Positions 1 to 64,000 of a DNA stretch of 64,000 nucleotides are shown one piece after another. The stretch covers positions 298,220,001-298,284,000 of the forward strand of contig NC_091471.1 of the NCBI RefSeq assembly GCF_036971445.1, in the 5' to 3' direction. A program made the position numbers and the translations under genes. This DNA comes from Narcine bancroftii. Taxonomy: Eukaryota. The notes under the pieces are model-generated. The model was not told the DNA's origin. It saw only the letters and a list, made by a program, of their open reading frames with translations, and ran no database searches. How positions within the stretch are numbered: position 1 is the first letter of the stretch; every line of letters begins with the position of its first letter.

Positions 1-1620
1 TAACAACTGAACCTCTGGTGAAGATTATAAGGAGAGATCTGGATATTAAGAGTTGGACAGGAAGAACATAAAATTAGATTATTTGATGATGATGTGCTAT
101 TGTATATTTCTGACCGAGCTGGATACTTGATAAAATTACAAACAATGTTAGAAAAATATGGAAGAATGTCAGGATAGAAAATAAATATGGATAAAGGGAG
201 ATAATCCCATTGCAGAAATTTGATTATGAAAGATATCAAAAAGGTAGTAGATTTAAATTGAAGATGGAATTAAATATTTAGGAATAAAAATGACAATGAT
301 TTACAGAACTTATATAAGCTCAATTATACTCTTATAGATAACATAGAGAAAGATTTACAGAAATGGAAAATCTGCCGATTGATAGAAAAGGTAAATTGTA
401 TAAAAATGAAGGTAATGTCAAGACTACAGTATCTTTTTCAATAGCTTCCTATTGCATTAACAAAAAAAAAGTCTTTAAATGATGACATAATTGTCTAAGA
501 CAATTCCTATGGAATAACAAAGTACAAAGAATTGAACTTGAAAAGTTAACGTGTAACTATAAATTGGGAGGACTTAAGACTTTAAGAAGTATTATCAATT
601 AGCACAAGCAAGATTTCTTTGAAGAAAACAGTCACCTTTTGTGCATTCAAATGGGATTGAATTCAATAAAGGAGGAGACAATGAAGGGCTTTATTTATAT
701 GTGGAATGTTAAGTCAATAACAAAAAAAAACATAAATCTGTTTTAATACATACGATTAGAATATAGCAAGAAATAAATGAGTATATCAGGAAAAAAAAGC
801 AGATATATCACGGAGGACACCATTATGTAAAAATGCACTACTGTCTAAGAATCTGGGTAACAAAATATTGAATTCATGGTATGACAAAGGAATAAGATAT
901 GTTGATGATTGTTAAAGGGAAGGATCTCTTATGTCTTTTGAATAATTAAGAAATAAGTATGGAGTAGCTTATGGGACATTCTTTTGCTTTCTCCAGTTAA
1001 GATCTTTCTTAAGAGAAAGATGGGGACCAAATTTGACACTACCTGAAATTAGCGAGATGGAACAAATGATTTGGCTGGGGAACAGAAATTACATAAATCA
1101 AAATCGGAAATATTGGAGATGTGTTTTAGATCTGCAGCATTAATAGGAACGTTTGTACATGCTACGTGGTCGTGTGTGGCAGGAGATTACTGAAATACTA
1201 ACAAGGATAATGGGGATGTCCTTCGCTGATGACCCGGAGCTTTATCTTTTGGGCAATTTTATTGAAAAAAATAATGAAATAACTTAATTTCAAATTTAAT
1301 TTGTTAAAATAGCATTAGCTGTGGTGAAGAAATGTATTGCGATTACTTGGAAATCTGACTCCCTTCTACAAATTGCACAATGAAAGACAGATGAACAGTT
1401 ATATACCGATGGAGAAAAATCATACAATCTAAACAAATCTGACATTTATAAAAATATAAATACGGGGCCCCAAATATAATTATAAAAAAGTGCTACTATT
1501 ATAAAAATATACGTGGCCTCCCCAATGAAAACCCAACTGTAGCCCCTGACGTTGTATGGATTTATACTGAGAAGGGGGTGGGAGGGAAGGGGTGGTTGTG
1601 TTTTGTAAGAAAGAGTTTAA
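1..1620 (+). mobile_element. Degenerate L1-clade LINE (ORF2 RT and C-terminal region plus 3' UTR), cut by the window edge
   Basis: Broken frames give RT motif 'IRLFDDDVLLYISD' (~75-115), 'KYLGIK' and 'KVNCIKM'. Similar to the L1 at 13.2-14.9 kb. G-rich 3' UTR. Many stops and frameshifts. Confidence 0.85.
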
Positions 1621-1767
1621 AGAAATATCTTCATATAATTAAAAAAAAACCCTTTTTCTTACAAAGCACAACCACCCCTTCCCTCCCACCCCCTTCACAG
1701 TATAAATCTATACAACATCAGGGGTTACAGTTGGGTTTAAATCAAGAAGTTTTCATTGGGGAGGCCA
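1514..1767. repeat. Long inverted repeat (fold-back) of L1 3' UTR sequence
   Basis: 1514-~1618 is the reverse complement of ~1647-1767 (tggcctccccaatgaaaac...gggagggaaggggtggttgtg) with few mismatches and one ~14-nt indel. Confidence 0.9.
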
Positions 1768-1869
1768 GATGTTCATTTTTCCAAAAATAAAATATTCAAA
1801 AAAATACCCCATCATCTTGGCCCATACCCCAGCTTCTTTCCCTCTTTATTAATGTATCAACCCCTTCTC

Positions 1870-2000
1870 TTCAGTCTTGATAAAAGGTCCCAACCAAAAT
1901 GTTGACAGCTCGTTTCTACCCTCAGCTGCTGTCTGACCCACTGAATTCCTCCAGCAGATCACCGTTGGCTAAAGATTCCGGCATCTGCCGTCTTTGGCCT
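1870..2000 (+). mobile_element. Penelope-like pseudo-LTR fragment
   Basis: Decayed hammerhead-like cttgataaaaggtcccaaccaaaatgttgac followed by gctgtctgacccactgaattcctccagca, the family signature seen repeatedly in the window. Confidence 0.6.
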
Positions 2001-2419
2001 TCTCCTGTGGAGGAGATTTGTTCTGAAATCAACAGGAGCCACGAACATGAAAGTGTTACTGCTGGTGGTCTCTGGGAGAAAGTAGTCATCAAATCAGTAA
2101 AAGGTGGTTGTATAAAGATGGTAGGTCAGATAGCGAAGTACTTATGTGAGGCAAGTCAGAACAGATTATATTGACATTGCACAAATCACTTGAGATAATG
2201 ATACAAGAGTTCAGAGAGCAATGGCCAGCATATTAGGGCCACAGGGACAAAAGTAGAAGAAGGAAACTAAAAAAAAATATTTTGATGGTTAGTACAGTTT
2301 AATGATGGTAAATAAATAATCTTACATAATGAACTTAAAAGTCTGAGGTACAAGTGCAAAAGGGTCTAGATATGCGAGGCCATGTGGCTTCTTTGAAATC
2401 CAGTCCTTTTCCTGGTATT

Positions 2420-2740
2420 TTAATACACAAAAGTACTGGAGAAATTCAGCAGGTCACGGAGAATTCATAGGAAGCAAAGATACATAACCAATGTTTCAGT
2501 CCCGAGACTTTTAACAGGATATGAGCAAAATGCAGGCAGGTGCCTACATAAAAAGGTGGGGGAAGAAGAGGTAGGGGGAGGAGCACAGGCAAGATGTCAT
2601 AAGTGGATATGGGGGTTGAGGGTGGGGAGCTGAATAGAGTTGAACAAGAAAGTCCGCAGGCACTGTGATTGCAGTTTAATACCCCAAAGTATTGGAGAAA
2701 CTCAGCAGGTCATGCAGCATCTATAGGAAGCAGGTACATG
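2420..2740 (-). mobile_element. Two Penelope-like pseudo-LTR fragments
   Basis: Two copies of aaagt(a)ytggagaaaytcagcaggtca...ataggaagca, matching the end of the Penelope element at 4575. Confidence 0.65.
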
Positions 2741-3278
2741 TCTTAACAGCCTTCAGTGTTGCAGAGAACAGCTACCATCACCCTTTGTTCCTTAAGTGAT
2801 GAAGTTAAAAATCTGTGTCCTCGAGTTACTGACTCAGCTCAGAGATATTTAACCATATCGCTTTTGTTTTCTCCCCCCCCCCCCCAGGGAAAGTTGCAAA
2901 AAGAGCATCTCATCGTTGGAGTAATGAGTTGATAGGTGATTCTGAAGAGTGGCTAAAGTGATATTCATTAAGACTTTAATTTGGGAGAGGGCAGTGTGAG
3001 ACCTGATCAATTATATTTTAATCCAAGTGCATTTTGCGTTTGTCCAACTACACTAAAATCTTGTTTTCAACAACATTTCAAACCCTGAATTTGCATAGCT
3101 TTCGAAAAGGCAAGTACACGCAACTCCCGCTGCCTTGTAAAAGCAGCCAACACATTAATCCCACGTCATCCCACCCCCACAACCCTCATCCCTTCAGGAA
3201 GATTCACGAGTGTGAGATCAAGCACCCCCAGATTCCAAACAGTTACTTTTTGTGCTGCCTTTGCTCCGTACCAACTGA

Positions 3279-3279
3279 C

Positions 3280-3315
<36 letters not shown>
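3279..3315. repeat. (CT)n microsatellite
   Basis: Directly visible. Confidence 0.9.
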
Positions 3316-3319
<4 letters not shown>

Positions 3320-3477
3320 CTCTCCCTTTCATACTTGAACTATATAGAAGATGTCTACAAGACTGCTCACAAAACAATTTCTATAATTGCATTTGATGCA
3401 TTTGTCAATAAATGCGAACTTGATAAATCTGCAATATCATTCTTACAAAACAGGGGATAGCCTCATGGTAAATGTTG

Positions 3478-3700
3478 GGCTACATCGTTAGCATAGCAGT
3501 TAGTACAATAACATTTTAGCGCCAGTGACCTGGTTTAGTCTGCCACTGTCTGCAAGGAGTTTGTATGTTCTTCCGGTGTCCGTGTGGGTTTCCTCCGGGT
3601 GCTCTGGTTTCCTCCCACCGTTCACATCATACAGGGGTTGTTGGTTAATTGGGCAACACAGACTCATGCGGTTACCATGCTGTATATCCTAGCCATAACT
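3478..3700 (+). mobile_element. tRNA-derived V-SINE-like element
   Basis: Central V-domain-like gtgtgggtttcctccgggtgctctggtttcctccc. Homologous copies at 6.0, 23.7, 56.0, 57.1 and 60.3 kb. Confidence 0.75.
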
Positions 3701-3984
3701 TAAACTTTTTTTTTGTAACAGGGAAAAGCAACCTAACGTTGTCAACCAAATGGTTTTCTTACCACCAAAGCAAACTCCAGTCCCAATAAAAGGCCCTGAT
3801 CCAAACAATTGACCAACCATTTCTACCCATGGATGCTGCCTGACTCTTTGAGTTCTCCCAGTAGCTCATCATTAGCTCAACACCCAAGTTCAAAATAACT
3901 CACCTCATGAACTTGGAAACCATTACTTGTTACAATGTGGCACCAGCAAAGCTTCATGAACACATTAACCTGTCTCTATTGGCG

Positions 3985-4470
3985 TGGATTCCCCTGGCAT
4001 CAATATACGCCAATGTCACTGTGGCAACGCCATTCCCCTGCCATCAACACCACAGCAATGTCACTGTGGCAATGCCATTCCCCTGCCATCAACACCACAG
4101 CAATGTCACTGTGGCAACACCATTCCCCTGCCATCAACAGTACGGCAATGTTAGTGTGGCATCGCCATCCCATGGTATTGATACCATGGTAATATCACCG
4201 CTGCAATGTTATTTTTCCCAATATCTGCATCACAGAAATGTCACCATGGTAATATCATTATTCCTGAATTGGCACCATGGCAAAATCACTGTGGCAACAC
4301 CATTCCACCAGCATCAACACCACAGCAATGTTACTTAGCAACACCACTCCCCTCAGTTCAACACCACAGCAATGTTACCTTGGCAACAGCATTCCCCTAG
4401 CATCAACACCATGGCAATGTTACCACAGTAACGCCTTTTCCCCATCAATTTTACCGCGGCAATGCCAGTC
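3985..4470. repeat. Degenerate 45-bp minisatellite (~10 copies)
   Basis: Unit cacagcaatgtcactgtggcaacaccattcccctgccatcaacac. Gives the 15-aa period NVTVATPFPCHQHHS in the ORF track. Confidence 0.9.
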
Positions 4471-4574
4471 CTCATGCATCTACACCAAGGAAGTCAATGT
4501 TCAAATTTATTGTCAGTGTACATGCGACATCACATGCAACCCTGTGACCCTTTTTCCTGCTTTAAAAACATGAT

Positions 4575-5515
4575 TCTGGAGAAACTCAGCAGGTCAAGCA
4601 ATGTTCATTATATAGCAAAGATAAATAAATAACCAATGTTTCAAGCCTAAGCCCTTCATCGAAGTATGAGTGAAAGGTTGGCAGGTGGAGAGCAAGGGGA
4701 CAAGGTGGATAAGGGAGAGAGGGCACATCAGAAATCATGAAAGGGGGAAGGCTCTGTGAATGTAGAGGTAAGGGGTGGAGAGCTGGAGGAAAGAAGACAG
4801 AGAATGGGAAAGGAGGGAGAATGTGGAGCAGGGTAGCAGAAACCAGAGAACTCTGGTCGCAGAGTGCCCAAATGGAAAATTAGGTGTTCCTTCTCCAATT
4901 TACAGGTGACCTTGGTTTGGCAGTGCATGAGGCCATAGACAGACATATCAGCGAGGGAATGGAGCACAGAACTGAAATGCTTTGCCACTGTGAGATCCCT
5001 GTCATTTATGCAGACTGAGCAAAGTTGCTCAGCAAAGTGATCTAGTCTCTCTGATGTAGGGAAGGCCAGAACAGGAGCATGGGATGCAGGAGATGAATCC
5101 CGCAAAAGAGGAATCCAGCAGATTCACCATGAAGTGTTGCTTCACTTAGGACTGTTTGGAGCCCTGAATTGTGAAGAGGGAAGAAGTGTGGCACTTACTG
5201 AGATCATAGGGAAAGGTGCTAAAGGGGAAATTAGTGGGGAGGGATGAGTGGATGAGTCACAGAGGGAGCAGCCCCAATGGAAGGTGGAGAGGGGAAGATG
5301 TGTCACCGGGTGTGATCACGATGCAGGTGATGGAAATTGTAGAGGATGATGTTTCGGATATGGAGGCTGGTGGGGTGGTAGGTGAGGACAAGGGGAAGCT
5401 GGTTTTTGTGGTATCTAAGTGCAGAGGGAGCCAGGGCAGATGTGTGGAAAATGGACAAGATGAGGTGAGGGCTGAGATGATGGTGGTAGAGGGGAATACA
5501 CATTTTTTTTTTGAA
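4575..5515 (-). mobile_element. 5'-truncated Penelope-like retroelement (RT C-terminus, GIY-YIG remnant, pseudo-LTR)
   Basis: Minus-strand ORFs give 'PLVLTYHPTSLHIRNIILYNFHHL' and 'VAKHFS..HSLADMSVYGL...KLEKEHLIFHLGTLRP', typical of the Penelope ORF C-terminus. Ends in a hammerhead-like cttcgatgaagggcttaggcttgaaacattgg. Confidence 0.85.
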
Positions 5516-6034
5516 GTGGAAGATTGCAAAAATTATTTTTCCTGCGGGCCAGGTAAGATTTCTACTTACCGGAACCAACATTCAATTCAAGAAATAAATT
5601 AAAGACATTTAATCTTGCTTCGTTCAAGAAGGAATATGTATAAAAGAGCTGCTGTTGGTATTATTAGCAATCCCACTCATGATGCTAAGCCCATCGCCCA
5701 CGCATACCTGTGGTGGATGTGGCTTGTGAGGTTTCATGGAGAAATTTTCACAAACCACCGCTCACTATCACACTGTACAGAGTTTTTTTTTGTTTCCTAA
5801 AGCATCTCAAGACTATATCAGTAATATTAAGAGGAAATATAACTAAAATGCAGAAAAGGTTTGTGGTAGTGCAACACTACATTTTTAACCGTATCTTGAT
5901 ACTGAAAGCTGGCACAGATTGAAGCCCGGAAGTAATACAAAATGCAAGAAAGTACTGGCAACATACAAATTTAGTTTTCTCTGGCAATGCAAAATTTCAC
6001 AAGTAATTCATTTGACAAAATATATTAAATAACC

Positions 6035-6270
6035 TCGGCACGGTTAGCGTAGGGGGCAGCACAGTGAGCGCAGCGCTATTACAGCGTGAACGATTGGGAC
6101 CAGGGTTCGAATCTTGCGCTGTCTGTAAGGAGTTTGTACCTTACTGTTCTGGCGTGTGTTTCTTCCCACCGTTCAAAATGTACCAGGGGTTGTAGGTCAA
6201 TTGGGTGTAATTGGACGGCACTGGCTCGTGGATCAGAAGGGCCTGTTACTGTGCTTTGTGTCTAAATTAA
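6035..6270 (+). mobile_element. V-SINE-like element
   Basis: tRNA-like head (ggcacggttagcgtag...gggttcgaatc, A/B-box-like) and a body matching the other copies. Confidence 0.75.
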
Positions 6271-6819
6271 AAATCAGTCATGGGCTTCAAAATTTAGGTG
6301 AATGAGAGAACGATAAAGAGAGGAGCATATTTTGCAATTATATACAATGGAACAAAACACAATATCGGAATTAAATTCTCCCTATTCAGAGTGAATTTCT
6401 TCTGGCTCAAAGTTCCAGTACATTCTATTTGAATACAAGCATAATTTCTGTCTCCTCTGTGCAAAATTAGCTGACACTTTTTTCCTTAAACAGGATCCAA
6501 TTCCTGCTCATTCACCTTGCCTGGCATTTTAGAACTGTTAAAAAGTTAAATCTGTTTTTTTTTTGCCTTGATCCTTGATCAATAGCTAGCATTTACAGTT
6601 GCCAATAAATGAAGCAAACATGTCATTAATCTACATGCAATGCTAAATTGTATAATTAACTCATGATTTCATTCAGGTTAATTGAATTATTATTAATAAA
6701 ACCCCAAAAAAGCCACTGTCCAGTAACATGCATCGTGGTGTCAAAGCATTTCCATAGTTTTATACCAAGCTTGCAAAGAACACAAACTTTAATTATGCAC
6801 ACTATTGCAGCAACAACAA

Positions 6820-7345
6820 AAAAACTCAACGTTAGCAAAACTAAGGAACTGATTGTGGACTTTAGGAAGGGGAAATCAAGAGAACAAAAAACAGTCCTCA
6901 CCCAGCAATGGAGAGCGTAAAGAACTTCAAGTTGGTTGCTGGGTGTCAACAACTCTCAATAGTGATCCTGAGGCTGTTGTGTCGGTGCAATCATGAAGAA
7001 GGCTCACCTGTGGTTAATTCTGACTGGTTGCATCATTGTCTAGTAATAGCTACAGAGGGTTGCGAATGAGGCCCGTGCCATCAAGGGTATTAGTCTTCAC
7101 TCCAGTAAGGACATCTTTAAGATGCAATGTCTTAAGGAAGCAGTCTCTATCCTCAAGGACCCTCACCTCCGAAGCTATGTCCTTTTCTCACTGCTACAAT
7201 TGGGAGGTGGTACAGGAGCCTGACGACAAACACCCAGTGTTACAAAAACAGTTTCTTCCCCTCCACCATCATGTATCTGAATGGACAATGAACCACAGAC
7301 ACGACCTCACTGTTTTCTCTTCTTTTGCACTAATTATTTTTATTA
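6820..7345 (+). mobile_element. Rex1/Babar-type LINE 3' fragment; its tail continues at 12420-12540
   Basis: 'LNVSKTKELIVDFRKG' motif. Colinear with the uninterrupted copy at 18730-19425. Confidence 0.8.
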
Positions 7346-7541
7346 ATAGAAAAAACGCCTTTAAACATGGTATTCTAATTAATAACAAATCAAAATCATA
7401 CATAATCACACAAAAATTGTAAATCAAAAAGTATAATCATAAATAATTACTTAAACCTATCCCATTCAAAACATCGATTTCTACAGTTATAATGAGTTAA
7501 TAGTTAATCCATTCCTCATAATATGGCCAGTATTAATGCTG

Positions 7542-7695
7542 TGTAGCGACGGCATCATGTGGGTCACCAAGCACGGGCTTCTGAGCCCGATGCCGAGGTC
7601 GGGAGGAAACCCCTGATAGCGCCATTTTGGCCGGCTGCCCCGTCGCGTGCGTGACAAGCGGGGTTGGTTTGCCTGCCTAATGGCAGACTGCCACA
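7542..7695 (-). repeat. Gypsy 3' LTR with internal deletion
   Basis: Aligns to 11244-11543 but lacks about 145 bp. Adjacent to the PPT. Confidence 0.9.
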
Positions 7696-7719
7696 CAGCA
7701 CCCCCTCCCTGACCCTGCT

Positions 7720-10500
7720 TTTTCGGTTGGGCCACAACTACTGGCTCAGTGGGGTCAAGGTGAGTTGGCTTTAACCTGTCCACCATAAACAGTTCCCTCT
7801 TACCACTGATGTCCAGTGTGAAAGTGGATCCTGAACGCTGGATGACTTTGTACGGCCCTTCCTATGGTCTGCGGTGGGGTGTGAAGGAGTCCAACTGGGC
7901 CCGGAGGCAGGAAAGTACACTGTGCAGTGACTGCACGGTGTTCAGTGAGGTGCGCTGAAGAACTCACCGGGTAGGGCTAGCGGTGCACTGTAAACCAGCT
8001 CGGCTGATGACGCCTGTAGGTCTTCTTTGGGTGTTGAGCAGATGCCCAGGAGCACCCAAGGCAGCTCGTCCACCCAGTCGGGGCCATTGAGGCGGGCCAT
8101 CAGTGCCGACTTAAGGTGGTGGTGCAATCACTTGACTAGCCCATTGGTAATAGGCTGTGGTGTGATGTAGCTCGATCCCCAGCCTGTTGGCGAGCTGTGC
8201 CCACAGCGCTGAGGTGAACTGGGCACCCCGATCACTGGTGAGGTGGTTCGGGATGCCAAACCAGGAAAACCAACTGTTCAAAAGCACTGGGGAGCAGGAG
8301 ATCGTGGAGGCATCTGGCATCGGGTTCGCCTTGGGCCAATGAGTGGTGCGGTCTACCACTGTGAAAAGGTAACGGTTACCTCGGGAAGCGGGTAAGGGTC
8401 CGACAATGTCCATATGTATCTGGCTGAACCATTCCCGGACGTGTTCAAAATCTTGTATGGGTGCTCTGGTGTGCCTGTGTACCTTGGAAAGCTGGCAATA
8501 GGTGCAGGTTGTGGCTCAGTCCACAATCTGCTTCCAAAGCCCATGCCAGATGAAATGTTCTGCCCATATGGACCTTGAACCTAATGGAAGGGTGGGAAAG
8601 GTCATGGATATGGTGAAAGCCTTGCCTGCACCAATGCTGGGGAACCACTGGACACGCACAGGATGGTGCCCTCACCATGAGGAGTTGGGAGGTCCTGGAA
8701 CCACAGGTCTGTGATGGCAGTCCTGAAGGCCCATGTCTCCTCGTTGGACTTCTGGTCCCGAGCAAGCTGGTCAAAGTCGAGGCCGGGTGTCAGCGCGCAA
8801 ATGGCCAGTCGTGGGAGTGCGTCGGCGACCACGTTGGCTTTTCCCGCCTTGTGCCGAATGTCGGTGATGAACTCCGACACGAAGGAGAGGTGACGCTGTT
8901 GGCGGGCCGACCGGGGATCTCTTGCCATAGCGAGTACCTGAATGAGGGGTTTGTGGTCGGTAAAAATGGTGAAAAACCACCCCTCCAAGAAATAGCGGAA
9001 ATGATGCACCGCCAGGTAGATGGCCAGCAACTCACAATCAAAAGTGCTATACTTGCACTCTGACGGGCGAAGAAGTTGGCTAATGAATGCCAGTGGTTTC
9101 CACTGTCCATTCGCCTGCTGCTCCAGGACAGCGCTGACGGCTATGGCAGAGGCATCAATGGAGAGCGCCATATGCAGGTCAGTGCATGGGTGGACGAGAA
9201 GGGTAGCCTTCGCGAGGGCATCTTTCGTGGCTTCAAATGCTCTGCTGGCCTCTGGAGTCCAAGCGAGTGTCTTGTCTTTGGCTGCGATGAGGGCGAAGAG
9301 CGACTTCATGATGCGCGCAGCACCTGGAATGAAGCGGTTATAGAAATTGACCATACTCGTGAACTCCTGTAGCCCTTTGATTTGTCTGGGCGAGAGAACT
9401 CCCTAACTGCAGTGACCTTTGTAGCAGCAGCTGTAGCTCCTTTGGCCATGATGGTATGACCCAGGAACCACATGGACTCTTTCCCAAACTGGCATTTGGC
9501 CGGATTGACCATTTGGCCGAAGTCGGCCAGTCGGGAGAAGAGGGTGCGCAGGTGAGACGTGTGTTGTGTCCGGTCTCAGCTGGCAACAAGGAGGTCATCC
9601 AGGTAAATGAATACGAAATTCAAATCCCTGCCCACTGTGTCCATGAGGTGCTGGAAGGTCTGGGCGGCATTCTTGAGCCCGAATGGCATGCGTAGGAACT
9701 CGAACAAGCCGAAAGCAGTGATGATGGCCGTTTTGGGTATGTCCTCAGGGTGCACCGGGATTTGGTGATACCCACGCACCAGGTCAACCTTGGGGAATAC
9801 CCTCGCACCATGCAGGTTGGCCGTAAAGTCCTAGATGTGAGGGATCGGGTAACGGTCAGGTACTGTTGCATTGTAAAGCCATCGATAATATCCGCAGGGG
9901 CGCCAGCCACCAGAGGCTTTCAGGACCAGGTAGAGTGGTGAGGTCCAAGGACTGTCGGAGTGTTGAATGATCCCCAGCTCCTGCAGATGTGAAAACTCTT
10001 CCTTCACTATCTGGAGCTTATCCGGCGGGAGCCAGCGTGCCTTGGCGTGGACCGGCGGGTCTTGGGTGGGTATGTAATGATGAGGCGGTGGAGAACTGCA
10101 GCTTGAGGAGGGACGGGACTCATCCAGGATACGCTAAAACTAATCCTTGAGCGTGCCGACAGTGGGAAACTGCGGCTGCTCTGTGAGGGAGGCATTGAGG
10201 TGAATGTCGACTAGGAGTTCGTGGGCGAGGAGGATGGTGGTTGGGAGTGACGAAACGGTGAACCTCCGCGAGAACTTCCGCTGGATGATCTGGAAGTGGA
10301 CGGTCTTGTCTCCATACGTTCTGATCTCCGCCAAATTGGCTGCACGGAGGGGAGGTCCTCGAGGCTGGTTCCAGGACTCGATGGCTGTGGCCGGAATGAC
10401 GCTGATCTGGGCCCCAGTGTTGACGAGGAAGCATCGGCCACTGACTGAATCCCGCAGGTAGAGAAGGCTGTGTTGTTGGCCAGCTGCCGCAGCCATTAAC
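7720..10500 (-). pseudogene. Gypsy pol pseudogene (protease, RT, RNase H, integrase)
   Basis: PR 'FLVNTGAQISVIP' (catalytic D>N); RT 'MPFGLKNAAQTFQ...IYLDDLLV'; RH 'IDASAIAV...TDHKPL'; IN 'DIVGPLP...SDRGAQFTS'. Split across frames. Confidence 0.93.
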
Positions 10501-11242
10501 AGCGGCCGGCCTGCCTGTTTCCCTGGAATGAGCAGGGCTGACAACACTTCTGAGCCTTGGCTCCCCAGCGCTGGTGGAAGAAGCAGAGGCGTGAAGTAGA
10601 TGGCTTGCTTCTAGCTATGCTCTTTGAGGACCCTGCAGGGGCCAGGTGTTCCACCGCAATGCAAAAGGAGGGCTTGGCATGGTCACGCCTGTGACTCGTA
10701 ACCTGCTGAACTCTCCGGAAATCGTTCGAGCCATAACTCCTGAGCCTTTGAGCGACCTTCCTAGGGTCGACAAAGCCCTCCTGGGACAGCAACGGCCGGA
10801 TGTCTTCAGGCAGATGGTCGAGGAAGATGCGCTCGAAGAGTGGGCAGTTGGTGTGATCACTCATGAGCATATCGTCCATCAACTCGATTAGAGTTCTGTC
10901 CCCAAAGGTGTTGAGGTGCAGCATCCAAGCAGCACGCTGGTGCCTGGAGAGGACGAGGAAGCCGGTGAGCACCTGCTCGATGGTCCCATACTCATCTTCT
11001 GTGGGTGGGTGCTGAATTAGAGGCTGTACTCGTTTGGCAGTGGCCTGGTCCAGGGCAGCGACCACATGATAGAACTTGGTTGAATCTGATGAAATCTGGT
11101 GGAGATGAAACTGAGCCTCTGCATGGCTGATCCAGGTCTCTGGCTCCTGAACCCAGAAGTCAGGAAGCTTGATGGCTATAGCGTTGATCGAAGGGTCATT
11201 CACGTCGGGTTCAATGACGTTTGAACCTGTCGGGGTCATCAA
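10496..11242 (-). pseudogene. Gypsy gag-like ORF (248 aa)
   Basis: 'IKLPDFW..EPETWISHAEAQF' N-terminus and C-terminal 'CFFHQRWGAKAQKC..PC' knuckle typical of this Gypsy gag type. Confidence 0.85.
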
Positions 11243-11243
11243 C

Positions 11244-11543
11244 TGTAGCGGTGGCTACACTGCTAACTGAAAGATCGCACAACCAGATGAGTTGAGTTCA
11301 GTGAGCAAAACTGATTTATTGCAGGCTACCTGGCTGGTCTTATACTCCCAGCCCGGACCCGGCTTAGAACTGTGGTGGGGGGGCCACAACGTCACCGGAG
11401 CATCACGTGGGTCATCAAGCGCGGGCTTCTGAGGCCGGTGCCGAGGTTGGGAAGAAACCCCCGATAGCGCCATTTTGGCTCGCTGCCCCGCCGCGCACAT
11501 GACAAGCGGGGCCAGTTCACCTGCCTAATGGCGAACCGCCACA
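11244..11543 (-). repeat. Gypsy 5' LTR (300 bp)
   Basis: TG...CA ends. Minus-strand TATAA (11340-11344) and AATAAA (11315-11320). Followed by the PBS. Confidence 0.92.
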
Positions 11544-12419
11544 GCTGAATGGAAAATAGATAAGATACAATTAAGAATCCCTTTTATATAGGATTTTTAT
11601 ACTTCTCAGATGTTTGTGTCTTATTCAATGATCCACAGTTAAAACCATCTTAACCTAGTTTATCTATAATAAAAAAAAATAGGAAAGAGAAAAACCCACA
11701 ACAATCCAACTCCTCCCTCTAAAGAAGATTAACGTATTAATTATATAGATATGAATCAAATAACAACTTTCAGATACCAGAGAGGGAGTCTCCGAGCATC
11801 CATACACCTTAAATATTCAAGTTGTGATAATAATCCATGAATTGGCCCCACATCTTATCAAATTCAAACTTTACACCTTTGATGTAACATCTAATTTTCT
11901 TTTTCCAAACTTGGGTAAGACATTATATCATCGTAACCATTAAATACGAGTAGGTGAAGAGCTATCTTTCCATTTCATCAGAATTGCTTGCCTAGCTATC
12001 AGCGAGGCAAAAGCTAAGATTATCTTTCGGGTCGAAGTCAAGGATGTATTCTCTTCTAGAGAAGAACCAAATAAACCAAAGGGCATGGTTCTAATTTAAT
12101 CTTCAGAATCATTGATAGTTTGGAAAACATTTTTCCAAAATTTTTCTAAATTAGGGCACTCCTAAAACATATGAATCAATGAAGCTTCAAAGATTTTTAC
12201 ATTTATCACCTAATGGATCAATATCAGAATAAAAACGTAATAATTATTTTAACATTGGGCGTGTATTCTATGTACCACATTAAATTGTAACAATGTCATG
12301 CACAAAATGAGGACCCATTAATTAAATTAAAAGTGGTGCCCCAATCTTCATGTGAAAGTGATATATTTAAATCACATTCCTCATCATTCTTAATCCCAAC
12401 CATTGAGACTGGGATTAAA

Positions 12420-12540
12420 GATTTTTTTTTAAATATTGTATTTCGGAAACTGCAATTTCATACTAGTAATACACAATACTGCTGCCACAAAGCAACACAT
12501 TTTGTGACACGTTTGTCACAATAAACTGGATTCTGATTCT
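12420..12540 (+). mobile_element. 3' tail of the Rex1/Babar LINE that begins at 6820
   Basis: tgctgccacaaagcaaca...aataaa...gattctgattct matches the tail of the 18730-19425 copy. Confidence 0.7.
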
Positions 12541-13175
12541 TAATTGCACTTTCATTCAGACTTCATGGCCTGAGGCTCTATTTTCCACTGTCCAGCATCA
12601 GTGTTCTGCCTTGTGCTGCACATTATTCCATAGCAGCACATCATAAAGGAAATACCAACTCTCCCTGCATCCTTGTGGAACAAACCAATCTCAGAACACT
12701 CAGTTCTAACACTGTGATTCAACAATATTTGACCCATTTTGAAGTTTGCTCAGTGTTACAAGCAATTAATCAGCTCCACAAAGCTTCATGCATCTCCAGA
12801 AAGCAAAGAATAGATTGCAGTATACAATGGCTTAATGTCTGTGGCAGTAATTGACAGCTCAATTCCTCATACTTGCCATCATTATTGCACGAAGCTCATA
12901 GTTTGAAATGGCAATTTCAAAGTTGCTGTCAATAGTTTGGCAAACTTCAGACGCACTCTTTGTAGCCTTCCCCAATGCACTCAACAGAAATTCCTTCAAT
13001 TGTGATCAATTTTGGATATTTACAAAGCATTCTTGTTGTAAACTGCCATGAAAATCTTAGTTAGCCCCCATATTGCAGAAGGGTTCCTTTCCTGTGAACT
13101 TTTGAGTGCTACTTATATCATATGCTTGCAAGAAATCTTTTATTTCATTAAATAATTGCTTTAACACTACCCACA

Positions 13176-14946
13176 GCTTATTAGACTAGATAATAATCTA
13201 GGCCATCTATACAAATTAAATTATCAGCCATTAATGAAGAAATTACAAGATGTCTTAGAACATTGGAAAGATTTACCACTAACACTGATAGGAAGGGAAA
13301 ATTGCTTTAAAATGAATATCTTCCCAAGGATACAATACCTATTTCAATCGTTACCAATTCCCTTAGAGAAATTCTTCAATGAACTAAAGAAAATAATAAG
13401 GAAATTCTCATGGAACGGGGGGAAACCGAGGATAGTGCTAGATAAATTAACAGAACTGTACAAACAAGGGGGCTTACAGCTACCAAACTTTAAGAATTAT
13501 TATAGAGCAGCACAATTAAGATATCCATCAAATTTTTTTCAAACAAGGGAAAAACCAGATTGGCCCAGGTTAGAGCTAGATAAAATAGGGGAGAAGGTAC
13601 CTGAACATATACTTTATAAGTGGGATGAAAAACTGGTGCAACATGGAAGTTCACCAGTACTGCACCATCTGCTCAACATTTGGAAGAAGATTTACGTAGA
13701 AAGGAAAAAAAACAAATTATCAACTTCTAAAATTATTATTGACACAAAATCAACTAATCCCTTTCACAATAGATAACCTTTCCTTTAGAGAATTGGAGAG
13801 AAATGGGATCAAAAGAATAGAAAATTGTTTTTTGGGAAATAATTTATTATCTTTTGAACAAATGAAGTACAATTATGGTATAACTCACGGTACAATGTTT
13901 GCATACCACCAACTGAAAACCTACTTGAAGGACAAATTGGGAAGCAGGCTGAGGTTACCAGAGGAAGCAGCTTTGAATACGTGATTACAGATAGAATGAT
14001 AATTAAAAGATTTATAACAAACATGTACATCAAGCTGCAAGAGAAAGAGAATGATGAAATAAGCTGTAAACCCAAACAAAAGTGGGAACAAGATCTAAAC
14101 AAAGATAAAAAATGAAAAATGCGAAAAGCTATGCTCCGGAACTAAGAGAAATACAATAAACACTAGGTTACGCATGATACAATATAATTAGTTACACAGG
14201 CTATCTATCACGCCCCAAAAGTTAAATAAATGGGACACAACAGTATCAGACAGATGTTTTCGCTGTAAGAAGGAAACGGGAACAACAGTACATGCAATTT
14301 GGGCATGTGAGAAAGTGGAAAAGTTTTGGGAAGATCTAAATCAGGTATTAAATAAAATCACAAAAAGCAACATACCAAAAAATCCAGAGATCTTTCTTCT
14401 AAGTAATATAAGAAGTAAAGAACTAGGCCTCAAATTGGATGAAGCACAAAAAAGATTTATTATGATAGCCTTAGCTGGAGCAAAAAAATGTATTAGGTCA
14501 ACCTGGAAATCAGAAGAGAGCCTGAGAGTACAGCAATGGTACATAGAAATGAATAAATGTATTCTATTGGAAAAAAATAACATATAATTTTTTTAAAAGT
14601 CACAATATTCGAACAAATTTGGGAAACGTACATGGAACACAACAGAGAGGGCCTACCGCGGACCTCCACCGCCTAAAATGATAGAATGAGAAGAAGACAA
14701 AATGAACTGACCCAGTGTGTAAAAGTAGATGACACAATTTTCTTACTTACTTTTATTGTGCGATGACATTGTTTAATGGGTTTATTGTATATGTTGAACA
14801 TTTAATGGGTAGGGAGGGGGTGGGAAGGAGGGAAGTGGGGGGGGAAGGGGAAAAAAAATGACACTGTGCATATTCAAGAGGGAAATGTTTGTGTGTATTT
14901 TGGTTAATATGGTTCATAGTGTGAAAAATTAAAAAAATTAAAAAAA
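13176..14946 (+). mobile_element. 5'-truncated L1 with 3' UTR, A-tail and 13-bp TSD
   Basis: ORF2 fragments ('LPLTLIGRENCFKMNIFPRIQYLFQSLP', 'GGLQLPNFKNYY', 'CFRCKK..GTTVHAIWAC'). TSD aacactacccaca at 13163-13175 and 14947-14959, preceded by TT. Confidence 0.95.
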
Positions 14947-15334
14947 AACACTACCCACAACTAAACTAATGGAGCATATACTGTACCCAGTCACTAATCA
15001 AAGATCAAATTGATTGTCAGTGTACATACATGGCATCACGTACAACCCAGAGATTATTTTTTCCTGTGGGCCAGGCAGTTATCAGTAGTGAATTGGCAAT
15101 GAATACCAGGAGACAGCTCTTTGTCATTAATAGTTTGAAAATTACTTTAAATGGATGGGGTAATTTACATGAGCGAGGGAGCTTTGTATTTAGTTACAAA
15201 AATTATAAATGAGATTTTAACAGAAAATGATATCATACTTAATGCTGGCAAACATTACCCAAGAAAATTATCTTTATGTGAATACAGTGTTTCAAAATAG
15301 AAAAGATTTCACTCAGATGTGTATGCTCATTTTT

Positions 15335-16060
15335 ATTTTAGATTTCAGATTTATCGTCAGAGTACAAGCATGATGACATCACATAAACAACTCAGATTCT
15401 TCTTGGTAGTTCAAAAACTGTACATGTAAACAAGTAAACAAATGTAAACAACTGACTGTGCAATACAGAGAAGAGGAAAAAAAAAACAATACAGTGCAAA
15501 AGTCAGAGACCTTAAATCAGTCCCTGATTGAGTTTGTTGTTGAGAGTCTGATGGTGGAGGGGGAGCAGCTCTTCCTGAACCTGGTGGCACCTATACCCCT
15601 TTCCTGATGTTAGAAGCGAAAAAAAAGTGCACTGGGTGGTGTGAATCCTTGATGATTGCTGCTGCTCTTAGACAGCACCATAGGTGTTCTCAATGGTGGG
15701 AAGGGTTTTACTCGTGGTGTCCTGGGCTACGTCACAACCTTTTGCAGGGCTTTACACTCAGGGGTATTGGTGTCCCCATTCCAGACTGTAATGCAGCCTA
15801 ACAGCACACATCTGTGGAAAAGTACCAGGGTTTCTGACATAGTTTGCCAGGCATGCCAAACCTCCGCAAACTCCTGAGGAAATAGAGGTACTGATGTATT
15901 TCTTCACAATCCCATTAGTGTGTTGGCTCCAGGAAAGATCCTCCAAGATGGTGACTCCCAAGAACTTAAAATGTACTCACCCTCTCCGACTCTGATCCCC
16001 CAATGATCACTGGATCGTACACATCTGTTTTTTGCCTTCCTTAAGTCAACAGTCAGCACA
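15335..16060 (-). mobile_element. Rex1/Babar-type LINE 3' fragment
   Basis: 'FKFLGVTILEDLSW' on the minus strand, plus 3' tail. Confidence 0.75.
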
Positions 16061-17944
16061 TGGAATGTTTAAATAATTAATTCAGAGTGTGTGCATTGTT
16101 CCCAGGTGTGGCGTGATGGTTTCTTGATGAGACACTCAGTCAGGTTGATGACAGCATTGGTGGTGGATGCCAAGAAATGTTGATTTGATGCCAAACGACA
16201 TTGGACATCAGAGAAAGGGAGTTCCTTGCCAAAGAGATACTTTCAGGGAGCTAGATTTTCTTTGAGGTCAGTGGCAGGCACCACCACTTTGCAACTGACC
16301 ACAAATTCAAATGAGCTCTGGCAGTATGACGATGCCAACTCATGATTTTGTTCATGACTCCCAGGAACATCACAAATGAGTCCCTAATCGCCAGCAGTAC
16401 AAAAATATTTCAGATGGAGTGAATGCATGGAATAATTACAGTATATTGATCCACTTTAATCATACATCTTATAATTTTGCTTCAGGCAACTTGAGCTTTC
16501 ATTCAGGATCAGAAAACACCTATTTAAGATGGTTTTTATCCACTGAGATATCCGGTCTCATTGTCTAATACTTAAGAGAAAACAGTTTAGCATTTTTGTT
16601 TTAAAAACTCATTTCAAGGTAATTGGTTGTCCCATCTTTATTTTTTTCTGGTAGTATTTAAGGGAACGATTGATAGGTTCTTGATTATCCAGGGCATCAA
16701 AGGTTATGGGGAGAAGATCAGGAAGTGGGGAGATGATAAAATGGATAAGCTCATGATTAAATGGGCTGAATAGCTTATTTCTGCTCCTATGCCTTATGGT
16801 CCAATCTCAATTGTGAGCAGCAATATTTGAAGAACAAAGATTACTTGCACGCAGACTAATATCCCTTCCTCGGCCAGTGTGATCAAAAAACATGACGATC
16901 CACTGATGTTCGGGTCTTCCTGCCATGCTTGTCAACATAACAATGGTGACTAATTTTTTAATGGTCCATTGTTCTTATCAAGCACTTTAAGGAACTCCCA
17001 GGACTTGATGCTGTAAAAATGTAAATCAAGTCAGAGAATGGGAAAAGATGTCCGCCCTATGACTCGAAATGACAAGGTCACATCAGGGAGATGTTAATGA
17101 ACTGGAGTGTTCGTAAAAGCAAGACTGAAGCTCAGACTTACACTTTGAAATTATGATGATCAAGCTTGTTTTTTTCAAAATGAGAAGGTAGGAAATGTGC
17201 TGCAGGGAAAGCTTTCATATTAATAGTAAAGCAGTGTACAATGGATATATTAATCGTTTTCTATAATCAGCAAACAGCACGTCTTGCCCTCAGCATTCAC
17301 TCGTACCAAAAGGAATACACAACCACTGAATTAACAAACTCAATTCAACTCCTTTACTCCTTAGGACATTACATTGGTCCCTCTCTTGGCCTGAAGGAGG
17401 GAAATCATTAAAAGCTAGATTTGTATCACCAATCTTCAAATAAAGGCAATGGGAATAATTACTGATTCAGTTTTCAGCATTTGGGGAGGGGATTGGCTAT
17501 AACCCTTATATACCCAATGTTCCATTACAAGCACATTCATGCAGAAATCTTTAGATAGGTCCCAGGTACAGTATTCCTTGTTGGTTTTTCTACTCCCCAA
17601 ACCTTTAAACAAAACCTAGAGCAGCCATGCTCGAAATGAATCAACTCACTAGAGACCAGAGGCTTCTTGATCAGATTGTGGAGGGCAGGTATCCCAGAAA
17701 GGGGAAAGCCCCAAGCAAGCTATTTAATTGAAACTGTTCTCAGAAATAGAAGATACAAGTAAAAAGTCTCAGCTGATGTAGATTTTTATTCTCTGTACAG
17801 CTGCGGATAAAATAGGTTGAAAGAAAACAAATGTCCCATGAAAAGTAGTTTAAACAAAGTTGATTAACCCTTTGGAGATAAATATCTGATAATGTAGTGT
17901 GGGTGCAAGCACCAATTACCCAGTACCTTGTGATTCAGCAGCCA

Positions 17945-18340
17945 ATGAGAAGCTGGGAGGACTCAGTGGGCCAGGCAGCATCTGTGGAGAGATGCTTTGG
18001 GTCTGGAAACTTCATCAGGTCTCAAGTGGCAAGGGGTCAGGGTGGGAGTGGGGGAGACAAAAGGTGGGGGGGCTGGGTGGTCAAAGTGGTGGCTGGGCAG
18101 GGAGAGTGGGGGCTGGGGAGAGGGGAGGTGATAGGGTATTGGACAGGTGGGAGAGGTAGAATGGCAGGCAGGGGAGAAAACCACATGGGTTGTGGGGGGG
18201 GGGTATGGGGAAGCTTAAAAGATAATAGGAGTAAAGGAGAGATGGAAAGAATGAAACTGGATAGGGGTAGGGAGTTATCTAAAATTGGAAAATTCAACAT
18301 TCCTGCTTCTGACTTTTGAAGACTACCTCAGAGGAAAATA
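17945..18340 (-). mobile_element. Penelope-like 3' fragment
   Basis: Same architecture as 4575-4900 (pseudo-LTR plus purine-rich tract). Minus-strand ctgatgaag...cccaaagc decayed hammerhead-like motif. Confidence 0.6.
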
Positions 18341-18729
18341 AGTTGTGAAGCATAATTGTTCCTCTTAGATTGGCACCAAAACCCAATGGGCCCTCACCAT
18401 TCATGACCTCTTAATTTAAAAAAAAATGACAGCAGGAACCTGGAACTCCTGGTCTCCACTGTCAAAGGAGAAAATATTACAGGGCTGAGGCAATGAACTG
18501 GGATAAAAAGGAGGAACATTTATAAAAAGTCACAATTCATGCCAGCAAATCACCACACCAGTGAATCACTAGAAGAGGAGAGTTTATTGTCAAGTGCATA
18601 ACATGCACCAAGATTCTTGCTTGCTGAAGCCACAAAGATACAAAAAAAAACACAGTAACAAATAATAAGAATGAGGAATTGTACAGGAGAGAGATAGATC
18701 AGCTAGTTGAGTCCTGTCACAACAACAAT

Positions 18730-19425
18730 TCACACTCAACATTAGCAAAACTAAACAACTGATTGTGGACTTCAGGAAAGGGAAGCCAGGAGAACACGCA
18801 CATATCCTCATTGAGGGGTCAGCGGTAAGAGAGTAAAGAACATCAAATTGCTGGGTGTCAACATCTCTGAAGATCTATTCTGGGGTCTTCATGTCGACGC
18901 AATCATGAGGAAGGTTCACCAGCAGCTATTCTTTGTTAGGAGTTTGAGGACATTTGATGTGACATCAAAAACCCCTGCAAATTTCTACAGGGTGCACCAT
19001 GGAGAGCCTGCTGACAGGTTGCATCATGGAGGATTCCAATGCAAACGACAGGGTGATGAACTCGGCCAGTGCTTTCATGGGCACCAGCCTCCACTCCATC
19101 GAGGACATCCAAAAGAGGCGGTGTTTCAAGAAAGCAGCCTCTATCCTGAAGGACCTTCAACACCCAGGCCATGCCCTCTTCTCAGTGCTATCATCAAGGA
19201 GGAACAGGAGCCTGAAGATGAACACCTAGCAGCACAAAAATAGCTTCTTCCCCTCCGCCATCAGGTTTCTGAAAGGACAATGAACCACAGACACGACCTC
19301 ATTTTCTCTTCTTTTGCACTAATTTACATTAAAAAATGTAATTTATAGCAGATTTTGCATCTGTAATGCTGCCACAAAGCAACAAATTTCATTATAAATA
19401 TTCATGAAAATAAATCCGGATTCTG
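18730..19425 (+). mobile_element. Rex1/Babar-type LINE 3' fragment
   Basis: 'LNISKTKQLIVDFRKG', 'LGVNISEDLFW', 'KAASILKDLQHPGHALFS'. ATTCTG tail. Confidence 0.85.
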
Positions 19426-20264
19426 AACAATGAAATTAGCCCAACTCCAAGTGTGTAAAAATTAACCAATATAAAAGGATAGCAAAATATTCACAGTTCA
19501 ATCGTGCAGAAGCTCTTTGTCCTGGATCAGTGTCGTGGTTAAGGGAGCATAGGGAGGGTAAAGCACCAGATAGCTTTCGAGAAAAGGCCATCTTTGAACC
19601 TCTTTAGTTCTTGAACCTTCCAGGTCCTTTCCCTTTTTCTGCCTTCCTCAACAGCCAAATGATATCTATTGTTTTAAAGTATGGACTGTGCTAATTTCCA
19701 CACAGCAAAATATTTCCTGTATATTCTTCCTTTCCCATCATCAATCAAAGTAAATGTTTTACTAATCTTCCTCCCTGCGTCATCAGTTATTTCTCTGCCT
19801 TCCTTCTCAATTATAGAAAGGTATTGATCTGTTCTTTTTAGGTTGTGCACTGCACAGAAGTCGTTCATTTGAGCATTCTGGATCCTAAGGTCACTTTTAC
19901 ATCGTTGAGTTGGAGAGAACAAGAGATGAGCTTGGCAAAGGACATCAAGAATAATGGCAGCAGGTTATTGCCAAGAAAATTAATACCTAAAAGAAAATAA
20001 AACTGATACAAGAATTTTATCGCAAAGGAAATGTGGCAGCTTCAATTATTTCCTAGAAGCAGCTAAAGAAAATACTGACATGCTAGCAATTTGATTGTTC
20101 CTATCAACAATCCTACAAAATCAGCTTTAGAAAATGTACAAGGAAACTATGAATCAATCAATCCATGAAATCAAGCAATGTATATGCTAATGTGTAGATA
20201 AGGGAGCACTGATCCTTGTTTCAGCCACAAAATAAATGAACAGTTAATTACTCCTGATATTTTA

Positions 20265-20520
20265 GATAAGCAAACTCCACCTTTTTTGGTGATGGCCTCT
20301 CTAGGACTTTGCACAAAGTTTATAGGCCACAACCCCCTCCATCTCCCCTTCCCTGTGAATCAGTCAAGTTTTGGTTTCTTCCACATTTCTCTCCTACTGA
20401 CCACATAAAAACAAACAAAAAATAAATTGTGAGATGAAAACAAGGCTTTTTAAAAAAAATAAATAAATGCGCTGTGGCCCCCAGGGAATCTGCATGGCCC
20501 CTGTTGAGAATAGTTGGTCT
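20265..20520. mobile_element. Decayed non-autonomous DNA transposon (hAT-like MITE)
   Basis: Ends ...ccacctttttt and ggcccctgttgagaatagttgg resemble the element at 28120-28342. Confidence 0.4.
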
Positions 20521-20885
20521 AGATGGAAGCAAGTTTATAAAAGGGAGAATGAACAGCAAGCTGTTTACGTTCTAAGCCATTAGTCAGGCAAAATGCTGGA
20601 AACCATTCCAAGGAGTGAATTACATGAGGGCCCATATAGATAGGTCAAGAAACATCAATGGATCAGTTACGGCCAATCCTGCAGGACAAACTGTCTCATT
20701 TATTTGTGGGCATTAGAGGAAGGTTGAATCCTCTTTCCCATCACCACCCTGATTTATCTATATGTGTGATCATTTGTTAACAGCAATGTCAGACCTGACC
20801 CTAGAATAGCTGGATAAATTAATCACACACATTCTGGCCCTTAAACTCCTTTTCACCAAAATGACTTATTAACATCCCCTTAAAA

Positions 20886-20933
20886 TTTTACCCCCTCCAT
20901 AAATCTTCGTCCGCAAAGCCAAGCCAAAGAAGA
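20886..20933 (+). mobile_element. RTE LINE 3' tail micro-insertion
   Basis: tttaccccctccataaatcttcgtccgcaaagccaagccaaagaagaa matches the 3' end of the RTE copies at 31.0 and 48.0 kb. Confidence 0.85.
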
Positions 20934-21603
20934 AAATTGCATACACCATCTTTCTGTCATTAGACAATTATTTGTCATCTCAAGCCCTCACACCCTACTT
21001 GCTGCTTCAGGAACAAAGAACAACCGTCAAACTGCCCAACACGTTAAAATGCTCGATAAAATTATCCCAAAATATTTTGCTGCCTTTCCTTTTTACACCC
21101 TCCTCAAAAAAAACCAAAGAGTACAATATTATTGTTTGCCTAATGAGGACCCAGTTGCTCATCAGCTACTTCTTTCTGATTTTTACTGACCTGAAATTTA
21201 AAAATTCTTATGGACAAGTCATCACCCCATGCACCTGTGGCACATTTCCACTGAAAACTCCTCTCAAAGTGTTTCATAACAACTAGATGGTTTTCAAAAT
21301 TAATGCCTACGTCAATCTTTCTGATTTTAAGGTCATACGCAAGTGAAGTCATTAATACACAATGCTCTTGTGATTCTTGAGTTCTGCTACTTTCTACCAG
21401 CCCCCTACTCACCTTCACAACCCATCCATGACGGCAGACTCATTCGCTGCCTTTGTTCAATTCTTTTCTTTGCTCTGTCCTGACTGATGTGTCTCACTTG
21501 ACTATGTATGCGACATTGAGCTGGAATGCTAACAAAACAAATCATCACTGCAGGTAGATGCATGTGACCATAAACTTCAAACAGAGTTTACTACTCTTCC
21601 CCT

Positions 21604-21843
21604 TGTGATAGTACAGATCTATCACCAATGTACATAGAGTATATAGTTACTGTATCTAGACTGTGCTTACAGCGATTGGCTGAGAGCTAAGCCACACCTA
21701 TTGTTTGGGCCTTAAAGGGTTGTGTCCCTAGCCAGGTCGGATCATTCCGGACTGGTCGGCCACCTGTGAAGAGCTCCGGTCTTTTGCTAATAAAAGCCTT
21801 GGTTTGGATCAACAAGTCTTTGGTTCTTTCGACGAGCTCTACA
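21604..21843 (+). mobile_element. Solo LTR (240 bp)
   Basis: TGT...ACA termini. 5-bp TSD CCCCT at 21599-21603 and 21844-21848. Internal ATTGG, TTAAA and AATAAA in LTR order. Confidence 0.85.
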
Positions 21844-23704
21844 CCCCTCTACAGCTCTCTCTAGCTTTAAAAATGCACGACAATCCCATTTCTTGAATTG
21901 CCTCCCAATCTCTTGGCACGATTCCATTTTCTGCACTTCTTTGGCCAGGGCATCAAAAGATTATGGCAGTAGGCCGAGTGGAAAAATGGATCAGCTCATG
22001 ATGAAATGGCAGGTCAGACTCGATGGGTTGAGTAGCCTATTTCCACTCCCTATGTTGTATGGTCTTGTATTTCAGTATGTTTAAAGAACAAAGCAAATTC
22101 ATGCTGTTATTACCATGACATTTGTACTTTTGAAAATGGTCTGACAAATACTTTCCATTAGGACTCCCAACAAATCTAAAATTCACAGGAATTCAAGATC
22201 AGGTGTGAATAAGAGTTGCATTGACAGAAATAGGATTTTTTTTTTTTTAAAAAGAAAGTGCAGGGAGAATTAAAATTTAAAAATGCAAGTACAAAATGGT
22301 ACAAATGAGATGAGGCCAGTACTTGGCTAGAGGGGCAAAACAAAACTCACCAGAGGGAAATTTCAGAGCAAAATCCCACAAGAATCGATATTCACACAAA
22401 GAATTTGTATAATTGTTTGAGGGATACAGGTGTGGTGCAATCTCATTCTCTTTCATACTTGATTCTCCTAAACAAAAGTAAATCAGGGGAAAAAAAAAAA
22501 TCATAAAAACTGCACAACTATTCAAAAGGTCTGCACAGAGTCCCATTACAACACCAACAAATTAATTATTTGGTTTTCTCTGCACATGACGCGGAATTAA
22601 AAAATCACAGTAGAAAGAGAAAATTGTGAATTCCAGCCATATTCTTATCTCTGGGTTCCTGCAAAAACCATAGTCATGTTTATGGATTCTCAAATCAATG
22701 TATTTAAATCAGCGGCGGTACCTGTTGGAGGTTCACTGTTAGTTTATATATTTATATCCAGCACATTTAACAGAAGGTTGCTGTATACTGCACATGTTCA
22801 TCACGTCGTGTTGCACAGTGGTTTTCTTCCCAAAAAGTAATTTGGGTGCAGAATTTTTAAAAAAAAACAAAAGTAGCCATTTTAACACCTGGCAGTAACT
22901 AACAAAATCTAAAGTTGCGTCTCATCTTAAATAAATGATTTGCAAAATGATCCAGGTCAATCTTGCTGATTGTCAGGTCAAAGTGAAATCGTTAATATAA
23001 TAAAAAACCAAGAACTTTCTCCAGGTTTGAATCATTATAGATCTGCCTCACCAACAGATCACATAGAGCTGCAGTCTCATGTTCGATTCCTTGTTAATAC
23101 ATCTAATGACTAACCACCTGGAGTAATACATCCAACCATAAAATAACTATCCACTATCTCGCTCATCTTCCTGGAGTCTCATAAATTACTGTCATTAGGA
23201 GGCTCAAGTTAATTCACTTTTGTGCTTCTCCTAGTTGTAATTAATGCTTAGCTTGTAATTCCTCTCTTCTGTCAGGTTGCTACAATTACACTTCTCTCCC
23301 CCTATTCAAGGACAGTGGCTATGAGGTGAACCAATTCAATGGGATTGTTCCACCTCTGAACCAGGAGGCAAAGGGCTTGTCCTTCATGCAGTCCTCTGAC
23401 ACATGAAATCAGGTCTCCAATTGCAAAAATCCAGTGGGGAAATCACATCCAAATCAAATGGTATTCCTCTGACAGAATCAGAGGTTTGGTGTGGAGACCC
23501 AGTCCAGACAGCCTCATCAAATGGAGATCAGAGAGCTATCACTAAATACTGCCACCACCAGGCCTACAAGTCTGAATGAGGTCATTGCCAAGTTCAAGTT
23601 TATTTATCATCTAATTGCATCAGTGCAACCCAGACAAAAGTGTTCTCCGTCCCTCGATGCAAAACAGTGCAAACACACAAGCAGACATAAGACACACACA
23701 CACA

Positions 23705-23930
23705 AAGGGGGCAGCACACAATGCCTTATAGCACCAGATCGGGACTAGGATCTAATCCTGCACTCATCTGTAAGGAGGTTATATGCTTTCCCCATGCCTG
23801 CATGGGTTTTCTCTGGGGATTCTGGTATCCTCCCACTTTGCAAAACACACTGGGGTGTAGGTAAATGGGTGTAAAATGGGTGGCATGGACTTGTAGGGCC
23901 AAATTAGCCTGTTACAGAGTTGAACGTCTA
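23705..23930 (+). mobile_element. V-SINE-like element (diverged)
   Basis: Colinear with the 3478 and 6035 copies. Confidence 0.65.
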
Positions 23931-25474
23931 TTTTTTTTTGTTTAAAACAAACAATACATAGAACCATATATATTCTATGTGGCTCTAGAGTCACAGGGAA
24001 AATGATGTGATCTTGGATAGTGCTATTCTAAAGTGACTCGGAATCACATAGCACAGAACAGATCCTTTGTCTACGCCAACCAAGTGGGCACTCTGGGCTA
24101 GTTCCATTTGCCTGCATTTGGGCAATATCCTTCCAACCCCATTCATATACCATCCCAACTGAGCTAGATCTGGAGGAAAATTTTTCTTCCAATATTGCCC
24201 ACCACCAATATTGGTGCCATCTGCAAATGTACTAATTGTGTTAACTAATTTGCCGCCCAAATCATCCATTAAAGATTGCAAGGGCAGCACACTCTTCCTA
24301 TTTGCTCCCCTTCACTGGGTTCTCATTCCACTGGCTACACTGCCTGACCCACTCTTCGAGAAGCCATAGACTGCCCTCCACTTCCACACAGCCATTCCCA
24401 ACAAATGCCTCCATCCAAGCCCCAGAGGCAAAGATATAGAACTGGTCATCCAGCAGCAACCACAGCCTGGCTCCAGAGAACTCTGCTTTCCTAACATCCG
24501 AATATTCTGAAATGCAATACTGCTCCGTTTAGTCCCAAAAGGATTTATTTGCTATAATATATTTATGTCAAAACACTGAATATTATTTAATATGCTGACT
24601 CAAAAGGAGATTTTGATCGATTCTGGTATTGATTTGTCCAATGGATACTTGGAGTTCCTGGTAATTGGCTGGTAAGCAGAATACTAAAACCAAGGCCGTC
24701 ATTTGATACGGAGGAAAACACGGGCAACCTCAGACTAATAAACTAAGGTTGAATGTGTTAACCCATTCAGATCCTATTGCCATAACCACCCCTGAGGATT
24801 AGGAGTGGGGCTGGTGCCAGGCCATCAGGATCAGATACCATCACCGCATCCACCCTTGACACTTGGGATTGTGGATAGAACCCTAGCCAACAACGTCAGA
24901 TTGGTTCCTAATGGAGAAGAATGCAGAGTTCAATACTCATTGATGGAAGGCTGGAATTAACAGCAACCTTTCCAGCAGTCTCTATCATCTCTTGTGGTGA
25001 CTACACTCCCATTGAACTGTTCTTTGGAGAGTTGCTGAACTTTGAACCTGCAGTGGCAAGGTCATGTGGATGCCATTATCATTTGCAGATGCACTTTCCC
25101 CTGTTCCTTCTGAGGCAGTGGTGAAGAAGTCTTGGCAGTATATCTCACAGATGGTGCAAACCTGGCTTGGGTGCCAGTAATAAAGGTTTAAGGTGGTGGA
25201 TGAGGTATCAAAATCAAATGGTCTTGGAAGCCACTGATGTTTAAGTGTTATTGTGGACACACTCACCCAGACAAGAGGGAATCCCCAATTCATGAATGGT
25301 GAAAGGTTTGGAGAGCCAAGGATTGAGTCACAGGACAGTCAGCATCAGTCCTGTTCACATGGTCACAGCACTCATGGTGCTGACTTGCTTTTGGAGGCGC
25401 TGATGGTCAAGACTTTACAATTGTAATGGCACGGAATAGTAAGGAGAGGGTAGTTAAGCCCTCTCTTAATGCAG

Positions 25475-26070
25475 ATAATAATGCCTTCATAAATCAAAGT
25501 ATTGAGTATAGAAGTTGGGATGTTATGGTGAAATTATGTAAGATGCTGGTGAGGCAAAATTTGGAGTATTATGTGCAGTTTTGAACTACAGGAAAGATAT
25601 CAGTAAGATTGAAAGAGTTCAAAGAAAATGTTGCCCAAACTTCAGGAACTGAGTTGAAAAGAAAGGTTAAACAGGTTACAACTTTATTACCTGGAACATA
25701 GAAGAATGAGTGAGAGATTTGATTGAGATATACAAAATTATGAGGGGTATAGACAGAGTAAATGCAACTGGGCTTTTTCGACAGAGGGCAGGTGAGATAC
25801 CAACCAGAGGACATGGGTTAAGGGTGAAAGGGGAAAAGTTTAGGGGGGAGCATTAGGGGGGAACTTCTTCACACAGAGAGTGGTTGGAGTGTTGAACAAG
25901 CTGCCAGCTGAAGTGGTGAATGCGGGGTTAATTTTAATATTTAAGAAATATTTGGACAGGTGCATATATGGAGAGCGAAGGATTGGGTTCAGTTCAGTGG
26001 GACTATGAAGAATAATTCAGCATAGAAGAAGGGCCTGTTTTTTGTGCTGCAATGTTCTATGGATCTAATG
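25475..26070 (+). mobile_element. CR1 LINE 3' fragment
   Basis: 'YKMLVRQNLEYYVQF', 'TRGHGLRVKGEKF' and gttctat tail. Homologous to 62400-62990. Confidence 0.85.
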
Positions 26071-28119
26071 ATCTTGGACTTGTGTTACCTTCCAGCCCAT
26101 GTTTGAATACATTCAGCATGTGGGCACACACCGTCTCATCATCCAAATATCTGCAAGTGAAACTTAACGCCCACTTCTGAAGTTACACAGATGAAGGGAA
26201 GATGACTGATAAAGCATCTTAGGGTGGCCATCTTGGAACACTGCCCCAAGCAGCTGGTCCACATAATCTTATCGCTGCTCCTATTTTTGTGATCAAAGTA
26301 AAACAGGGCAATTTTCTCCTCTGTTAGATGGCTATACTGGAACAGCCTGGTTAGTTGATCAGCTTCTTTGGGATGTGGTGGAGTGAATCGAGTTGGCAGA
26401 AGGCTACATTCTGCTGTTGAAAGCAGGGCATGGAGGCAAGATGAACCATTCATGCTCCTGTCATGTCTTGGGTACCGACTTGCTGAGCTCTACTGACATC
26501 GATGAAAGGGGTGGTTTTGTGGCCACTTATGAGCCAGGGTTGGAGCTGCAGAATTAACAATGGGAGATCTCATGGGAAGAAATGACCATTGTTCTAAATG
26601 AGCCCATCCATGGAAAAGACTAAAGCGTCGATTTTGAAACTACTGAACCCTTTCTGAAATTTGTTACAGCATGGTCTGGCATAATCCAATGTTTCCCCTG
26701 TCCAACGCAAGTTTCTACCAATCGCCGAGCGGCAATATTTTGGAGATCACTCTCCTCCCCATTCCAACTACCTATCTTACTTCTAAGTTCACAGCAGAGT
26801 CCCACGCGTCACCTGGGTAGCATGATCAGCAGTCCCCAGCCCCTCTGGGGTCATGGGCCAAGACTTGGAGAAAATCTGGGCTTTGCATCAAACAAGGTCA
26901 CTTCAAATTGACTCTTTGCAACCTATGCACAAGAAATATAGCATGTAAAAAAAAAAGTAACATTCAACCTTCCAAGAATTTATAACATTTACTTTTCCAA
27001 AAGTTCATCATTATTTCCCCTATCAGAAAAGCAAAGAAATCTAATCTTGCTGTATGATGCCTCAATGTACATCTGCTGACCACACTAACATCTTGAAGCA
27101 CATTTGTTTGAAATTTACCACATACTCCAACTATAATTTGTTGTTCCTGGTTTCGTTTATGTACTCGTTACAAACAAATTTAAGAATGCAAACAGAAAGT
27201 AGGGAAACGTTATTTATTTGGAGCATCATGTTTGCACCTTGGAGGTCAGTGACAATCTAACAAATTATGGCTCTAGCCTCTTGTTGTAAAGCGCGGGGGG
27301 TGAGGAGGGGAAGAAGCTATTTAAATATGTGGTTAAGAAAACCTTCAGAATATTTATCCATTTCCACTTTACTATTTAATCGTGGGGTTCCCGCCACATA
27401 TTTTCATTAGAGCTTTTTTAAAAATGCACAACTCCATGGAGTACTTGATGGCAAGAGTCGAAACCTGAACATTTTAACTTCATGTTTCACTAACTGCTTT
27501 CATTGGTAGTCTATTTTACTGATTTACAAAGAAGGAAAGGAACTGTTACCAATGTCTACACATGCTAGAAACCTACTGAAACTTATTAGCTCCCCAGAAC
27601 AATATACAATCACTGTAACTTTCAGTCGTAGATTTAAAGACTGCTGGTTCAGTCCCACAGAGCCTGGAAAGTTATCACAGATTGAATGCTGTAAGTTCTG
27701 AATATACTAAATAAATTTCCCAGAAGCGACTTGTTCAGAATGGGCTCTGCCAAATTCAGCAGGAACCTCAAGAGTGCAAACAGAGAGCAGATCTTCCAAT
27801 CTTCCTACTGCTAAATCAGACAAATCTGTGCTTGTTAAACACCCAGAAATAGCACCCTGATGTTGAATTTAACCCCTTTCATCTTAAAACTATGAACCGC
27901 AAGTTAAATGCTTGCGGGTCATGTCACCGAATTGTGCCGCATTAAGGAGCACGTTCACTCCCTGCTTATTGCAGCTCTTCCCTCGAGTTTGCAGATCAGT
28001 TCTCCCCTCTACTGCTCTGTAACAAAATCAATGCCCCTTCAAACCCTTTCAGAAAGTTCAATCAAGACTGGTACTTCCACCATTTCAGGGAACATTTTCC
28101 AGATCAAATCAATGCACAT

Positions 28120-28342
28120 GTTAGCCATCCTCAACCTTTTTTGTTTGGCTACAGCCCCCCCTCAAGATTTATGGGCTCCCTTCGCTGTGAAGCAGTCAAG
28201 TTCACTTAGTTTCTTCAATACCTGTACTTCTTTCCTACCGACTACATTAAAAAAAAAATTATGTTACACAAGGCGAATGAAAACAAGATTTTTACTTAAG
28301 TGAGCTGGGCCCCCCACCCCCGGGTAGGGGGTCAGGTGTAGG
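28120..28342. mobile_element. Non-autonomous DNA transposon (hAT-like MITE)
   Basis: Imperfect terminal inverted repeats gccatcctcaa / ttgagaatgga. Confidence 0.5.
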
Positions 28343-31007
28343 GGCCCCTTTGAGAATGGATGCACGAGACAAAAGGTAGGCTCCCCATTTCTCCCCCTAT
28401 CCTGCTGCAGATAACACAATTTAACTATCTCTCCATGCGGCTGTTAATAAAGGTATAGAGTCTACTTCCTTTTTAAATTTCTTTCAACATCTTCAAATAT
28501 TTTGGGGAAATAACACCCCAGTTTTCCAATTCTTTCAAACATTCCATTGTTTATTTTGCCACTTCCCATTTTCCCGACTCGAATGAATCACTTTACACAT
28601 GCATGATACATTTCAGTGCCACGTATCTGTCCCCTTTGCCAGTGTGTCTATATTCCCCTGAAGCCTGTGGAAGTCTTTAAAAACGTTTCAGGTTTTTAAA
28701 CATTTTGGGGGTTTTTTTGTCTCTCTCCAATCAAAACAATCTTGAAAGAGTAATCAAGTTTATAAGCAGAAAATTAAACATCAATATTTAGTCTTTCATC
28801 CTTTTTTCTGTTAATTGGATCTTGTAATGACAGAGAAGGGGGGTAATTTAAACATCCACGCTTAATCTAGGTGCTGGGGAGCAAGTCCATTTGTCATATT
28901 TTCCGCCTCCTTATATCCAATGCTTTTGAAAATGATTCTCTCTTGTAACCCCTCCATGATTCTTTTTGCCATTAACCATATAAGCCTAAATCAGGGCTGA
29001 TCGTATTTGTAGAGCGGTGAAGGAGCCACATCATCTGCAACACAATGACAACTCCAGCAGCAGTTCTTCAGGTTTTGCAATAAGCCGCTACAGATTTCAT
29101 TGACTGAAATATTGATGTTTTTACTGCAAAAATAAATGTTACCAGCTCCACAATGGAGATTGGAAGGTTGATGAAGAAATAAAAGCCAATAGCAGATCAA
29201 AATTTAAACTTGAACAAGATATGGATTTGCAATGATACACAGATGAGTTTAGACTGCATTTTTACACTGATCAATTGAGATAAAAATGTCCCATGAGATC
29301 GAGGAAGGGAAAAGAAAATGGCTCATGGCTTCTGTCAAATTTGGCACGGAGTCGGCTTCAAATGAAAGAGGTGAACTGCGTGCTTTATCAAATGTGAATC
29401 TCAAAACTCACAGTGGGTTTTGCTGGGAGATAAGTGAGCCAAGAGATTGAGCCCAGGCCAGAATGGTGACCCTGAAGTTCCCAAACTCCAGCAGAATGCC
29501 ACCTATTCCAATAAATGTGTTGCTGTCAGTTACAAGGTGATCTGAAAGTGGGAGAACTTAGTGCAAATAAGGCAACTACATTACAATCACTCAGTACCCA
29601 CAACTGAGTGGCTCCAAAATGAATATTGTCCTCCAGCCTGTCAACCAAAACCAGTGTAGAATATTTCCCGTTTATAGACACTCATACAGTTAATAGCATG
29701 TTCTTGAAACACCATTTCAGTGAACAGCAGTTCAGTAGAAAAGCAAAATAATTTTAGTCTGAAACTATTAATATGCAACATATCATTAATTGCAAATACC
29801 TTTATAATGCAATACTGAGTGACCAACTATCTTTTTTTTGTCTGTAATTTCTGTGAGAACTTTTAGAGGAACAAGATTCTTTTTCTTGCAATCTCAGTTG
29901 CTTATTAATATGTAAAATGGGGATTCCTGGGAAATTTCCCTGGGCACCCTCCTGTGAACTGACGGTATGAAAATGTCAGCCCGGGAAAATTATCCAGACT
30001 CTACATCTTAGGTAGGACACAGCCACCCTCTCCCACAGTCTGAATCAGAAAATGGCCAAGCAGAGGAAGCTTCGTGACATCAGCACTTGTGAGCTGCATC
30101 ACCAATCAAGGAAGAAGCATGTGGGAGAGGTGTTTGTGCAATAGGATTGTGGATTAAATTACTCAACTTATTTAGGCATATAGGCATTTGTTTTATTGAT
30201 TTTTGGAAAATCCTCGTCCACCGTTACTGTGCGATCCGACTTCCAGTAAGACTTCCTGTGAGTGTGCAACATCGCTGGGGGTGGGACCACCCCTCCCCGC
30301 TAAATTGCCAGGGCAGGCATATTACAGGGAATTAGGACCGTGCTGTGAAAGGCCCAGGAGGTCCTGCCTTCCTGGGAATTTCACCTGGGTCCAAGTAGGG
30401 TCACCGTTCGCCTGCGGTGTGAGAAGGCCTACTGTCTACCAATAGATTTGAGTACTGGGAATCAAAACTCCATTCTGCCTGATCACCAGTCACACAAGAT
30501 CCAGATGGGTCTTGCACCGCCAAAACATTACAAAGATGCAAACTCTTTTGTTTTCCACCAGCGTGCTGCTGAGAACCCACTTGCAACAAGGTAAAGGTTT
30601 GAGCAGTTCGGTCATGGGCCTGAATCCACCAGCAACAGATTGGGACCATTCATGGCAAGAGGTTTCCGGAACTCTAGTTTCCATATACGATTTGTCCAAG
30701 CCACAATTAAATGAATGGATACAAGCCTCCAAAGCCTTCGATTTAGCTCATTTCATTGCAAATGCATGCAAGTGGGAATGCTGATTCTGGTAAAGCATTT
30801 ACCTCGAGCAAGCTGTTGTCTTAAGTATGACTATTTGGTATGGCATTATTCATGGAATCAATGTAATCATGTTTTTTTCCATACTTCAAGAAGCTGCCCC
30901 ACCAGCAGTCAAACTGCGACATGAAAGCGCCCAATGGTGTATGCTCATGAACAATTATTGTCACCCACATGCATTCCATATCGAATACCCGTGACTACTT
31001 CTTTAAT

Positions 31008-31565
31008 TCTTTCTTTGGCTTGGCTTCACGGACGAAGATTTATGGAGGGGTAATGTCCACGTCAGCTGCAGGCTCGTTGGCGGCTGACAAGTCCGATGCA
31101 GGACAGGCAGACACGGTTGCAAGAGAAAACTGGGTGTTGGGTTTTTCCTCCTTTGTCTTTTGTCAGTGAGGTGGGCTCTGCGGTCTTCTTCAAAGGAGGT
31201 TGCTGCCCGCCGAACTGTGAGGCGCCAAGATGCACGGTTTGAGGCGAGATCAGCCCACTGGCGATGGTCAATGTGGCAGGCACCAAGAGCTTTCTTTAGG
31301 CAGTCCTTGTACCTCTTCTTTGGTGCACCTCTGTCTCGGTGGCCAGCGGCCATATATCTTGGGAAGGCGATGGTCCTCCATTCTGGAGACGTGACCTACC
31401 CAGCGCAGTTGGATCTTCAGCAGCATGGATTCGATGCTGTCGGCCTCTGCCATCTTGAGTACTTCGATGTTGGAGATGAAGTCGCTCCAATGAATATTGA
31501 GGATGGAGCGGAGACAACGTTGGTGGAAGTGTTCTAGGAGCCGTAGGTGATTCGGGTCAGATACA
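31008..31565 (-). mobile_element. 5'-truncated RTE-clade LINE with 11-bp TSD
   Basis: 'QLRWVGHVSRMEDHRLPK', 'GHRDRGAPKKRYKD'. TSD acttctttaat at 30997-31007 and 31566-31576. Confidence 0.92.
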
Positions 31566-31604
31566 ACTTCTTTAATATACACCAGTTATATGTAGGTTTA
31601 ATGT

Positions 31605-31643
31605 TTCTTTATTCTTCTTTTGGCTTGGCTAGCCAAGAAGCGA
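31605..31643 (-). mobile_element. 39-bp RTE tail insertion with 11-bp TSD
   Basis: agccaagccaaaagaagaa tail flanked by aggtttaatgt at 31594-31604 and 31644-31654. Confidence 0.75.
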
Positions 31644-33719
31644 AGGTTTAATGTATGCAGGTTTTAATTACATGTGCCCACCTTTAGTTTGTGAGCTCAT
31701 TCCATTGTTTAAAAAAATTACAAAAACAAAATAACCATTCTCTACGGCAATGTACATAATTACCATTATCTCTTGCTACTATAATGCAAGTGGATGTTAG
31801 CTAGTTATTTATGCCGAATATAGGTGCCATCACAATTGTTTCAGTCTGACTTTCCCCATTCTTTGCTTCTTAGAGATTAAAAACATCAAGGTAACATTCA
31901 AAGCAACACCCATTTTACCTTGAGCAGCCTTGCCCAAGACCTGACTTTTGAATTAAAACATCAAGAAACCTGAAATTCACATTTAAATTCTTCCCTCAAT
32001 CTGGCAACGCTTTGAGATCCAGACCATAATAGCATTTTTCATGCTAACACCCACTGCTGACCATTAAAAATTATAGTGCAGAGATTCCTTCAACTTCACT
32101 ATTTCACACCGTTTTCCATGCTTTTGCATCGTGACTACTACAACACTGCAGAGCACAAAGTTTCTCTGATTCACATGCTTTGATACGACGACCATATGAA
32201 CAGTTTACCATTTCACTTCAGTCAATTCCTCAAAATTCACCGATCCATGGGCAAAGATTTCTTTTGCTCCCCAAAAGTTGTTGAATCTTGAAACAATCAA
32301 TAAAAATATTTGAGGAATTGAAAAACATTTAAGAATTGGCAGAGAGGAAAGCCAAATAAATCTATAAAGAATCAAAGTGCAATATAAAAAGGAAATTAGT
32401 TGAGAGGAACATAATATTTATCTTTAAAAAGTCACTGAATTTAAATGTGAAGTGATAAAGAAAATACAGCAAGGAACAAAAACTGTAATATTGAAATAAT
32501 AAAGTATAAAATAAGTAATTTATTTTATAATTTACCTAAGTAAACTCAGGTTTTGAATTATAATGTATACATTAAATCCCTTTCACTTTCGTTTTTCCTT
32601 AAAGTACATAAGAAACATCTTCTTGTCCCACGTAGGAAGTACCCTTTTGTCTGCTATTATTAAAGAATGTTTATAATGCTTCTAGACCATGAAACTATTT
32701 AAATAATTAATCGGACAATAAGGCAGCTTTGTTATTCGATACAGACTGTCTGGCCTGATTAGCTACACTTGAACTGTTTTCTGATCACTGCAAGCTGCTG
32801 TACCTCTTCGAAAAATAGATTTCACATTCTCGATCCTCGGGAAAAACATCCAAATTATAAACACGCGCCACTAACGTGTTATTACCTCTTCGCATTTGAT
32901 ATTCCAACTAAATTTTCACTTTTAAGAATCTGTGATTCAATATCCATGCAAGTCAGTAGATCTGCATAACCAGCGCAAGGAATGGCAAAGCCAAGTTTTA
33001 CAAAAAAATTCTCATTGAAATTGCATTTTTGTTTTAAATGGCAAAAATGAACAACATGACATTTTTTGGAAGGAGCAAGTGTAATTTCATTACCAGATTC
33101 AACAGATCCCCACTGTACCTATTCTCTGTTAGTTAACTCCAGTAAGCAGTTATCGAATCTTTTCACAAGGCACAGAACTCCATAGAAAGTGCAACCTTCT
33201 GAATTAACTAAATAGTCTCGATCAAAGTGCATGAGACCAGTATTACAGAAAAAAAATAAGTAGTATAACGACGTTGAGAAAATATGTGGCTAAATGACCA
33301 ATAACGAATGACAGAAAATTGATTCTCAAAGGAAAACAAAAATCTTTTAACCTGCAGGAGTTTAAATAGGGCACAAAATGTGCTCTGTACTTAGGATCCA
33401 CAACCCAGCAGCAATGTATGCTTGCACTGATCCCATTCCAAGTCCTCTCATTTTAGTACAATTTACAATGTTAGTGTATAACAGGTATAAACATTTATCT
33501 TCCCTTTACAGAAGGGAAGAAATCATAGGCATTAACAAAACCAAAGTCCTGCAAAACAAAAGTTCTTCCAGCTTCAAATAGCTGTAGTAACAATTGTTAA
33601 AAATCTCATGTGAGCAGCTGGGAGTGTTCTCCAGATTTTGACCAAACCAAATATGAAGAAGCAAGAAGTAGATTTTAAAATGTTCAATGTAGAATTATTT
33701 TTCAATTTACAGTCACTGG

Positions 33720-34525
33720 TAGGCCCGGGGGGGGGGGGGGGGGGGCGGGGGGGTGGGCAGGATGTTCAAGAGGGGAAAGACAGGGGATTATGGTAGGAAA
33801 GGGGTCAAGAAAGGGGGCTGAGTGTGGGACTAAAGGGGACTGAATGGACGTGGGTGGTGGGATCAAGGATGAGGTGGGGAAGAGGTTGATGAGCATGGGC
33901 AGAGAGGTACATCTAGAAGGGGAAGTGTGGCATAGCAAGCTGGAGAGGCTGGGGTGGTGGAGGTGAAGAGGGGACACTATGCAAGGATCGAGTGGCATAG
34001 TAAAGGGAGAAATGAATGCAAATGGGAAATTGGTTGGGGAAAAGGAGTTAGATGCCATCACCTGTGGTTCAGAGAGGAGGTGAAGATTTGTAAGAGGGTT
34101 AGTGTAGGGGAGAAAGGAGATGGGATATAGTGCAGAAAGGTGAGGAAGAGAGGCAGATGAAGGAGGACAAGAGGGAAAAGAGGAAAGGGGTAAGAGTAAA
34201 GGTTGAAAATGGAGGAAAACAGAGCGGGGGAAACATAGAAAACCAATGAGATCAGATGAGAAAGGAGGAAAGATAGAATAGATGAGAAGGGTCAGGAATG
34301 AAAGGCATAGGGAAGGAAAGGGGAGCAGAAATAGTTGGCAACCTGGAGGTTTGCGAATGTGGGAACGAGAGGGGATGGCGATTGAGCAGTGAAAAAGGGA
34401 AAGGAGATGGAGATGAGAGGGGAGGCGGGTCATGGGGAGGCAGGGCCATGAAAATGGAGAGTGAGTGATTGTGAAAGAAAGAGGGCAATAGGTTCCAGGG
34501 AGATAAAAGAAGTGACACAGATAGA
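33720..34525. repeat. Purine-rich low-complexity tract starting with a ~30-nt G run
   Basis: + strand dominated by G/A with no clear unit. Abuts the GC tandem array. Confidence 0.8.
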
Positions 34526-37500
34526 GGGGGCGGCAGGCGGGGCAGGCGGCGGGAGCGGGGCAGGCGGGGGAGGCGGCGGGAGCGGGGCAGGCGGGGGAGG
34601 CGGCGGGAGCGGGGCAGGCGGGGGAGGCGGCGGGAGCGGGGCAGGCGGGGGAGGCGGCGGGAGCGGGGCAGGCGGGGGAGGCGGCGGGGAGCGGGGCAGG
34701 CGGGGGAGGCGGCGGGAGCGGGGCAGGCGGGGGAGGCGGCGGGAGCGGGGCAGGCGGGGGAGGCGGCGGGAGCGGGGCAGGCGGGGGAGGCGGCGGGAGC
34801 GGGGCAGGCGGGGGAGGCGGCGGGAGCGGGGCAGGCGGGGGAGGCGGCGGGAGCGGGGCAGGCGGGGGAGGCGGCGGGAGCGGGGCAGGCGGGGGAGGCG
34901 GCGGGAGCGGGGCAGGCGGGGGAGGCGGCGGGAGCGGGGCAGGCGGGGGAGGCGGCGGGAGCGGGGCAGGCGGGGGAGGCGGCGGGAGCGGGGCAGGCGG
35001 GGGAGGCGGCGGGAGCGGGGCAGGCGGGGGAGGCGGCGGGAGCGGGGCAGGCGGGGGAGGCGGCGGGAGCGGGGCAGGCGGGGGAGGCGGCGGGAGCGGG
35101 GCAGGCGGGGGAGGCGGCGGGAGCGGGGCAGGCGGGGGAGGCGGCGGGAGCGGGGCAGGCGGGGGAGGCGGCGGGAGCGGGGCAGGCGGCGGGAGCGGGG
35201 CAGGCGGCGGGAGCGGGGCAGGCGGGGGAGGCGGCGGGAGCGGGGCAGGCGGGGGAGGCGGCGGGAGCGGGGCAGGCGGGGGAGGCGGCGGGAGCGGGGC
35301 AGGCGGGGGAGGCGGCGGGAGCGGGGCAGGCGGGGGAGGCGGCGGGAGCGGGGCAGGCGGCGGGAGCGGGGCAGGCGGCGGGAGCGGGGCAGGCGGCGGG
35401 AGCGGGGCAGGCGGCGGGAGCGGGGCAGGCGGCGGGAGCGGGGCAGGCGGCGGGAGCGGGGCAGGCGGCGGGAGCGGGGCAGGCGGCGGGAGCGGGGCAG
35501 GCGGCGGGAGCGGGGCAGGCGGCGGGAGCGGGGCAGGCGGCGGGAGCGGGGCAGGCGGCGGGAGCGGGGCAGGCGGCGGGAGCGGGGCAGGCGGCGGGAG
35601 CGGGGCAGGCGGCGGGAGCGGGGCAGGCGGCGGGAGCGGGGCAGGCGGCGGGAGCGGGGCAGGCGGCGGGAGCGGGGCAGGCGGCGGGAGCGGGGCAGGC
35701 GGCGGGAGCGGGGCAGGCGGCGGGAGCGGGGCAGGCGGCGGGAGCGGGGCAGGCGGCGGGAGCGGGGCAGGCGGCGGGAGCGGGGCAGGCGGCGGGAGCG
35801 GGGCAGGCGGCGGGAGCGGGGCAGGCGGCGGGAGCGGGGCAGGCGGCGGGAGCGGGGCAGGCGGCGGGAGCGGGGCAGGCGGCGGGAGCGGGGCAGGCGG
35901 CGGGAGCGGGGCAGGCGGCGGGAGCGGGGCAGGCGGCGGGAGCGGGGCAGGCGGCGGGAGCGGGGCAGGCGGCGGGAGCGGGGCAGGCGGCGGGAGCGGG
36001 GCAGGCGGCGGGAGCGGGGCAGGCGGCGGGAGCGGGGCAGGCGGCGGGAGCGGGGCAGGCGGCGGGAGCGGGGCAGGCGGCGGGAGCGGGGCAGGCGGCG
36101 GGAGCGGGGCAGGCGGCGGGAGCGGGGCAGGCGGCGGGAGCGGGGCAGGCGGCGGGAGCGGGGCAGGCGGCGGGAGCGGGGCAGGCGGCGGGAGCGGGGC
36201 AGGCGGCGGGAGCGGGGCAGGCGGCGGGAGCGGGGCAGGCGGCGGGAGCGGGGCAGGCGGCGGGAGCGGGGCAGGCGGCGGGAGCGGGGCAGGCGGCGGG
36301 AGCGGGGCAGGCGGCGGGAGCGGGGCAGGCGGCGGGAGCGGGGCAGGCGGCGGGAGCGGGGCAGGCGGCGGGAGCGGGGCAGGCGGCGGGAGCGGGGCAG
36401 GCGGCGGGAGCGGGGCAGGCGGCGGGAGCGGGGCAGGCGGCGGGAGCGGGGCAGGCGGCGGGAGCGGGGCAGGCGGCGGGAGCGGGGCAGGCGGCGGGAG
36501 CGGGGCAGGCGGCGGGAGCGGGGCAGGCGGCGGGAGCGGGGCAGGCGGCGGGAGCGGGGCAGGCGGCGGGAGCGGGGCAGGCGGCGGGAGCGGGGCAGGC
36601 GGCGGGAGCGGGGCAGGCGGCGGGAGCGGGGCAGGCGGCGGGAGCGGGGCAGGCGGCGGGAGCGGGGCAGGCGGCGGGAGCGGGGCAGGCGGCGGGAGCG
36701 GGGCAGGCGGCGGGAGCGGGGCAGGCGGCGGGAGCGGGGCAGGCGGCGGGAGCGGGGCAGGCGGCGGGAGCGGGGCAGGCGGCGGGAGCGGGGCAGGCGG
36801 CGGGAGCGGGGCAGGCGGCGGGAGCGGGGCAGGCGGCGGGAGCGGGGCAGGCGGCGGGAGCGGGGCAGGCGGCGGGAGCGGGGCAGGCGGCGGGAGCGGG
36901 GCAGGCGGCGGGAGCGGGGCAGGCGGCGGGAGCGGGGCAGGCGGCGGGAGCGGGGCAGGCGGCGGGAGCGGGGCAGGCGGCGGGAGCGGGGCAGGCGGCG
37001 GGAGCGGGGCAGGCGGCGGGAGCGGGGCAGGCGGCGGGAGCGGGGCAGGCGGCGGGAGCGGGGCAGGCGGCGGGAGCGGGGCAGGCGGCGGGAGCGGGGC
37101 AGGCGGCGGGAGCGGGGCAGGCGGCGGGAGCGGGGCAGGCGGCGGGAGCGGGGCAGGCGGCGGGAGCGGGGCAGGCGGCGGGAGCGGGGCAGGCGGCGGG
37201 AGCGGGGCAGGCGGCGGGAGCGGGGCAGGCGGCGGGAGCGGGGCAGGCGGCGGGAGCGGGGCAGGCGGCGGGAGCGGGGCAGGCGGCGGGAGCGGGGCAG
37301 GCGGCGGGAGCGGGGCAGGCGGCGGGAGCGGGGCAGGCGGCGGGAGCGGGGCAGGCGGCGGGAGCGGGGCAGGCGGCGGGAGCGGGGCAGGCGGCGGGAG
37401 CGGGGCAGGCGGCGGGAGCGGGGCAGGCGGCGGGAGCGGGGCAGGCGGCGGGAGCGGGGCAGGCGGCGGGAGCGGGGCAGGCGGCGGGAGCGGGGCAGGC

Positions 37501-38347
37501 GGCGGGAGCGGGGCAGGCGGCGGGAGCGGGGCAGGCGGCGGGAGCGGGGCAGGCGGCGGGAGCGGGGCAGGCGGCGGGAGCGGGGCAGGCGGCGGGAGCG
37601 GGGCAGGCGGCGGGAGCGGGGCAGGCGGCGGGAGCGGGGCAGGCGGCGGGAGCGGGGCAGGCGGCGGGAGCGGGGCAGGCGGCGGGAGCGGGGCAGGCGG
37701 CGGGAGCGGGGCAGGCGGCGGGAGCGGGGCAGGCGGCGGGAGCGGGGCAGGCGGCGGGAGCGGGGCAGGCGGGCGGGAGCGGGAGCGGGGCAGGCGGGGA
37801 GGGGGCGGGAGCGGGGCAGGCGGGGAGGGGGCGGGAGCGGGGCAGGCGGGGAGGGGGCGGGAGCGGGGCAGGCGGGGAGGGGGCGGGAGCGGGGCAGGCG
37901 GGGAGGGGGCGGGAGCGGGGCAGGCGGGGAGGGGGCGGGAGCGGGGCAGGCGGGGAGGGGGCGGGAGCGGGGCAGGCGGGGAGGGGGCGGGAGCGGGGCA
38001 GGCGGGGAGGGGGCGGGAGCGGGGCAGGCGGGGAGGGGGCGGGAGCGGGGCAGGCGGGGAGGGGGCGGGAGCGGGGCAGGCGGGGAGGGGGCGGGAGCGG
38101 GGCAGGCGGGGAGGGGGCGGGAGCGGGGCAGGCGGGGAGGGGGCGGGAGCGGGGCAGGCGGGGAGGGGGCGGGAGCGGGGCAGGCGGGGAGGGGGCGGGA
38201 GCGGGGCAGGCGGGGAGGGGGCGGGAGCGGGGCAGGCGGGGAGGGGGCGGGAGCGGGGCAGGCGGGGAGGGGGCGGGAGCGGGGCAGGCGGGGAGGGGGC
38301 GGGAGAGGCGCAGGCGGGGAGGGGGCGGGAGAGGCGCAGGCGGGGAG
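34526..38347. repeat. ~3.8 kb compound G-rich minisatellite (27-, 18- and 26-bp units)
   Basis: GGCGGCGGGAGCGGGGCAGGCGGGGGA (~34545-35340), GGCGGCGGGAGCGGGGCA (~35340-37770, ~135 copies), GGGGGCGGGAGCGGGGCAGGCGGGGA (~37780-38347). Confidence 0.98.
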
Positions 38348-38349
38348 CA

Positions 38350-38975
38350 CGCTGCTTTTCCTCCCTCCCGCCTTTTCCGACGGGGAAAGACAGGCGGCGG
38401 GAACGGGATGGGAGGGGAGGGCTGGGGGTGCGGCCACCATCAGGGGTCCGCCGCGGGCTCGCCACCCCACACGGTTACCTGGGTCACGCAGAGCGGAGAG
38501 AACATCATGTCGGCCTCGGATCATCCAGAAGTCACGGCATCACCGTGACATCCCGCCTCAGTGTCTAAATCCCAGCTCCGCCCGCGGACGGAGACGGAGA
38601 GGGAGGGAGGGACGGCCGAGGGGCAGGCGCTGGGGGAAGCGGCTCCGGAAGCGGCGCTGCTGTGGCAGGCGGGGGGAGCCCGCCCCAGGGGGACCAACCG
38701 CCCGCCTCCACCCCCAGTCTCGGGTCCCCGGTCCGGCCGATCAGCGCGACCGTCCGGCGGACAGCGCTCGGCGCGACCGGACTCTCCGGCTGTCACTGCC
38801 CGGGGACACCGAACCCGCGAGACTTGACATTCACGGCACCCAAACTGTCCCGCGCCGGGTCACCCACTGGCACAAGCGCCGTGGGTCGCCGCGAGGGCCC
38901 GCAGCCCGCCCCGTGATGCCGCGTAACCCGGCCGTGCCGCGAGGGCCGCCGCCTTTCCCGCTCCTCTCTCCCCCG
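38350..38975 (-). promoter_or_regulatory. CpG island: 5' UTR and promoter of the NFI-family gene
   Basis: Non-repetitive, very GC- and CpG-rich sequence around the first coding exon, with GC boxes (ccgccc) and CCGGAAG. Confidence 0.8.
38479..38508 (-). CDS. NFI: Nuclear factor I (NFI/CTF) family transcription factor, first coding exon (MMFSPLCVTQ); paralogue unresolved (NFIB- or NFIC-like)
   Basis: ATG ATG TTC TCT CCG CTC TGC GTG ACC CAG|GTAACC. Matches the NFI exon-1 peptides recalled from human genes (NFIB MMYSPICLTQ, NFIC MYSSPLCLTQ, NFIA MYSPLCLTQ), with the same phase-0 intron after Q. Lies in a CpG island. Exon 2 is outside the window. Confidence 0.88.
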
Positions 38976-39213
38976 CCATCAAGTAGCAGGGAGCTCAAGG
39001 TCCACCCACCCCCCCAACATTAAGAAGCAGGGAGCTCAAGGAAGCCCCCCCCGCCATTAACTAGAAGCAGGGAGCTCAAGGAACCCACCCCCCTCGCCAT
39101 CAAGAAGCAGGGAGCTCAAGGACCCCCCCCCCCCCGCCATCAAGAAGCAGGGAGCTCAAGGAACCCCCCCCCCCCCGCCATCAAGAAGCAGGGAGGTCAA
39201 GGAAGCCCCCCTC
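38972..39213. repeat. ~40-bp minisatellite, 6 copies
   Basis: cgccatcaagaagcagggagctcaagg followed by a variable C-run. Confidence 0.92.
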
Positions 39214-40673
39214 TTCCCAGAAGGAGTGCGGCATCGCTCAGGTGTTGTCCCCCACCCACAGCGAGACAGAGTCGCCGCAACAATGATGCGCTGCCCCACA
39301 AAACCACCCCGCTATGGGGGCACTGAAAAGACGGCTCCTCAAATAGATATATATCGCAATGGAGGGGAGTCTCCGGCTGACGAGTGGACATGAATGGTGT
39401 CCTTACAAACAGCCCATGTCAGGGAGGAAGGGGGACATGAAGTGTTACAAATGATATCGAGAGTTTCCTCCACCGAATAGCCAGCCCATGTTATCATTAA
39501 AGATCAAAATTGGACTCCACTTCGCCCAGAAAACCGACACACTGTTTCCTTGAGCAAACGACAACACGCTTATATAACTACAAACCTGGCCAACAAATCC
39601 GTAGGCACAAAACACAGCCATTTATTTTAGAGACATGTCTGATCTCTTAAATATAAAGTGCTTTATGAATTTGGCACGTTCTCTCATTTTTCTCGTGACG
39701 CCATGTGCAATATCTCTTCCCTCCCCCTTTAGTGAGTCAATGTTGACCACAATCACACCACCACCATAGATATAAATGTTCACTCCGAATGCGAAGATTT
39801 CATCAAAAATCCAAAGGGGGACCAATTTCGGGGCAGGACAAGTCATTCCGCGAACCGTTTCAAATATGACCGACCAGACAGAGACCGGGTGAACTGCACA
39901 GATCAAAACTCTTCTCACTTTGATACTGTTACAAAACACGGCCCTACGTCTTGAAGAGAGACGCAGAAATCGGAGTGGACAGTATTTGATTCCGAGGGGC
40001 ATTGAAGGGAGGGAAGTTGAGCATTCCTGAACGTTTCAGTATTTGCAATTAACGCCAGGGCACTTCTAAATGCTCGCGGTGAATTGAAATAACTTGTTTC
40101 TCGACCATTAAACATCAAATCATAAAACCAGGGGGAGGGCGGGGGAACCCTCCCTTTTATTCTCAGAACTGTCAATACAGGCTGGAAAATCTATTTTTAA
40201 AATTACTTCGAAATAGACCCCACGTCTCCCTTGTGCGCCCTGGCTTAAAATACACCTTTTAAAATCGAAATTGTGATTCTTAAATGAGAGGTCTATATAC
40301 ACTGGAGAAGACTATGGTGTGAGCAAAAAAGCCGGCGACTGGGTTCGCTGTACAGGCCGAACAAGATGCAATGGCCCTTTAAAAGGGAGTGGGTTAGAAA
40401 CGCGTCCCAGTCTTGGTGGCCCGCGTCTCGGTTCCCGAGTCAGGTTGGCTCCTCGGCCATTGCCGCTACGATCAAACACTGGGAATTGGGCTTGAAATGT
40501 ACGTAGGCAAATGTACACGTCTACAGATCACGCAGAAATTCATTTCAGCTGGCAAGCAAACTGCTCGCAGATGGGAAATCTGCCAAGCTCAGCGCTTTTG
40601 CTTTCTGTCTCTCTTCCCCCCCTCCCGCCTCCCCTTCAAACACCACCAAATCTTGGCGCAAACCCGATCTCAC

Positions 40674-40900
40674 CATGCAACAGAGAGAGAGAGTAGCGAC
40701 TGCAAGGCAGACGGCAGAACCAATGCATCGGCCGGCCGGGGCACCGAGATATACGTACCATTGCCATGAGAAAGTACGTAATCAACTTGCAGCCGAATTA
40801 AAAGCGTGGCTAACGCTTCATTTGTATTCCCTTGCAATTCTCTACTTCATCCAGAGGAATATTTCCCTTCCGACTTGGCTGTGTTGTGTGTGCAGATGAG
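40674..40900 (-). other. Candidate upstream alternative first exon(s) of the NFI gene (Met-only or MAM)
   Basis: ATG|GTGAGA at 40676-40674 and ATGGCAATG|GTACGT at 40767-40759, both phase 0. NFI genes have known MDEFHPF isoforms from Met-only upstream exons. Confidence 0.5.
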
Positions 40901-41170
40901 TGTGGGGGGGGGGGGGGTTAAAAAAAACTCGCTGCTTCTATCAAATCCGATGTAAAAGTGCAGGCAATCGGTGGGTCCTGATTGCCCAGCCAATCGATGG
41001 GGGAGGGCTCCTTCGGCTGCTTTAGTGATGAGTTGATGGCGTAGTATAAAAATATTACAGAAGTAAAACGAGCTGTTTATTTCCGCAATGGCTTATTTGC
41101 ATAGGGAAATCACTTCGTCACCATATTAAGTTTTTTTCCCCGCACTCCTTCCTTGCTAAAAACGATTGGG
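40900..41170. promoter_or_regulatory. Putative distal, possibly bidirectional promoter
   Basis: CCAAT 40990-40994, TATAAAA 41045-41051 (+), octamer ATTTGCAT 41095-41102, ATTGG ~41165, all in CpG-retaining unique sequence. Confidence 0.4.
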
Positions 41171-42989
41171 TGCATCCCCACCAACCCCCCCCCCCCCCCT
41201 CTCTTTTGCCAGTGAAATAAACCCGAGCATTATTCCCAAGCCCCGTCTGTGCACGTTGTCATCGTACTGCAAATGATCGCTCAGCGAGAACACGTGGTAT
41301 GTCCGGGGCTGTGGCGTTCTCTGCTGGTTACAGTTTTGGGGAAATACACTTTTTTTTCACCCATAAAAACAATGCGTGGGTGCTCTTTGCCAACCATTTC
41401 AGAAGAAACCGTGCCCTAAAAAAAAAGCTGCCATTCACCTAAAATGATTTTTCATCAGAGAGGCAAATTTTAAAAGATGGAGTGATGCAGCAGGGCCGAG
41501 AGAATGATGTATTAAAATAGAGATGACAACATTCACGTGGATGGCAGATCCTTATGACCAGAACCGTCCCATTACTGCACAGGGAAACATCCCTTCAATT
41601 TACAGCATGGAATGGAGGACATGCCAACAAGTTAGCATGGAGAAATGGTCTGATGTGCACAGTACACTGGGTGCGCCTTTCCATAACTTAATTGTCATTT
41701 TGTTTGTTTGAGGGGTTGGGAAAGAATGAGAAAGGGTTTTTTATAACATGACTCGATCTCCTGCTGTGTAATTTTTTTTGTAAAATCAAGAAAAGTACAA
41801 CAGTTCAGCTGCAACTTCTATCCAAGAATATTTACCTTGAGTTTCATTTCATTCGGGACATGGGTAGGTTCTTCAGGCCCCAGGTCCGGTTTCAGATGAT
41901 GTACCTCAGGCCCCTCCTTGGAACATGCATTAATAACAAAAAAAAAATTTTTCAAGGTTTGCTTCTTGAAAAAATCATTGGGGATTACGATAGACAACTG
42001 AATACAAAGGTAATTTCAGATTTGCTTTATCACGTGTGAAGTTGGGAAACGTTAAATGAACTTTTATTGAATGTATCATGTTTAATACTGACAGCGTTAG
42101 TTCAACTGACCTAAAAATGTTTCGTCGCTGATTTTCTTTTGTACTCGGCCTCTTGTGCCAGTATCCAATAATAGTCGGCCAGCATTGATGGATTCCAGTT
42201 ACCTTGATCCATGATGCCGCTTTTCCATGGTCACAGTGTCCTGGTGAAACCTTACACCATGTTCCTCACTGACTGCACCAGGATCAGCGGGCAAGTCCAA
42301 ATGTGAATGCAGAAAATGACTTTTCAGTTACATGTTACACTTTATGGGGTTGTATGGTTGAAGTAGTCTTAAAATATGACAGGGAATCGCAAAAATAGGT
42401 TATTTTTTTAAAGTACACGATAGGAAAATTTTAAGGCGATTTTCTTGATCAGCAGCCATAAAATGCACCTAAAAGTTTTCATATTATTGCTCTTGCTTTG
42501 GCATCATTGCATATACCAGAAAACGCTGCAACCCTCAACGGGTTGGGCAACACCTGTGGGAAGAGGATCAGAGCGAACGTTCTCATCTCCCATATTCTGC
42601 TCAATTGCTAAGTGGTTCCAGCAAGTTCTAGGCTTACTTTTGTTGTCCAGAATCTGCAGCTCTGACTTTCAAAAAGTTTGTCAGACCCTTCCTTTCAAGA
42701 GGATTGGAAATTCCTCGCACTTTCTGCTTTCACTCCCAAACGGTCCACACCTGATTTTTGGGTTGGGCCATCCCTGGCCAGATTAACGCTGGTCAAATCA
42801 CCAACTGGTCATGGAAAATTTAAGCAACAAATTCCAAGGATTGCCTTTCAATACAAATTTGGCCACACTAATGCACGGATCTCCCCCGCCCTTTAACCTG
42901 CCAAACCCAACGGTTTATAAATGATGAAACGCGAATTACGCTCTCACAAGGACAATCAAGAAGTTAATAGATCATAATGTAAATATCGG

Positions 42990-43830
42990 AAAACACAAAA
43001 GTCTGCGGACGCCGTGATTCAAGTCAAAGCACAGATATGCGCAGGAACCTTGCCGGTTTCACAGCGTCCAGAAAATAAAAAAATATATATTACTGTGTTT
43101 CGGGCCTGAGCCCTTCTTCAAGGTATAAACAAAAAGTTGGTAGCCATCTGAGAGTGCCTAGGCCCAAAACGTCGGTATATATGTTATTCACTTACTGAAT
43201 TGCATGATCTTCCCAAGATTACTGCACATAATCAAAACGAGTGACCAAAAAATGTACAAGGTGCATGATGCGTACAGGGTAAAGATGGTCGCAGTGAAAA
43301 TTCTCTAGCGAAACGAACACCGATTAACACTACACCCTGAGAAAGGCAAGCAACAACTCATTTTCTACAACAGATGCAGTCGAACTCAAATTAGGAACAA
43401 GGTTGGGAGAAATGCAGCAACTTGACAAGAGCTTCTTTAAAAACGTTACACCGAATCCAGTTTGGAGAGGATTTGGCTTAATTGTGCTCAACAGGAAAAT
43501 TCTCCAGACGCTGGGATTGATACCTTGACGAAGAGCTCAGATTCAAAACGTTGATCACCCTTCACTTCCTAAAGTGACCTGCTGAGTTGTTACAGCACTT
43601 TTGTGTTTGGCTCAATAGTTCAACGTCAAACAATTTAACAACATTGTGTTGACCCCGCCAGCAGTCCCACCGACTTGAGGGAGGGGAGGGGGGGGGGCGG
43701 CGAAGAGACATAAAGCTGAAGAAACTCAGCGGGTCAAAAGCAAACATAAAGATACATGACTAACGTTTCAGGCTTGAGCCCTTCATCAAGGTTGGATAAA
43801 GTCACCACATTGTCTGCAGACTTTCGTGCT
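42990..43830. mobile_element. Cluster of four Penelope pseudo-LTR fragments in alternating orientation
   Basis: Hammerhead-like cores at 43095-43123 (-), 43147-43176 (+), 43521-43555 (+) and 43761-43791 (-). Confidence 0.7.
43757..43793 (-). ncRNA. Minimal type-I hammerhead ribozyme-like motif (Penelope-associated)
   Basis: Minus strand CCTTGATGA-A-GGGC-TCAA-GCCT-GAAACGTTA: core (C/T)TGANGA...GAAA, helix II hairpin and palindromic AACGTT helix III. Helix I is imperfect. Confidence 0.5.
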
Positions 43831-46049
43831 TTACCCCTGACTTAAGGGGGGCCTTGCGGTCTGCCAAATCTTTCATAATTAGCTGCAATTTTAATCCATG
43901 TTTATTCTTCAAGAGAAATTAAAGCATTGAACCCCGGCTTTCGCGCAACCTGCTGTCCGGCCCCGCAAATTGCCGGCAAGTCCTGCGGAGCGCTGCGTGG
44001 CGTTTTGGATCACTGGGCGGTTTTAATATTTTAAAAGAAATGTCTCAAAACACGAAACACTGCAGATGCAGAAAGAACATCTAGAAACACATCAGCAGAT
44101 CTGGCAGCATCTAGAGAGAGAGAGAGAAACAGTTATATTTCAGGATCTTTCATCTGTATTGTTGGCACTTTCTCTATTTATTTCATACAATTTCTCGTCC
44201 CACTGCCATAATTCGGAAGCGGAACTTCATTCTGCTTCGGGCAAGCGGGCAGTTCTCGGAAGCCAGTGACTGGGAAATGGCTGGTCCGCAAACCTCAATC
44301 CACGCTTTCTAGCTGAACAGCAATAACCAATGTTTAGCTAAATGAGACCAAAATGTGTTGGTGCCAACCACCGCCTATTCGTGACACACTAACAGCAAAC
44401 TCGGGAGAATGAACGATTGAGGAGCTTTTGTTAAATTGTTAAGAAATTACCCCCAAGTAATGGACGGAACAAGTTTTGGAAACCGCTGAAAGTCCTTCAT
44501 GGGACAGAGATAATGGAGATTGTAAAGATGTGGTTGGACTCCGCACGCATTAGTTATCTCAAGATCCTGAGGATGGGGCGAAAAGGGTTTGATGTTCATT
44601 CACCTGTGGTTTACACGCGTCTAGTCTCCAGTGGCCTACAGGAAGGATCCTTTCAATTACACAGCTAAGTGTTAACCTCCTGCTGGCAGGGTATTGCTTT
44701 TTGCCAGTTCACAAGATAGACTGTCCGGACTGCCAAGTTCAATCAAATTTCAATAAATAACGCCAGATTTCTGATTATACAGAAATTGAGAAAACAATTG
44801 TAGAATCATTTATATTTCGTTTGTTCCACTCGTAATATTGGGAAGTTAAACCAAGGCAGGAGTTAGATAATAGATGGCAGGTCTCTGGAAAGTGTTGTAG
44901 AGCAAAGAATTCGGGGTACACAGTTCCCTGAGAGTGAGAAAGGCGTTTGGCGCGCATGCCTTCATTGGGCAGGGTGCAGGACAGTCCCTGTCATTCAGAA
45001 ACGTTGGCGAGACCGCACTTGTATCGTGCGCAGAGCTGGAAAGGTTTCAGAAATGATTCACGAGGATCATTTAAACAACATTTAGGCAGGTACATAAACA
45101 GGAAAGGTTTAGAGGTACATGGTAATAAAAACACAGAAATGCTGGAGAAACTCAGCTGGTCTCGCAGCGTCGATAGGAGGTAAAGCTATATTACCGACGT
45201 TTCGGGCCTTCAATGGGACTAGCCCAGGTCGCATTGTCTTTCAGTGCTGAACAGGTACAACTCTTTATTTAAAAGTGATACCCATCACTAAGTATTACCT
45301 ACATTTGAATAGTGTCGTTTGTCAATGTCGGGACAAAAAAAAACCCTGCAGTTGGAGGTTCAAGAACAGTTTGTGATGAACTGCTCCCCTGATCATGAAC
45401 TACTCCCCCACCACAAAATGACTGCACTATTGCACGGCGTTAACTACGAATATTTATTACCCACCCATCTTATTTATTTATTGTCTTTTTAAAAAAAATA
45501 CATTTACTTATAGTTTTAACCAGTATCTGTTTGGATACAGTGGGGGGGGGGGGGTGGTGCACGAAATAATAACATTGTTATTATTCAATTATTCAGGTTA
45601 TTTTGGGGTAGTTTTGCTAATTAGTGAGATCACTTGTTTCTGAATACTATCTCCGACAGAACGAAACAAAATATTCAGTTGGAAGCAATTTGGATATTGC
45701 TTTCTCAGATTGCAGGGGGCTCGGACGAAGTATTATTTTTAATCTCCCAATTTTTAATGGGTTTTTAATTAAACAAATGGAAACGATTAAACAAGGATGT
45801 CATTAAAACAATCACTGCATCGTTTTAGAGGATCTCAAGAGTCGCTCGAGGAAAGATGCGGAAAATACAATGTTTTCAGAAAGGGGTCAGGGAACTCGCA
45901 GGGATATCGAAACAATATTGATCAGATCTTACGCATTGCCACGGAGAAAAGCTGATCATTTCAAACTTCACGTTTGCAAAGGGTCGCGACGACAGACAAG
46001 GCGCATCCGTTTCCGATCGTTTACATTTATTTTGTAACACTTTATTGAC

Positions 46050-46550
46050 TGATTTGTGGGGGGGGGGGGGGGGGTGAAACACACGCAACAACCGTGCGGA
46101 TGGTGGTGAGGGTGCGAAAAGGGGACGGAGTCTGTCGCGGGAAACGGGCTGGTGAGCGATTAATGGGGAACTAAAGGGACCAGTGGTAGGTGAATGGGAG
46201 TGATATTGGTCGGAGAAGGAAGAGGTTCTAGGGAGGGGGCTCAATGGCGATGTGAGTGGAGATGGGAAATTAGTTGAAGCAGGGAGGATTCGCGGGGGAG
46301 AGAGGGTTAATAAGGGATGAGTGGGAAAATAAATTGGTGGAGAGAGGGGTCTTCGTGGGTGAATTGGAGGGAGACGGGATTAATTGGAAAAGGAGGTTAT
46401 GGGCAGGGGTTGGTGATTAAAAGGAGCAGGGGATTATTGTGAGGGCGGAGTAAATGGAAAGAGGCGAGTGGGAGAAGCAGGTTAACTAACGGGGAGGGGG
46501 GTATTGGCGGGATAGGTGTCAGTGTGGGGAGGGGGAATTAAGGGATGATT
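46050..46550. repeat. Purine/G-rich low-complexity tract
   Basis: + strand G/A-dominated with no clear unit. Confidence 0.7.
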
Positions 46551-47309
46551 GCGATTATGTCCAGCACGTTTTACGGCGGCGATTCACACAAGAGTCTCCC
46601 TTCGGCAAAGTTTAGAGCGGAGAGAGGGGGGTGGGGGGTGGGGGGTGGGTGGTGTGAATACACTAGAAACAGGGGAAAGTTCCTCAACTTCTTTCAAACA
46701 TTGCCAGTAAAAAAAAATCCTCAAGAAATATCTAAATATTCAATCTCAAAAAAAGTTACAAGACCTCAACATATTCAGCGGTCCTGGGGGGAGGTGGAGG
46801 GGGGTGGGGGGAGAGGTCCCCCCCCCCCTGAATACCTTTAAAAATATGTTTGTCTGTTCTCATTCAATCTAGTAAAGCTAAGATATGTTTTGCACGCCTT
46901 CCTGGAACTCATAAACAATTAGCAGCATTGATTCCGCGGTAACACCTCCTTTTTACATCGCGATTGAGGTCTTTGAGTTGGAACTGAGGCTGTACCAAGA
47001 GCCCCGCAAACCTGGCTGTTCTCTTAATTGGCCTTAAACAATGTTTAGGATTTCCATCCTGCGCGCACATTTATTGAAACATTGTTTAGGAACCGCACTT
47101 TTATGAAACTATAGAAAGCGTGAAAGGTGACAAAATAGCTGATAATGTCAAATGTTACAGAGTCCTCGGATTCTCAATGCAGCCTCCAGGCGTAGTAGTG
47201 AATTTATACGATTCGTTTAATTTTATCCTTCACCTTCTTTGGGTAAAGTTAGAGAAAACGAAATGGCTCAGGAAGGCAGATTATGGTTTTAATGAAATAT
47301 ATGGTTTAT

Positions 47310-48200
47310 ATTCAAAAGGTTAGCAGACCTAGGACTTTTCTCTTTGGAGAAGAGAAGACTTGATAGATGTCTACAAGATTCTGAGAGGCATAGCTAGTGG
47401 TTTCCACCCCCCCCCCCCCCCACCCCCGCCAAACGGAATTAGCAAACGCCTGAGGATATCTGTACAAAATGAAGGGAGAAAAGTTTAGGGGAAACGTCAG
47501 GGGTAAGTTTTTCACACAGAGAGTTGTTGGGGTCTGGAATGCCTTGCTGGGGGTAGTGGTGGAGGCTGGAATATTAGAGGTATTTAAGAGACTCTTAGCA
47601 TCGAGTCCACGCTGCTGAAGATCCAGCTGCGCTGGGTGGGTCACGTCTCCAGAATGGAGGACCATCGCCTTCCCAAGATCGTGTTATATGGCGAGCTCAC
47701 CACTGGGCACCGTGACAGAGGTGCACCAAAGAAGAGGTACAAGGACTGCCTAAAGAAATCTCTTGGTGCCTGCCACATTGACCACAGCCAGTGGGCTGAT
47801 ATCGCCTCAAACCGTACATCTTGGCGCCTCACAGTTCGGCGGGCAGCAACCTCCTTTGAAGAAGACCGCAGAGCCCACCTCACTGACAAAAGACAAAGGA
47901 GGAAAAACCCAACACCCAACCCCAACCCACCAATTTTCCCCTGCAACCGCTGCAACCGTGCCTGCCTGTCCCGCATCGGACTTGTCAGCCACAAACGAGC
48001 CTGCAGCTGACGTGGACATTTACCCCCTCCATAACTCTTCGTCCGCGAAGCCAAGCCAAAGAAAGAGACCAGCGCATGGATGAAAGAAAAATACAGGGTT
48101 AAGAGGTAGGAATGCTTTAGTCTATTTTTGGTAGGAATATATAGGTTGGCACAACATCGTGGGCTGAAAGGCCTGTACTGTGCTGTAATGTTCTATGTTA
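47310..48200 (+). mobile_element. CR1 3' fragment interrupted by an RTE
   Basis: CR1 3' sequence at 47310-47597 resumes at ~48066 and ends in gttctat. Confidence 0.8.
47598..48066 (+). mobile_element. 5'-truncated RTE-clade LINE
   Basis: Open ORF C-terminus 'GHVSRMEDHRLPKIVLYGEL...CNRCNRACLSRIGLVSHKRAC' with the gccaagccaaagaa tail. Confidence 0.92.
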
Positions 48201-49609
48201 AAACTGATTCAAACCAAATTATACTCTTCCTTTGGGGATGAACAATAAAACCAAAATCACATCTGATACAGCCAGTTGCAGCCTTGTGGTGATGTACCTA
48301 CATGCGAAAAACTTATCACTAACAGTGGTGGATTAACCATTAGGCTGAGTAGGCAGAAGCCTAGGGGCCCAGAGGGTAAGGGGGCCCGAGCAACCCAAGA
48401 TATTTCAGTACTTTTGTTTACCATGTCCATGACTGCAGACACTGTGATTGTAGTGTAATACACAAATGTGCTGGAGCAGGCCATGTAGCATCTATATGAA
48501 GTAAAGGGTAATCTGGTCTCAGTTTATCATTTCACACTTACTGCGCGGGTGAAGCCGGTGTCTGTGGGCCAGAGTCAGCATTGCGCTGTTGCCAGGGAAA
48601 TGAACATGGTGGTTTTTGGGAGCTGGCAGTGGCAGAATGAAGATTTGCAGCACGTGAGAGGAGGGGTCTCCAAGATACCAGTGTCCAGCCTGTCACCTGT
48701 GGTTGTAAATGAACAATGGGAGGAGTGTGTGGCCAGCGGTGTCTGACCAGTGGCCAGTACTGCTGAATGTGAGGCCAGTAGTAAGTGGCTGGAGAGCGAT
48801 GGTTAGTGGGGGCAGCCTGAGCCGAGGCAGGGAGTGAGGAGTGGTGAGGGCAGCCTGGGCTGAGGCAGGAGCGAGGGATGATGGAAGTAGTTGAGCCTGT
48901 GGTGGGGCAAGGTCAGGGGTCCTTACTAAATCTCAACCTAGGGCCCAGATGGTAGTTAATCCGCTACTGATCACTGATGACAAGTGTGGACTTCCCAATG
49001 GAATATGACTAGTGGGGAGTGGCCCAAGCGTATTTATTAGATCCAAACTGGAAAACACATTCTTGAAAAGTAAATCTGAAGTGTCCCTGACTAAATGTTT
49101 TGTGCATTTACAAAGCTTCCATGTTAACAATCTTCATTGGTAAAACAAAATAAATTGTAAAGGAGTTAATAAATTTCACAGGTAATTAGCAACCCAAAAG
49201 CCTTAAGGATCATTCCTGTTCACCTTTGATACAAAAATAATTTATAACTATAATTCAGCAAAGTTACTCCTTGAAGCCTACCAGGAGAGGAGAATGAATA
49301 TCTCAGAATATAAATAAGAGTCCAAGATCCTGGTAACTGGAACTTGAGAGTTTTAATATCACTCCTGAATATTTAAGTTCATTAGGTAATATGAGTCTCC
49401 TTCTAATGACTTCAGTGGACACAGAAGATTACTTTATTTCTTCAATTTGATTTGGTTAATTAAATAATAAAATCCACACATTATTTTACCTCTTCCATTC
49501 ACATTCTCATTGTGCTTGGAATGCTGAGGCTTTTTGGCGCTGAGGACACTCCAGTGGAGGGCTAAAAATTCACCTTTCAGCAAACTGGAACCCTGATCCC
49601 TTGATTGGA

Positions 49610-49760
49610 GTAAAACACAAGTCTGCAAACACTATGGTTGAAGCTGGAGAAACTCAGCAGGTCAAACGGTGTACTTTATATCACAAGTATAAAGATACAC
49701 AACCAATGTTTCAGGTTTGAGACCTTCATCAAGGAATAAAAAAATGTGGGCAGGCGTGTA
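49610..49760 (-). mobile_element. Penelope pseudo-LTR with hammerhead-like motif
   Basis: ctggagaaactcagcaggtca...aaccaatgtttcaggtttgagaccttcatcaagg. Confidence 0.7.
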
Positions 49761-51029
49761 ACCCAAGTGGGGCTGCACATCCCATAATGTACTGCGACAT
49801 TAAAAATAATCTTTCTACTCCACCACAAAATTACACTGAAACTTATTTCGGGTGGGAGTACATAATTACAGATACCTGTTGATGGTTTGAGCGAGGAAGG
49901 TTATTAAAGTAAAACAGAAAATGTTGGAACACTCAGCAGATAGGCAGCATCCATGGAGGAAGAAAACAGTTCACATTTTAAGTTGAAGGACTGTGCCATC
50001 AAATGCCGTGATCTCCCCCCACTCTCAATGAAACATCCAGCCCCGCTTCATCCACTTTAGCTAAATGCAAAGAGAATTCAAAATAGTTGATGAAGCAGAT
50101 ATGTTTGTTTTTTTTTGCTATTTTAGCAAAGTTTCAGGTTAATATGGGAAATTATCACTGGTACGTGCAGAGCAGGTCTCACAATGGATCCTGGTATACT
50201 GTTGCGTTACAATGCAAAGCAGTGCTGCCATCTTCTCAAAGACCAAGGCACAGCCGATGTGTGATTCACCACTGCCCCACAGGCTTCTACCAAGCATTTT
50301 TAAATCAAAGTGGGAAACTAGGGTTCGTCATTTCTCCCTTGGCTGCAGCTAGTTGACACAGGAGCAGGGGTTGGCCATCCGGCCAGTAGCGCCTGCTTCG
50401 CCATTTAGTAGGACCGCAGGCTGATCTGTCATTGGGAGTAGAAAATGGGTAATACAGGAAGGCGAATCAAATAGAAACATGTTGAAATTACTGATTACAA
50501 AGTTTACACACTGACAATTAAGTATTTTGAGAGAAGAGAGGAGTAAAACATTGGTTATGTATCTTTATCATTGCTACCTTGACCTGCCGAGTTTTAACCA
50601 TATAACCATATAACTGTTTACGGCGTGGAAACAGGCCATGTTGGCCCTTCAAGTCCACGCCGGTTCACTTGAACAACTCCACTAGCTTCCCCCTCCTGCT
50701 CTCCGCCCATAACCCTCCAACCCCTCACATCCATGTACACAACCAACCTTCTCTTAAATGACAGAAGGCATCTGAACTTCAGCTGAGTTTGTAGTACTGA
50801 TTCTCTACAATTTTAAAAATGTTAAGATCCAAAGAACGATTTCTATAGGCAGATGCCAACACCTGGTTAAGCCACCCCACAAATAAATCAGGGCAACCAC
50901 TCTGGGACAATCAGCTGTGAATCTAACAGACAACCAATGAGAACAGAGGGTTTCATGACCATAAGTGGTGTCAAGGAAGGTCCTAGATAGACTTTGTCTT
51001 CATGGTGAAGGCTGTCACAGTCAGAACCA

Positions 51030-51170
51030 TTGACATTATGCCGGGTTCTTCTCTGACCACTGCCTCCTTCATGCTTCCTGCCACCTGCAGGAGGACCAGA
51101 AGGTGGGCAGAAGAACGTGGAAGCTGAACGAGAAGTTGCTGAGCCCAGAGAATGTAGAAGAACTAAAGAA
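51030..51170 (+). mobile_element. Tx1/L1 endonuclease fragment
   Basis: 'FSDHCLL...GRRTWKLNEKLL', the SDH...WKLN end of an APE domain. Confidence 0.65.
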
Positions 51171-51334
51171 GGGGGAAAAAGTTGCTGAAACACTGCAGCA
51201 AAAGTTTTATAGAGAGTCATTTTGGTGTCACCCCCTTTCATGGTGTCATCTGGTGCAGTCCGCACTCCCCCACTACCCCCTCCCCCCGTGATGTCAGTGA
51301 AACGTCCCGTAAACTATATGCCCTCTATACATTC

Positions 51335-51850
51335 ATTTGACATTGATACCCCAGGAAAAAAAGATTTTATCTTATCTATGTCTTCTTAATCACAAACTTC
51401 TCATAGGTCACCTCAGCCAATGACACTCCAAAGAAAACAACTAAAGGTTGACAAACCTCTCTTTGTAGCTAATCCAGTCCAATCCAGGCTCTATCCTGGT
51501 GAACCTTTTGTATCCTCTTCAAAGTCTCTGTCCTCTTCCTGTAAACTAGTGATTAGAACTGCACACAGTACTCCAAACGTGGCTCCACTAGATACTGACA
51601 TGTTACATCCCCTACTATCTTCTACTTTCTGCAGACAAGCCATTTCTGAATCCACACAGTCAAAGTTGAATGACTTTCTGAATGAATTGACCTCGTCAAA
51701 TGCCTTACTAAAATCCATTTACACTGCATCTACCTCATCAATTTCTTTTTTTAATCCCTCAAAAAAGTAATTAGGCTCGTGAGGCATGACCTTCCTCTCT
51801 CAAGCCATGCTGACTGTCCCTGAGGCTATACATTTCTAAATGCTTGTTTT
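51335..51850 (-). mobile_element. Highly deleted CR1 fragment
   Basis: 'MDFSKAFDEV' RT motif and CR1 3' sequence. Confidence 0.7.
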
Positions 51851-53153
51851 ATGGATATCTGCAGCACTTTTTCCAAACTTGTCCATGTGAAGCAACGTAG
51901 TCCAATTGCCTCTGTTTGGCCTAGAACATTCTAAACCTTCTCTATCCACATTTCTTTTTGTTTCCAGTTAAGTCATCCCAGTAAAATTATAGCAATGACA
52001 TCTTCCTGACATCATGGATCAGTATGCTGAAGCCAAAGTTAAAACAAAGATCCAACTCCTTCCATCTACTCCTAGCTCAAACTTTGCAGTTGTTGGAGAT
52101 CATCAAACTCAACTCCACAACACCAATACACAATTTACTTAGGGCAGTGCTCTAGGCTCAACCATTGTCCGCTGGATTTTCAATGATCTTACTTTCAAGG
52201 TAACATCAGAAATAGAAACGATCTCAGATAATTACATAGCATTCAGTTCTGTACAAAATTCATCAGTAGGTCCTTGAACTTACAGCTGTGTCTGGTAAAT
52301 GACAAGTAACATTCCCACACAAATGACACGAGGAACTGGAAATCTAACCACCTCCCCTCATGATTCAACAGCATTGCCATCGATAAATATCTAAATATCA
52401 CACCATCAGCAATATGAGTGGGCCATCATGATCAGAAAGTCAAATGGATCATCTGCCTAAAATAATGAGCCCTTTTCAGACGGGAGATCCTGTGCTGAGC
52501 GATTCTTCATTCCATCCTCTAACACCTCCCCATTTATAAGGCTGAAGCCTGTTAGATGATAGAACACTGCTCCAGTGTCAGAATTTCAATATTTTTCAGG
52601 ATAAAGCGTGCAATTATATTTGCTGTTTAAATATTTGGCTAATTATTGGAATGTTTTAATCTGAGGCAATTGATAACAAATATAGTAGCTGTTTGAAATT
52701 GATCTCAACATCAGGAATTAATCTCATGTAAACAGCAGAGAGGTTTTATTGTGAGTTTTAAGTAAAAGAATGGCAAGAAAGCAGATGATGGGTATTTCAA
52801 TGGAAGAGGAAAAGGGAAGAAGATGGAAAGGAGTCCAAGGATGCAACAGACAAAGGAAATGTGGAATGTGCTACTGAGGATGTGTAAAGAAATGGGTGCG
52901 GTGACAGGAGCATGGTATTTAAAGGCTGATGTGGGATTTCTCAATTCCTCCACTTTTCCCCTGCTCCCCCCTCTCTAGCATCATTCTTCCTCTGCCCAAC
53001 TCTTATTTCTCTACTTTTTCACATCTTCTCCCTTCACTCACTTGGATACTTCTCACTCTCCACCTGCCCCACAAAGACAAAACCTTTTCCTTCCGCACCC
53101 TCTAAAAATATTGCTTTTCTAATTCTGATGTGCAATGTTAAAGATGTTGATAA

Positions 53154-53306
53154 TACAGTACACAAAAGTGCTGTAGAAACTCAGCAGGTCATGCATCCAT
53201 CCAAGGACTTTCCTGACAATGGGCTCAGGCCTGAAACACTGAGTTTCCCCAGCACATTTGTGAACTGCACTAGATTCCAGCATCTGTAGATTGTCTTGTT
53301 TACCTC
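53154..53306 (+). mobile_element. Penelope pseudo-LTR insertion with inverted 5' piece and 14-bp TSD
   Basis: TSD aaagatgttgataa at 53140-53153 and 53307-53320. Inverted arms cacaaaagtgctgtagaaactcag / ctgagtttccccagcacatttgtg. Confidence 0.75.
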
Positions 53307-54344
53307 AAAGATGTTGATAACATTATTTTACATAAATGTAAGTTACAATGCTAATTAAGAACACAGCAACTGATGTAAAAAATTTTTTTGCTGACTTCAG
53401 GGAATAAACAAGCCAAAATTACATACTTATCTCTGTTATTTTTAATACCGTAATTTTTCATCATTAACGAATTCTGGTATTTGCTTTTTGAGTCACGGCC
53501 AAATTTCTCAAGGATTGCAAGTATCTCTTGAAGTGTAACACCACCTTTGTACAAGTTAGGCTGCAAGAGGATTGACAGGTATACTCTAAGGTGGACAAGC
53601 AGTGGAACAAATAAGTCATGATTCCCCAAGTACCTGAAACCACTTCAGCAATGCTTTCACCAGTGGCAGATTCAGTACACCAGCTGTGCACTGCCCCTGT
53701 GCTCAACATCAAAGTTCACAAGTAATCATACAGATTGTTCTTGCAACCATCCACTGTCGTTTACAGCCACTGATTCATGTTTTGAATATCAGTTACAGGC
53801 AAAAAGCTAGTACAACTTTTTATTAAATTGCACCATATTGGCATGTTCATTTTAAAAAAACAATTCCCTCTGCCTGTCAGGCACTAGTAACCTCAGAACT
53901 CGCTGAGTAAATGCATTTTCCACCGTAATACTCTTCCACTTTTCACTTTGCCTCCATGATCCTTGTCATTCACAATCCAACATAATTTCTACATAATTCT
54001 GGGGAGAAGCTACTTTGATCTATTATCCAAGATCAATTAATATGTTCCATCTGTTCATGTGTTTCTTTGCCAAAGATTCAATTTCAATGCCCCATGCAAG
54101 CACTGGTTACTTCACTACAAAAGCCAGACTCATTTGCTGAGTCCCTACCATGCTGCTATTTATGGTAGCATTTCCTTCATTTCCACCTGCGGTGTTTTTC
54201 CCAGACCTGCGGTCAAGTGCGAATGATAAACTTTTCATATCTGTACCCATTTCTCTGCTATCTTTGTAACTAAGGCCAAGACTTATCTAAAACTTCTAAC
54301 AAGTTGTCAAGAGCGGGTCTTTCACAGTATGTTCTTTTCCATGC

Positions 54345-54895
54345 TAATCAGAATCAGAATCAAGTTCATTGACGTGAACATGTGTCACAAAATTCGTTGA
54401 TTTGCGGCAGCAGGATTGTGCATTTCAGGTGCAAGAATTGCTATAAATTACATTTCCATAAATACACTATTTCAAAATAAATAAATTAGTTCAAAAGAAG
54501 AGAAATAAGTGAGGTTGTATCTGTGGTTCGTTGTCCATTCAGAAATCTGATGGTGGAGGGGAAGAAACTGTTTTTGTACTGTTAGATGTTCGTCTTCAGG
54601 CTCCTGTACCTCCTTCCTGATGGCTGCATTGAGAAAAGGGCATGGCCTGGGAGGTCCTTGATGATAGATGCTGCTTTCTTTCTCTTATAGATGTCTTTAA
54701 GGAAGTGAAGACGGATGCCCATGATGGCAGAGTTCACAGCTCTCTGTAATCTTTTCCTGCTCTTGTGCATTGGCACCTCCATACCAGAAAGTGATGCAGT
54801 CAGAACGTTCTCCATAGAAATGTACAAGAGTCTTTGGTTATAAACCAAATCTCCTCAAAGAAGAGCCACTGGTGAGCCTTCTTCATGAATGCACC
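54345..54895 (-). mobile_element. Rex1/Babar LINE 3' fragment
   Basis: 'KAASIIKDLPGHALFS..PSGRRYRSL' and (ATTCTG)n tail. Confidence 0.82.
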
Positions 54896-56014
54896 TACCC
54901 TTTTGGACCTCAGTCTGTACAGGAGGAATTACACCTGAACAAATGTCTTCTTAGTCTCCTCCTGTGAGATTGGGATGATCTGAGTAGAATTGCTTAGCCT
55001 CGTCTATATCGTCTAACTTCTTGACACACTAAGCTGGTATTGTTCAATTGCAAATTGCCACTCCTTGGCGCAACACATGGTATCATGCATTGTGTGCATG
55101 CTAGCTCTATAGATTGGTATCATCGCAAGTTAGCATTCTACTTATTTTCAAAATGAAAGCTGGTCTTAACCTTGACAACATTTCCTGACTACTGACTGTT
55201 AGTTCTTACAAATCCCCAGCCTGCTTTTGATTTTCTTGTTTCCAAAGTTATTTTTGTTTTTATGCAATACCAGATGTTAGTGTTACAAAACCCCAACCAT
55301 TTATGGAACGCGAACATTTTTTTGAAATAACCTGGGTGCCTGGAGAACCAACGACTTCTCTGTGTGTGCTCAGCCACGCAGCTTGGGGAAAGGTGCATCA
55401 AATGATTGGCTGAAAACCTGGCAGATGTTGGAAAATAGTTTCCACTGCAGATCACGACGTTATATTCGTGGCAAATATCCATTGCATTCACATTAATCAT
55501 TAATAAAAATAAACAATGTGCTCAGTTCAGAAACTCAGTGTACCTGAACAAGTTCCCACCAGCATTTCCACCTTCATTTTGAATCTGATTAGGCAGTTTT
55601 GGTCACAGTTTTTCAAGCTACTTGTGCAGAAATATTTTTTGTACAGTTGGACGTTATATTGAGAATACTGGTGGCATGACCAGGAACTAATTAATTGATT
55701 TATGCATTCAATAACTGCATTGTGAACTCCTGTCAATTATATTGCAACCACTTGTAAATCTAACACTGCTCAGAATGATTTGTCAGTGGAGGGATGTTTT
55801 TGTTTGCAAATAAATGCTCCAATAGATTTTACTTAGATTGCTGAATGATAAGCATGAAGCTCCATCCTGCAGCTCTATCAACACCTCACAAACAGAGTCA
55901 CAATCCCGTCTGCTAAACTCTCATGGCATCGATTGCATTTTATTTATGTTTTAAAGTCTCAACTCTCAATATCCATACTTGACGGATTACTAACTGTGAA
56001 ATAGAGTGTCTGAA

Positions 56015-56160
56015 TCAGGCATGGTTATGGGCAGCAGTTGGCAGTTACCAGTCTGACAACCCAGATTTGATCTTGACCCAGGAGCTCTTTGTGTGAAATT
56101 TGCATGCTTACCATGTGACCGTGTGGGTTTCCTCCAGGTGCTTCAGTTTCCTCCCACCTC
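56015..56160 (+). mobile_element. V-SINE-like 5' half
   Basis: gtgtgggtttcctccaggtgcttcagtttcctccc domain. Confidence 0.65.
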
Positions 56161-56290
56161 CCGTGTCGGGCGTTAGATGGGATAGGATGGGATGGGATGG
56201 GTCTAGGAGCAAGGGGGTTTGGGTACCAGGGCTAGGAGCAAGGTGAGGCAAGGACAGTGACCCCCCCCCCTTTAAGGTTAACAATTTTAC
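56161..56290. repeat. Unclassified interspersed repeat; second copy at ~61655-61787
   Basis: gttagatggga...ggctaggagcaaggtgaggcaaggacagtgac...tttaaggttaacaattttac is present in both places. Confidence 0.85.
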
Positions 56291-57129
56291 TCCTTGCAGG
56301 CAAACGGCAAAAGTAGTGAAAGGGGAATTATTGAGTACATATGTGAGAAAATAATCTGAAAAGATGTTGGAAATACAGAGATGAGAAAGAGAAATGATGG
56401 AATTACTCTGAATGAACATTCTTCTGTGCAGTTATAGGAGTGCCACTTACCAAAGACCAGTACCATTTATCCATTGACATGATCTGGAATTAAGTCTGGA
56501 ACTTGGAAAGCCTAGTTTCGTTACTAATGTCCATACCAATGCCCTTCTCTAGAGGAAGGCTGTTGTCCTAGATGTGCTGACCCTACATGTGACTCCAGTC
56601 CCGCAGCAAAAGTGGTTGACACATAATGTCCTCTGAAACCAGAAGCAGGGAAATTAGGGATGGATTATTTATGTAGCCTCGACTGCAAAGTTTGCAGCCT
56701 GTGAAAGAATTAAAAAACAAATTTCTGCCAGCAGAATTTCAAAAGCTCCAAGTCAGTATTTTTCCTGTTGTTAATTAGCACCCAGTGACTGGCAGCATAG
56801 GGATACAAAAACATCATTTGTTCCATTTTCTAAAGGGACCAAGTGGTAACAAATGGAGATAAAAGTCTCAGTATTACAAACTCCAAAGAGTAACAGAATT
56901 ACACAGCAGATCAGGCAGCAGCTGTGATGGAGATGGGAAAGAAATACAGGAGGATCAGAGGGAAAATCACCAGGCTGAGAAACAGCTTCCTCCCATGGCC
57001 ATTGAGATTATTGAATGAATGATGAGCTGCTCACCCAAACCCTCCAAGGTCACCATTTATTTAACAATATTTATTTATTTTTATTTATATGTACCTGTAC
57101 TGCATATTGTTTGTCTCTATATTTTAAAT

Positions 57130-57358
57130 TTAGACATACAGCACAGTAACGGGCCATTTCAGCCCACGAGTCTGTGGCGTCCAATTTACCCCCGATTAAA
57201 CAAACCCCCCCCCCCGATATATTTTGAGGGAAACTGGAGCCCCTGGGGAAAACCCACACAGACACGGGGAGAATGTAGAAACTCCTTACTGATTCAAACC
57301 CCAGTCCTGATCGCTGGTGCTGTAAAGGCATTGCACTGGCCACTTCGCCAATCATGCT
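57130..57358 (-). mobile_element. V-SINE-like element
   Basis: Reverse complement of the 6035-6270 family. Confidence 0.75.
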
Positions 57359-57464
57359 GCCTCTCAGTATTTCAGTATGTTTGGATGTATCCTTGGATCT
57401 GGAGCTCGGGTTGCCGATGGTTTGGACTGGTCTGTGTGCCTGTGGTGGCTGTGCGAGCACTGGA

Positions 57465-59405
57465 GGTGAATCCACGAATACCCACCACTCTCTCAATAAA
57501 AAAAGTCCCCCCTCATGTTTCCTCTAAACCTTTGCCCCCTCACTCTCAACTCATGTCCTCCTGTTTGTATCTCCCCCCTTTCTTAAAGGAAAAAGCCTCT
57601 CCAGGTCAACTCTATCTTTCCCCCTAATAATTTTAAATACCTCAATCAAATTCCCTCTCAACCTTCTACACTCCAAAGAATGAAGACCTAACTTATTTAA
57701 CCTTTCTCTATAACAGACCCCGTAATCCTGGCAACATTCTAGTAAATCTTCTCTGCACTCTCTCCAATTTGTTGATAGCTGTCCTATACTTTGGCCTCAC
57801 CAACGCCTTGTGCAATTTTAACATAATATCCCAGCTCTGATTTATAAATGCTCTATCCGGGCTAAATCCCTCTGCAAGCTTTGAAACCCTTCTTCACCGT
57901 CCACAGCTCCGCCTTCTTTAGTATCATCCGCACACTTATTAATCCAATTTATCACCCCATCATCCGGATCATTAATATATATGATAAATAATAATGGACC
58001 CAATACTGAACCCTGAGGCACACCACTAGTCAATGGCTTCCAATCTGACTCTGGCATTTCCCATTCAATCATTGTTGAAACTATTTTACTACTTCAATGT
58101 TATACCTAATGATCGAACCTTCCTAACTAACCTTCCCTGAGGAACCTTATCAAAGACCTTACTAAATTCCATACATATAACATCTACTGCCTTACCCTCA
58201 TCAAATTTCCAAATAACCTCCTCAAAAAATTCAATAAAGTTTGTCAAACATGATCTTTCCCTCACAAAACCATGTTGACTGTTCCTAATCAAACCCTGCC
58301 TATCCAAATATTTACATATGCCATCTCTAAGAATACTCTCCATTAACTTACCTACTGCTGACGTCAAACTTACAGGCCTATAATTACTGGATTTACTCTT
58401 AGCGCCTTTTTTAAACAATAAAACTACATGGGCTACCCTCCAATCCTCTGGCACCAATCCCATTACTAATGACACCTTAAATATCTCCGTCAAAGCCCCT
58501 ACTATTTCTATACTAACCTCCTTTAAGGTCTTAGGGAACATCTTGTCAAGACCTGGAGACCTATCCACCTTTAGTTTTCTTAAAAGCACCAGTACTTCCT
58601 CTTCTTTAATCATCATAATTTCCATGACTTCCCTTACTTTACACAGATCAATATCCTTCTCCTTAGTAAATAATGAAAAAAAAACTGTTCAAAATCACCC
58701 CCATCTCTTTTGGCTCCACGCATAGCCGTCCACTCTCATCCTCTTCGGGATCAATGTTATCCCTCACTATACCTTTGCTCCTAAATTCTCTGTAAAAACC
58801 CTTTGGATTTATTTTCACCTTACTTAACAAAGCAACATCATATCTCCTCTTAGCCTTTCTAATTTCCTTCTTAAGTTTCTTTTTACATTCTTTATATTAC
58901 TCTAACACCTCATTTACTTCATGCTGTCTACCCTTTTTGTACAACTCTCTCTTTATCTGAACCATATTTCCAAAAACCTTTGAAAACCAAGGCTCCCCAA
59001 AACTTTCAACCTTTCCCTTCATGCTAACAGGAACACACCATCTCTGTACCCTTAAAATTTCACCTTTGAATGCATTACATTTTCCTTCTACATCCTTCCC
59101 ATAAAACAATTTATCCCAGTTCACACCTTCCAAATTTATTCTCATCTCCTCAAAATTAGCTTTCTCCAAACCAAAAATCTCAACCCTAGGTCCAGACCTA
59201 TCTTTCTTCATAGTGTTGTGATCACTGGACCTAAAGTACACCCCAACGCACCTCCGCCTCCTTTCCAAATAGGAGATCCAATACTGCCCCTTCTCTAGTT
59301 GGTACCTCTATATATTGATGTAGAAAACTATCCTGTACACATTTAGTAAACTCCAAACCATGTCCCAGTCAATGTGTGGGAAGTTAAAAATCTCCTTCAA
59401 TCACA
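57465..59405 (-). mobile_element. CR1 LINE ORF2 remnant with internal deletions
   Basis: 'SNYRPVSLTS', 'SQHGF..RSCLTN', '[17 protein letters not shown]', 'CADDTK' and the APE end 'SDHN'. Confidence 0.92.
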
Positions 59406-59739
59406 TTAAGTCCTGGAACAGATTGATCTTGAGATTAGGAGCCAGCCATTATGACTGAAATAAGGAAATATTTCTTTATCTGAAGGAGTGTAAATCTAGA
59501 GTTCTCTATCTCAGGGGACTGCGAATGTTCAGTGCTTGAGTATAAGGAACAGAAATTTGAACACCAGGTAGATCAAGGGATGTCAAGTTTGGACAGGAAA
59601 GAAAATAAGGTACAGGATCCTTGCGGGCCTGTAGGCTTGAAGAAACCTACTTCTAATTCTTATATAAGAATTGAATTGTTAACAGAAACAGTTTTGCATG
59701 CTATCCAGGCAAGTCAATTCATAATTAAATATAGTAGAA

Positions 59740-60130
59740 CTGTATTACTAAAAGAAAAGTGCAGGATGTAATGTCACAGTAAGTGAAAGAGTGCAAGATA
59801 TAGCATTACAAAGACAAAGTATAGGTGAAGTGGAAAATATGATTGAAAAAGTGCAAGGAAGAGGTCCATTCAAGAGTCTGATTACAGCAGGAAAGAAACT
59901 GCCTTGAATCTGGAGATATGTTTCCAAGCTCATGCATCTTCTCCTAATTGAAAGGGGGGAGAACAGAGTGTAATCAAGGTGGGTGGGTCCTTTAGTATAT
60001 TGGCAGCTGTCCCAAGACAACAGGAGATAGGAGGACAGAGTCAGTGGTGGTGGGGGGGGGGGGGGGTGGGGGGTTTGTGTGATGGCCTGTTCACAACTCT
60101 CAGCAGTTTATTGCGGCCTTGGGTGAACCA
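59740..60130 (-). mobile_element. Rex1/Babar-like 3' fragment
   Basis: 'THLDYTLFSPL..RRRCMSL...SFFPAVIRLLN'. Confidence 0.65.
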
Positions 60131-60864
60131 GGTAAGGCAAATGCTGGATGAGAAAGGTTTTAATCTTAGAATGCCGAAATAAGCCCTTTGTTTGGACTAA
60201 TCAGTCACTAATCTCATTTCTGTTATTCTCCTCTCATTCTTGTCAAATCCTCCCTCTCACATGGACACCAGAGGCCAGTTAATCTACCAAATTTTTGGGA
60301 TGTAGGAGAAAAATCACATGGACACAAGGAGACATGCAAACTCCACTCAGACAGGGCAGGATTGAACCCTTGAGGAGAGGCAACTGTTCTACCAGCCACT
60401 CTACTGCATGCCTTTTGATTTCATTGGATGCATTTAAAAGAATTTTTTCTCAAAAACCCTTTTAAAATCCCATTATTTTGTTTTGCTTTACACACTATAA
60501 TTACACAGCTGTGATTAATTAGCTGTTAATTTTTTTAACTGTAAATAAAAACACCAACCTTTATCCTTAATTTTAACTCTGGTTAAGTGTGGGTGAGGGA
60601 GAGAAAAGCAGTGAGTGATCAAGAACTTGGCAACAATGTTTTATATGCACAAGCCTAACAGTATTCTGGTAAAACTGCCAAGAAGTCCATCCAGTTGGCC
60701 GATGGGTAGAAGCATTATTGCTGATCAACTCATTAACACAAGGTCTCTCTCTCTGAACAAATGCTGCCTGACCTGCTGAGCTTCTCCACCATTTTCTGAA
60801 TTTATTCCTGCCCAATAACTGCTGCTTTTCCCAATGTCCTTAGTAGGGTCTCTCTCCCCACTCC

Positions 60865-62392
60865 CAAAGATGTGGAACCTTCCCTGCACTATAATTATAC
60901 AATTGCTTGGCTTTTTTGTAGAAACCCTCAACTGACTCAAGTGTAGACATTGCATCAAATGTTCTGAGCTAATTTGATTCACAATTGTCTCAAAGCAAGA
61001 GATGGGATCGTTGTCTAAGCAGGGCTCACAAAATCCTTGAGGACCCCCACCACCTCACACACAGCATCTTCCAGCTATTCCCGTTGGGAAAGCAGCAGTG
61101 ACAGATTAAGGTGGTCCGGGGTCTGCAGCACTTACTTTAATGGGGCCCTAAATAGTGTCGGCTGGCGCACGCACGGTGAGGGGGATGTGTGTGATTGCGG
61201 TACCGCCCACACCCAAGAGCATTTCTGACACTGACCCTGAATGTCCTCCATTTTGGTAATTTGAAATAGTCTTAATTATTCTTAACAAAATGATGCTAAC
61301 TTTCTCAGATCACTACATATTCAATGATTATCAATGTCATATCGAGGGAACATAGAAAGCTCTGAAATTGCACCTCTCCCTCTCCTGTTAAAACTTACTT
61401 ATACATTTTGTTAAAACAAAACTTACTTATGGCAGCTCAATGCGGGAGCAATGGTCGGCTTCGTTATGCATAATTCCCCCATGCAGCTGAAACCACTCTG
61501 TGTTTCCTTGGCTCTGGAAGAGTGGTTCCAGGTGCATGGGGGATTATGGGTAACGAAGATGGCCATTGCTCCTGTATTGAGACGTTGCCGTGAGCTGCTG
61601 GGGCAGCCACGAAGTCCGGTGAACTCTGGCAGCCCCGGTGAACTACACCCCCGCTGTCATGTTGGGAGTTAGATGGGATGTGATGGGAGGGCTGGGTCTA
61701 GGAGCGGGTGGGGGGGGGGGTGCCGGGGCTAGGAGCAAGGTGAGGCAAGGACAGTGACTTCCCCTCCTTTAAGGTTAACAATTTTACCCTCTTATCACCT
61801 TTAATTAGACTATTGTGCAGCGGCTAAGAGATACAACACACCCATACATCTAGCTGCAGCAAACAAAAAGAATTCCCATGTATTTGCATATTGTACTTAT
61901 GTGTATGACAATAAACTTTCATCATACGTCTCATGAATGAAAGAGCAAGTAACAAAGAGAAAGGATCCATTGCATTAACGATAAATAGAGAATTCTGCTA
62001 CCTTATTCAACAAGTCCATTTGTCAATTTGCCATTGCCTTGCTCTTAGTAATGAAAAGGCTACTCAACTGGAGTAAAGTTACTCAATATTTTAGTTCTCA
62101 TAACTGGAAGTTCCAACTCCACTTCTGAAGCATCCCAGGGTTCCAGTTTCACTACATGTTTGATCCTCATTTTTGTTTGTTTTGGATCTATTTTCCAGAC
62201 AAATATATAATTTAACTGTTACCATCAGAATCCCTTGCAAAAACAAAGTGACTGCAAAGATGTGGAACTTTCCCTACACTATAATTATACAATTGCTTGG
62301 CTTTTTTGTAGAAACCCTCAACTGACTCAAGTGTAGACACTGCATCAAATGTTCTAAGCTAATTTGATTCACAATTGTCTCACAGCAAGAGA
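60865..62392. repeat. 138-bp direct repeat pair (60865-61002 and 62255-62392)
   Basis: Five substitutions and no indels by eye. Confidence 0.92.
61426..61594 (+). repeat. Imperfect palindrome / long hairpin
   Basis: ~73-nt arms (61426-61499 and 61519-61594) around a 19-nt loop. Confidence 0.88.
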
Positions 62393-62399
62393 GGCAAAA

Positions 62400-64000
62400 A
62401 CAAATAGAACCATAAACACTACAGCACAGAAACAGGTCCCTTCGGCCCTTCAAGTCTGTGATGAACCTTTTATTTGACTAGTCCCTCTGTCTGCACCAAT
62501 GTACCTGTCCAAATTCTTCTTAAAAGTTAAAATTGAGTCTGCATTCATCACCTCAGCTGGTAGCTCATTCCACACACCCACCACTCTCTGTGTGAAGAAG
62601 TCCCCCCTCATGTTCCCCCTAAACTTTTCCCCTTTCACCCTTAGCCCATGTCCTCTGGTTTGCATCTCACCTGCACTCAATACAAAAAATTTATTTACAT
62701 TTACTCTGCCTATCCCACATAAATTTAAATACCTTGAACAAATTCGCTCTCATTCTTCTATTCTCTAGGGATTAAAGTCCTAACCTGTTTAACGTTTCCC
62801 TGTAACTTAGTTCCTGTGGGCAACATCCAAGTAAATCTTCTCTGGACTCTTTCTATCTTATTGGTATCTTTCCTGTAGTTAGGTGACCAAAACTGCACAC
62901 AATACTCCAAATTTGGCCTCATCAATGTCTTATACCACCTTACCATAACATCCTAACTCCTATCAATAATTTGATTTATGAAGGCCAATATGCCAAAAGC
63001 TCTCTTTACAACCCTATCCACCTGTGATGCCACTTTCAGGGAATTATGTATCTGTATTCCCAGATCCTTCTGTTCTACTGCATATCTCAGTGCCCTATCA
63101 TTCACCTTGTACGTCCTTTCTTGGTTTGTCCTTCCAAATGCAACATCTCACACTTGTCTGCATTAAATTCAATCTCCCATTTTTCAGCCCTTTTTTCCAG
63201 CCGGTCTAGATCCCGCTGCAAGCTTTGAAAACCTTCTTTGCTGTCCACATTGCCTCCAATCTCAGTGTTATCTGCAAAGTTGCTAATCCAATTTACCACA
63301 TTATTGGTAAATCGTTGATATAGATGACAAACAACAATGGCCCCAGCACCAATCCCTTGAGACACACTAACAGAGGCCTCCAGTCTGAGAAGCATCATGC
63401 ACCACTACTCTCTGGCTTCTCCCATCCAGCCATTGTCAAATCCAGCTCACTACTTCACCATGAATACCCTGAAAACAATTTATTCCAATCCATGCATTCT
63501 ACCTCCTTTCTCAAAATTACCCTTTCTCCAATTTAGAATCTCAACCAAATGCCCAGATCTATCCTTCTCCATAACTGACTTGAAACTAAAGGCATTATGA
63601 TCACTGGACGCAAAATGTTCCCCTACATATAATTCTGTCACCTGTTCTATCTCGTTCCCTAACAGGAGATCCAGTATTGCACCCTCTCTTGTTGGTACCG
63701 CTATATATTTATTTAGAAACTTTCTTTCCTGAACCCATTTGAGCTATCCAGCCCTGTTACAGTATAGGAGTCCCAGTCAATTTGTGGAAAATTAAAATCC
63801 TCTACTTTTAAAACCTTATGTTTCCTGTAGCTGTCTGCTATCTCTCTACAGATTTGCTCCTCCAATTCTTTTTGGCTATTGGGCGGTCTATAATACAACC
63901 ATGAGTGTGGTCATACTTTTCCCGTTCCTCAGCTCTACCCATATAGCCTCAGTAGACGAGCCCTCAGGTCTGACCTGCCTGAGCACAGCTGTGATATTTC
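62400..64000 (-). mobile_element. CR1 LINE (ORF2 APE and RT fragments plus 3' tail) with a large internal deletion
   Basis: 'YYRPPNSQ...DFNFPQIDW', 'FADNTEIGG', 'YKTLMRPNLEYCVQFWSP', 'TRGHGLRVKGEKF'. Confidence 0.92.

Follow-up and report, generated by a model that had tools for sequence, protein, structure and literature searches.

What is a 3.8-kb, nearly pure GC-rich tandem array at the very start of the first intron of an NFI gene, and does its presence there affect that gene? The question is raised by a stretch of 64,000 nucleotides from Narcine bancroftii, which was analysed as a whole and is referred to as the window. The array occupies positions 34526-38347 (3822 bp), with a GC content of 89% and a GC skew of approximately 0.5. 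The answer favoured here, and considered reasonably likely, is that it is a young, self-homogenising GC-rich minisatellite at the edge of a CpG island, which is spliced out with the intron and is probably near neutral.

When the array is divided at a common 12-bp core, 185 copies of this core are found. On the + strand, the left part consists of four 27-bp units, one 28-bp unit, eighteen 27-bp units, two 18-bp units and five 27-bp units; the right part contains 134 18-bp units, a 25-bp junction, 20 26-bp units and two variant 26-type copies. The blocks and their surroundings are listed in Table 1. The units are closely related. The 26-mer differs from the 27-mer by one substitution and one G, either of them is converted into the 18-mer by a deletion of 8 or 9 bp beside GGC, and the 28-bp unit, present as a single copy, is a 27-mer with an extra G. 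The variant copies are two substitutions away from the 26-mer, and the two substitutions are identical in both copies. Within the unit blocks there are no substitutions at all, in any site class, and only 191 distinct 31-mers occur among the 3792 of the array. Its TRF score is 5701, compared to at most 319 for every other repeat in the window, and the T-free run on its + strand (34523-38352) is the longest in the window.

Table 1. Features of the array and of the adjoining NFI exon (positions within the window).
Feature	Position	Strand	Remarks
Purine-rich aperiodic tract adjoining the array, matching its strand bias	33760..34522	+	77% A+G, 7 CpG
Array and native island as one 5.2-kb CpG island	34121-39310		Takai-Jones criteria
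1364-codon frame via donor and array in unspliced RNA	34430..38524	-	(RRLPRS)n in 18-bp block
Left partial unit	34526..34550	+	core split of array
27-bp block: 27 copies of the 27-mer, one 28-bp variant (34659-34686), two 18-mers (35173-35208)	34551..35343	+	
18-bp block: 134 identical copies of GGGAGCGGGGCAGGCGGC	35344..37755	+	401 CpG
25-bp junction unit joining 18- and 26-bp blocks	37756..37780	+	core split
26-bp block: 20 identical copies	37781..38300	+	
Two variant 26-type copies, second partial	38301..38347	+	also in contigs of the DNA run; possible seed
Native promoter CpG island	38348..39310		963 bp, 87 CpG
Intron 1, first 131 bp	38348..38478	-	donor CAG/GTAACC, GT at 38478-38477
NFI exon 1, coding part (MMFSPLCVTQ)	38479..38508	-	spliced to DEFHPFIEAL beyond the window
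Exon 1 5' leader, at least to 38965	38509..38965	-	identical contigs in RNA-labelled X5 and X6

This layout agrees in most respects with a sequence-only reading of the same DNA, which had described a near-perfect 3.8-kb array of three related units with a common core, a + strand without T and three CpG in each 18-mer. Two details required adjustment: the approximately 135 invariant 18-mers are indeed invariant, but number 134 in the main block, and the 27-mer block is interrupted twice, by a 28-bp variant and by a pair of 18-mers. The two degenerate copies at the exon side had been taken for the seed of the array. Their two shared differences fit a seed, but also a derived pair.

The periodicity of the left flank does not rise above that of shuffled sequences (0.371 compared to 0.366 +/- 0.008), which led to the rejection of this flank as a recognisable decayed array. 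No Rfam family matches in the window. The doubled 18-mer has no exact match in viral contigs or in metagenome contigs; by this exact-match search, there is no sign of a viral origin.

The gene that carries the array can be recognised from its first coding exon, which has ten codons and lies on the - strand. A 517-nt contig of run X6 matches 38478-38965 without a difference and then continues into letters reading DEFHPFIEAL (28 letters past the junction were read; exon 2 lies outside the window). DEFHPFIEAL comes after the first-exon peptide in human NFIX (PMC12634031), and the exon studied here likewise is short, ends in TQ and is spliced to this sequence. Reads were compared from four of the eight runs (X1, X5, X6 and X7; X2-X4, from the sample of X1, and X8 were left out). 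X5 and X6 carry no RNA record and were labelled RNA by guess, the splice junction in X6 pointing to RNA. Because an RNA-labelled run joins exon 1 to DEFHPFIEAL, the locus is an expressed, spliced NFI gene, the first exon of which is still joined to the second. The exon 1 peptide is identical at 7 of 10 positions to an NFIB-derived peptide (PMC9816309) and has a double-Met start like NFIB, although ten residues are too few for a choice among the paralogues A, B, C and X. A 20-residue read-through of exon 1 retrieved no NFI chain from the PDB and gave one chance match (E 1.5). The window yielded no neighbouring gene.

The array ends 131 bp from the donor GT at 38478, so that its earlier placement about 130 bp inside intron 1 is accurate, as is the proposal that its G strand is the NFI template strand. 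The sense strand of the array contains no GT and no AG, and the array therefore adds no canonical splice site. X6 has the canonical junction only. In X5, a second junction leads from exon 1 to sequence outside the window; it is seen in a single contig with a 31-nt match, and speaks against a simple passenger. Positions 38359-38473 are uncovered in both X5 and X6, a blank that carries no weight either way. Organism B (X7) contributed a single piece of 151 nt, at 100% identity and depth 2; it leaves the exon and intron start uncovered, is possibly carry-over and was treated as uninformative.

With its 593 CpG, the array holds approximately seven times as many as the native island and extends the CpG island about five-fold, in line with the several-fold extension suggested before. 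From the intact CpGs it had also been concluded that the expansion was recent or the germline unmethylated. Of these, recent turnover stands; turnover alone suffices, since purity extends to all sites and not just to CpG, and it says nothing on methylation. In a human survey, 1,480 of approximately 70,000 VNTRs tested were linked to methylation, and these were GC-richer than average (bioRxiv 10.1101/2020.12.16.423078). The NFI family is dosage-sensitive in mammals, according to PMC13637464. That the added CpG load adjoins such a family, and that GC-rich VNTRs are over-represented among the methylation-linked ones, are observations that weigh against neutrality. Regarding transcription factor motifs, GGGGCGGG is present 21 times in the array, which matches the approximately 20 Sp/KLF boxes counted earlier, but this is only about the number of 26-bp units. 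The motif that recurs about once per unit is instead GGCGGGA (186 copies), given as the E2F core in PMC4686757; it also appears in 8-13% of shuffled units.

Folding was assessed by prediction only, with G4Hunter and with ViennaRNA with G4 enabled. Every 25-bp window of the array scores at least 1.2 in G4Hunter, and all three main units have four runs of three G in 30 nt, the criterion of PMC3486850; the 18-mer reaches its four runs in 27 nt, as counted on the sequence. The blocks differ in predicted strength. The 27-bp block has a mean score of 1.96 with shortest G3 loops of 3-5-7, the 18-bp block has 1.67 with loops of 3-8-3 and no G3N1-7 match, and the 26-bp block has 2.38 with loops of 1-1-3, the strongest G4 motif of the array. 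In the variant copies, the two base differences disrupt one G4 tract and the loops become 12-1-1. The description of the array as G4-prone is thus valid throughout by G4Hunter, but fails by the G3N1-7 motif in the 134-copy block. According to PMC6614823, G4 instability of the CEB1 type depends on all loops being at most 3 nt, which applies to the 26-mer and not to the 27-mer, the 18-mer or the variant copies. Moreover, copy number is inverse to G4 strength (136, 28 and 20 copies at 1.67, 1.96 and 2.38, across three blocks only), so that G4 folding is not clearly the driver. The sense strand is 80% pyrimidine and has no A; its RNA is C-rich and predicted to fold weakly, without G4.

A reading frame of 1364 codons crosses the array from an ATG at 38524, which is out of frame with the NFI start, 16 nt ahead of it, and in a weak context with T at -3. 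Such a frame is expected, since the array cannot contain a stop and the lead-in stays open in 30% of shuffles. In profile searches the frame matched only the proline-rich Drf_FH1, under its cut-off.

The preference for a young minisatellite rests on the pure blocks, the one-step relations between units and the lack of substitutions within blocks. With independent divergence of 0.1%, the probability of seeing no substitution in the blocks is 0.02, and with 0.2% it is 5e-4; the earlier suggestion of a recent expansion is supported by this purity. Units of 18, 26 and 27 bp lie within the 10-100 bp of minisatellites, and a GC content above 50% (0.89) together with strand bias places the array among the GC-rich ones. 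Its growth, likely recent, would have taken place at the border of the promoter CpG island, through slippage or unequal exchange between sister strands. Each new unit would have had a single origin, followed by local copying that outpaced point mutation, and folding of the G strand into G4 during replication may have aided turnover, chiefly in the 26-bp block. Array length would then probably differ among individuals, and the array would probably be a near-neutral passenger that leaves with the intron. There is precedent for such turnover: in PMC2599865, blocks of variant units in MSY1 change by small gains and losses, attributed to intra-allelic processes. G4-bearing minisatellites are a common class, as 18,906 of 353,460 human minisatellites have a G4 motif and 504 have 30 or more (PMC3486850).

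A different view is that the array is real but owes part of its length or purity to assembly, the 18-bp block being inflated or variants having been polished away. We regard this as improbable. The unique depth of X1 is only about 4, its contigs are collapsed, and the read check covers the 26-bp block and the variant copies, whereas 85% of the length is made up of 18- and 27-bp units. Among the 29 of 56 pieces listed, no contig has an 18-mer or 27-mer cycle; these units share at most 12 bases exactly with the read-compared stretch, compared to 22 for the 26-mer, and may therefore escape comparison. The lone 28-bp unit may reflect an error in a homopolymer, and DNA of 89% GC that is purine-rich on one strand is hard to sequence. 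However, for the 26-bp block and the two variant copies, the contigs from the reads have the letters and copy number of the assembly. Read depth indicates approximately 23-28 copies for the 20 assembled, within noise at depth 4, and X6 contains a 56-nt contig with the four differences predicted for a pure 26-mer cycle. The island of two 18-mers and the unique junction unit also seem unlike products of collapse or looping in a consensus. Another piece, 57 nt long and at depth 2.8, shows six differences where five are expected from a pure 27-mer, and was counted neither way. X1 is possibly the source of the assembly, in which case its read support is not independent.

The remaining explanations give the array an effect on NFI. 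It is rather unlikely, though less so than an assembly product, that NFI dosage is adjusted in cis by the array as a VNTR, its length acting through spread of methylation into the island, the number of GC-box or E2F-type sites, polymerase passage on a G4-prone template or choice of the next exon. Its closeness to the donor, its continuity with the island, its extra CpGs and motifs and the alternative exon 1 junction in X5 are all in favour, as are the human methylation-linked VNTRs and the donor-side VNTR of ABCA7, of which longer alleles give more skipping of the next exon (PMC5954066). However, the motifs are expected from composition, the methylation link concerns a small fraction of the human VNTRs tested, and the X5 junction is limited to one contig. 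Units of the ABCA7 type include or duplicate the donor, which the NFI array, without GT or AG and at a distance from its donor, does not. An expanded allele resembling C9orf72 or FMR1, acting by silencing or by repeat RNA or protein, for example (RRLPRS)n translated from the upstream ATG when the intron is retained, is hardly credible. Size, purity, CpG load, the first-intron site, the long frame and the 26-mer contigs in both RNA-labelled runs recall such alleles. According to PMC12455608, however, co-transcriptional G4 and R-loops need a G-rich non-template strand. At the NFI locus that strand is C-rich, as is the RNA, which argues against RNA mechanisms of the C9orf72 kind. Full silencing is not seen either, as X6, which also holds the 26-mer repeat, has correctly spliced RNA. 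The long frame is expected and its ATG weak, and each copy of the 26-mer has 1.5-3% of the depth of the exon, contig depth being a poor measure of expression. The analogy with the disease expansions of C9orf72, CSTB and FMR1 that had been drawn is not supported by these observations. Very unlikely, finally, is a combined reading in which array length acts as a rheostat for an NFI gene sensitive to dosage: a seed of two copies gained a complete short-loop G4 by two base changes and so began to expand, the balance between the DNA-binding exon and the X5 exon as partner of exon 1 follows array length, and intron-retaining RNA yields an (RRLPRS)n protein from the upstream ATG. If true, a wild vertebrate would hold a natural, tolerated counterpart to the human repeat-expansion loci.

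As an ordinary minisatellite, the array would likely serve as a polymorphic marker, and it documents cleanly how units originate and fill whole blocks (variant 26, 26, 27, 18). It illustrates that an NFI promoter island can adjoin 3.8 kb with approximately 600 extra CpGs while spliced RNA is still made. If methylation, elongation or the choice of exon depended on its length, the array would offer a natural test of why only some GC-rich expansions silence genes, with blocks of differing G4 strength within one array.

No earlier account of the array was found in the literature searched, most subscription papers and supplements being outside that search. A query pairing the names of NFI genes with VNTR had no occurrence of the latter word among the matches listed, and searches on elasmobranchs and on GC-rich assembly each gave a single unrelated paper. 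Among known systems, C9orf72 GGGGCC, FMR1 CGG and the CSTB dodecamer are pure GC- and CpG-rich arrays at a promoter or in a first intron, and the CSTB array is C-rich on its sense strand, as is the NFI array. The latter has longer units and a spliced mRNA, and its C-rich sense RNA is unlike that of C9orf72. MSY1 is AT-rich. It shares contiguous blocks of variant units and small islands of one type within another (PMC2599865), but it is haploid and hairpin-prone with variants of equal length, whereas the NFI variants are of unequal length and GC-rich. The VNTR in intron 18 of ABCA7 has a 25-bp C-rich unit beside a donor and alleles of up to 10.7 kb (PMC5954066). The NFI array is similarly C-rich on its sense strand and close to a donor, but the ABCA7 units carry the donor GT and the NFI array lies in intron 1, near the promoter. 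All three main units match the 16-mer core of human hypervariable minisatellites at 13 of 16 positions, including GGGCAGG (PMC9069542). With 20,000 shuffles each, P is 0.017 for the 18-mer, 0.068 for the 27-mer, 0.092 for the 26-mer and 0.42 for the variant, and the likeness is mostly explained by composition. CEB1 (39 bp), CEB25 (52 bp, intronic) and HRAS1 (28 bp) resemble the array in unit size (10-100 bp), in being GC-rich with a strong G/C strand bias, in kilobase length and in tandem G4 motifs (PMC3486850). Compared to these, the NFI array has a GC content of 89% instead of 56-77% and far more CpG (PMC3486850), combines three unit lengths in pure blocks and adjoins a promoter CpG island.

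Split on the common core, the array contains 185 cores (34551-38300). From left to right, it is built of four 27-bp units, one of 28 bp, 18 of 27 bp, two of 18 bp, five of 27 bp, 134 of 18 bp, a 25-bp junction, 20 of 26 bp and two variant copies, the second of which closes the array at 38347. All 134 18-mers of the main block are identical, the + strand is free of T over 34523-38352, GC content is 89% with 593 CpG, and only 191 of 3792 31-mers are distinct. A scan of the whole window found no core outside the array. The sequence-only reading had described three related units of 27, 18 and 26 bp, about 135 invariant 18-mers with three CpG each, a + strand without T and two degenerate copies at the end, and this picture is recovered.

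The unit types are closely related. Variant and 26-mer are two substitutions apart, 26-mer and 27-mer one substitution and one G, and the 18-mer misses 8 or 9 bases beside GGC relative to the longer units. As both differences are common to the two variant copies, these are a duplicated pair, which may be the seed of the array or derived. Every unit type forms a pure block, the lone island being two 18-mers within the 27-bp block; this resembles MSY1, described as having blocks with small islands and intra-allelic mutation (PMC2599865). The units probably spread by slippage or unequal sister exchange, faster than point mutation: were copies diverging independently, the probability of zero substitutions in 3775 bp would be 0.02 at a divergence of 0.1% and 5e-4 at 0.2%. 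The earlier argument from undecayed CpGs to a possible lack of germline methylation falls, because non-CpG sites are just as intact. The array matches the classical 16-bp minisatellite core at 13 of 16 positions, a mostly compositional likeness (PMC9069542).

It is unlikely that the array length is an assembly artefact. At word length 31, a perfect 26-bp cycle is computed to give a 56-nt contig with exactly two differences over 38290-38331. X1, a public DNA run (unique depth 4.42) that may itself be the source of the assembly, includes a contig of 56 nt (depth 99.8) that shows two differences there and that we infer from length and number of differences to be this cycle. The depth ratio yields 22.6 copies of the 26-mer, or 28 when the second low-copy contig serves as reference, whereas the assembly has 20; this check concerns the 26-bp block, the 18- and 27-bp blocks making up 85% of the array. 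X5 and X6, two runs labelled RNA by guess, likewise contain 56-nt contigs, with 2 and 4 differences as expected for the cycle, and read contigs match both variant copies without difference. Separately, many short G/A-rich contigs less than 90% alike fall at 38290-38335 (in X1, 28 of the 32 contigs there, their depths summing to as much as 850 versus 4 for unique sequence), which hints at an abundance of short G-rich repeats in this genome.

Four public runs were compared with 38290-38965. Exon 1 ends with ten codons on the - strand, MMFSPLCVTQ (38508-38479), followed by CAG|GTAACC; this peptide is identical at 7 of 10 positions to an NFIB-derived peptide (PMC9816309), and exon 2 is absent from the window. 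A 517-nt X6 contig is identical to 38478-38965, and the part that runs on beyond this match translates on the - strand to DEFHPFIEAL, the continuation of the first-exon peptide in human NFIX (PMC12634031). Because the contig joins exon 1 to DEFHPFIEAL as in human NFIX, the host is a spliced NFI gene with its donor in use. The junction confirms the proposed location in intron 1, where the array starts 131 bp in. Contigs of X5 span these 488 bases as well, which makes the 5′ leader at least 457 nt long. A second X5 contig (384 nt, depth 8.1) leads from the exon 1 end (38477-38507) into GC-rich sequence outside the window starting with GT; anchored by a 31-nt match, it may come from an alternative exon, from one reached by skipping, or from an error in the contig. 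Background CpG o/e is 0.25, consistent with a vertebrate, and the interspersed repeats presumably resemble those of cartilaginous fishes.

G4Hunter reaches at least 1.2 in every 25-bp window of the array versus 3% of windows elsewhere. The 26-mer carries four G3+ tracts per unit with loops 1-1-3; loops are 3-5-7 in the 27-mer, 3-8-3 in the 18-mer and 12-1-1 in the variant copies, and the G3N1-7 pattern has zero matches in the 18-bp block. As minisatellite instability in yeast is described as driven only by G4 loops of at most 3 nt (PMC6614823), only the 26-mer qualifies among the units. A change from variant to 26-mer would complete a short-loop G4, a possible expansion trigger; that the longest block has the weakest motif counts against G4 as main driver. 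Since NFI is transcribed from the - strand, the sense RNA of the array is C-rich (80% pyrimidine, without A); it folds weakly, with no G4 predicted. Co-transcriptional G4 and R-loops are reported on the G-rich non-template strand (PMC12455608), a mechanism that would fit the array only under antisense transcription. Counting all array letters, the sense strand contains neither GT nor AG, so no canonical splice site is added.

That the array regulates the NFI gene, through CpG load, binding motifs, methylation or exon choice, is doubtful, although several observations would suit it. The CpG island grows through the array from 963 bp with 87 CpG to 5.2 kb, the several-fold lengthening claimed before, and 21 copies of GGGGCGGG agree with the roughly 20 Sp/KLF-type boxes proposed. 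In humans, 1,480 of about 70,000 VNTRs are linked to nearby methylation, and those linked are richer in GC (bioRxiv 10.1101/2020.12.16.423078); intronic VNTRs affecting expression or splicing have been reviewed (PMC12776774), the ABCA7 VNTR beside a donor increases skipping of the next exon (PMC5954066), and mammalian NFIA and NFIB are haploinsufficient (PMC13637464). The second X5 junction also bears on exon choice. GGCGGGA, the E2F core (PMC4686757), occurs 186 times, but also in 8-13% of shuffled units. Far less probable still is a disease-like reading, e.g., a repeat protein. Upstream of the NFI start by 16 nt, and out of its frame, an ATG (38524) opens 1364 codons to 34430 (- strand), through donor and array in unspliced RNA, reading (RRLPRS)n across the 18-bp block. 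Such a frame is expected, as the array cannot hold a stop and 30% of lead-in shuffles stay open; the ATG context is weak, and intron retention would be needed, whereas each copy of the 26-mer has 1.5-3% of the depth seen for the exon, contig depth being a poor measure. In spliced RNA this frame overlaps the NFI coding start. Three other upstream ATGs, at 38830, 38551 and 38540, open 29, 3 and 2 codons.

The surroundings hold further features (see also the table). A 40-bp repeat (six copies, 84% identity, variable G/C runs) at 38970-39211, directly upstream of the covered 5′ exon, may lie in promoter or leader. The aperiodic tract 33760-34522 (77% purines, 7 CpG) shares the strand bias of the array and is, apart from it, the sole such purine tract of at least 500 bp in the window. 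Across the 8 kb of 39400-47500, upstream of exon 1, CpG o/e is 0.70 at 44% GC versus 0.25 elsewhere, a composition resembling that of a broad low-methylation domain; additional promoter elements may lie in two GC-rich patches, 40261-41060 and 45931-46720.

Other repeats and mobile-element remnants in the window
Feature	Position	Strand	Location	Basis
Tandem repeat, 45 bp, 9.7 copies	3988-4420		intron 1	71% identity
Decayed Ty3/gypsy-like LTR element	about 7550-11550	-	intron 1	terminal repeats by eye; broken frames; Pfam DUF7041, RT_RNaseH, rve; CpG-rich
LINE reverse-transcriptase fragment	58089-58688	-	upstream of gene	Pfam RVT_1

Set beside the C9orf72, FMR1 and CSTB expansions, the array differs from the C9orf72 type in strand, its sense RNA being C-rich. 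From the ABCA7 type, as far as the cited account describes it, it differs in donor content. A search of literature listings found no report of this array. By the criteria given in PMC3486850, its sequence classifies as a GC-rich, G4-motif minisatellite; that source counts 18,906 of 353,460 human minisatellites with a G4 motif, 504 of them with 30 or more. The array thus belongs to a known class, and is notable for its purity, its CpG load and its site beside a dosage-sensitive gene.
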